A DNA stretch of 64,000 nt from Botryllus schlosseri (Eukaryota), in assembly GCA_051294905.1 (NCBI GenBank), contig CM119372.1:39434001-39498000 (forward strand), read 5' to 3'. The notes under the pieces are model-generated. The model searched no databases, was not told where the DNA came from, and saw only the letters and a list, made by a program, of their open reading frames with translations. The translations under genes were made by a program, and so were the position numbers. Each line of letters starts with the position of its first letter. Position 1 is the stretch's first letter. Below are positions 1 through 64,000 of the stretch, one piece after another.

Positions 1-741
1 ACGGCTTGTTTCTCTTACACAGTTTAGTACCATGTGTCTAACTTTCTGTAATCATTGCAGCTGTCCGGTATAATGAAATTTGTCACGTCTGGATGCTGAA
101 CAGTTGGAGATTGAAATTGTAATACTGCAAAATCACCTCCATCTCGAAACCCACCAGGATGCAGCAAACATTTGGTGCCTTGTGGACATGGAAAAGTACA
201 GCGGCGTATGCGCAGCAGCTATGAATGTTGCAAGCGTGTTTGGTTCAACTTATCGCTGTGAATCAGCCTTTTCGGACATGAACTTCATCAAAAACAAACA
301 CATAACACGCCTCACTAATGTAAATCTGGAACACTCACTTCGTGTTGCAGGGTCAAGTTACATACCACTAGTTGATAGCATGCAATGCAAGGCTTCCCAC
401 TGACTAATATAGAAACAGAAAACATGATGTCAAGTCCAGTCTAAAGTGTGACATCATTTATTTTAAAATTTGAGTTGACTGTTGTATAATTTATACAAAC
501 CTGGTGCGAAGTAATTCATGATTTCTTAAAAATGTTAGTGGCTAGTTTTAGTTGAAATGAGATATTTTGACTTAAAATACTCTCTTAGAAGTCTTGTTGC
601 AATGTGATTCCTGCCCAGTTCGATGAATATCAAAGCGGAAATTCAGTCTGGCACGGGTAAACGGAGGAAATAAAGGGTAGCCCGTCGCTTCAATCAGTAC
701 CCAAAAGTAGCCCTTGGATGCAAAAAGGTTGGTGACCCCTG
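1..741 (+). mobile_element. 3' end of a hAT (Buster/Charlie, GTF2IRD2-like) transposon with degraded transposase C-terminus
   Basis: ORF 80-403 contains the hATC dimerisation motif FGSTYRCESAFSDMNFIKNKHITRLT. Right TIR caaaaaggttggtgacccctg at 721-741. Confidence 0.85.
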
Positions 742-969
742 ATAGTGGCTATCACTTCACTAAAATGTAGGGTTCGAATTAGCAATATGACGTCACGTGG
801 CGACATGATGGTAACGTTTGCGTTCACACAGATCTTTCAAAAAGGTTCGCGCTCACACGAACCTGAACCTTTCACAGATTCACACCACCCCTAGTTAGTA
901 TTACGCCGTGTGGTAGAGGAACAAATTAGTGGTACGCGATGGGAAGAAGTTTGAGAAACACTGGATTAG

Positions 970-1358
970 ATAACATAACATAACATCGTGGGGTTATATT
1001 TTTCATCTGAACTAGTCACACACAATGTACAATGCGATAAGACACAATGCGATGTCATGAACAGCTAGGAGGATGTCGAACGACACGCATCAGTAGCGAT
1101 CCTTTACTCTAACATCCACCTCGGCCTAGAGTGCCCGATGTCACAGTTATTTTCGATGTTAATCATTTTTTGAAGCCGCGGCCCTTTCTACTAGTTCTTT
1201 CCATTCCTTGTGAGTGCTTGCTTCGTCGGGTCTTTTTCTGGGCTTTTTTGTCGCCGGCAACGGCAGGGGAAGAGGAGCCCAGTTACACCTCCGACGGGAA
1301 TCGAACCCGGTCCGTCTGGTTGGTGAGCGCTTATCGTAATCACTACACTATCTCCCCC
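970..1358 (-). mobile_element. tRNA-derived SINE
   Basis: The minus strand begins with an A box (TAGTGTAGTG) and B box (GGTTCGATTCC) at 1358-1290, and the acceptor stem does not pair. About 300 nt of body follows, ending in a (GTTAT)n tail at ~970-986. Confidence 0.7.
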
Positions 1359-3288
1359 GACGACGTCAGAGGATAAACGTGACCTTGCTGGACTTGCACA
1401 TGTCGATTTGGAGGCGAGTACGCAGAGATACGCCGTTACTCTCTGAAATAGACGTGCACATGCTTGTTCTTCGGTGATAGCTTTTCAATCATACGGCGAA
1501 ATTCAACGGTGTGTTATCGTGGGTGCCTGCGAATTGGAATTCAATCCTGCGCATGATCGTGTCTTGCGGTACGGATCTGGGAACATAAATAGAGAAACGC
1601 ATCCCAGAACGCCGTTAAAAGTCCGCGAACTATTTTCACGATGCGAACTAGTCAATTCGAAGCCCGAACCCCATGATGTTGGATATGATAGAGATGAATT
1701 AGTGATAGAGTGCGCGCTTCCCCGTATGTAGTCATCTGTTTTGTGCATTTATTCTTGTCTGCTTGAAACAGTTGTATTCCTCAATTGTCACGCAATAAGC
1801 GGGTATAGTTTAATTCTTTAAAGACACGGTGTACTGCACACCAGATTATCAGTGGCACTAGTTCTGCATTTATTCGGTTCTTTTGGAGAAAAACTTTCTA
1901 AACTCCAGTAAACTTTATCGACACCGAACGGACGAGCGCATCGATATCGAATTTCAACCATTGGGTATTTGGTAGAAAGCGAAATCCTGGTCACGACATG
2001 CAATCATGCTGCGTTTGCTGCAGTTACACTTGAACAACCTCACAATTTCAAGATTACAGTCAACTGCATGGCTTGATATGAGCATCCCCTGTGTTAAAAC
2101 GCCGCTTTTGATGAGGCGGAATGAGATCTCGTGCGACTATGACGTTTTCGACATAAGGCAAAGAGTAATTATGACGTCACAGGACTGGGTATACCCACGT
2201 AAAATAACGGCTCGGCGCAACGGTTGTTACTGACTACATGACTGAACCATTCGATAGTTTACGGAGCCGGAGCAGCGGTATCAATGAGCTCCGGAGCTTG
2301 GAGGCGGAGCTAATTCATTATAGACGAGAGTTCGGAGCCGGAGCTATAGCAGTTTAAAATTTGTGTCAGCACCAAAGCCCTGTTCAAGACAATTACCATT
2401 TACAACAGATGTAGACAACAGGAAAAGTGTGAAACTACTTTCGTCAGTTATTCGAGATCGTTGGCTTGTCTTGATGCTCATTTTTAATGTGATGCTCCAT
2501 GTTCACATACGTAGGTGGAGCCAAACGTGATGACCACAGACGTACATAGCCACTGTAAGGTGTGATACGTTGAGGTCGTTGGTTCAGAGAAGGCAAGTGA
2601 GGCAGTATGTCACCTGCCGTCGGGATGTGTGAACGAAAATTGTGAATATATTTGTTTTCTATCGATGTTATTGAATGACTAGATTTTGAACATTTTCACT
2701 CCCAAAATCACGCAATTTGCATATTTATTGTTGGAAAATAAAGCGCGAAAGGAGACGTAAGGCACGTATGAGGCTGACATGAGCCACATAGGTGAGGTCG
2801 CATATCAAGCCTCAGTTATGATAGCGCAATTCACCATAAATAGCTTAAACTAATTAATTATCTAATGTTAATGTCGCACAGATTCCGGAAATCTAAATAT
2901 TTTAATCGAATTCTCAATTCTCAAAGTATTCGGTGGTAACAAAACGCTGCACAACACGCCAATATTTTAACGCCGATACTACAATCCTATACTTACTGAT
3001 CAAGAACGTGGAAACTGACAGCTATGGCGTTGTTTGTAATTTGAATTTGTAATTCTGTAATTGTAACTGTTATACAGGCGTCACAATGTCTGCTATTCTC
3101 TTCGATCATTTGCTCAATTACCGTTAATACCGTATCGTGCAATCCGAGATTATGAGGCGCGCGATGTCTGGTGCATCGAACTCGCGAGTGATCTTTGTCG
3201 TCGGCGCGGAAGCAACATGAATTTGAAGATTTTAAAAAGGGGGCTGAGTCCCTAACCCTGAATACACCACTGTCTTGTCCTCTTAGAG

Positions 3289-4839
3289 CAGGGGTCGGCA
3301 ACCTTTTGCTAGTCGCGGGCCAAATTTCGAGTGTGTAACTTTTTGGCGGGCCGGAATTTTTCCTAATAATGTATTTTACGCTTACTTCGGTATATTATCC
3401 TACATTGCTGCAATCTTTATCATACCAATCATAAAACACATGTATTTTCACTTCAACAACGCAGAATAAATGTGACAATTGACGCAGCTTGCTTTGTGAA
3501 AGGTTTTCAACTTCTGATAACAAGTCAGATGAAGCAAGAATCAGACCATATTCTAAATCGGCGTCCGAAATACGTGATCTTAGCTTGCTCTTCGTGAATT
3601 TTATTGTTCAAAACTATTGCTCACATGCGTACGTGCTACCAAAAATAGATGCAATGTCTTCTGCATTGTTGGACAAGCTGGGATAAAGATGAATTTCAAG
3701 AACGTACTCTTTATCAAAGTCATGCAGCGATATGCTCTTTGTATTAAATTTGTCAATCAATCCAACTGTATCGGATTTCAAAAAGGCCCATTTGAAATTT
3801 TCAGGCAATGCTATTGGCGTCCACATTAAATGGAATTTATTTTGTATAGAAGGAAAGTCGGTAAAGCGGGTGAATATTCAGTAATTAAATTTTGTATCAC
3901 AGTTACAAATATAGCGTTGGTACCAGGTTTTCTCTCCTCCAGTATAGGAAAGTGAGCACTGTTCGCACTGTTGAAATTCCCCGAGACGCAGATTTGTTTC
4001 GAATGCGCCTCAACATCTCATGTATTCAGTAGTTTTCCCCCCGAAGTTGCAAATTCAATTTGTTCAGATGTGACGTTAAATGTACCAGGAGAGTAAGATT
4101 TGATACCCATTTTCGATTATAAGATTATGAGTCGGCGATATTTGTATTTTCGAGGAAAGGTGCTATTTCATTTCTCAGTTCATAGACTCGTGCAAGCATA
4201 GCTGCTCGACTTAATGCGCGAACATGTTAGATATACATTACATCGTCATATTGATTCTATGCTTCTAGTAATATTTGGCGTAACAATGTTGCTGATTCAG
4301 TTTGTGAGACAAAATCATATTAACAGTTTTCATCATTGTGGCCAAAACACTTCAGGTTTTTTGTCTTGGCGCACAATGCCTTTTGGGAATTAAACTATTG
4401 ATAACTAACCTACGGAGGCTAGTTATCTGTAATTAAGCAGTGTAAGTTTGAGATTTTGTCATTGCGTCTGAGATTTTCCAAGCGTTTTTGAAGCGGAGGA
4501 AGGACACCTTTATTGTCTCACCCCATCGGTAAACCCGTTAAAAAGTATGGTACGCTTTCGGTTGCGAGATACACCCGATTGATAAGCACTGATCTATTCT
4601 ACTCTAAACAGACAATCTTCATCTCCTACTTTAACCGCCTTCGTTTTATGGCGTCAAAATAGACTAATACGATGTCGTAGCAATACCGCATTCTTTCCAA
4701 GCAGTGCGGCACTGCAGATTGAAAAGCATTGTGAAACGGCGGGCCGTATTCTTGTGATAACGAATTATTATGTCGCGGGCCGGACGATTTCGCTTGGCGG
4801 GCCGGATCTGGCCCGCGGGCCGTAGGTTGCCGACCCTTG
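3289..4839 (-). mobile_element. Internally deleted hAT (Buster/Charlie) transposon with transposase pseudogene
   Basis: TIRs caggggtcggcaacc / ggttgccgacccttg, 8-bp TSD tcttagag. Fragments include ASIFGSTYACEQ. Confidence 0.9.
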
Positions 4840-5260
4840 TCTTAGAGTCATGATTATACAGCCACGAGAATAATAATTCGGGGCCCAATGAAAATATACT
4901 AACAAGTTGCTGCAACATTTTGATAATTTGATTAAAAAAACGAATATTTGGCAACTAGGCATCCCGGTTCCGATAGTCGTCGAAAGCGGACGTACAGTGA
5001 TCAGTGGTAATCAGGAGAGACACTGGAATACGCCCTTCGCCTTTGCGCAATATCGGAAAACAGCTCGGAAGACATGGTTGCTATTGAGGATATGGCAAAA
5101 CGCAAATCATCTCTATCAACTGAATAAGATGAGGATCTGGCAACAAAACCACCGCCGAGGAGTAGACTCTGCATGAATCAAGACCTCAAAACTCGAGAAG
5201 GTATGTCCAAATGTATCTCCGTATGCGAACATAAAGACCATTACAGGTAAAACACGCAGA

Positions 5261-5917
5261 ATGAAACACTGGAATCCGATTGCAGTTCATGATGAGATTG
5301 TATCTATAGTAAGCAATTATGAGGACATTAAGAGGCCATCGGGAGATATTATGATCAAATGCTACAACGAAAGGCAGGTAAAGATCCTTCTTGATACTGA
5401 CGAAATAATTACTAAAGAGTCGACAACCCGCATTCCTGTGGAAGTTACACGCTACCTAAATAGGACACGTGCTTCCAGAGTCGTCCTTAATGGTGTTCCA
5501 ACTGATGTGTGTGAATATGAAGTCATCCAAGCGTTATCAAATTATGGAATGACATTTGTAAAACGTCTAAAGCGTAAAACAGATGATGGATTCGTAGAAA
5601 GTCTCACCGTACTGCTTGGCGGTTTCACAACCACCTATTCGAGATGTGGTGGCCGGGATCACGAATATTCAAATTGCACGCGAGATATGAAATGCGTAAC
5701 TGTTCACCGTCCAGGTAATCATAGTTCTGCATATAGGGGATGCCCAGCATACGAAAGAGAACGACAGATACAGAAACTGAAAGAAAGTGAGAAAATTAAT
5801 TTCGAAACAGCGAGAGCCAAAGTGCAAATCGAGAGTGGACCCTCTACTACCCTTCAAAGTCCTTCGTACAGCGATATAACTCGAGTGCTAAATACAACCC
5901 AAGACCCCAAGACCTAA
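5261..5917 (+). pseudogene. LINE ORF1 (gag-like nucleic-acid-binding protein), truncated
   Basis: 218-aa ORF with an RRM-like segment (SRVVLNGVP..VKRL) and CCHC remnants, directly upstream of APE fragments. Confidence 0.75.
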
Positions 5918-6757
5918 AACCTAAAACACCCACTTATCCAATTCCAAACGCATGCAATTTGACGCAAGCCGAAAGAAGTGCTGTCCCGCCTAGCAATGGA
6001 TCGCAGATCCCAGAAGACTCAATATTATCACTGATGACTTCTCTCCACCCATTGGTAATGCTTGAATTTATATCTGAGATAATAAGTGTGCCCATCATAT
6101 CTTGTTAATCCAAAGAAAGAGATTATATATCTCATGTAATTTCATGTGCGGCTCAAAAATGGCTCGGCTTACCAATTATCGGTGAATCACTGGCGTTGAC
6201 GCTGTGAGCGATGGCGGTCAATATAGGACTGCGTATACTGCAATGGAGCTGTCACGGTATCTATCGGAAAACCCCAGCGTTCAAGCGGTATTTATCAAAA
6301 CTCCGGAAGCAACCAGACCTTATGCTACTCCAAGAGACGCGCATCTTATCCCCGAATACGTACCAAAATATAATAGCTATACCGTGTAATCAGACGATGC
6401 CACGCAGTTCGCAGTGAGATACAACTTGATGGCCCACCGGGTGTCGAAACGTTATGCGTTAAAGTGGGCGAAATTACCATCTGTAATATTTACTGCCACC
6501 CAGAGTCATCGATCACTCCAAATTACTTTCATTTCATAGGGAACTGGCAGAGTAAAGCAGTGATCTTAGGTGTCCTCAACGCACACCACTGGGCTTGGGG
6601 AGCTACCCACTACCCAGTAAACCAGGGGCGGGCAACTTCTCCAGTCGGCGGGCCGGATATAGGAAAATAAATTACTTGGAGGGCCGGATTCCTAAATCGA
6701 TACAAAATGATCGTGTATTTATATCCATCTATACAAGTTTTACCTGTACCTATACAA

Positions 6758-8620
6758 CAGTGGTTCTCAAACTTTTTTGGACACGCCCCCATTTATGATA
6801 GTGAAAATTTTCGCGCCCCCGTTATCGTCATATCACAAAATGCGACCAGAATGCTAGTAATCTCAGTGGATAGTTTGATGGCATAGAACAGGGGTCGGCA
6901 ACCTTTTGCTAGTCGCGGGCCAAATCTCGGGTGAACAACCTTTTGGCGGGCCGGATTTTTCTTAGTACTATATTTTACGCTCACTTCGGTATATTATCCT
7001 ACATTGCTGCAATCTCAATCATACCAATCCGAAGACACCTGTATTTACACTTCAACGACACAGAATAATTGTAACAATTGACGCAGCTTGCTTTGTGAAA
7101 GGTTTTCAACTTCTGGTAACAAGTTAGATGAAACAAGAATCAGACCCTATTCAAAATGGACGTCCGAAATACGTGATCTTAGCTTGCTCTTCGTGAATTT
7201 CATTGTTCAAAACTATTGTTCACATGCGTACGTGCTTCCAAAAATCGATGCAATTTCTTTTGCATTGCTGGTCAAGCTGGGATAAAGACCAATTTCAAGA
7301 ACGTACTCTTTGTCAAAGTCATGCAGCGATATGCTCTTTGTATAAAATTTGTCATTCAATTCAACTGCATCGCATTTCAAAAAGGCCCATTTGAAATTTT
7401 CAGGCAGTGGTATTGGCTTCCACATTAAACAGAGTACTGAATAGTCAGAACTCATTTTGTAGAGAAGGAATGTCGGAAAAGAGGGTGAATATTCAGTAGT
7501 TAAATTTCGTATCACAGTTACAAATGTAGTGTTGGTACTAGGTTTTCTCTCCTCCAGTATAGGAGAGTGAGCATAATTTTCTTTGTACTGTTGACATTTC
7601 CAGATTTGTTTTGAATGCGCCTCAACAGCTCATGTATGTAGTTGTTTTCCCCCTGAAGTTGCAAGTTCAATTTGTTCAGATATGACGTTGAGAGATACCC
7701 ATTTTCGATTACAAGATTATGAGTCGGCAATATTTGTATTTTCGAGGAAAGTTGCTATTTCATTTCTCAGTTCATACACTCGCGTAAGTATAGCTGCTCT
7801 ACTCAATGAGCGAAAATGACAGATATAGGCCTACATGACATCGGCATATTGATTCTCTGCTTCTAGTAATATCTGGCGTAACTGATTCAGTTGATGAGAC
7901 AAAAATCATATTAACAGTTTTCAGCATTGTGACTAAAACACTATTCAGGTTTTTTGTCTGGCACACAATGCCTTCTGGAAAATCAAACTATAGACAGGCT
8001 AACTAACATACGGAGGCTAGTTATCTATAATTGAATAGTTTGAAATTCCGTCACTGCGTCTGAGATGCTCCAAGCGTTTTTTGAAGCAAAGGAAGAACAC
8101 GTTTATTGTAACACCCCGTTAGAGTATTAACCTTTAAAAAAGCATGGAACACCTTCGGTTGCGAGATACACCCGATTGATAAGCACTGATCCAGTCTAGT
8201 CTATCTCCATTCCATCTCCTACTTCAACCACCTTCGTTTTATGGCGTAACAATAGACTAATACGATGTATAGGCTACTATTATAACGTAGCAATGCCGCA
8301 TTTTTTTCATGCAGCGCTGCACTGCAGATTGAAACTCATTATGAAGCGGCGGGCCGTATTCTTGTGATAACTAATTATTATGTCGCGGGCCGGACGATTT
8401 CACTTGGCGGGCCGGATCCGGCCCGCGGGCCGTAGGTTGCCGACCCTTGGCATAGAAGGTTGACTGTTGATGAGAGAATATGAAATCCGGACTATATACA
8501 CATAACAATGGCTATGATTCGGGGATAAATCGCGCGGAGCGTGAAAAAATTTTTCAGTTGACCGCAACTTCGCCCCCCGCCCCTCAGATGATTTCACGCC
8601 TCCTCGGTTGAGAACAACTG
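6758..8620. mobile_element. hAT MITE nested in 6623-9009
   Basis: TIRs cagtggttctcaa / ttgagaacaactg, TSD ctatacaa/ctttacaa. Related to 52095-52293. Confidence 0.8.
6889..8449 (-). mobile_element. Second copy of the deleted Buster/Charlie hAT element
   Basis: Collinear with 3289-4839, same TIRs, different TSD (gcatagaa). Peptides YLNKLNLQLQGENN and IASIFGSTYACEQ. Confidence 0.9.
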
Positions 8621-9243
8621 CTTTACAATATTCGATACACCTATAAAATCGCATATAATATGAATATTAAGTTGAGAGCACATGGAGGCTAAAAACATCA
8701 TTTAATGAATTAATTACCGCAATACACGTCAATAGCTGTTAAAGTCAACGGTAGATCAAAGTTGTCGACAAGTTCCTTCACCTCTGGTTGCATGTCGGTC
8801 GTAGAAACCATCGGTAAAGACCGCATGTGAGCATCAGTTAGATTAAAACACAGCTTTGTCTTTTGAGTTTTATGGTAGACCCGAACAGAACAAGCGGTTT
8901 CAAGGCAACCTTTTTTCGGATGTGGGCTGCATAATCGTGTAAGACCGGAAACTGTCTGCGGGCAGCTGAAAATCCCTCCGGCCCGCGGGCCGTATGTTGT
9001 ACGCCCCTGCAGTAAACAAAAGTGTGTATATTCGAGCCCAAACAGGCGAAGACAGTGCAGAAGAAGTGAACGCACCCGTTTTGACACTATAAAGTGAGGC
9101 GGCACCTTTGATGAATGAAAAGTGATCTCTCTCGAATTCAGACGATCGATTTTTATCTTTACATGCTTGCCTTGAAGTGTGTATATTGATAGTCAAATGG
9201 TGTTTCAATGGCAGTTCCGTCACATTAATTTAGGGTTGCCATA

Positions 9244-9623
9244 TGTAGCGGTCGGTGCAACGCCTTGTTGCAAGACACGCTGGTATAGTGCTTGATTGGA
9301 GTCGACGCCTCGGCTACAGTTCCTGTTGTACTCACTAGTCGACTGACAAATGACCGTTCTGAGTTCTCTCGCAATCCTGATCACACACGTAGATCCAAGG
9401 AGCTTTCTTTAATAGCACAAAACAGCCAAATAGTAGTAATTAGTGGTCAGTGCAGATCACACGTAGATCCAAGGAGCTTTCTTTAATAGCACAAAACAGC
9501 CAAATAGTAGTAATTAGTGGTCAGTGCAGATTTACAAGGGTCGAATCATACTGCAATATATTACCAAATATAGAAAGAACGAAGTGAAATGAATCTAGTT
9601 GTCCTTTGTCTATATACGTTACA
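9244..9623 (-). mobile_element. Probable solo LTR
   Basis: TG...CA ends with short inverted termini (tgtagcg / cgttaca), ATTAAA on the minus strand, and an internal tandem duplication of ~73 bp (9385-9530). No clear TSD. Confidence 0.5.
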
Positions 9624-10396
9624 TTCCGGACGTGTCCGGAATTTCACTGTTAAATCAGCGTCCGGTAGGGAATTCAAATAGATACCTAAATGTCCGAAAT
9701 TTTGATGGCTTGAAGTAGGCTCATAATTTTTATTAAATTAACACAAACAGCATTATTTTTTGGCAGATGTATGCTATATTCGAAATATTTTTTCGCGCTG
9801 CGCGCGATTAAGTATCACATATATTGATTTTAATATGGGGTGGGCACTATCGCCCGAAACTGCAATCAAAAATAAATACAAATAACCTTCATTTACTGAA
9901 ATAAGTCTAATTGTTATCGCAATTCTAGGAGAACGGTATATTCCTAGAGTCGGTAATGATCGTTAAAATGCTTTATTCAAAGATAGTGTTTCTAAACCTG
10001 GGGTCGTTTGTGTTTATTTGGGAGTTCGCGAAGGTGTTGAACGTAATCAGCTTTCAAAATAGGCCGTGAGTATGTCTGGGCAAAGCTGCTAGTCTTTTTT
10101 TTAGTAATCAGCTTATGAAATTTTGAGCTGGGCCACGGAACATTTTCAAACTGGAAATGGAGTCGCGACCACAAAAGGCTGGAAACCACCGGATGTGTGG
10201 TGTTTATATAGCTCAGTGGTGCGCACTGGCATTAGGTAGATAAATAATATTATCGGTGTGACATGAACATGACTTAACGATGTAAAATTACGCTCCCTGC
10301 ATTTTCGAAGTCATCATCCTCCACCTGCTCTACCGCTAACTCTGATCATGTGGGCGGAGAGAGAATCAAAAGTATACAGCAGTGGCGGCTCGTGAC

Positions 10397-11695
10397 CAGC
10401 ACCGTAACTGCCGCACCCCAAACCCCCCAATTGGGGGGGGGGGCGAGCTCGAAGGGGGCCCCAAATTATTTCGTGAATTAGCATAAATTATAGAGTATTT
10501 TCTGAAAATTTGTGCAATTTTTTCCAAAATTTAAAGTTGCCAAATATCTTGATTATTTGGTACTCTTCCCCCAAGAATAAACACGCAAGATTTATAGAAA
10601 TGGACATATCGGCGTTGGCCATTAATACGCCACTACGCACCAAGATATATAACGATTTAGGACTTATTACATGCGACTCCAAGAAGTGTGCCAGAACGAT
10701 CGGCAGCGCGAAAATCTTGGCCGAAACAGACTGCCCTTACGCAGACCGAAAACTTCGTTATATATACAAAATAATAGGTTTAATTGTCCATAAGTGCCTA
10801 AATGACTGGCGTCATATGTTGCTTCCTGTCTTGGCAATCTGAACCTCAGAAGACAAATACCATCCAGCAGGAAAAAAATATATGCCTGTGAAGAAATACC
10901 AACTTGAAATCGTGTGCGTCTTTTAGTTTAGTACGTTTGAGCGATTGTATATTTTTGATATAGCAGACAGGAGGTCACGAAATAAAATCATGTAACGAAG
11001 TCATACCAACGGGTCCGGCCGCCCGAAGATGTTTAATTATTATTTACGGGCCCTACAGTTTCCGGTAAATCTGATAACGTGAGCAGAGAGGACAAGATAT
11101 TGATAGCAATATATTTGCAATTCCCGATCTTATTGACCGCTTGTATCACGAATTATCGAAAATTTTCGCGCTTCGAGCTGACTCACTAAACAGTGCAGCT
11201 AAGTTCGTGGCAAAAGCGAACACTGCGATGAAGGGGTCGGTTTATCACCCTATGAGACCCCCAAACCCAAGTTTTTGTGGGGGGGCGAGGCTGACGAAGT
11301 GCTGTTTCGTTCCTGCCAACGGGTATACGCCCGAATATGTCTAATTATTATTGGGCGGTCCTACGTTTTAAAAGATACCTTGCTCAGCTCTACCGGTGAA
11401 TCTGATTACGTGAGCAGGGAGAGGATCAAAATTGATAGCAATATGTATGTAATTCCCGATCATATTGCCTGATTCAATCATGATTTTCTGAAATTTTTCG
11501 CGCTTCGCGCGTCTAGGCGGGAATAGCTGATTCACTAAACCGACACCCAATGCAGATGTAAAATAGCGTCAAAAAGCGGTCAGCCAAATGGGGGTCTGGG
11601 GGGCGAAGCCCCCCAGAAGTTCGGTTTATCACCCTATGGGGGGCCCACGGCCAACGTTTTGGGGGGGGGCCTGACGAAGTGTTGTTACGGCCCTG
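10397..11695 (+). mobile_element. hAT-like MITE of the CAGGGCCGTAAC family
   Basis: Ends cagcaccgtaac / gttacggccctg, TSD ctcgtgac. Homologous to 18012-24845 and, reversed, to 53795-54800. Confidence 0.85.
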
Positions 11696-12117
11696 CTCGT
11701 GACAATATCGGGTGGTGGGGCAAGGGCTGCAAGCGACTTTTCATCAAGATGACGTCACAATGGCGTTTTCCAACGTAAACAAGTAACTTGATGGTACGGT
11801 AATATGAACTTCCCGACAACAGTGATTTTAACGTATGTGCCGCGAGAGGTCTGCCGGTGAGCTGTGACTTGAAGTGTGGTAACTGCGTAAACGCCGTACG
11901 GAACTAAGATTCGACACGGTTCATTTTCGCACTTGACCTGACTAAATATCTGCAGAAATGGAAATGACTAAAACTCGAGAGATTGCGTAAGCCTAACTGG
12001 TAAGGTCAACGAGTTCGGACACATACGCAATTGTTATCTCATAGATTGGGCATGTCATATTGAATCCAAAACATCATTCTGAAGAACTACGGATAGCAGC
12101 CTCGAAAATTCGGTCCC

Positions 12118-14288
12118 GGTACCGCATAGGAGATTTTGGCCTTGAAACTGGAGACTGTCACACGACACATACGGCTTACGGTCTATACCAGTGGTTCTCA
12201 ACCTTTTTCACCTCGCGGACCGATAAATTTTCAAAAAGTGTTTGGCGGACCGGTGAACTTTCAAAATTGAAATGAAGCCAAAATGTAAAGCATGCAACCG
12301 TTTTTGCAATTATATGGTGTTAGAGATTCACGTTTAAGAGGTTTTGATCGTAATTAATTATCTTAATGATGCCATCCATGTGATTTTATGGTAGTCAGTC
12401 TGCTGAGTCGATGTAAAATTGCCTTGTTCAGATAAACGCGCTACCGTGGAGAGTCGTTTACAGTCTTTCGCACCGAAGGCCGTGAGTTTAACCGACCACG
12501 CCCACTCGAATTATATTCTTTTCTTTGACAATATCGAAACAAGAAGCGTTTCGGAGTCGAACCAAGCACCTTGTTGTGCTGCCTTGCTCCTTGCCCACTG
12601 CCACCGGACGCATAGGCTACTCTGGCAACTACGAATACAATGCGTGACGCAAGAATACACCTTACAGCAACTATACCGGCCATACCTGCTGAAAAAGCAC
12701 TCCGTCAGCCCAGCCCCAAAAGCGTTGGTCTTGGGCTCCATATGGCGATAAGCCAAACTTCTGGAGGCTTCGCCCCCAGACCCTACAGTTGGGCTTATGT
12801 TTTCACCTTTACTTGTGAGCACATTCATTGTACTCAGTGTATGCAAAGAGTTTGAGTAGCTTAATCGCGTAAATAGCGAAAATTTTCCATCATTCATGAC
12901 TCCATCGGTTTTCTCGCTGCCGAATTTTTGGCACTTCTTTCGTGTTAGTCTAATCTTCATTATTATGTGGCTGTGGTTGACGCCGAAATGCCTATTTCTA
13001 TAAATCAAGCGTATTTCCGGAGAAGGGTACCTAATAAGCAAGACAGTGAGTGACACTAAATCGCGCAAAGCGAAAAATGAAATTGAAAAATGTTGGACTG
13101 GCGGTTGAGAACCACTGGTCTATACTGTCTATATATGTCTGCTGCAAAATCGCCTTTGGAAAATATATTACCGAATAAATACGTGGATGAAAGCTGAAAA
13201 CTTGGTACACTGCTACATGACATCATTGAGAAGTAGCCTCATGACCGTTTTCGGCATGGTACACTGTCAAAATTAATACGAACAGACCAACACTGAATTT
13301 TGCGTAAAATTTACTGAGGAATAGGCTGATCAAGTGATCAGCTGTTAGCCGCCATCGAAAACGAAACAGCTATCGCTCTTGACAGGGGTTGTAATTATAA
13401 GCAAATGACCCGAAGGCCACAATTTCACGGTGAAATTGACATTGGAAAATATAAAATAAAAGTAAATATTTGAATGCAAACCGAGAATGTTAGTAACCTG
13501 TTTCATGATATCATCATCTCGTCAAATATCTCAGTATGGAACACAGTTTACGTTAACACAGATACACCGGCTTTTGCGTTGAATCCGCAATGCGTTGGGT
13601 TGGCTAAGTGTCAGATCAGCGCACATCTCTACCATAATCGTCCTTGATAACGAAATTGCTGCCCTAATCATTGAGTGCCAACCTTGAGACTTGGCACAGC
13701 GTTCGATACTAAAATCAAGACACACCATGCAAAAGCTCATGACGGATCTAGGTAAGGAGCATCGTTAAAATCAATAGAGACCAATACCGGCTTTGCGTAA
13801 AATCTGTTTGCGATAAATGACGAGTCAGCTCTCACTCGATTTAGGAAACGAAATTACCACCAACATAGTTCAGTGACGAACTTGAAACTTGGTACAGCGT
13901 TCGATACTAACATTAAGACTTACCGTACCAAATGTCATGATCGATCTCGGTATGGAACATCGTCAAAATCAATGGATACCAATTCCGGCTTTTGAGTAAA
14001 ATCTGTTTGCGATACATGACGGATCAGCACACACTCAACTTCGGAAACGGAATTACTACCCTAAACTTTAAGTAGAAACCCTGAAACTTGGGACAGTGTT
14101 AAATACCACCATCACGACATGACATACCAAGTTTCAAGAATTATCATGGTGTGAAACACCATCAAAATCGACCTATACCAGCAAAGGTCGACTAAACGCA
14201 TATGACGATAACCGAGTTCAGATATAAATACGATTGTTACATCACACCTTAGGGGCACAGACCTATTGTGCCCCACTTGCTCGGTAAT
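12118..14288 (+). mobile_element. Helentron/DINE-1-like non-autonomous element with ~200-bp internal tandem units
   Basis: Recurrent (tg)aaacttggtacag units. 3' hairpin ggggcaca-n7-tgtgcccc at 14252-14274 followed by a short T-rich end. The 5' boundary is uncertain. Confidence 0.45.
12189..13117. mobile_element. hAT MITE
   Basis: TIRs cagtggttctcaacc / ggttgagaaccactg, TSD gtctatac. Confidence 0.9.
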
Positions 14289-17200
14289 TTTATGAATAGG
14301 AGAGAGTAAATCACTGTTTCTTCATTGTACGCGGCTTTGAGAGAATGGACAGTGAAAGCTTGTTATGAGCGCTACCGGGGCAAGCCCCGGCTAGGCCTTC
14401 GCAAAGCGAAAACACGGAAGAGAATTCGATTTGCGCAGAGACTTCGCTATATATTGGCCTTTACAAGCGAAAGGACAAGAAGAATACGATTTTCGCTGTG
14501 ATTTCGGTATATATAGATTGCTGTGCGTCTATAAATGGTAAATAATTGTTATTGAACAGAATTTCAGGTGGGGCAATGCCGAAGGTACCCTATAGGACGA
14601 GCCGCCACTGGTATATAGTAATATATGGAATAACCAGCAATGTTATTGACAGAATTCATTCAAAAATTTAACGAACAGGTGCATATAGCAAGCCTCCTAG
14701 AAGCTGCATCGATTACCCTATGGTGGGCCCAAGATCAGTGTATATTTGGGCGGGAGGGGGCTGAAAAATATGGTTTGGGTCCTCGCTAGTGGTTACAACT
14801 AGCCACATTCAGCCACATACTTCTGAACGGGATAATGACCACCTCTGGTCGATAGGCAAAGCTTTGCTAGTGTGAAGTCATATGGACAGACAATGTGCTC
14901 ATACCTTATTTTGGAATCCGCTAGTGGACGCTAACGAGTGTCCGGAATTAGAGCCACAAAAGTATGGTGACTCTACATTAACTGTACTCTTGTTTGCGTA
15001 GGGCTTCTAAAATACGACTTGATATAAATGCTTACTTTGACTTTTCCGTGTCCTGAAATGTCAAGTTATTAGTGCTCTGAACGTAATGCGTAGGCCTACT
15101 ACTGGTCCGTTGATATTTTCATGCTAAACCACGGAGGAGTGTCGGTAGGTCGGTACCCCTCACCGAATCTTGACGTGTTCTGGTTATGGCTTTGACATCA
15201 TTTGTTAGTTTATTCATTATACTATGTATATTACCGAAACATAGGATATGCTCCAACCATCTATTTTCTCTGTCAGCAATATCTGTGACTGAATTTAGAA
15301 TCATGGATGTTCGTTACAACGGTTGGCATTTCATCTGTCCAGCCAAATACTGTATCTTGTAATAATTTCTGATTTAAATTTGTGATACTCATTTCAGTTA
15401 TTCTACGGGTTATTTTGTTGCTATATGGCCTTGGACTCTGAAGCCATGAAGTGTTGCGATATGTCCAAATATCAATATAAGTCGGATCGAGAATTGAAAA
15501 GAATGCAGCGCTGGCGAAGGCAGCAGTTCATGAAATATCGTCCTCTAAGCATTGGTTCATCCTTCAGCAACAATGTCCAAGATCAGTCGTAAGATATCTG
15601 GCTCACAGTACATCGCACGAATATGAGCCCAGATATCAGAGACTACGCCAAGCCTAAACTTGGAAGAATTCATTCACAATTGTGCTCTGAATGACGTTAG
15701 CGTGCCACATTGAAAGAAAGCGCTTGTGCAGATAAAATGGTGTCGATGAACCAATTCATCAACAGCAATAAGTCCAACATCAAGTCCAACTCGGGCCACT
15801 TTAATTTTCCTATATTCTCGTTGTATTTTGCTTTTAAGGGCTTGTGTTTTGCAGAATCATACCCATTTCATGTTTCCTGACTCTACCCAATTGGACGCAA
15901 TGCGAATCATATTCCGATGATAAACTCAAAAATTGCAGTGCACAACTGTGCAGGCCACACTCGACTCAAAGTATTGGAAGCGAGGGGACTTCGTTACTTT
16001 TCAGTATAAAGTCCGGAATTGCAGTAACAAATATCAAAGTAAGTAACCTGTCCGAAGATTAAAACAGATTTACTAGTCTCATTATGAATTCAAAGGTTCT
16101 GAATTACCAGAGTTGGCCAGTAACGAAGTACTTCTACTTTTTTGAAGTAATCAAGTAGGTTTCCGCTACTTGGGTACTTTCTCAAGTAGATCTAATTTGC
16201 CGCTACTTCTATTTCTACTTCGTGATATTTTGTGATCTACTTACTTACTTTTCGCTTATTTCAGTATGTCAAGTAGAAGTAGTTTAATCCTCCAATCAGG
16301 AAGACAGCCTGATGATTTTCGGGGCTGTTTTCACGGAGTATCACCATTCAATTTTCAGAAAAGTGAAGCCCATAATTTTCGTCGTGCTTCGCGCACAGTG
16401 AATATGGAGTGACCAGCATGATTTCACGAAAGTATCGGTGAACAAGATTTAGGTAGCAGGTTGCGTGGTTCCGTTCACACCGCATTGTTGTCCATATGAA
16501 ATATTTCATCTCAGTGTATATGGTCCATCATAACGTTTGAAAATGATGTTCCGCAATCTAGCATTTACTTATCATATCGTAATTAGCGTTAGGACCCCGG
16601 GAAATCTCGATCCCGGGATTACTCCCAATGAAATCCCGGGATTTGTAAACAGCATCTACCAAGGCTTACGAAACGCCATATCTTTGATTTCGGTAATAAA
16701 GCAGTGTCACAAACTCGGCTGATTGTCTGAAACAATGGTCTTAAATACGCGGCTCGCGTCGACATTTTGAATTTTCAAGTATTCGACAATATTTACCTGG
16801 AACGGTGGTCGGAAACCTTTTTTGTCTAAAGAGCCATATTGGCCCTATTTTGTCCATTTTAACTCCCAAAGAGCCATACATGCCAATCAATTGTTACGTC
16901 CCAATGGAAAATCGTTCGAGCTAGAATTCACTACATGAGATTCGTTATGTTCCCCCCAATTTTTCTGTAAAATCACGTACTGATCATGCTGGTTGCCTAA
17001 TTTAAGCTTACGAAACTTGAGTTACGAGAACGTAGGTTCGTCGTGATGCTACTTTTGAATGCGAGAACCCATGATCACAAGCGTAGTTGGAGCCAAACAT
17101 GGTCACTACAGTAGTATACATGCCTACCCACCCACTCTAAGCTATGAGACATCAGTGATGTCGGGTCAGGTGAGGCAAGTGAGACAGTACCTCACCAGTC

Positions 17201-20200
17201 GTCAGGATGAGTGCACGGAAATCGTGAAACCTTGAATTACTATTGGTATTTTCTATCGATGTTCATGAATGACAAGATGTTAGACATTTTTTTTCCAAAA
17301 CCACACAATTTGCATATTTATTGTATGGAAATAAAGCGCGAAACGAGAGGTAGCCTAAAGCACAGATGGGCCAAACCTCACCAATGATAACGCAATTAAT
17401 TGTTAATATCTTAGAATTTATTACAACTGATTATATTCGAATTATAACTGATATTAATCGAACGTAACTGTAACGATTCTGAAAATTCAAATACTTATTG
17501 ACCTCTCAATTGTCAAAGTATCAGCGGTAGCATATAACGTTGCGCTACGCGCCTACATGTTTTATCGCCGGTACTACTGAGCTACTTACCAATCAAGAAC
17601 GTGGATAGCTATGACGTTGTTTGTAATTCTAACTGTAACGTCCACGGTAGCTTCTTTCGCGCCGAAGATCAAGAAGTGTGTATTTGTGTATTTGAAAACT
17701 GCGTTCATATGGGCGTCGCCATGTCTTCTATTCTCTTTGATCAATCAAAGTATCTTGCAATCCAAGATTTCGAGTCGGGTAGGCCTACACCAGTGATTCC
17801 CAAGTGCGGCCCCCAGATAGCCTTTTTGCGGCCCCCAAAATATATTAAGAAATCGATTTATGACAAAAAATAAAAGAGGACAAATCATCCTAAAAAAGGA
17901 CGTATGGTAACCCTGTGATAACTAGATGTGCAACACGTGGCTCACGGTTGAATACGCCGAGATGCATACTGCTTAGCCGGCTAAAAGCAGTAAAATTGGT
18001 AGTCCTATAGTCAGGGCCGTAACTGCCGCACCCAAACCCCCCAATTGAGGGGGGCTGAGCTCGAAGGGGGGCCAAAATTATTTCATGAATTAGCATAAAT
18101 TATAGAGTATTTTTTTAAAATTTATGCAACTTTTTCAAAAATTTTTCGCACTGTGTGCGATTTCAATTCGTCACATATCTTGATTATTGGGTACTGTTCC
18201 CCAAGAAAAAATACGCAAGATTTATAGTAATGGGCATATCAGCGTGTGCCATGACCGCACCACAGCGCACCAAGACTTATAAAGTTTTAGGCCATGTAGG
18301 CTAACATGTGACTCCAAGAGGTGTGTCAGAACGATCGGCAGTGAGAACGCCTTGGCCTTAAAGGAATGCTTTTATGCTGACCAAAAACTTCGAAATACCA
18401 AAAACTTCGTTATATATACAAAATACACATAAGTTTAATTGTCCATATAGGCGCCTAAATGACTGGCACCGAATGTTCTTGTCTTGGCAATCTTAACCTC
18501 ACATAACAAATACCATCCCGCAGATATGAAATTATATGCCAGTGAAGAAATACCAATCTGAAATCGTGTTATTATTCAGTTTTTTGATATAGCAGACAGG
18601 AGGTGACAAAATAACATCATGTAAAGAAGTCATACCTAGGGATCCACCCGCCCGAAGATGTTTAATTTTAGGGGGTCCGCAGTTTCAAAGACACCTTTAA
18701 CTCAGCTCTACCGGTAAATCTGATTACGTGGGCAAAAAGGACAACCATGCAATTCCCGATCTTATTCACCGATTTTATCATGAATTATCGAAATATTCGC
18801 GCGTCGCGCTGTCTCACTAAACAGTACAATTTTAATTTCGTGGTAAAAGCGAACAACGTGATGCGGGGTCAGTTTATCACCCTATGGGAGCCTGGGGTCC
18901 TGACGAATAAGTACCCAGCAAACACAGTACAGACCAAAGATGTAGAAAAGCCGAGCCGATATAGTAGATATTAGATCTCGGCAGGTCGTAGAAAGGGGGA
19001 TTTTGTGTCGACTCAATTCAACGTCTTTTCCATGTCCTTCAATAATGTAAATATTATGCAGATGCTACAGCCTTTAAACATGGTGAGTAGAATGTAGATC
19101 CTACGTTAGAAGAAGAAGATCCTGATATAATAACCTGTTTTCTACCACTATGGGCTTAACCTGATCACGGCTGCGTACACACACCACATTATTTACTACA
19201 TATTAATCACATTTGTGATAATTTAATTTCAAACGAATTGGCAATAATGCCGTTGTAAAAAATAAAACGAACAAACGAACGAATGTCTTTAGAAAGAAAG
19301 TGAAAACAGTCCTTATCATCAGGTTTCATCTTCTGATGAGCCAGTTAAATAACCAGCATGCGGCCTTTTTTTTCAACACCCTGCAGAAATAAAATGAAAA
19401 TGATGATTAATAGCTAAGACATTCGTACTGCGAAAATGGCAGAGGTAGCGACTAACGAATGACTCCTACATTTTTTTCGCCCATACTTACTAAAATGGAT
19501 TTGATTCTGAACTATTTCCACTCAAGTTTTCAAGTTTTATTATTATATTTTTTAATATTATATGACTAGAGAACTGACTTCAATCGTCACTTCTACTTGA
19601 TTATCAAGATCAACGATGACTACTTCAGCACTCTTTGAAAACAGCCACTAACACAAAAAGAATTCTTGACTAAAATTTCTTCACATTCTGTCCAAAATGA
19701 TCAATTCAACAATCCAAATGAATCAGTTATTTGGCAGCTAGTTGGAGAGATATATACTCAAGTCTAGAAAGTGGAATGATACTCTGCCTGGAAAGCTTAA
19801 GACCTAACAATATTGTGTACAGAGAACAAAACATTTGAGTGGCGGCACTGGTATAGACATTAATAAATTATTAGAATTGACAGCAAGATAACCAGCAAGA
19901 CATTAAAATGAGAATTAGTGCAGTTTCTTAGGCTGTAGTGATACTCAGCCAGTAATTGACCTAGCAGAGAGCAAAACGTTGTAAATAAAGCGAGCGAAAC
20001 CTCCGACAAATGATACGATAAAACCTTAGAATCGACAGTCTTACTAGAAGCAGAATAACAATCATGAGGGGTTAGAGAACAGAAGCCCGGGAAGTGACCA
20101 TCAGAAATTATTGCATACTGGCCGAACAAATCCATGACCACTAACAAATGGTCTTTCAATAGTCAATATTGATACCAAATGACACCACCCCTATTTCATA

Positions 20201-20886
20201 GCAACATTTAGCAAATACAGCGCTGGAGTCAACCTTATATAAGCCCTAACCAAACGCCCATTAGTTTTCCCACCTACTACTTCGCGGATGGAAATACGCA
20301 TTAAAGCGAACGGACGCGACTTGTCACACTCTTGCTATTTCTGCTCCTTTTTTCTCTTCGTTTCTCTTCTCTGTCGCTTCCGCTTGAGGAGAGAAACAGT
20401 CGGCCGCGTTTACGGATCGTGAATTCCCGGTGGGTGATTCTTCCTCGAATGGTCAGCACCTTGAAAATTGAGAACAATGTTGTTGCAAAATGCATGACAA
20501 TTTGAAAGTTACATCATTCTAATTATTCCAGTTATGGCCGTGAATCGTTACAAGTGCGGTAACTATAAGAATTATTACTATACTTCAACTACAAATACAA
20601 TACATTGTATAAAATGATTACCAATTCTTTTACGTTGATCGAGTCCCAAATAGATGAAATATGTCAAAGAATTTGCTAAATTTTTGTATAATTTGACAGA
20701 TTCCGAAATCTTCTCAAAGTGCACCTTTCAAAAATTTGATATCAAGACTCCCAACATTTTACAATTCGAAGTTGGATGGCTTTACCAATACAAGCAAACA
20801 GTTTGTATCGCAATTGACAATTATGTAGAGAACGCTGCGAGACATATGAGTAGGCCTACCCTAAAACGTTTCTCTCACACGGACAT

Positions 20887-21552
20887 TAGGGCTCTTAAAA
20901 TATGACTTTTTTTCTCAAATCGTTCTGGCTACTTGATAATATTGTTAGGTTACCTAATTTAAGCCTAAACACAAAATTTGGTTCAATTCCAGCCAGTAAC
21001 CGCTTTGCTACAGGAGAAGAAAGTTTCTATTTATTATATAAAAATAAATAGGTAATAAAAATTTGAAAATTTTCTGTTCACCCCATGAAAGTGTTAGGCT
21101 GTCTATAGAAACGATGCTCACCAAATTTGGTTCAATTCCAACCAGTGGAAGCGGAGATATTGCCGTCGAAAAATTTGGATTTGAATAAAATAGTATTTAC
21201 GGTGACCGATTCTTTGTTTACTTATTAAAGTTGTGCTCACCGTAAGTACTATTTTATTAAAATCCAAATTTTTCGACAGCAATAACTCCGCTTCCACTGG
21301 TTGGAATTGAACCAAATTTGGTGAGCATCGTTTCTATAGACAGCCTAACACTTTCATGGGGTTAACAGAAAATCTTCAAATTTTTTATTATTCATTTTTA
21401 TATAATAAATAGGAACTTTCTTCTCTTGTAGCAAAGCGGATACTGGCTGGATTTGAACCATATTTTGTTTGTAGGCTTAAATTAGGTAACCTAACAATTT
21501 TATCAAGTAGCCAGTACGATTTGAGAAAAAAAGTCATTTTTGAAGAGCCCTA
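20887..21552. mobile_element. Foldback MITE, almost entirely palindromic
   Basis: Inverted arms of ~320 bp (tagggctctt...aagagcccta) around a ~30-bp loop at 21206-21237. No clean TSD. Confidence 0.85.
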
Positions 21553-21995
21553 CTGTTCATGACCGTCCACGTTTAGAGTTGCATCTCAAAGATGCTAAAA
21601 TAAGCCTAAATATAATCCAAGCAATACGATCGTCCACTTTGACTGACTGGATTTCTAAAAACACCTTGACAGCTTCCACATCTTACGTTTATATATACTG
21701 TCTGCTATCGGCACAACAAAGTAGGCCTATTTAAAAATACCAAAACAGATTCAACATACCACATCTCTTGCAAAGGCTTTTGCTTTCATTCAATTTTCCA
21801 TCAAACTTCTTTAAATCCTCCTTTGTGGTGAGTTGCTTTGGAATTCTTCTAGGATCAATTCCGATATTGTTTTATCATATACAATCTATGGCGGAATAAA
21901 AGTTTCGGATAAGTTCTAAAACGAACACAATTTTCCACACAAAAGTCAATTGCCACACGAAATGCCAAATGCTACGGTCTCATTTTACAAGGTAT

Positions 21996-23099
21996 GGCGA
22001 GGAAACGTAGTGGTACGTTCCATTATAGCTAAACACCAATGAATTGCGGGTTCGAGCGTGACACGTCGACTCCATAATTCCTACCGAAGTGTTGGCCGTT
22101 TATCTAGGCTCCTCCTCGCCATCTGATTCGCATAGCCATGTCTTAAAAAGCCTAGGAGTGGGCCGTGCTGTAAGTGGGCAGATGGTTGCCGATGCACCCG
22201 GCACTTGGTGAATTCGGCCGCACAAACTCGGCACTTGGTGAATTCGGCCCTCGGGAAATTTTGAAATGAAGTGTATTTACAGCTATTAATATGAATTATC
22301 AAACTAATAATAGTATTATCAAGTGATTCGTCAATCTTGTAAGGAGGTCAGGGCATCCGTAGATCGCGCAGTCACGGCGTGATTAGATCACGGATTGCGT
22401 AGCCACGGGAAATAACACAGCGCTCATATACCGACTACGCGCGGTCTGCTTGGAATCGATGGCGTGAGTCACGGGCCTGTGTCGTGTAAGTTTTGAGAAG
22501 ATGGATCTTGGCGTTGTATGTGAGATCAAAACTGTGGAACATCAAGCGGCGCTTCTTCGTTTATCGATCACGACAAGCCAGTGTTCCTCATCAACAAATG
22601 TTTCGCATGATCACGTCAAAATGAATTATTTTTTGCCTTTGGAGAGACGATTCCACTCTGGGATTAGGGTGTCTCGATAACACGGTTGAAGGATCCCAAG
22701 ATTACGAGATCTACCACGAGCCACGACACGTTTAAATTTCCTGTTTGATACTGTTCATTCATACTAAATGCATTTCTAATGCGAAGGTGTTCTAGTGCCA
22801 ATTCCTCCAAGGGCCGAGTTCACCAAGTGAAGAGCGTCGCGTTATTTCCCGCAATTACGCAATCTGTGATCTAATCACGCTGTGACTGTGTGATCTACGC
22901 ATGCCCTGACCGCCGTACAACATTGACAACCACTCAAAGTGCCAAGTTCACCGGCAAACATTCCAGTAACCAATCATGGTGACCGGTACCGCTACGAGAT
23001 CTACCACGGCCGAATTCACCAAGTGCCGAGATTGTGCGGCCGAATTCATCAAGTGCCGAGTTCACTGGTAATCGGGCAGATACGGAATAATAATAATAA
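21996..23099 (+). mobile_element. tRNA-derived SINE interrupted by a Merlin-like element
   Basis: A-box-like cgtagtgg and B-box-like gggttcgag. An (AAT)n tail follows the insertion at 23086-23099. Confidence 0.5.
22184..23073. mobile_element. Merlin-like non-autonomous DNA transposon
   Basis: Perfect 8-bp TSD gggcagat. GG-starting TIR with tandem cggcacttggtgaattcggcc units. A second internal inverted repeat pairs 22330-22425 with 22830-22930. Confidence 0.7.
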
Positions 23100-26000
23100 G
23101 AACCGGCCTGGTGTAAAATGACCAGTGTAGTCGAACCACCACCATGAACACCACAAACAAACAAATAAACATCTAACAAGGAAAAGAAATTACCTTTGCA
23201 GCCTTTGACAAACACAGTTACCATTGAAACCAGCAATTAAGGTCTTATTCGAAAGCAGGATAACAACTGTTTTAGTGGACATATCAAATCAAATGTTGGA
23301 AAGTTCATGTAAAATAGCCCAAAATATTATCTTACTGTGACCATATTCCATCAATATGGTCTGGCTAGCCAAATTCTCTGGGCCAACATAATCAAGCTGC
23401 GTTTGGTTTCAACGACTAATAATCTTGTCACTGGATTCGAGGTATAATTGCACTCAAATATCAAATTTTGCTCCATTAATCAACATCAAGTTGAAAATGT
23501 CCATTCTTGCACCAACTTTTATAAAATCATGAATCAGTGTTCTACAGGAATGTATCTATATGACTCATATACCTAGAAAATTCAAGCATAAATATTATGA
23601 TATACCGTAGGTATAGGTACCGGTAATTCAGATGTTTGAAGCGAATTATAGTGGTCTAATTTCACTAAATTAGAGCGAAATGCCAGCAATATAATTGTAA
23701 TCTAATTCGGAAAAACGGTTTAGCTCTAATTCTAACCTGGAAAAGCTGAAACTTTTCTATAGTTGTCAACACCTGTTTTGCAGAAAGTCAAACAGCTCTA
23801 GGCGTCATATACTACAGGCAATTCGAAATACCCCATAATCTATATGCTACTGCATATATACCTTTAACCCGCTACCTCAGTCAGTCACAATTCCTATATA
23901 TTTACGGCATTTACCATACAGAAAGAGCGAACTATGCCTGGCTGCGACATGTTGCGCTTCACATCTTTGTATGGCGCGATGACGTAAAATTTGAATCGCA
24001 GAAATATTCTAGAAGTCACGCATCGATAATCATATTCCTAAACGTACAACATATCACTTATTTAGTTATTCTCTGAATAAAACTATTAACCATACTCGTT
24101 GAACATGCGAGATTACCGAAAGATCATGCATGAAGATCATATATATCAGAGGAAAACAAACTATTCGACCTTAGAGCAACAACACGAATATACAACACCG
24201 GTGACATCCTCACGCAATAAAACGAAGGGAGAACATTGTTTTCTAATGGATAGAACGAAGCTACCGCATGAGATCGAACAAAACCGGATAGAATTCATCG
24301 TGATTGAATGTACCGACAAAGTCATCCTTTCTACGTATTTTAGTCGTACCCGCGAGAGATAGAAAATTTGCATTATTAGGTTAACTACCGGATATAACGA
24401 AGCCTAATGCATGAGATGGAACAACACCGAGTATGAATTTATTCTGATTGAATATAACCACAAGACCATCCTACTACGTATTTTAGACATTCCCTCGACA
24501 CTTAGAAAATCAGAACCTAATCGAGATGATCCCGGATGATCCTTTTACGGTTTTGTGTTTGCTGGGTACTGCTACGTTCCTGCCAACGAGTATACCCCCG
24601 GAGATGTTTAATTACTATTGAGGGGGCGTATACCTTTTCAAACACACCTCACTCAGCCCTACCGGTAAATAAGATGACGTGAACAGAGACAGGGTGAAAA
24701 TTGATAGCAATACATGTAATTCTCGATCATATTGACCAATTCAGTCATGAAACCAAATAAATTTCTCGCGCTTCGAGCGTTTAGGCGAGAAAAGCTGATT
24801 CACTCAACGGACACCCAATGTAGCAGATAAGTAGCGGTAAACAGTGTACAGTTTTGAAATTTTGCCAGGGCAATAAAACTATTCCGAAATCGCCATGATG
24901 ACTGTTTGGGTCCGTTTCGAAGCCGTAGTATGCGTGCGGCCCCGACCGTACTCTGAAATTCTAAATTTGGCCCTCACACCGAAAAAGTTTGGGAACCACT
25001 GGCCTACACCCTACATCGAATTCGCGAATGATATTGGTCGCCGGCGCGACAGCAACTTGAATTTGAGGATTTTGAAAAGAGGGGTTCCGAGCCCCTAAAC
25101 CTGAAGAGGGCATTGTCTTCACCTCGCAAAGACACGTTCATACTGCCATGAGAATATTTATTCTGGCCGTGATGAAAATTTACCAACAAGTTGCTGCAAT
25201 ATTGATCAATTCAGCACAAAAATAAATATTTGGCAAAGAGCCATATCTCATACCCAAAAGAGCCATATATGGCTCTCGAGCCATAGGTTTCCGACCACTG
25301 ACCTGGAATATATCTTATTTCGGATTAGAGAACTTAAAATTCACTCGAAAACCACTCCAAAAACCTGAATCGCTAGGTCAAAAGTTCGCTAGCTGCGAAG
25401 TAGTAACTCGACAGCTTTTACGATGACATGATGCATTTGTCGTCTCGCCTGATTTCTAACTGTCTATAACTCATTCATTCGCCAGATTATGCCATAAGCA
25501 CAACAATATTTTTAATAAAATATTCAAAAATATGACTTTTTCGTGGCAAACGTGCATATTCCAATAATGAACCACATTTTCACAATGTGTATAAGATGCC
25601 AGTCTGCAAGGTCCGTCAAATAAGACCTAATTGGAATTACAGATTATACCCCTATTTGATACTGCGGCCAGCCGCGTCATCAGAAACTACGAAATTGGCC
25701 CGCGAGCAAATTTAAGTTTGGGAACCCTGGTCTGAACGATGATACTCTTGATGCTTTCAGGTTTTTGCGTCATTATTACAAGGACTAAATGTTGTTTGTG
25801 GAGCTTGTATGGGTATTTTACTATTTTTCCCATACCGGGAAATCTCGGGATTGAGAAGCGAAATCCCGATCCCGGGAAATCCCGATCCCGGGATTTCAAA
25901 TTTGATCCCGAAGTCCCAACCCTAATCGTAATCTAGCAGTCCATGGCGTGTCCTAATCTGGAAAAGTGGTCTCTGACATTTTTTAGCTTTAGACCTGTTT

Positions 26001-27436
26001 TAGCATACCACCTTTGAAACTTTCTGGACTATAAAGACATTAAATACATTTTCGGCTTTTAGAAGTAGTATTTATATTTCTCTTTCAATTCCCAGTAGTA
26101 TGCTTTGAGTTCTAATTAGTTTCTGTTCTTTTGTCTGGAGAACATACATGTTAAGTGTTGATGTATAAAAGCAAGTGTCGTAATGCCTTTAATTTCCGGA
26201 AATAAAGCTACACAATATGGCATTTTTACGATCCATCATATTAACGATTACTAATCGCGCAAAGTGTTTACAACGTATGCGATACAAATTCTCCTTATTG
26301 CTCTTCGACTAAACTAGGGTCCCGATAATATGGGGGATGGTGCCATACCATGATATTTTCTAAAACGTGCTGTTTGAGTAAATGGAGGATTAGTATACCT
26401 AGCATTTCCATATCAATACTTGGATTTTCATCCCATGATGTTGGCGAATGCGTATGCTGTTGAAAATTGGATACCTCATGGTATGCATCAATATGAACTT
26501 TTCGCATAGCTCAATTTGCAGCTTTCGACAATCCGTGCGAACGAATTAGGATCGTTTTCACAACTACTTAATTACTTGACTAGATTTAAAGTCAGTCAAT
26601 TCTACTTCTACTTCAAGTAGTTTTAGGTTGGTTATGTAAGAAGGACTTCTACTGGTACTTCAGTAGATTTTTTCTTCGCTACTTCTACTTCTACTTGAGT
26701 AGCTTTCTTGACTACTTTGACCACCTCTGTGAACTACAGACCACCACTTGAAGCACTACAATTCATTACAAGAAGCCGACTGCAAGCTACATTTCGACAA
26801 ACACCCGAAATGCCCTCGCTCATTCATTCACGTCAGATGAAAAAAAAATTCTGCCGATTGCATTGGGTTGCTTTTCAGCGGTTGTGACGTTGTTGTTTCA
26901 GCAGTAGTAGCAAGGTAAGGATTAGCACTGTCCTTCACAATTTTAGATTAACCTGTATAGGCATCGCGATAGCATTCTTGCATTTGATAGACACCTGATG
27001 TCATTGTGAAAACGGTTGTCTTTCCAGCGCGAAGGATGTTTCGTGTCAGTCTTGCTGTTGGTTGAGTCCAACTGACTCGACCATGAACTAATACGAAATT
27101 GACAGTCTCTCTGTGTCTGGTCAGCGAAAATATTATCAAATCCATAACGGGTACTATCGCCGTTAGGCTGGTTAAGGGGTCGACTAAGGTCATAATTAGC
27201 ACTAGGCAGATATCGGAATTTTCGAACAGTAGTGATATCACTGATATAAAAATAATGACACTAAACCTGTATTTTGGGCGATATCAAAATATGATATATT
27301 TTGATTAGAAATTTTAATTAGTGACGCGAATTAAAAAAGTAGGCCACATCCAGTATCAGTATTATACTTCAGTTATTTACGATAAAACTGCAATAGTTTA
27401 AAAATAATTACCATTTACATTCCTAAAGGTGTAGAT

Positions 27437-28720
27437 CAGGGGTTCTCAACCCGCAGACGCTTATTCTGCGGCCCGCGAGATCTTTCTATAGATAACTAAG
27501 GTAAACCGGTTTACCTTAGTTATCTATAATCTTTCAATATGATCACAATTACTACCGGCACAGTATTGTTACATATTAATTTAGCTACCTAAGCTCTCTT
27601 ATCGCACCGCCTCTGTTTCGTTTGATTTATTCTCATTCTTCAATGTGTTCTGGTTTCTTGATATATGGTCGAGTTTAGATTCTTATTATTTTGAACAGGT
27701 CTTCGGACAGTTCCATCTGTAGTTATAAATATCACCTGATCTTAGAAAAAAGCGTTGCTAGATAGGTCTCAGACCCAGCAATTCGTGTTTTGAGGCATTT
27801 TTGAGATTGCCGACGACGGCGCATGGTTCAAAATTGCTTGGTATATCGCTAAACCCATGAAATCTGCTAGAAAAGGTGTGTTTTCAACAAAACGTTACTA
27901 TACTGTGCGAATCTCCGCTGTTTCCAGAATTTAGCAGCAAGGACAACTTCACCTAACAAATTTCGAAGCTGCAGTTGTCTGATTCACCCGTGACAAGAAG
28001 AGTAACAGCAATGTCAGTTGATCTTTTGCCGCATGTTTTGAAACATGTTGCCGCGTAGACTACTTTAACCTAGCATTGGACAAAATCCACGGACATTGCA
28101 ACGCTAATTGTATTGGAGTATTCTATCGGAGTGGATATATTTGTAAACGTATTGCTGGCCGGGCAAACGTGGGGAGAGGGGACTAGCAAACAACATCAAC
28201 TTGACAAAGCTGACTTCTGTAACTATTGGTGCAGGGCATCAGTCATGGAAGGAAAGGAGAACGGTTGATTGGTTTGCTCAGAAATTACCCCGAACATGAG
28301 ACTTCTTCTTATATCACTGAGAGCTCAAAGTGACAATGGCCTCTGTAACGAAAAAGTTACCGTAATTTTATACTTGCTTGCTCACGCATTGAAACAGAGA
28401 GTTCAGTTCTCTGGTGCAAGGGTTTGAAGGTGCACATACCGACTTGGGAACGAATGCAATGCACGCTTCATGAAAGGATTTACTTGTTCCGTCGGAAGAT
28501 GACATAATCTCACTAGAAACAGCAACTGAAAGCTTACGAACGCTGTCCATTAATGCTGTAGAATGCATACAAATGTACTAAATGCACATATACGACTGGT
28601 AAATGGGCTAGCCTAAATATAATAGTAGTCCACAAATATATGGTAATAATGTTCTGCGGCCCGCAGCGGTTTTTGCTGTTAAGATGTGGCCCGTTATGCA
28701 AGGAAAGTTGAGAACCCCTG
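27437..28720. mobile_element. hAT non-autonomous element
   Basis: TIRs caggggttctcaac / gttgagaacccctg, TSD gtgtagat. Collinear with 31798-34414. Confidence 0.9.
27487..27528. repeat. Perfect 42-bp palindrome flanked by an atctttc duplication
   Basis: tatagataactaaggtaaacc|ggtttaccttagttatctata; absent from the sister copy at ~31865. Confidence 0.9.
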
Positions 28721-31700
28721 GTGTAGATTAAAGTTGTGAAGATACAGGATTTTCGCATTTCAACATAAGTACACACCGATCTCGTTTTTTTGTCAACATC
28801 ATCACTCGAAATCACAAACATTGCCTTGAACGTTCAAACATCAGTGAAGCATGATCTGAACAAGGCAACGATTGGCTTACCGACAGTTCTGCCGTGACAG
28901 TAGCCTCAAATCAGATCCGTAATTACTCAGACGTGTACTCGTCTGACAATACTGTCGCATAATGGTTGACAGCTATGGAATGATTGAGTCGGAATTTTAT
29001 ATAGACGATTTGCTTCTAGCAAGGAATACGAGATAACTGTAATGACCAAGGCGCGGTAGAGGAATAGATGCCGTCATTGGACATGCCGATGAATATCGAC
29101 CGATAAATATCGATAAATATTGACCGATACCGATATTCCCCCTGGGGCCGATGTTAGTCGGGCAGTGATATACTAGCGTTATCGCTATTCTAGAGTTCGT
29201 TCGTCCCTAAAAGCAACGGACGAAGTGGTCCGCGCCGTTTTTTCTGGCATATTGCAATTTTCACAGAGATGTAATCTTCCGTGCTACGTTATATAATATA
29301 ACATTTATAGACAACCATTCGACAATATTCAACTAGCATTAATGCTTTCGATATAGTGCATCATGTATAGCGACACGCTGATCAATTCAAATTCAACAAT
29401 GGGACCTGCGCACAATTATGAAGCCCGATTTTTGTTGAATACTAACGATACCAACAAACCGGAAGATCTATTTTCCTCTACATCTATGATAGAGTTACCA
29501 TTCCATTGACTACGGATAACTTGAGATTCCGTCGGATTAAAATCGCAATCAAATAATATGAGAGTATCTTTCCAGCTTTCAGAACTTGGACAATCGCATC
29601 CGATGTATATCGCAACACTGCAATATGTCAGCATACAAAACGATTCACAGTTATTTTTCGTACCATCCGTACGACTTATGTTCAGTTTGCAGTGCTACTG
29701 AATAGGGCTTCATACTAATACATGCATAATTTTTGCATGTCGAGAATACGGGTAATTAAATCATCAGTAAACGCCGGAGGCGAGTCATTTAAACCTTGAC
29801 GGTATCTGAGATGATACACGCTCGAGCGTAGCACGGAATCGTGTAGTTTTCGCTAAACTTGAATCAAGTGATTCTCCATCGATTTTCAATTCCTGATCAT
29901 CGTATTAGTCTTGACCAGTGCTTTTCAACCTCTGTGACGATTCGCACTTGTGCGAATGAAAAGAATTAAAAAATTGCAGTGCGAATGACGAAGGAGGTGC
30001 GAATGGGGCGAATGAAAATCCGGATAAAGTGCGAATGAAAATCGTGATTAATTGTTAATTTTTGTGACGTGAAATAATTCAAATAAACCTAAAAGAAATT
30101 TTAGGTCGGTGTAACTTTTGTAGTTGCGACTCAAGACTTAATACGACGCACCACTATCGTAGCTCCCACAAGCCGTAGTGAATTAATATTCTCGCACCAT
30201 AATTATTACGTAACGAAAAGCCTGGTTTGGAAGTGGCTGTAGTGGCTGGCCGACATACATTATATCAGCCCGGCTGAGCCTGCGACAGGCTGGAAAAATG
30301 ACGTCAAATTGGCTTTCTGCTTTCTTTCGATAAACAATCATCATAAGTAGTAATATAAATGTGCACGACGCGCCCATTCGCGATTTATAAAGAACAAACA
30401 AACATTATCAATATAATAAACAGTGTAAGAATTAGCTCATTCTCAGTTTTGCAGCAATACTCGAGGGGAATTCCCTTCTGGCTGTGCGGCAATTAAAAAA
30501 GGGGGAATAATTAACGATAGAGAGAAAACGAACAAAGAATCTGGATTGACCTTTGTACTCAGACTGGAGTACTTCTACTTGTACTTTTCCACTCCTGATT
30601 CTACCTCGCCTCTGGTACACGAGACTTGTGTATTATTTTTTTATATTTTCCCGCGAATAACAATGGATTGACTTTTAATGTACTGACCTGTTGTTCCGTG
30701 GTCCAATTTCGTGGCTTGGGAACAATAACCCGTAAAACTGGTTGACTTGTTGTTCCGCGGTTGATTCAATTTCGTGTACGGTGGGTCATAGGAATAATTG
30801 CCGGTCGTGACGTCAGTATAGTTTTCTCCTGATCCGTGAGATTCTGGTGCGTGTTTTAGGTGTCCATACGTTCGGCTGTGTAAAGTGATGCTTGTGGTCT
30901 GTCTCATACTGTCGTACTTGTCCACCTTTTGCTTTTTTGTTGACTTAAATAGTGAGGAGAAAGGATCTGTTATGATGATAAATATGTGTGTCATTTCGAG
31001 TCATATCGAGAGTCAGAATGGATGTCGTAGTAGAAATGCTAAACTGCTGATGTTTGTGCGTATAGAATGGTCAGGTATCCTCAGTCCTGCCTTGTGGTCT
31101 GTTGCATTTAATGCTAATCGACTTGTGAAAACATTACTCATTAACGGTCTTTAATTTAGTCACACACACTTCTTGTATACTGTGATATTTATGAAGTAAA
31201 TGTTTTTGTCATGAAATCAACGGTAGAGTTTGAATGCCAGGTTTGATGGATATGCAATATTCAGTTGTGATAAGAACGACAACATATGTAGGAAGGCACA
31301 CGTACAAAATTGTCACAAAGGAATAGTGAAATGCATTGCATTGCACATTATCTAGCTACATGCTCTATCCGTCTATCGGTAAATGCAGTGTCAGCTAGAG
31401 ACAGTGCGGTAGATGGCAAAGTCTACCGGACGTGCTCTCAATAAGTCCGTTCGGTGTTACATATTCACTATGCAGTATTAGCTATACGAGAGTCACTGTG
31501 TCATTAAAGAGGTCAGTCTAGCCGTGATATTCGTTACATTTTTGTCGCATTGATATGTTAGTGAATGAGAAACTGTGTTATTTCGAGATCTCTTGAAAGC
31601 CTTCTTTATCTATAGCAAAATCATGTTTCCAGCTACGACATTATAATTCCAACTTCGGGCATTTGGTAATCGTGCAATGTTGATCGTGTATCGTACAACT

Positions 31701-31797
31701 GTTGATCAATGATCCCACTGGGTTACTTTGGAAATATACAGACGCGAATGTTTAACAACAACAGAAAAACTCAAATCTAATATTTGACTCTGTAAAC

Positions 31798-34414
31798 CAG
31801 GGGTTCTCAACCCGCGGCCCGCGGGCCGCATGCGGCCCGCCGACGATTATTTCGCGGCCCGCGACATCTTCCATTATGAACGCAATTGCTTCTGGCACAG
31901 TATTGTTATGGACGACCGATGTGTCATATTTTTCGAAGAACAGTTGTTGTAACGAAGCGTAGAAGCTTAAAATGATAGCACGATAGTTTCTTCTGGAGTT
32001 ATACACAGGGTTGCCATACCGTCCTTATTTCTAAGATTTGTCCTTATTTTGAAGGGTCACGTCTTAGAAAACTCAACTGTCCTTATTTCTAAGAAATGTC
32101 CTTATTTTCGACTTGCGTCCTTATTTTGTCTTATTTCTAACCACTACAGAATTTCGGGCGTTTTCCTCTGGTATCTGTGCTGCATATTATTCTAAAATTA
32201 TGCTTTTGCGTCGAGATGTTATGACATCATAAATGAAAGGAACTCTCGTGTCGTACACGCCACAAGATTTGACTTCTAAGTGGTGAGATAGCTAGGGCAG
32301 TGAGTGGTGGTAGAGCAGTTTCGTCTGTACCAAGCTACCGCAGCTGACGTCATTTTAGCAGTAAACAGCAGTACCAGGTTCCTGCTCTTTGGTCTACAGC
32401 AGAATAAGCTCAAGCTGTGGGAAGGCAGCATTTATTGTGTAGTGCAAAAGGCGCAGTGCAGTCGACACATTGGTTAAACAGTAGTAAAGCTAAAAATCAT
32501 TGATAAATTTATCTAAATTATATTGCACTTGCGCATATAGTTTTAGCTACTAATAACGCTAAATCTGATTAGTTAAAATGAGCAGACGTAAAAACGTTTT
32601 TCGTGACGATTACGAGAGAGAATCCAAAGGTATCTAACGAAGCTCGAAGGCGAGTGTTTCGCACATTGCAATATCTGCAATTGTGACATTAACCTGGAGG
32701 CCATGGGAGAGACCGCTATTTCAACTCACATTGGTACCCAAAAATGCAAGAAGCGTGTCATAATAATTAATTTGAGCCAGTCGATGAATAATTTTCCCCA
32801 ACTTGATCAACACCAACGACCGCATAGACTACAAGGCAGCTGCTGCGGAGGGTATCTGCTGGGCATTCCATACTGTCAAACAGCAGCAATCATTCCTCGC
32901 CAACGATTGCACATCGCAATTACTCAAAGCAATATTCCCCGATTCCAACATCGCAAATAAGTTTTATTCGGCCTGAACTAAGACTACTGGCATTGTTACT
33001 GGTATCTTGCTCCACACGCCCAAAAATGATTTTTTTCTAAACTTGGTGTAGAGCCTTTTTTCCATCTTGGTTGACGCCTCTAATCACAACGAGATGAAGA
33101 AGTTTGGTTTATCACCCTATGGGGGGGGGGGGGAGCAAGACCAACGTTTTTTGGGGGAGGCTGACGAAGTGGTGTTTCGGCCCTGATTAATGGTAAACCT
33201 AGACCTGAGCTGATCCAAGAAGCACTTTCGAATAACAAGGAGTTGCTGGAGCAGATTATTTCTGGTGATGAAAAGTGTGGAATGTGATATGCCACGGCTC
33301 GTGTAAATACGAAGTATGTATAGAAACGCCTTTTTCATGCTAATCTAATTTTTTCGACTGTCCTTATTTTTGGGTCGATGTCGATGGCAACCCTGGTTAT
33401 ACATATCGCCTGATCTTAGGTAAAACGTTGCTAGCTAGGTGTCAAGCCCAGCAATCCATATTTCGAGGCATTGTTAAAATTGCCGACGTTACCGACGCAT
33501 TGTTCAAAATTCTTAGAATATCGCTAAACCCAAGAATCTGCGAGAGAAGGTGTGACTGCTATAAAACTTCAATGTACTGTGCGAATATTCGCTGTTTCTG
33601 CAACTTAGCAGCAAGGCCAACACAACATCACCTGACAAATTTCGAAGCTACAGTTGTCTGATACAATCGTCACCAGAAGAGTAACAGCGCAGTCTCAGTC
33701 GATGTTTTATCGCGTGTTCTGAAACACGTTGCCACGTAGACTACTTCAGCCTCTAGGGTTGGACGAATCCACCGACTTCACACACATTGCATAGCTAATT
33801 ATCCAGGTGCGTTTTATCAGATTGGACATGGACATATTTCCAGAGTAAATGCTGACGGGGCAAACGTGCGAAGGGGACCAGTGAAAAACATCAACTGGTG
33901 AAAGCTGACTTCTGTAACTATGTGTTGGGGTCCAGTAATGGAAAAATGAGATGTGTTGATTGGTTTGCTCAGAAATGACCCCGCACACCAGACTTCTTCT
34001 CGTATCACTGAGAGCTCAAAGTGATAATGGCCTCTGTAACGAATAACGTAATATTATACTTGCTCGCTCACGCATTGAAACAGAGGTTTGACTCTATGGT
34101 GGAAAGGTTTGAAGGTGCATATACCGACTTGCAACGAATGCTATGCGCACGCTCCATGAAGGGATTTACTTGCGCGGCCGAAAGATAGATATTGTCACAA
34201 AAAAAAAACAGCAACTGCAAACTTACGAACGCTGTCCATTATTGCTTTAGAATGCATTAAAATGTACTAAATTTCCGTATAAGACTGGTAAATAGGCTAC
34301 AGTAGCCTAAATTTAATAGTAGCCCACAAATACGTGGCGATTATGTTATGCGGCCCGCGGCGTCTTTTGTTGTTACAATGCGGCCCGTTATACGAGCGAA
34401 GTTGAGAACCCCTG
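31798..34414. mobile_element. hAT non-autonomous element, second copy, with nested insert
   Basis: Same TIRs as 27437-28720, TSD ctgtaaac. Confidence 0.9.
32006..33395 (+). mobile_element. Deleted hAT transposon retaining the BED finger and transposase N-terminus
   Basis: TIRs cagggttgccat / atggcaaccctg, TSD gttataca. Frameshifted 32578-33105 reads AHCNICNCDINL..HIGTQK..IFPDSNIANKF..TKTTGIV..FSILVDASNH. Confidence 0.85.
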
Positions 34415-35724
34415 CTGTAAACGGACAGTTATCAATTAGCGTGACTCGGCAGTACGAGTAAATTTTAGCTCTTGATATCGGAAGTCGAATAAGCCATATC
34501 ATACATTTTGCTCGATTAGCACAGAAAATCAAACAAAATATGTTGTTTTCCTCTTCGTCCTTGTTTTCTCCTTCCTATTAAACGATCGGCCTTAGCCGTC
34601 AACAGTGCATGGTATCACCGATTTGCGGAACGATGCCAATCTGTATACTCGAAGGTGATTATCTGATCACTAGACTTCGACTGCTGATCCTAGGTCAACT
34701 ACTTTCATCTGGGATAAGGTGACATGTTTGTTTAGTCGGAAGCTGAACTGAAATTCCCATCATGGAATTCAAGGTATATTCAAATTCTTAATATAACCAA
34801 TCTCTCATGAGTGACCAGTTACTGCCATTATCCTATCCACAAATAAATTATTTTTACATTTCAGAGACATGATTCAGAACGGTGATGCTACCATGTCTTA
34901 ATTTTGACCATTATCTTTGGGAATTGCTATACGCTATATAATTCTCTGCATTCGAAGGTTGTTTCCGAATTGTCATAATCCTAATTTCTTGATATTTCGG
35001 TTTAGGCTCTTGTAAACTTCATATTACGGAAAACGTTCGGCTTGAAAATCCCCAATGTGTCATAATCGACCGGAAAAACGCACCACGTCTGTATTTATTC
35101 AATGCCGCCCTTCGAAAGTGAAATGAACGCGTGACTGTATCTAATGCTTATCAGGTTTCAACGAGAAAGCGCGTCGCGCACCTGTCTTACAGGAAATACT
35201 TTGAATCTGCATGGGAGCAGATGTGCTTGCGTCACATGTTTTCACGAATGAACTGCCACCAATACAGCGCGTCACCTTATAGATACAAACTTACAGAAGT
35301 ATTAGGTCAAGACATGGCGACGTTTAATTGTGATTATGTTATCGGTTCTGTATGCCGGATGGTGGACGAACTTGTGAATTCGAAAGACAAAAGGAGATCA
35401 TCAGAAACTACAGCTGTGACCATCCTCAAATTTCCAGCTCAATAAAGAGCATTCAAAATTACCTGAGTGTTGGCCCGTAGGGACTAAGTTATTGGCATGA
35501 AAGATCCAAGCTTATTATTAGGCCGGCATGATACACACTCGATTGGAATTCCAGTATAAGTATTCACGCACCGCGATCAATGATAATATCGCTCGATAAA
35601 ATGCAGAGAGATTACCTTCAGCTAAACTTATAAGGCCCCACAATTGCATTAAATTGACAAAATGTAGTCATTGTGATTTCTGAAGTCATTTCCGTTAAGG
35701 TAATGTTACATATACAATCTAAGA

Positions 35725-36322
35725 CAGGGGCGGGCAACATACGGCCCACTGGCCGCATCCAGCCCGCTCGGGATTTTGTTCGGCCCACGGACAGTTTACT
35801 GTCTTACATAATAATTTAACCCGCGGCGCCAGTCGGCCGAGATTCCCCACTACTTGCTCACGTCAAATTTTAGTGACTGTATGTTATTATATACGTGTGT
35901 GCGCAGCGTGCGAGTGTAGAGCTCACGCGTAAGTTCGTCGAAGCGAGAAGTCCTGCATTATCGGCATTTACTATGTATTCAACCCTAATGAATTGATATC
36001 TTGGTAAATCTGGGATACCGGGCTTATCGAACGCCTTAAAATGTTAATTAAGGATTGCACCGTTTGTTAATTGATCAGAGAGAAGCAGACATGCCGGCGC
36101 CTGTATGACAATATTGTTCTCAGGTCCACATTGCTTTGTCATTGTTGGCGAGAAATGGCTTTCAATTGACATTGCTGTCGTTAGAATACATTCATTAAAT
36201 ACCATTTATTCCTTATATATCTGGGGAAATGGGCGAATAATGTATAGATCCAGCAATCCGGCCCGCCATGTACTCAATGTTCCTATATCCGGCCCGCCGA
36301 CTGGAGAAGTTGCCCGCCCCTG
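35725..36322. mobile_element. hAT MITE
   Basis: TIRs caggggcgggcaac / gttgcccgcccctg, TSD atctaaga. Confidence 0.9.
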
Positions 36323-37956
36323 ATCTAAGAGGTAATGTTGTTAGTTATTTCACGCATGCCATCCATGACTTGGCTATATCGGTCTATAACCCGAGGCAAC
36401 CATAAACATTGTGAAATCCATCGCCGCTGTGCAATCGTAACGCAACAACTATTTATTAAGTATTTCCAATACCCCCTCCAATTAATATATTCCGGTATAT
36501 ATATAATGACTATGGAATGGTCGATTTCGGTCTCTTCGGTGGCGCTGTCACAAAATAGTTGCACACATTTCATAATTAACATGTGAAATGTATGGAAGGT
36601 GTCGACCTTTGCACCCTATATGCATATCGGTTTGTGCGCAGCGTATTACGTAGACATGGGCGTGGTGAACAACGTGTAGGTTATATGTCGCGGATCGTCC
36701 GAACCACCAGACACTGAAACTCGGACGGCGAAAATTTGACAGTGATAAGGTCATTAATTACTCAATGAATATCAAGGATCTGTCCGTTAAGACAAAAGCT
36801 GGTTACCTACAAAATTGTTCAATTACATGATATACTGACTTCAAAAAGTATAGAGACAATAAGTGAAAATCCGATAGCTGGTCTCATCGTTAATCTATCC
36901 TTTTCTTTTATGCACCTCGGCCTCCATTGCGTATAAATCAAAGGAATATTTTAGGGATGACATTGAACTTTCAGCTGGTATCGGAATTGTACATGAATGA
37001 AGTGATCGAATGAGACACATATTAGACATACTATATTATGACGAAGTTGCAAAGCTTCAGGACAACAATTTCGAGACATTCGATTAATCCGGTCATTTAT
37101 GAGGATAACCGCATCGTCTGCAACAACATGCTTAATCCAGCTTCAGCAGAATATGAAATGTTTCCTAACAGCAATCACGGGTCCAGCCTCGTTGTTTTAT
37201 GTCACGAATTTCAAATCATTGGGAATTAAACGCTGTACCATTTGAAATAATCAATGAATAGCAATATCAATCCTTCCACTTCCATATTATTTTGCGAAAT
37301 CAACGAACACAGACAAACGTAGCGCTTATTGATTTGCGTGATTGCATATTTTGTTGACTCAGTCTGTTTCAATAAATAACAGTTGCAGCGAAACTGTTTT
37401 ATTTAGTGCATAGCTTGTCCTCATCCGGCTTAAGATTGAGTTGATTCATAACTGATGACGGCTATAAGACAAGATCATATTTTAATCATATTCCATATAA
37501 ACATATTGTAAGACAATTTTCCTTGCCTATCGACTGGATACACTTCCTTAAATTGAGTTGAATGTTACTATTTTCTTTGGTGATTATACGATTGAATCCC
37601 CATTCGCTTTTCAAGGTGTTGTTTCGTCAGGACAAAGTCTTTGTCGCTGGTCACCAAAGTATGTGTCATGACCCGAATATGGGCATCCGGATGGTTTCAA
37701 TTCAAGAGTTCCGCAGATAACAAAAAGTAGGCTTGTTCAGCAAAGATTATCATGCCCACGTGTTTGCTAAACTTGCTGCTGAAATACAATTTATTATCCC
37801 TGTTAGGCCACTTCCATGTAGGTTGACAGAAAGATGTGAGACGTATGAACACTTGCAGTGACTTAATGCGTTATATCACAACTTTCCACCACAAAGCGAG
37901 ACAGTCTCAATCACGTGATTTGCGATTACTATGGTCTTGTTGCGCACCATGTAGAC

Positions 37957-39362
37957 CAGAGGTCTCAAACACGCGGCCCGCGAGAGCATTTTGTGCGGCC
38001 CGCGACGGCATTTTGAAATTTCAAGCATTCAAAAATATATTCAAGTGCCATATATCTCTTTTAGATATAAGAGCCTAGAGTTCACGCTAAAACTACTATG
38101 AAAATCACTGAAATCTCGAAGAACGTCACTATCACATCACTTTTAAAAGCTACCATGTGGTAGAAGACCAGCTATAACATCACATTTCTAGTTCATAATG
38201 ATAAAACATGACCCGTTGATGATTCGTGACTGAAACTTGTGATCTGGTTTGGTGCGACCTTCTCGTAAAATTACTCGATTTAGGATTGACTGGGTGATTA
38301 CATAAACTTGACTCAAGTTGATTCGGGTCAAACGTTAAAATCAGAGAAGGTCTTGCGACTCGGAACGGTGACCTTATAATCCTACTACGGACGCAATGAT
38401 CTATGTAACTGTCTTGGGAGTATTAATATATTAAAAGGTCGATAACAGGTCAAGACACTATACTATTTCATAAAAATATCCTCAGATGAAAAACAACACA
38501 GGATTACGATATAATGAAGATAAAAGGGTGTCAAAACGCGGACGTGAAGCTGTCGTAGTGTAAGATTCCATTATAAGGCTCTTATAGTCATATCGTTGTC
38601 ATTCCACTTGGCTAAAAATGTAATTTTTGCAGTGACTAGGCAGTATGTTTTCCTAATATATATATATACCCACGAGAACGATAAGATATAGTCTTACTAT
38701 GATGTTTATTGTATTGCTGACGTATATAGTATCCTGATCACACGGACCGCGTATTTTCCAAGGTTTCAGTCGGTAAACATCACAGAAATTCAAAACGAAA
38801 AAAAAACATAATTCGGATAATGAGTGCGGTTTAAAAATGGCAACTCCAGCAATGTTTTTACTTTTGTGATCGTACTTAGGACACCGATTCGCGTGTGTGC
38901 TAGGTATAGATATGACCTCGATGTGTGTAAAAGTATTTTCCTTTTATATTAACTTGTATCGTGGGAAGGGACAATTTAAGTAGCAGAGTTATGATGGTGT
39001 CCGCATTGTCTGTCCTGGAGGCTGTGCGGATCAGAAAATCTTTGAACAGATCGTTCCTCACATATTTAAATTAGCATCCGCTTTTAAGCATCGGCTCAAT
39101 CGCCTTTAATTTCAAATGTTACTAAATTGGTTATCGAGGATGACCAGCTTAACCAGCTTAATCTTGCCAATGTTTCTGACGCGTGTGCGTAATCATTAAA
39201 TTATTCTTTGATTAATGTTCAGTATATACTACATAGATATCATCTCCATAACTCCCCGGTCCCTATACAATTACATAAAAACATTGCTCTTTAGCTAATA
39301 CTCCCAATTAGTATGGTGCGACCAACGATGGATTCAAATGTTGAATGTGCCCCACGAGCTGA
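37957..39362 (+). mobile_element. Degraded hAT MITE
   Basis: Left TIR cagaggtctcaaac with gcggcccgc repeats. 38880-39360 resembles 52420-52860, and 37990-38400 is the reverse complement of 44040-44450. Confidence 0.65.
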
Positions 39363-40461
39363 TGTGATAAAGATTAGAATTCATTCACCAATTTCAATAT
39401 TACAGCCTCAGTAGAGTTATTTATAGTAGAAAGTGAAAGTATCAGTGGTTAGGGAATTTGAGTAAAGGGTGTGTATGGTTTAGTATATGCCGATTGGCGA
39501 CTATAGTTGAAGTCTTCAATCCAGTTTTCAGGACATATCGATGCTATAGGCCAGGGCTCGGGGACTCGGGGACATATGTCTCGTCGTGGCTCTTTGCGGT
39601 ATCAATTGTCAAGTCACGTCACGAAGCACGAATCATTGTAGTCTGCTGTATAATGTATTAATAGAAAGATACATACGTGGATGTGTGTTCACGGCGTACA
39701 ACGCATTTGATACTGACGTTAATATTATTTGACGACTGGTGAAAGCCCCTGAGTCGGGGTACGCTAATAATGTGACGAATCTGTATAATGGCTTCTGTCT
39801 GCAATTTCTTATATATACATGAGAATGAACGGAACATAGAGGGTGAGTCACACTCCTATGCCTGTTGTTTTCCTCTCCTCTATAAGGGCGAAGTACCGGC
39901 TCTCAACGCACGCCTAGAATTGGTACCGGTAACAAATTCCTAACAGAAATATACCAGGTGGAACGCCATTTTTAGCGCCGTTACCGTAATCAATTTTTCA
40001 TAACTAAACCGACGAGTTACGTACGGTAAAACACTTCCTGTCTAATATCGATTGTCCACTGTTTAAAATTCTTCCTTTGCCTGTATCACGACTAAAAAGT
40101 GCAATAGTGAAGAACGCGTGCCTGTAATTTTCCAAAATGGTAATTAGAAATGACGCGTGACATCAACACCTCATAGATATAAGGGCCCAAATTTTACCTT
40201 TTGTAGAAATATTGTACATTCTATTCGTTTACGGTGGCTCTTTAACTCTTCCGGAATGTTTTCACACCTTCAACGAAAATTAGAGACCACATAATATTTA
40301 AAGATTATATTCGTGAACGGTAAATTAGTGGCCATGTATATCGCAACCTAGTGGATTAAGTTTCAATAGCTTCTGGTGGCGTGCTGGAGGTAGATATTGT
40401 AAATAGTTCAGGTTGTTTAGCTATTTCTGGCCGCGATGTTTCGAACGACCCATATCTATAG

Positions 40462-42106
40462 CAGTGGCGGGCAATTTATCCATTCGGCGGGCCGGATATA
40501 GAACAATGAGCTAGTTTAGGGGTTCTCAAAGGGTGGGCCACAGAAGCATTTGAGGTGGGCCAAAAAGCTATTTGGAAAATTTCAGAACCAATGTAATAAG
40601 TTAAGGTATATTTTTTATCTCAATCGCTACAAAATATATTATCTAATTATACGTAGGCTATACATAAAACTTTTCATCCGACTCTAATTAGACGTAGTGG
40701 AGTCAGCTTGTACAGGTCGAAAACGTAAAAGAGAAACGGCGGCTTTTTCCATTGGCTATGACAACCTACGGCTAACAGCAACTAAAATAATTTTGAGTAG
40801 ATAATAACTGGAAGGTGATGCTGAAGTAAACAAGTATTCTGGCAGGTTCATATGCCCTATGCCGTTGAGAAAGGTACGCAATGAACTCGCAATGAAGTGT
40901 AATTGATGTATAGATTTACTGTACTTCGGCAGGTGGTATTATTGTAAGATAAAAATAGCCATAATTGCAAATTCTGGTGGAGGTATACTTCACCACCGCA
41001 ACGAATCGTAATGGATTGAGGATTGAACGGAGTGCATTATTCTTTGGAATGTCCCGCCTGCCCACATAATGTAAGAGTCACATGAATTAATTGTATCTTT
41101 GGATCGAATATTCTGACATCGCAACTTCAGTTGTTTTGGTACAAGACATATATTGTACATTGTACAGTATGCATATTAAAAAACATTTTTTCGACTTCGC
41201 TATTTAGGAACCCATTCACCAATGAAATATTTGAAGCGGGCCCAGAATGATTATATTATTCCCCACAATAGTGGAACTAAAATCCCAGACACGCAGTGGA
41301 TGCGATCATTGTGTTTCGCGACGTGAATGGCGCAGCGGATGATCATAATATACTCAGGAGTTTTAGCCCATGATCTATCAGGCTGTAACTGCTGCACCCA
41401 GACCCCCAATTGGGGGAGCTCGAAGGGGCCTAAGACTATTTCGTTGGTCGTTTGTTGAAGCATATTTATTCAACTTGAAAAATTTCGAAGCGCGCCTCGC
41501 GCGATTTCGTGTCCCGGGATGTGTAGATATAAATATCAGCAGTAAATTAAGTGAAAAATGCGCATATTTTAGAGAAATAGGCATATTGCCGCTGTTGATT
41601 AACACGCATTGAACAGGATCATGACTCCAAGATAAGAGGTAGGCCACAGCACATTTTCAAATCAGAAAATGGGCGGCGGCCAAGGAAGGACTGAGTAACC
41701 CTGAGCTGGTTAGTAGTTTCGTGGCCACCTTTCTCCACCCGCAGGTCATATTATCATGTAAGGCCTGAGACTTCCTGCGGGCCGCTCAAAATCCCTTCGC
41801 GGGCCTCCTCATCGCTAACCTCACTGCGATAGCAGTGTCTCTAAAAAAAACAGTAGGATGGTGAGCCGCGCCAGTAAAGAAGTCGGCAGTAAAGAACGAG
41901 TCCGGATGCATGAAAGAGAGAGTGATTGAAATTGGTAGCGCGCGAGTGTGGAAGTCATCTGGAAAGAATACGAAAGCAAAGATCCTGAACATTACTAATA
42001 TCATTGTCGTGGTGCACATGACCTTCATAGGCGATAAACACCACTGTTGTATGTGTTAAATAAACCAAACCAAACTCTTCGCGGGCCGTATGTTGCCGGT
42101 GCCTGG
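40462..42106. mobile_element. Old hAT MITE with nested MITE fragments
   Basis: Degenerate ends cagtggcgggcaat / atgttgccggtgcctg. Internal MITE end motifs at ~40518 and ~41378. Confidence 0.5.
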
Positions 42107-42459
42107 TATGATTGCTAGTTTGGTACGATCTTGATCATAGCTTTCTCGTGGTATCAAAGCGACTGTGTTTGCGTCTCTAGAAAAATAATTTTGATGACTT
42201 CAGGTTTAATCATTGCACTTTGGTCTAATCATGTCAGACAAACTGATCGCTTGAAACGCAATTGATGCAATTCTCTATTAAACACATTAATTTCTACGGA
42301 TATTCAGGGTTTCATATTTTGATCCAATATCCACAAGATATACCCATATAGCTCGACAAAATATTTTATAATAAACCTACATAGTAATACGTGTACCGTA
42401 TGCAGTTTCTGCAGATCATCTTATACGCTAGATATTCCGTACCACGTATAATCAACACA

Positions 42460-42535
42460 ATGGCAGATGGGGGTCAAAATCAACATTCCGGTGTCGCTGA
42501 TGTCACGTCCACATCCTTAGTTTCCGGGACTAAGG
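42460..42535 (+). CDS. Putative first coding exon of a host gene (MADGGQNQHSGVADVTSTSLVSGTK)
   Basis: Unique sequence. Upstream acceptors (tttctgcag, cgctag), ATG in acaATGG context, strong donor G|gtaagt. Its phase 1 matches the exon at 60757. Confidence 0.55.
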
Positions 42536-45500
42536 GTAAGTAATACCTTTAAGATTCGATCTCGGACTGCTTGATATTAATATCCATATTATCCATAATT
42601 GATACCTTATTTACGTATAACACATTTTGCTCCGTTCTTAGCATAGAGACAGAATGGTTTTGGAGATCTTTACAGAATCGATAATATTATTTGATATGCC
42701 AATATATCGAACCGCGCATGCATACTGTTATCAATAGTGTCCTATGATATCTGACTTTCGCAGAAGGTAAATTGTCAATCCAAAGTTCTCTAGGAACTCG
42801 ATATCCCGTATCCCCAAACCAGAGTAGCCACCAAGTAGTGAGTAATCCGTACGAATATTTGACATTTCTGATATCATTGGTGATTGCCAATTAGTGTGCT
42901 GTTGCTACTCTTCAAATTTGATGATATCCACAAAAAATTGTGAGGCCCGCATTAGAGTGGTAGTCGTGTCCGATGAAGCAGAGGTCTCAAACTGAAATGC
43001 GCTCGCGGGGCAATTTCTTAGTGTTTGATGACGCCGCGGGCTGCAGCATCAATAATAGGGATATTCAATGTAAAATTTCCAAGTAGGCCTTATTTGACGG
43101 GGGCTTGCATACAGGCATTCCACCAACATCGTGAAAATGTAATTTACTATTGTTCTATTCACGCTTGACACGGAAACAAAATCACATTTTCAAATATTTG
43201 AATAAAATCCTTTTTGTACCGGGCATAATTTGTTAAAATGATGAGTTATGGACATCATGCGAGAGGATGCATCATAACATTGTCAAACTGTCGGGTTACA
43301 TTATTGTAGCTAGTGGGCATTTGACGTGCCACAATTTTATTTAGGATATTTTAAAATCTAATGAAAATTGATCTGATATCAGAGCATTTGAGCGGTTTAG
43401 CCTAGTTGGGGTTTTGATGTAGTCGTGATAAGTAGGATATTGCTACTGTCATTGCCAAAGTCAACTTAAATCAGCGTTAGATTTTGCCTTCGATTATTAT
43501 TGGAACTTGGAACATATCAATAACAACTTAAATGTAATCATTATTGAGCAATAGTAATAGCATTGTTTCTTAACTTTAGCGATCGTGCCCTTCGTGCTTC
43601 CAATAAGATTTCTCGTATCCCCTGTTCATTTTCAACACAATTTCTGATGGTACCTATATTAAAATCAGACAGGTAGGATAGGACAGGATAGGCCTAATTC
43701 CACAATGCATCTCGTACCCGCTGATGCGCTGCTTCGTACCCCGAAGGGGTCTACGGACCCTGGTTAAGAACCCCTGGAATAGATATGTTCAATCGCCGAC
43801 GAATTTATTGGTGTTACAGCTGTGGAGCGTACTACTACCTTACTCGCAACCTACAATAACATAGATAAAGAGAACAAATAACACCCAGCTTGTAAGCAAC
43901 TATGCGTCACGGGGGTCACATAATATCGATGGTTGCCATACTAACTTTATTAGATAGCTATATACCCTACTAAACGCAAGCTACGACCTTTTGATATATT
44001 ACAATTCCCGATGACAGTTTCATGGATTGTTACGTCCGTAGTAGGAATATAAGGTCACCGTTCCGAGTCGCAAGTCATTCTGTGATTTTAACGTTTGACC
44101 CGACTCAACTCCAGTCGTTTTTATTTAATCGCTCAGCCAATCCGAAATCGAGTAATGTTACGAAAGGTCGCACCAAACAAAATCACAATGTTTAGTCACG
44201 AATCATCATCGGGTCATGTTTTATCAATATGAACTAGAAATATGACGTAATAGCCGATCTTCTACCGCATCGTAGCTTTTAAACGTGATGTGATATAGTG
44301 TAGTTTGTGGAGATTTCAGTGATTTTTATTGTAGTTTCAGGGTGAACTTTAAGTTCGTATATCTAAAAAAGATATGTGGCACTTGAATATATTGTCGAAT
44401 GCTTGAAATTCCAGAATGATGTCGTTGGCCGCACAAAATGTTCTCGCGAGGCAAAGTCGCAAGGCAGAGTCGCCATTGGTCTTTGTTGATTTTGACTATG
44501 TTCCATATCGAGTTTGGTGACAGGATTGAGTATGGTATATTGTAATGCTGTCATCTAGCACTGTACCAAGTTTCAAGGCTGTGACTTGATGATTAGCATA
44601 ATAATTTCGCTGTCGAAGTCGAGTATCTGGTAGATGTATAGCCGACTTTGATATAGGAATTACTATGCTAATCATTAAGTAACAATCCTCAAACTTGCTG
44701 CGAAGCTTGATAACACATCCAAGATACATCATACCGAATTTATATCGTCATCTATGTCGGTATGGAACACTTTCAAAATTTACATATACCAATTACAAAT
44801 TTTGCGAACATTCCTTTATGCGGTATAGGCTCAATGGAAAATAAGCACATTCAGACCCACCCTGGATACTCGACTTTGATAACGTACTTACTAATGTAAT
44901 TATCGAGTCACAGCCTAGAAACTTGGTACAGTGTTAGATTCCTTCATCCAGCTATATACTAATAGGCTGAATGCCAGATTAGAGCGCACCCTAGCATACT
45001 CGACTTCGATAACGAAATTGCTACCGTAATCATTGAGTCACAGCCTTCAGGGTGGGTTTCACAAAGTAGTCTTAATTTAGACCTGGCTTAAGGCCAGTGA
45101 ATGACTTGCTCAAGTCGCCAGGCGTCGGCCGTCTTACATGGGTTTCAAATGTCAATTTGGCGCCAGGCTCGGCCAAGTCCGTTAGTTGCGAGTAATTACT
45201 GTCTACTTCGTCGCTGTAGCGAGTTCAACACGGAACCGAGGCCAGATTGCTATTGTTTTGAGTTGCTCGCTGATATCGTTGAGTATAGCGATGCAGTGAA
45301 GGAATATGAAATTGATTGAGTTGTTGAAATTTACGGACGGATGATCAGAACAGAACCCCGAGGAAGTATCTGGCAGATGTTCAGCACGTTATCGCAAAGT
45401 ATTCGAAGAAATAGTGCGGCTGTGATTCCGATTTTTGAAGACACAACTGCCCAGCATTTTGGCATATTAAATGATGAAGATTATGCTCTTGAAGATGCTG

Positions 45501-47781
45501 AATATCCACTGAGGACTTACTTACTCACGCCACTGTTATGCCCAAGAACTTTGACCGAAAAAAGTCACTATTGTTTTCATACATAATATTACCCTCTGGC
45601 AGAGCGCAGTGCTTTCTGTGTTGAAGAAAATATCTCGCGCATTGGCAATATTCAAGGAAGAACCTCAGAATATCGTTATGACAATAGCCTGCCTTTACCT
45701 TCACAATCATAGCAATGCAGACAAGGCAGATGGAGCTGAATTTGATGGCATACTGCATCTGGAATCGTTGAACGCACTCGCACGGTATCGAATCCTACAT
45801 AGAAATCTGCACGACAACGCATGATCTAGAGATTTTTTTCTAGCTAGCATTCACAAATATTCTTGTTTGCAATACATTTGATTACATTCCAAAACATGCT
45901 CGTGCTTTATTGCTTGTGACACGTAAAAATGAGGTAAAATGTGCATTATTGCTTTAAGAAAGTTCAAGTTTATAAATTTGTGACACAAGATAGCAAAGTT
46001 ATTGCAAGGGGCTTGGAAAACTGGAGCAGGTGGACATGAACGGCTGAACAAAATTGAATCAAATGTACAAAAGACATGTTTTGATTCTAGATTCGGCTAG
46101 CGTCAAATTAATGTTGTTCAACATTTTCTATAATTATTAACTTTGAGACAATGCTCAACTTGTTTTATTCTCTTCTGCTTTATCACTGATTTCCAAATCT
46201 TCGCTGCTTCATAGCTGACTGTGGGCCTGGGCGTCGGTGAGCTGTTGGTAGAGATATAACTGATGAATTTCGAACGAATTTTTCAATTTTTATACTGTTG
46301 CTATCCATACAAAACTCAATAGTAATACATAGCATCAGCAAACCATACGAATGTTAATAGCAAATGAAATAATAATTAATAGCAATAATAATGAGATAAC
46401 AAACAGACAATTGATGAACTAGTAAAAAGTAATGAATGCAAATTTACCGTGATTTGGTTGGAAATGTTGCTGCCAAAACAACTAGCAGATGCAGCTCCCA
46501 ACTGCTACTCCATAAGTTGGCAGATCAGATGGGTCAGCATCTATCACAAAACAACTTATCAAGCATGGTATAAATATGAATGGAAATGACATACTTACAG
46601 CCCAGTGTTGGTATCACTGTGTGAGGAACTGGATAAAGCTCGAGCAAAGTGCTTTCAGAAAAACCTTGATATAAAATTAACTGGATATTGGTATGCGCAT
46701 TCACACTCACATATACAGATAGATAGATAAATACCTATTTGATGGCTTGGCACATCACTGCTTGTTTGATTTTCTCTGTGTTCCAAAAGAATGGTGCTAT
46801 CATTTGTTTCACAGCCTGCAGCTCACTCTGGTGCCACATTGCACAGTTATGTAATAATTTTTACATTGACTGATTATGCTACTATGACGATACTATGACT
46901 GGGTATCATATCTGTGAAAACAATGTTGAATTGACATATATATCAAAAAATTTGGATTACTGTAGCGTTTGCATGTACTGTACTTTGGATATTATTGGCA
47001 TATATCACTTCACATCAATGGCCCCTTTAAGCTGCATACATGCGCAAATGCGCAGTGCTGACACGGTCTATGCGCACAGAAAATCCGAAGTGATGGACCC
47101 TTTTTTTAGTCGTTACGCACTGTTGTCAAAGGGTCTGCGTAGTGAGTTCTTGAGTGTGCGCACAGACTCGTCAAAAATGAGAGGTAACATTGCTTCACAT
47201 CTGTAGCAATTCACTAACAACTTCATGCCAAGTCATGTCGTTTTTCTTTCCAAAACTTCTGAATCTTTATCCACTATGCTGAAATTCGGTGCGCGTGCAG
47301 TGAACGGAATATCAATACAATGTTGGTTGAAAAAACACATATTGATCAAAGTTCCATGTAGTCAGCACTATTCTAGAGAGTAGCGGTTACACATATTTAT
47401 GACAATGCTCATAGGCGTGAAGCGAAAATGGATATTGAGGGGAACCCTGCAATCAATCACAGTTGATTAGGCTCAACGAAATGAGCATGATACATATTTT
47501 CCATTTTCTGGTGACGCGTCGTGAGTTAATTTTTTAGCTATAACCACAGCAAAGTTAAACTATCAAAACGTCAACGTGCCTAAGTTAAAAGACGTAACCA
47601 GTCGTGAAAACTATAATGATGAGTTGACGTAGGCTGTCAATAAGGGACCTGTTGATCTGCCGCAACCTAAAATCTCATCTTGGGGCTTCTTCGATACATG
47701 CACCATAGTAACTGATGATCCCCATGACCACCACGATAAGCATCATTACCTTTAGCGGATTCGTATCGCTGACCTTTGTTC

Positions 47782-49760
47782 CAGTGTTGCCAACTCCAAA
47801 TGGACAAAAATCGCTAAAACTGGTGTCGAAAGTCGCTAGATGTCGCTAAATATTGAAAAGAAATCGCTAGAAAAAGTCGCTAAATCTGAATTAATTCCTA
47901 AAGTTGTTGAAAGACCCACCCGTACATTCGCATATTGCAGATTTTGCGTCATTTGTGGCATTTTTAGTTGTGCCTGTCCATTAGCCTGCCTGTCAAAGCT
48001 ATGAAGAATGACGAATTACCCTGAGGCGGACATTCAGGTGTTCTCGGAAGACATTTTAGATTTCCTGAAAAAGGAGGACAAATCCTCCTGAAAGAGGACA
48101 TGTGTGGAACCCTATTATATTTCGAGTTCATAATACGCAATAGTCATGTCAGATTGTCAGTCATCTCAGAACGGGACGAATTATGCGGTATATTTCAACC
48201 AAGGACATCCAGATATTCCTGAATGGATGGGGGTACTTGAATAAGACATGACACGACCGGGTCTGCTGGCCAATATTAGTATTAACTAGGCTTACCATAC
48301 GTCCTCTTTTAAGAGGATTTGTCCTCTTTTTTGACTTTTTTGAAAGTGTCCTCGGAGGACGCCCTTTTGTCCTCTTTTTTGAGATTTTGTCCTCTTTTTT
48401 TAAAATTCAGGTCTGTTATGCCGCAAATTAGCACAGAAGTGACGGTCCGGCGGATATTTCGGAGTGAAAAACGGTGAAGTTAGCTCTGAGCGAAAAAATG
48501 ACCTTTTTTTTTTAGTCATCCACCTGGCAATGTAGAGTAAAAAACGTTATTTTGAGATCTGAGCGGAAGTGAAGACCTTTTTTTTTTTTAGTCAACCGAC
48601 CGCAAAGTGGGAAAAATTCACCGGTTTTTGAGAATTCTACTCCGGTTTTGTATCTTGCAAATTTCTGAAAAAGTGTCCTCTTTTTGCATTTTCAAAATAT
48701 GGTAAGCCTATATTAACGTACGTTTTACAAAAGAATAGGAGGCCAATCTGCTAAATATATATCACTACTTATATAGCGGGAGACGATCCAATTATATTTC
48801 TATTCCCCTGTACACCCATCTGATCAATGGTATATAAATTATTACGTTTGATATTTGTTTGCAAAAGTAACGTGTTAATTCTGAATGAAGTTCGGTTCGA
48901 TGAAGTAAGTTATTGTCTAAAGTCTATTTAAGAGTCTTTCTGTTATCCGGCAGCACGCATAGAAATTCGTGATTACATTTTTTGGTTATTTCAGTATTAA
49001 AGTGTTGTCACATCATGTGTTAGTATCAAAAGTAGGCCTACGCGACGTAATCGTTCATTTTTTCATCGATTTGACGTGAATCAGATATAAAATTTTGTAT
49101 TCGAGCAATTCGGGGGAAGGCGATTTAAACGCGATCCCCTTTCGATCCCGTTATTGGTACAAATAGTGTTATAGGACTGGTGCAGCTCGCGTATAGGTGT
49201 CAAAAGTCCGATGCATAATAGTTGTCGCAGTTATCTTGTAAATCGCGGTTTCCGTTTTGGAGGATGCGGAATCCTATATATTCGTCCGGCGTGAACGTAC
49301 AGAATTCATTCACATATCGGACCTTCTACCTACCATATAGCAAATTTCATTGGACGAGCATGATTGCGATTGGTCGTATTGGGAGTCAATTGGCGATCTC
49401 GTTCAATCTTGGGAAATTTAGCGATTTTCATCGCTGAAAAAGTTATGACCATTTTGCTCCCGTGACCAAGAAAGTAAGTAGAGATCGACGTTCATGTCCA
49501 ATTGTCCATGTCCAAGTCCATGCACGCAACCTGAATGCATCTCGGCAATGCGTTCTGACGCTGTGGCCCTCATGGTGAACGTGCATGATGTTGGCTGCTC
49601 AAAACTGATTCATATCAGATATTTTTGAAAAAAAATCGCTAGAATATCGCTAAATATTTTTCAAAAGTCGCTAGATTGATCGCTAGTCGGTATTTTTTGT
49701 CGCTAAACCGAACGAAAAATCGCTAGATCTAGCGACAAAATCGCTAAATTGGCAACACTG
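47782..49760. mobile_element. hAT MITE with tcgcta subterminal repeats, nested in the Harbinger
   Basis: TIRs cagtgttgccaa / ttggcaacactg, TSD ctttgttc. Confidence 0.9.
48287..48710. mobile_element. hAT-like MITE with gtcctc repeats
   Basis: TIRs taggcttaccata / tatggtaagccta, flanking duplication tattaac. Confidence 0.8.
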
Positions 49761-51232
49761 CTTTGTTCACCAAAATGGACGGGATTCGCAAGTCCAACGC
49801 TATGCGCACCTTTACGCCTTACCCCAAATATCATTTACGGTATCTCGTAACCACAGTCATATCATATTCGTAAACAAATTGATTGGAGTCAGAGGACGAA
49901 GGTTACGGTGGTCATAGGGAACACTATTCGATACAATATGGTGCGGTTATGCGAGAAGTGCTAAGCTGTCCAGGGCTCTGGCTATCCATTTTGAATGAGA
50001 TCCGCTAAGTTATGAAGACTCCTGCAGCATTTCACTGTAAATCCTATTATATAATAGTATATCATATCAGCTTGTCACGTTCATGACAAGATGGATCATG
50101 CTATGAGATAAAGCATTGCTCCAAACTGCCTGACAGCGCACTAAACAATCATTTCGTCTGATTTGACAAGCTATTCATCAGAAAAATGGCCAATCTCCTC
50201 TAAAAAACAGCACAACAGTTACCAGCACAGGAGACTTCAGCCTTCCCCCTACCAGGCTTGGATATCGGTCTTAACAAAGTTCCCGCTTGGAGGGAAATCC
50301 CCTTAAGCCACAGTTTTGAAATTGACTTAGGGCTGAGGGGTGAAGCTTAAGACCGCTTAAGTCGACTATTTGAAACCCACCACAGTGCTATATTACGAAA
50401 TTCTGCTATCCCCCGCGGAATACAACACATTTAAAGCCTACATATAGCAATTCCGGTAGGCTAGATGCGAGATGAGCGCTCAACCTGATATACTCGACCA
50501 TGAGAACGAAATTACTCTCCTACACCCTTGAAAATTGGTTCAGTGTAAGATGAAATCATCTGACCTTCAGCCTACCGCATAGCAGATTTCTCGCGAAAGA
50601 TAGTATTGGCATGTGTAGATTTTAATTGTGTTATACACGGCGATGGATAACAAAATTTCGTTCTACATTTCTTCATGATGGCATCCAACGATGCACCAAG
50701 TTTTAAGGCTGTGACCCAATAATTATAAGTCGTGAATACAGGGTCCGCGTGCGCCGATGTGGCAATGAGCCTACCGTATGAAGGAATTTTCGCAAAATTT
50801 GATATTGGTATATGTGAATTTTAAGAGTGTTCCATACTGAGATGGATGACCAAATTCGGCATGGTGTATCTCGGTTGTGTTATCCAACTTCGGAGAAAGT
50901 TTCAGGATTGTCACGCAATGATTAGCTTGGTAAATCTGTTATCGAAGCCGGCGATATATCGGTGCGCGCAGATCTACCAGATACTCGACTTCAACAGCGA
51001 AATTACTAGGCTAATCATTGAGTCACAGCCTTGAAACTTGATACAGTGGTAAATGTCAGCATCAAAATATACCATACTAAATCCTGTCACCAAACTCGAT
51101 ATGGAACGTGGTTAAAAACAAGAAAGACCAATAGCGACTTTGCCTTTGTTACCGTTGCAGACCGATCGACAATAACAAAGTTGTCAAAGATATCTGGGCG
51201 TGACAGTCACGTGGTTTTCCGAGTGTCCACAC

Positions 51233-51648
51233 CAGAGATGAGCGGATTTGAAATTTCTATGTCCTAATTCAATCCAAATCCGAACCTTTAAATCCAAATC
51301 CAAATCGCAATCCGTAACTTTTACATATTCAAGTCCATGTACAATCCTAATCCGATTCCAACTGGACATTCAGAAAAAATACTAATTTATGCGATCGAGG
51401 GATTCGAAAATTTTCTTTCACAACCAACGATTCACTTGATTCAAGATAACTTAGTAGCCATAAGTACATTAATAACTGATCTGAATAAAGTTTGTCGCCA
51501 TTCGCCACACGACATTTCGATCTCCCAGAAACTAGGTCAATCCAATCCAAATCCTAATCCGTTCTGAAAAAAATGTCTAATCCAAATCCGACAAAATTTC
51601 ACAAATCCTGTTTTTTCAAAACCTAATCCTAATCCATGCTCATCTCTG
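51233..51648. mobile_element. hAT MITE with aatcc repeats
   Basis: TIRs cagagatgagc / gctcatctctg, TSD gtccacac. Confidence 0.9.
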
Positions 51649-51917
51649 GTCCACACCACCTGTGAGAACACGCAGGTGAAACTGAGAAGAGGGCTATTCC
51701 ATGCACAGACAAACGATGTTCACATCACTACCTCTTCAAATCTCCTGAAATTTGGTACACGCAAAGATGAGCTTATTCCAAACAGGATGAACTTTATTTT
51801 ATAAAAATTGGACTTTTGGGTCAAAAGGTACGTCACTTTGAAAATTGACAATTTTCTGCTCATTTCGGGTCTGCACATCTCAGGTTTTATCAATGAAATA
51901 TTCAAGAAGGTGTAGCT

Positions 51918-52882
51918 CAGGGGTGGGCAAACTACGGCCCGCGGGCCGCATGCGGCCCGCAGCACCGTTCTGTGCGGCCCGCAAGAGTCTAAAGAAATTT
52001 TTTAAAAACATTGATAAAATGCGTACTAAAAATCGAATTAATAAAGGGACTTGATTAATTTTTCTTGGTATATTTCACCATGATTATTCTAAGACAGTGG
52101 TTCTCAAACTGATGGGCGCGCGATTTACGTCCAAATATCTCTCATCCGCACTCATACCTTCCATGCCATCAAACTATCCCATAGGTTTGCTAGCATCCTG
52201 GTTGCGTTTTGTGATATGACGATAAGGGGGCGCGAAATCTTTCACCATCATAAGGGGGGGGGGGGCGTGTCCTAAAAAGTTTGATAACCACTGATCTATG
52301 AGGTAAATACTTGATATCACAGCGGCTGCAACGAGATTGACATAATTGGATCACGAGTGGGATTTCAGATTGGCCATTACATTTTCAATTATTTCAGTGT
52401 TGTGCTTATAAGAATGATTCGGGCGTGTCTTAGGTATAGATTCGTTGTCTGTATGCGTGGAATTAGGGTATTTATAATTTATCTAGACATGGTAGAAGCG
52501 TGTTTGACGCTAACCTGGTTATGATGCTGTCAGCATTGTGGGCCCTGGAACTGAACCAAAAGTGGAATTAGTGAATCTATGAACAGATCGCTGCTCACAG
52601 ATTTAAATTTCAATCCTGTTCTAAGAATCGGGCCAACCGACTTTCATCTATAGTTTTGACGAATTGGTTATTGAGGTCCGCAAGAATATGAAATCTCACG
52701 TGTAGGACATCATCAAAGCAATGTTTGGCTTGCTTTAAATGAGCACATATATTATCTCCCTGTCCTCACTATATAATCAAATATTGCGTTTTGGTTTATA
52801 ATCCCGATTTTATATAGTGCGGCCCACGAATGGATTCAAATGTTGAATGCGGCCCGCCAGCTCAAAAGTTTGCCCACCCCTG
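51918..52882. mobile_element. hAT MITE in the left foldback arm, containing a smaller MITE at 52095-52293
   Basis: TIRs caggggtgggcaaact / agtttgcccacccctg, TSD gtgtagct. Absent from the right arm at ~58265. Confidence 0.9.
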
Positions 52883-53220
52883 GTGTAGCTAGATTTTGGA
52901 CGACAGTTGAGATACGGCATTTGGATTTATCTGAAGCTTGTCTGAACGCCTATATTTCCAAGTGAAATTTAATACCCTGTAGGTTAGGGTCAAAGGTTAA
53001 ATTGAGTAGGGAATCTGAAGTCAGTCAGGCGTTACACGATTTCGACAGCGGATTGCTCAAAAACATATTAAAATATTTTGGAAAAAACGATCTTAAATGA
53101 AAGTTTACTTCAAGGAGAATTCGTTCATAGCTGTTGATTTTGGTTTTAAAACTGTAAAGTGATGAAATTGCAGTTTTAAGAGCACACTGGATTTGTACGT
53201 GGATATGCAGCACTAGTAGG

Positions 53221-53620
53221 GCGTGTTCGGACATCGAGTCTGGGGTGTGTGTGGGCAACATGTCTGGGGTGTGCTCGGACTGTGTTGCCATTCGGACATC
53301 GTATCTGGGGTGAGTTCGGATTGTTTTGCCCCTCGGACATCGTGTCTGGGGTGTGTTCGGGACATCATGTCTTGGGTGCGTTTGGAAAGTTTTGCAACTC
53401 GGACATCGTGCCGAGGGTGTGTTTGTAATGTGTTGCCATTCGGACATCGTGTCTAGGGCGTGCTCGGACATCATGTCTGGGGTGTTAAGACTGTGCTGCC
53501 ACTCGGACATCGTGTCTGGGGTGTGTTCGGATTGTATTGTGACTCGGACATCGTGTCTAAGGGGGGTGGGGGTGTTAGGGCATCATGCCTGGGATGTGTT
53601 CGTGCTGCCGAGACATGCCT
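53221..53620 (+). repeat. Minisatellite in the left foldback arm
   Basis: Core tcggacatcgtgtctggggtgtgt (24 bp) alternating with ~42-bp variants. Confidence 0.9.
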
Positions 53621-53794
53621 CAGACCTTATATCTGCGCACAATTTTTATCCGGACATGCTTCGGTGCTGATACCTGGGCACTAAATACCTCCAGGCATGA
53701 TGGTCCGGACGTATATCTGCGCGCTTAATGGACGACAGACATGCGTCAGACGTGATACCCGCGTCCTGAACGACGCATGACCTATATGCAGGGT

Positions 53795-54800
53795 CAGGGC
53801 CGTAACAGCACTTCGTCAGGCCCCCTCAAAACGTTGGTCCTGGGCCCCCCATAGGGTGATAAACCTGACTTCTGGGGGGCTTCGCCCCCCCGGACCCCCC
53901 TTACTCTGTCCGTTGTTTACCACTGCTTATAATGTATATTGGGTGTGCGCTTCATAAGCCAGTTTTTATCGCATAAACGCGCGAAACGCGAAAAATTTCT
54001 ATAATTCATGACTGAATCGGGCAATATGATCGGGAATAGCATATATATTGCAATCAATTTCTTGTCCTCTATGCTCAGTTGCTCACGTAATCAGATTTAC
54101 CGGTAGAGCTGAGTCAGGTGTTGTCTTGGAAAATGTAGAGCCCGTAAATAATAATTAAACATCTTCGGGCAGGTGGACCCATTGGTATGACTTCGTTACA
54201 TGATGGTATTTCGTGACCTCCTGTCTGCTATATCAAAAGTATACAATCGCCCAAAGATACTAAACTAAAAGATCACACGATTTCAAATTGGTATTTCTTC
54301 ACTGGCATATAATTTTTCCTTGATGGGTGGTATTTGTCTTGTGAGGTTCAGTTTGCCAAGACAGGAACATTTAGGTGCCAGTCATTTAGATGCCTATGGA
54401 CTATTAAACCCACATGTCTTTTGTATATGTAACGAAGTTTTCGGTCAGCATAATTTTCGGCCAAGGTTTTCTCGCTGCCGATCGTTCTGGCACACTTTTT
54501 GCAGTCGCATGTTACATGACCCAAAACTTTATACGTCTTGGTGCGTCGTGGCGAGGTAATGGCCAACGCTGATATGCCCATTTCTATAAATCTTGCGTAT
54601 TTTTTCTTGTGGGAAGAGCACCCAATATTCAAGATAGTCGGCAACTTGAAATCGCGCGCAGCGTGAAAAATTTTTGATAAAGTTGCCTAAATTTTCAAAA
54701 AATACTCTATAATTTATGCTAATTCACGAAATACTTTTGGGCCCCCTTCGAGCTCGCCCCCCCCAATTGGGGGGTTTGGGGTGCGGCAGTTACGGCCCTG
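53795..54800 (-). mobile_element. CAGGGCCGTAAC-family MITE inserted inside another element's TIR
   Basis: Perfect TIRs cagggccgtaac / gttacggccctg, TSD tgcagggt. Confidence 0.9.
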
Positions 54801-55112
54801 TGCAGGGTTGCCATACCGTCCTTATATCTAAGATTTGTCCTTATTTTGAAGAGCCACGTCTTAGAAAACTCAACTGTCCTTATTTTTAAGAAATGTCCTT
54901 GTTTTTGACTTGCGTCCTTATTTTGTCTTATTTTCAACAACTACTACAGAACTTCGATCATTTTCCTCTGGTATCTGTGTTGCAATATCTGCAATTGTGA
55001 CATTGACCTGGAGACCATATGAAAAATACCGCTATTTTAACTTATATTGAAGAGCTTCTTGGAGGTACAGAACTTCAATATACAATTTAATAGAATATTC
55101 ATATTGAAATGA

Positions 55113-55156
55113 ACCCGAATATTTTCGGCTGACACTCGTCAGGGGTAATCGTCAGC
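55113..55156 (-). ncRNA. Minimal type I hammerhead ribozyme (inverted copy)
   Basis: Reverse complement of 56060-56103. Confidence 0.75.
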
Positions 55157-55589
55157 AACTAGTAGAGAATTGGAAAGAACATTGTATATCAACAATCGTA
55201 TCACAAAATATGACGTGACCAGCATGAAATTTCGAATGAGAGAGCGTTCAATGTATTATTTTTAGGTGGTACACGAACTCCTTTTGTTGACAGAGTTTTG
55301 GTTGGTGTATTTTGATAAAAGTTGATTCCAAGGCACACAAATGGAATTGTGAACGGCCTCGCCCTACGATTCGAAATCAGTCGTCTCGATAATTATTCGC
55401 ACAAATCGGATTATCCAACAGATGTTTGCCGATGGCAGAATTAGTGGCCTTTGATCGATCAGCATCAATCTTAAGTGGATGAGTTGAGGGTGAGCTTTTC
55501 ACTGAACGTGACGCACGTGTTCTGATAAATCTGGGACGTGTTGGTTTATGCGGTCCTGCAGACGTCTTGACGTGTAGTGTATATCCACA

Positions 55590-55968
55590 ACTTGTAGTGT
55601 ACGAATATAGGTGCCACTGTGATTGTGGCTACGTGGGAAGAACGTCAAGACGTCTGCAGGACCGCATAAACCAACACGTCCCCAGATTTATCAGAACACG
55701 TGCGTCACGCTCAGTGAAAAGCTCACCCTTAACTCATCCACTTAAGATTGATGCTGATCGATCAAAGGCCATTAATTCTGCTATCGGCAAACATCTGTTG
55801 GATAATCCGATTTGTGCGAATAATTATCGAGACGACCGATTTCGAATCGTAGGGTGACGCCGTTCACAATTCCATTTGTGTGCCTTGGAATCAACTTTTA
55901 TCAAAATACACCAACCAAAACTCTGTCAACAAAAGGAGTTCGTGTACCACCTAAAAATAGTACATTGA
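55590..55968 (+). pseudogene. Penelope GIY-YIG endonuclease C-terminal fragment
   Basis: VVYEYRCHCDCGYVGRTSRRLQDRINQH..SAIGKHLLDNPIC..LCALESTFIKIHQPKLCQQKEFVYHL. The TGA at 55855 is CGA in the inverted copy. Confidence 0.9.
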
Positions 55969-56059
55969 ACGCTCTCTCATTCGAAATTTCATGCTGGTCA
56001 CGTCATATTTTGTGATACGATTGTTGATATACAATGTTCTTTCCAATTCTCTACTAGTT

Positions 56060-56103
56060 GCTGACGATTACCCCTGACGAGTGTCAGCCGAAAATATTCG
56101 GGT
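56060..56103 (+). ncRNA. Minimal type I hammerhead ribozyme in the Penelope pseudo-LTR
   Basis: ACCC-CUGACGA-GUGUCAGCC-GAAA-AUAU-UC-GGGU: intact core boxes, stem I ACCC/GGGU, palindromic stem III AAUAUU, predicted cleavage after C56099. Confidence 0.75.
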
Positions 56104-57344
56104 TCATTTCAATATGAATATACTATTAACTTATATTGATACCCCAAAACACACGAAGTGTGTCAGCTGCTGCTGAGGATACCTATGGCATTCCATGCTG
56201 ACAAAAACCAGCAATCATTAGCCTACTTACCAACGATTGCACCTCGCAATATTCCCCGATTCTAACATCGCAAGGAGTTTGCTTCGGCCAGGACTAAGAC
56301 TTCAAAGCATTGTTACTGTAGGTCTTGTTCCATACACTCAAAAATGATTTTGTCTAAACTTGGTGTAGGCCTACAGCCTTTTCCTATACTGGCTGACGCC
56401 TCCTATCACAGCGAGGTGAAGAAGTTTGGTTTATCACCCTATGGGGGCCCAAGACTATCGTATTGCTTTTTTTAGTGGGGGGGGGGGGGTGAAAAGGTGC
56501 TGTTTTTGCCCTGAGTAAAGGTAAACCTAGACCTGAGCGGTCGTGAGATCAATGAAGCACTTTCTGATAACAAGGAGTTGCTGGAGCGGATCGCTTCTGG
56601 CGAAAGTATGGAAAATGATATGCCACGCCTCGTATAAATACACAGTATGTACGAAACGCTTTTTAATGCCAATCTTATTTTTCGACTGCCCTTATTTTCG
56701 GGTCCATGTCGATCGCAACCCTGCCTATATGTCTGCGGTTTTTGTTGATATCAGCGATAGTTGGGTATATCCACAGTAGTGATAGCTGAGTTTATCCACA
56801 GCTATCACTACTGTGGATATGTCCAGCTATCACAGATACCACTACTGTGGATGTGGAATTGTGGATATACTCAGCTATCGCTACAGTGGATATACTCAGC
56901 TATCGCAGATATCACCAAAAACCGCAAACATAGATGTCATATATAGGTCACGCATCATTTAGGACGCGGGTATCACGGCTGAAGCATGTCGTCTGTGTCC
57001 ATTCAGCGCGCAGATATCAGGTCCGGACCATGCCTGGGAGTATTTGGTGCGCAGGTATCAGCTCCGAAGAATGTCCTTATTAAAATAGTGCGCATCACAA
57101 ACATATACTCATGTATCACTACTGTGGATATACCCAGCTATCGCAGATATCAGCAAAAACTGTAGACATAGGTCATATATAGGTCATGCGTCGTTTAGGA
57201 CGCAGGTATCACGTCTGACGCATGTCTGTGTCCATTAAGCGCGCATATATCCGGTCCGGATCATGCCTGGGGGTATTTAGTGCGCAGGTATCAGCACCGG
57301 AGCATGTCCGGATAAAAATAGTGCGCAGATATCAGGTCTGAGGC

Positions 57345-57930
57345 ATGTCTGGCGCAGCACAAACATATTCCAGAAACGATGTCCGAATGAAAACACAGTC
57401 CGAACACACCCCAGGCATGATGTCCGAACAACTCCCTCCAGACGCGATGTCCCAGTGGCAACACAGTCCCAACACCCCAGACATGATGTCCGAATACACC
57501 CCAGACACGATGTCCGAGGGGCAAAACAATCCGAACTCACCCCGGACACGATGTCTGAATGGCAACACATTCCAAACACACCCCAGACATGATGTCCGAA
57601 CACCCCCTGACACGATGTCCAAGTGACAATACAATCCGAACACACCCCAGGCATGATATCCGAAACACCCAAGACACGATGTCCGAGTGGCAGCACAGTC
57701 GTAACAACCCATACATGATGTCCGAATGGCAACACATTATGAACACGATATCCGAGTTGCAAAACTGTCCATACGCACCCAAGGCATGATGTTCCGAACA
57801 CACCCCAGACACGATGTCCCAGGGGCAAAATAGTCCGAACTCACCCCAGATACGATGTTCGAATGGCAACACAGTCCGAACACACCCCAGACATGTTGCC
57901 CGCACACACCCCACTCGATGTCCGAGCACG
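57345..57930 (-). repeat. Minisatellite in the right foldback arm
   Basis: Reverse complement of the 53221-53620 array with more units. Confidence 0.9.
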
Positions 57931-58779
57931 CCCTACTAGTACTGCATTTTCATGTACAAATGAAGTGTGCTCTTAATACTGCAACTTCATCACTTTACAG
58001 TTTCAAAACCAAAATCAAACAGCTATGAACGAATTCTTCTTGAAGCAAACTTTCATTTAAGATCTTTTTTTCCAAAATATTTTAATATGTTTTTGAGCAA
58101 TCCGCTGTCGAAATCGTGTAATGCCTGACTGACTTCAGATTTTCCCCTCAATTTAACCTTCGACCCTAACCTACAGGGTATTAAATTTCACTTGGAAATA
58201 TAGGCGATCAGACAAGCTTCAGATAAATCCAAGTGCCGTATCTCAACTGTCGTCCAACATTTAGCTACACATTCTTGAATATTTCAATGATAAAACCTGA
58301 GATGTGCAGGCCCGAAATGAGCAGAAAATTGTCAATTTTCAAAGTGACGTAACTTTCGACCCCGAAGTCCAATTTTTATAAAATGAAGTTCATCCTGTTT
58401 GGAATAAACTCATCTCTGCGTGTACCAATTTTCAGGAGATTTGAAGAGGTAGTGATGTGAACATCGTTTGTCGGTGTATGGAATGGCCCAAGAGCTAGAT
58501 AGTCATGTTGCGTCACTATGCCAAAACCCGATCATAATGCAAATTTCTAGGCTGATTTTATTTTTTATTTTTCATTTTCACGACAATTAACAGACTAAAA
58601 TGTATATTTCCGTAATCAGTACAGCATCATCTTTCCATTTATACCCGTATCCATCAGCTTTCCATTGAATTTAGCGTTCGTCAAGCCGGTCAAAAATGGC
58701 CGTAAAGTTGGCTTTGGTCAAATGGAAAGTATGACGTAACCCAAATGCACTGAGCCGTTCAGTCTCGCTGTGCTCACAC

Positions 58780-60474
58780 CATATATGACACTATGAAACC
58801 TCCTTCTTGAACACCACACTGTTCGCTGATGATACTCACCTCATCTCTTCCGCATCTACGACGGCAGAGCTGGACGCTTACTAGAATAGTGACCAAATGC
58901 CGAGAGTGGACGGCCAAAAATAAACTTTGCATATACGCCTCGAAATCCCAATTGCGGACAGTAGATTCAAAAAATAATATCGCTGGTCAGCCTGTTTCCA
59001 ACTAAAAAATGCCAAATATTTCGGGGTTCTACTGGATTCGGACATGTCCTGGAGGAGTCATATTCAGTCCCTAGCTAGACACTAAATTATCACCGAAGTG
59101 CGGCCTGTTCTACAGCCTTATAGACACTCCATGCCAGCCTGGGTTCTTCTGATACTCTTCAAATCCCCAATCCAATCGAAGTTACAATATGGCATCTTCT
59201 GTTGGGGTGCTGACAGTTTATGTGTCAGTTGCACTATGGTCATTGCCCCGAATATTTCAATGACTTTTTTTTACCTCGGAATCAAAAGCGCACAAGTAGC
59301 CTACAACACACGCTCGTCCACGTCGTCCAAATATCATATGATAGACCGAAAAGATCATCGCTCTATCAAATATGCCGGACCTGACGTGTTGAATAGTATC
59401 CCGCAGGCCATCTGTCAGTCGACGAGCATGTCCACATGCAATTCGAAATACAAACAATTTCTACTAAATGAATACTACTAGTCCATCCTCAAGATTACCG
59501 GACCAAAACCTGACCTTTCCATCTCGCTTTCCAAGACATGCCACCCCATTTTTGTCGCTTGCTTTTTTGTACTATCTTCTTTTACTTTTCATTCAGTGTG
59601 CATGCCTCCTCTTTACATCGCCTAGGGCAGTGGTTCCCAACTTTTTTCGTCTCGTGCCCCCCTTGGCCGATATTTGAGCTAAATTTCCCCCCTATGAAAA
59701 AGTTGTCTGTGACTAAAAAAATGTGCGTTTTAACGCGCAACCATTTGTTCACTGAGCAATTATTGGCCAAACATAATCAGATATGCCCGAACTATGTCGA
59801 ATGCGGACCGCGCCACACTTTTGGTAAAGTACAGTTAAATTTGACCGGTCATGTAGTCGCCGACGAAAAATAAATTACCAAGTCCGCTTGCTATGGACTT
59901 GAGTTGAATCGGTGAATTTGGTATGTTTTTCACGTTAGCTCATAGGTTGGCTTAAAAAGTTAAACAATTTCACCATCTTCTTGCTGAATTCGGCTTGACG
60001 TTTTACTGCCTAGTAGCAATTTGGTCGAGAGGCTGTCGCGGGCCCATCGAAATCGTCTCCTGAGCCTCACTTTATCAGGCGGTGTAATATCTACGGAAGC
60101 CATCTAAACATACATCTAGCTTCAAATCCGCCACAGAAAGATACAATTCGTAGGAACTAATTTCTATTTAACAGTTCTATACCATAAAAATCTAAAAACC
60201 TTGTGAACCCAGTGTATTTTCCGATACAATGCCAGATTCCCCCTAAAAATTTAAGTCAGATCCCCCCCTAAAAATTTCAAAATTCCCCCGAAGGGGGGAA
60301 TTACCCCCCGGTTGGGAAACACTGGCCTAGGGCAACGTGGGTGTTTGATTCCATAGACTACTCCAATTCACTTCGACACTTTCGTATCCTTTCATTGTAT
60401 CGCATTTGTGGTTTATTGAACTGATAAAAATTGCTAATAAACCAATGATGATGATGATGATGATGATGATGATG
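58780..60474 (+). mobile_element. 5'-truncated CR1/L2-group LINE
   Basis: RT motifs LFADDT (~58820) and KYFGVLLDSDMSWRSHI, C-terminal YNTRSS..SIKYAGPDVLNSIP, then a 3' UTR with AATAAA and an (ATG)n tail. Confidence 0.85.
59628..60324. mobile_element. hAT MITE in the LINE 3' UTR
   Basis: TIRs cagtggttcccaac / gttgggaaacactg, TSD gcctaggg. Confidence 0.9.
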
Positions 60475-60756
60475 TCAGGATTTAAATAAAAGAGTCGCGA
60501 ACGCCACTCCCAGATCTTCCTAATGCGGAGTGGAGAGTAATTAACGCTTTCAATTTGGACGCTTTGGACTCCTAAATATGATCTGCCGAAAATAACAGTG
60601 AGGTATTGCTAATACGTTATATCGGTCAATGCGTAACCAGATTACCTGAGTAGAAAAATGTACCCACTAGTTACAATGATAATAACACGACCTAATACTA
60701 TTATATGTTATTTACCTAAATCCTACTCATAGAATAAATCTCGTTTACGTTATTAG

Positions 60757-60900
60757 CGGCAGCATTGGCTGAAGGTGAACATGTCACTCAGAAGTTCACA
60801 AAATGCTTGGTAAAAGTTCAAGCCGGAGATAATATTCATGGGAATAAAATCGTCAATCAAACTATGAGTGCTGGAGGCGAAGAAACTACCATAGACCAAG
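60757..60900 (+). CDS. Internal coding exon, repeat 1 with RHIM/amyloid-like motif
   Basis: ttattag|...|gtgagt, 144 bp, phase 1-1, open frame AAALAEGEHVTQKFTKCLVKVQAGDNIHGNKIVNQTMSAGGEETTIDQ. Paralogous to the next exon. Confidence 0.8.
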
Positions 60901-61501
60901 GTGAGTGAAATGCCGTTTTATCCTGAATGCAGGTGTGTCGTTCTGGTGACCAACAAATCAAACTTCATTGTATGTGACTGGAGAAAGCGTTGAAAGTAAG
61001 ATGGCTAGAAAAGAAATAGCTCCTGAATTCTATGTCACTGTAAACTGCATTTTTCACCGATATCTAAGATAACTCCGCCTCAAAGTAACCAGCCTCAACA
61101 TTGGTAAATTGCGACTTGCTCATATAAGCGTAGAATTTCGCCAATCGATTATACCACAGGGTCGAGTGTTCCAAATCCATATGCGAAAACGTCAAACATC
61201 TCACCTTTGTGAAATATGCTGTTCATACTATTGGTAGCGAAACGATTTTAGACCAGTCGCAAAGTTTCATTGCAAAATAATGCTTTGCGATACATGTGGT
61301 TGTGAGATGTCCAGCCAAACGTTATAGATGTCGCACCAGGAAACGGTTTTGTGAATGATATCATGGATGTGTCAGTTTACCGATTTCGATCCAGCTCGGA
61401 AACGACTATTTCGCAATTTGGCGTATTTAAATTTCGGAGTACGCATTATTGTATATGTATACGTATAACCGAATTGCATTTAATAATTCTGTGTATCTTA
61501 G

Positions 61502-61648
61502 TATCGGCAACATTGGCTCAAGGAGGAAATGTCAATCAAGTTAACGAAGACAGCTCGGTAGTTGTCACAGCTGGAGATCAGGTCCATGGAAACAAGATGG
61601 TCAATAACATTACGATTATCGGTGGCGAAGCAAGTCATTCTACTCAAA
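61502..61648 (+). CDS. Internal coding exon, repeat 2 with RHIM/amyloid-like motif
   Basis: tcttag|...|gtaagt, 147 bp, phase 1-1, open frame VSATLAQGGNVNQVNEDSSVVVTAGDQVHGNKMVNNITIIGGEASHSTQ. Confidence 0.8.
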
Positions 61649-61932
61649 GTAAGTGCAGTCTGATATCACAGTATACTGTACGGTGTAACTGTTCAGGCGA
61701 TTTTCTATAATAAGGCGACGGACGAGAGCGTTTTCAGAGAAATGTACCATTGTCGAAATGAAGGCTTACGACTGCCTAAACGGCCACAATAACATGTTCG
61801 TCAATGATCTTACATACCTCTAATATCAATTATTTACTGGGGATGGTGTGAACCTCATGATGCCACGTGGCGTCATATTGCTCATTCCAACCCTACATTT
61901 CAGTGAAGTGATTTATTAGTGTACCCGATACC

Positions 61933-62392
61933 CAGTGGTGGCCCTACGAACGGGGGGGCCCTGGGCGAGACTTACCGGGGGCCCCCTATAAGCATCTATC
62001 CGTAACTTCTGGGGGGCTCCGCCCCCCAGACCCCCCTTCCGCATCGGTTATTATTATCTATCTTGTACCACCGCAAAAGGTTTGCCCAGGTCCTGGATTC
62101 GGCCATGTCTGTTTTGCATGTGTGCGAGGATAGACTACATCAAAACTAAGTAATTCTACCGCATGCAGAGACGACGTGATGATTATCGGGATACGGGACT
62201 TTTCTAACAAATGCAGTGATTTGATGATGATTGACACATCTGTACGGAATCATATTCTTGCTTGGTACACGGATTTCCATGTTTATTCGTCATTCTCCTT
62301 GAAAAAAGCGCAAAATCCAAATAGGGGGCCCCCTTCGACCAGGGGGGGCCCCGGGCGACCGCCCACCTCGCCCACCCCAAAAGCCACCACTG
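61933..62392. mobile_element. hAT MITE nested in a gtgtgaacc-ended MITE (~61838-63200)
   Basis: TIRs cagtggtggc / gccaccactg, TSD ccgatacc. The host segment 61857-61912 is the reverse complement of ~750-808. Confidence 0.85.
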
Positions 62393-63200
62393 CCGATACC
62401 TAGTGACGACTCGTGCCACATTATGTCACAATTCTGAAGTACCTACCGACTTTTTAAACTTCGCCTTATATATCAACTGGGGCAATCAATTGGTATAATA
62501 CTCCCATACAATCAATATTTTACGTCACTTTGCCAACAATTTCGACGAAGACTTGCAGGGGAATACAAGCTTACGTCCTAACGGTCTAGGCCAGACCGGA
62601 GTATGTATTCGGAGTCTGAGTATTGCTACATTTATATTGGGCTGAGTGTCAAAAGGGTTTCCATACTTGCTACCGATATTTTCCAATTAACAAGTTATAC
62701 AGTAGCCAACACCCCAATCACACGGATTTTTTACGATACAATAAACATATCAAATCAAGATGGTCCCCGTTCACCTGCTAAATTTATTACATTCGACAAC
62801 GATGTATTATTTATATGAATTTCGTTGATAGGTTGAATAAGCATCATTCGCTGACCCTACCTACATGTAGCGTATTTGGCTCTTGATATTGTGTGATTGC
62901 GGGACAAGCTCGAAGCAGAGAGTCACTGAATATTTACAAACGGAAAACTGAATATTTCAAGCAAACTTCTGTAACAAAGAAAGTACAGCTTTTGAGATTT
63001 TTTAGGTACACTAGTTTCGTGTTGATTTTTATGCTGCCGCAGCGCCATGCATACAATGACCCGCAGTTGAAATGCAATGAATTGTAACCAAAAAATGTTT
63101 TGATGACGTGGAAAAGTGTAATATATCAAAAAGGTTTACAGTGCAGAACCCACCGAGGGTCGGTTGTAAACGTAAACGTCTAAATTTCAGAGGTTCACAC

Positions 63201-64000
63201 CAGACATCGGGTGATTACTTCATGAATGTAATCGATTGCGATTACGATTACGATTACAGCAAAATCGGGAAGTAGTCGATTACGATTACGATTACATTGG
63301 AAAAGTAATCACGATTACTCACGATTACATTTATTTTGCATTTTAGAAGTTGTATTGGAAGACAATATATGGATGGTGCTGAAAAGGCCTAATGAGATAA
63401 CAAACTTCCTTTAAAAAAGATGCGTCATTTGCTTGTTACGTCATAATGTACCCATTGCCCTTATTTATAGAGGACGATTTATCGCACCCAACCAATTGCA
63501 TTCTTGCCAGGTCCATGACTGCCGCACCACAAATTTCCCAATAGGGTGGGGAGCGAGCTCGGAGGGGACTCAAGAGTATTTCGTAAACCAACATAAATTA
63601 TAGAGTATTCTCGAAAGATTTAATTAACTTTAAATCCTCTCTAGAAAAGCTTGATTTTAGAATGCATACGTCTCTCCCTCAACAAAAAAGCATATATAAT
63701 TTATAGTAGGCATGCATTTAAAACAAATGGTTGTTTAAAACACATTGTTTAAAACTTGTTTTGAACAGTGTTTTAAAAAAAGGCAAAAAAAAAACTAAGT
63801 TGTGTTTTTTCAAGTTGTAAAATTATGCCATAATGGTGTAAATGCTTTCCACAATTACCACCCGATTCAGCCGACGAACATCGATATGAGATGGTTGGAA
63901 CCCCTCAAAATATGTCGGTTCAACAGTTATAGTACAGATATTTCGTAAAAGGAGCTATATTTACCCTATATTTTCAATTGTCAATGTCAATCCACATTGG
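63201..64000. mobile_element. hAT-like MITE with (GATTAC)n subterminal repeats, running off the window
   Basis: cagacatcgggtgattac start followed by gattac/gtaatc arrays. Right end not seen. Confidence 0.55.

Follow-up and report, generated by a model that had tools for sequence, protein, structure and literature searches.

Amyloid signalling motifs and tunicate NLRs

Amyloid signalling motifs (ASMs) have been described as stretches of 20–25 residues with a beta-arch composition, the fungal HRAMs being built of 21-residue pseudo-repeats, and a G-phi-Q-phi-G signature is reported to be common to RHIM, PP, and BASS3 (10.1101/2020.01.06.895854). Tandem duplication is typical of these motifs (PMC4262963; 10.1101/2020.01.06.895854), and new ASM families are still being found and validated in fungi (PMC9815663). 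The metazoan RHIM is described as a short, non-globular motif rich in G/N/Q/V/I, which sometimes occurs in tandem and takes the usual place of a death-fold (PMC4262963); its core tetrad has been defined as (V/I)-Q-(V/I/L/C)-G (PMC13506858).

Tunicates appear to lack RHIMs according to one survey (PMC4262963), and another reports that RIPK1 homologues were not found in this group (PMC12119088). The N-termini of invertebrate NLRs are described as diverse (PMC8662601), and ascidian NLRs have been reported without an N-terminal domain (PMC11508797). Receptors without an N-terminal effector domain, in animals apparently without RHIMs, leave open how such receptors signal. RHIM-NACHT proteins have been reported in amphioxus, e.g. 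Branchiostoma BF82280 (Kajava et al. 2014, PMC4262963), and amyloid-type heads of invertebrate NLRs are therefore not categorically new. Amyloid-like fibres have also been described between rejecting Botrylloides colonies (PMC2275902); these fibres, located outside the cells, are not known to be linked to the module described below.

Structure of the twin exons

The DNA analysed here is a 64-kb stretch of the Botryllus schlosseri genome (hereafter, the window), towards the end of which two similar exons are located.

60757..60900, + strand: E1, phase 1-1 motif exon of 144 nt (splice sites, open frame, spliced contig, and profile score)
60901..61501, + strand: intron between E1 and E2, 601 nt, GT..AG, absent from the X2 contig
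61502..61648, + strand: E2, phase 1-1 motif exon of 147 nt, paralogue of E1 (splice sites, open frame, spliced contig, and profile)

The original prediction of two exons with clean splice sites, lengths divisible by 3, and a shared 1-1 phase was confirmed at these positions. E1 is bordered by TTATTAG upstream and GTGAGT downstream and E2 by ATCTTAG and GTAAGT, and each contains a single open frame between its AG acceptor and its GT(A/G)AGT donor. The two encoded segments align without gaps and share 21 of 47 aligned residues, with a local alignment score of 90 versus 24.8 ± 5.1 (maximum, 49) in 2000 shuffles. The pattern previously proposed for both, LA(E/Q)GxxVxQ...V(Q/T)AGD(N/Q)(I/V)HGNK(I/M)VN...GGE, is correct. 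At the DNA level the exons are 62% identical, and their intron DNA, compared in 20-base blocks, is at chance similarity save for the bases adjoining the splice sites. A third copy of the motif within the window was rejected, as neither tblastn nor a profile run over 2274 six-frame segments yielded one.

The four codon differences originally quoted (GCC/GCT, GGG/GGA, AAT/AAC, and AAA/AAG) are likewise correct, and the 21 identical residues are encoded by the same codon in 13 cases and by a synonymous codon in 8. They had been taken to imply selection on the protein, a conclusion that had to be rejected: dN and dS between E1 and E2 are 0.48 and 0.67, respectively (dN/dS about 0.7), and the bootstrap interval of pN/pS is 0.47–1.38 (core, 0.33–1.63). 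Because this interval includes 1, the E1/E2 pair does not by itself demonstrate selection. Judged from the aligned sequences, conservation of the exon family described below is better evidence for constraint than the codons of this pair.

Splicing and expression

Four sequencing runs (X1, X2, X13, and X17) were mapped on positions 60500–64000; X2 was taken as RNA by guess only, and no run with matches is recorded as RNA. A 279-nt contig of X2 (depth, 7.63; no mismatch) joins 60769–60900 to 61502–61648 and thus skips exactly the 601-nt GT..AG intron at the predicted sites. A joint of this precision is expected from a spliced transcript, and the proposed check of the junction between the exons beginning at 60757 and 61502 accordingly came out positive in one of the four runs, with no joint in the other three. 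Pieces of X1 cross the exon–intron borders, and none contains the E1–E2 joint. In the raw-read runs X13 and X17, of which about 6 and 13%, respectively, were read, X13 covers about 64 bases of E1 and none of E2, and X17 covers neither exon. Bulk expression of the locus is low.

All X2 depth over E1 and E2 comes from the one contig, which stops exactly at the E2 donor (61648), with no X2 depth in the next intron bin. This end may reflect two alternative downstream exons or continuations, or two alleles, of which it is only suggestive.

Gene context in the window

On either side of the twin exons, the following parts of the gene were predicted.

42460..42535, + strand: E0, candidate for the first coding exon, made up of 25 codons and one extra base, with an ATG and the phase-1 donor G/GTAAGT; link to E1 predicted
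42536..60756, + strand: predicted first intron, 18.2 kb, repeat-filled (self-BLAST and tandem-repeat scans), containing no motif copy
61649..64000, + strand: beginning of the following intron, with repeats of very high multi-copy depth from about 61787 onwards; next exon beyond the window

E0 has the ATG and phase-1 donor earlier described for it. Its start context contains A at −3 and G at +4, and no signal-peptide-like stretch could be read from its sequence. The donor is one of five G/GTRAGT donors on the + strand in 1–60756 and one of two with an in-frame ATG, being the nearer one to E1. The predicted N-terminal position of the motif module depends on E0. A second ATG-bearing phase-1 mini-exon candidate lies upstream of E0 on the + strand (39788–39842; 18 codons; donor, G/GTGAGT) and could be an alternative first exon or a chance occurrence.

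Downstream of E2, four acceptor candidates were identified in 61649–64000, none of which could be paired with a donor in an open frame. The 64-kb window yielded neither a NACHT nor a kinase or death domain, and no ORF reaches the size of a NACHT domain (longest, 246 aa). Walker A/B, kinase, and ankyrin patterns were not found above chance, and the LRR pattern occurs 6 times versus 4.55 in shuffles; a neighbouring NLR within the window was rejected, the LRR, NLR, and kinase patterns being at chance level. A domain scan of 30 ORFs, which comprised most of the 34 with at least 100 aa and a few shorter ones, gave four weak matches below the cut-off, two of which are transposon-related.

The window also contains repeats and mobile element remnants. 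Copies of one repeat, 73–80% alike, lie at 10402–11260, 18012–18892, and 53979–54800; an ORF weakly matching TatD DNase (E 0.005, below the cut-off) overlaps the first copy, and this repeat type may be a mobile element that has picked up part of a host gene. Two long, near-perfect palindromes (20883–21556, 91%; 55075–56139, 94%) are fold-back or MITE-like, and the second is flanked by an inverted element pair (52883–53787 and 57177–58270; 82–85% alike) that contains a 23/41/64-bp minisatellite. Decayed transposon pieces at 77–400, 5177–5917, and 6377–6667 include a hAT dimerisation region (E 0.003), an endonuclease (E 0.001), and the 246-aa ORF; this ORF, which has no Pfam match and lies upstream of the endonuclease piece, looks like a LINE ORF1. 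A short-period repeat at 63191–63424 shows deep coverage of both strands in the raw-read runs (over 100-fold in the first bin of X17), and the many differences in these reads indicate transcription from other copies.

A family of related exons

A profile built from E1 and E2, as the original prediction had suggested, was run against 1.84 billion proteins and retrieved eight matches (E 5e-11 to 6e-4), all of which contain the module; no full-length relative was among them. The eight relatives are unnamed environmental singletons on contigs of 0.9–1.6 kb, carry one module copy each, are 40–56% identical to E2, and have no Pfam match above the cut-off. All are single-exon read-through ORFs. The match begins at the same start in seven of the eight, and in our reading the residues flanking the module in most of them resemble translated splice sites, as around E1 and E2. 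These flanks and the common start suggest that the exon itself is the conserved unit, and the relatives appear to represent this exon, annotated as a gene on genomic DNA. They may be paralogues or orthologues, or both.

In the reverse direction, a profile was built from the eight relatives without E1 and E2; these two exons scored 62 and 56 bits, respectively, against it, and the next window segment scored 7 bits. Since eight outside sequences carry the same exon, E1 and E2 belong to a family. Pairwise identity among the ten sequences (E1, E2, and the eight relatives) ranges from 32 to 65%, with means of 56% in alignment columns 4–33 and 31% in columns 34–48.

Three further searches of protein collections returned no full-length protein with the motif: E2 against longer proteins gave none among 42 candidates; the 10-sequence profile against longer proteins gave, among 8000 scored, only six known exon ORFs and one match at E 0.57; and the same profile against proteins of near length gave two already known sequences among 21. 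The best match among PDB sequences had an E of 0.27, and the best in the Atlas stood at 0.79 and 0.80, with no family. In DNA collections, candidates were confirmed in 0 of 124 (metagenome), 0 of 77 (GTDB), and 0 of 84 (viral) cases. An eight-codon pattern gave nine further metagenome matches, which are confined to the core words and were read as chance. The literature search, which covered article text mostly from outside the subscription journals (tunicate sequences could be present in figures or supplements), found no report of the motif or of an N-terminal amyloid-like motif of ascidian NLRs. The exons define a previously unnamed motif family, which is real and spliced and whose function is putative.

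The 34-residue core

Within each exon, the alignment delimits a conserved core followed by a variable, S/A/E/P-rich tail.

60765..60866, + strand: E1 core, 34 residues, alignment columns 4–37 (alignment and composition)
61513..61614, + strand: E2 core, 34 residues, 62% G/N/Q/V/I, no proline (alignment and composition)

G24 is present in all 10 sequences, and L4, A5, E6, G7, Q12, V21, D25, and I27 are each present in 9 of 10. The conserved positions include charged ones, namely E6 and D25 (9/10) and K31 (6/8). At column 14, E2 contains N, versus F in the family.

Over the 10 sequences the core is composed of 52% G/N/Q/V/I, 0.3% proline (one in 331 residues), 16% charged residues, and 10% Ser/Thr. 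For comparison, 39 actinobacterial loci were fetched by a RHIM-like pattern, and 36 motifs, a set biased to GVQVGD, were retained as controls after removal of 1 duplicate and 2 short rows. In most of the loci the motif terminates a short ORF or lies close to the beginning of a long one, which is the arrangement described for BASS3. The 36 motifs contain 51% G/N/Q/V/I, 1.7% proline, 15% charged residues, and 10% Ser/Thr. The background in the window, estimated from 1757 34-mers, is 26.5 ± 8.1% G/N/Q/V/I, and 0.17% of these 34-mers reach 50%. The E1 core is less typical (44% G/N/Q/V/I; 21% charged). The core is therefore short, proline-poor, and G/N/Q/V/I-rich like the NLR-associated ASM class, with composition being a weak predictor.

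The core can be divided into two 17-residue halves, in both of which Gly, Asn/Gln, Val/Ile, and an acidic residue are found at corresponding positions. An internal offset of 17 is the sole positive one among offsets 8–25 and ranks first with each of the five window sizes, at borderline support (p 0.04–0.17); self-similarity at offset 21 is negative, and the core thus does not consist of the 21-residue pseudo-repeats of HRAMs. With the 10-row alignment as input, AlphaFold2 produced no confident fold (pLDDT 53; pTM 0.19; no elements). A four-copy complex prediction (score, 0.02; mark, 0.32) was counted neither for nor against stacking.

Comparison with known amyloid signalling motifs

The module had originally been labelled RHIM/amyloid-signalling-like; by the tests applied here, it is not a RHIM. 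The core tetrad is found in 0 of 10 sequences, and RHIM (PF12721), HET-s, and the PP families gave no match at E up to 10, nor was any other Pfam family found for E1, E2, or the ten aligned members (the HMMER filters drop most Pfam matches above E 0.1). The module resembles metazoan RHIMs in being a short G/N/Q/V/I-rich motif in tandem and in the five residues V-[QTV]-A-G-D, to be compared with V-Q-V-G-D in RHIM, whereas its conserved core spans 34 residues rather than 18–20. The VxxG by which the cryptic RHIMs of insects and crustaceans could be compared (PMC13506858) occurs in 9 of the 10 sequences, yet 34% of shuffles contain it as well, so that it carries little information; in every sequence, column 21 is occupied by V or I and column 24 by G. 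In contrast to the cryptic RHIMs, there is no PGRP/Imd context here.

The bulk composition of the module is nearly identical to that of the 36 actinobacterial motifs, which relates it to BASS3 and PP, but the G-phi-Q-phi-G signature is absent (0/10). In an hhalign comparison, which the original prediction had proposed along with the Pfam search, the family and control profiles aligned over 5 columns with a probability of 2.9% and a score of 12.1, versus 8.2 ± 2.3 in column shuffles; 7% of 150 shuffles reached this score, which is thus not significant. With HRAM and the HET-s PFD (PF11558), the module shares pseudo-repeats that, in the fungal systems, are described as solenoid rungs, the receptor carrying a single HRAM copy and the effector two; in the present module, the period is 17 (borderline) rather than 21, and a Pfam match is lacking.

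A similar bulk composition combined with no match of signature or profile suggests that the module resembles the ASM class and does not belong to a known family. The claim of an amyloid-signalling-like motif is consequently retained as far as it concerns a composition like that of the ASM control set and a module with no confident globular model, and is withdrawn as regards assignment to a known ASM. Taken as a whole, the earlier interpretation proved sound in its real, spliced, and duplicated exons, its conserved module, and its ASM-like composition, and failed in the RHIM label and in selection deduced from codons.

Possible function of the module

The exons, their mutual splice, their family membership, and their composition are direct observations. 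The interpretation that we prefer, to which we assign a probability of roughly 0.4, is that the tandem 34-residue modules form the N-terminal stacking arm, of amyloid type, in an immune protein of the cytosol, for which an NLR (NACHT) or a partner of one is the likeliest candidate. That the gene belongs to an NLR pathway at all appears probable.

The closest alternative also places the gene in an NLR pathway and takes the module for a short, non-amyloid docking peptide, e.g. a beta-hairpin folding on the globular domain of a partner, or for a conserved regulatory leader. The genomic evidence is the same for this explanation as for the amyloid one, and both the absence of the RHIM/PP/BASS3 signature and the conserved charged positions (E6, D25, and K31), which are reported to be disfavoured in in-register stacks when buried (PMC4262963), are in its favour. 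We nevertheless regard it as doubtful, because the composition is close to that of the ASM control set, the invariant or near-invariant Gly and Asn and the alternating Val/Ile fit a beta-arch, and tandem duplication is typical of ASMs.

We consider it unlikely that E1 and E2 open a non-immune beta-solenoid or repeat protein that continues past the window with additional copies or with domains of an unrelated kind. The absence of immune domains from the window would agree with such a protein, as would the 17-residue period, which fits a beta-helix rung, but no match was obtained in Pfam, PDB sequences, or the Atlas, and the variable S/A/E/P-rich tail after the core suggests a motif with its linker rather than an uninterrupted solenoid. 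The divergence of the family (32–65% identity) is, in addition, what might be expected of expanded immune genes.

A further possibility, in our view quite improbable, is that the exon family is functional elsewhere and that the present locus is a relaxed or decaying paralogue with weak transcription, in which this copy or the duplicate exon is neutral. The dN/dS of about 0.7 with an interval including 1, the near absence of reads in the two raw-read runs, and the N in column 14 of E2 would suit such decay, but each exon has kept its open frame, the four splice sites are without exception canonical, a spliced product exists, and E1 and E2 have diverged by 38% in DNA without a stop or frameshift.

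If the modules indeed form an amyloid-type arm, the two cores would constitute a flexible N-terminal arm, at its predicted position, and oligomerisation of the receptor would bring such arms together and nucleate a cross-beta stack. By analogy with HET-s/NWD2, BASS, and RHIM, this stack could take the form of a polymer, either beta-arch or two-rung solenoid, on which a partner with the same motif would be templated. Each core would possibly supply two 17-residue rungs, and the phase 1-1 exons would permit the copy number to change by duplication or skipping. The module would thus act like RHIM, HRAM, and BASS motifs while standing outside those families.

A bolder version, which we consider speculative, is that the exons represent a new animal amyloid motif family with no sequence relationship to RHIM, a two-rung (2 × 17) beta-solenoid encoded one per phase-symmetric exon, which replaces death-folds in an expanded, ascidian-type NLR system of a lineage reported to be without RHIMs. 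In that case, the present gene with its two copies might represent the adaptor or the effector, and nucleation might be tuned by the skipping or duplication of exons.

Peptide tests and prion assays of the 34-residue cores would be inexpensive. An exon-encoded stacking motif is easily missed by annotation and, if the proposed reading is true, would answer how ascidian NLRs signal; it would also extend NLR amyloid signalling of the fungal and bacterial style to animals by way of a non-RHIM motif.
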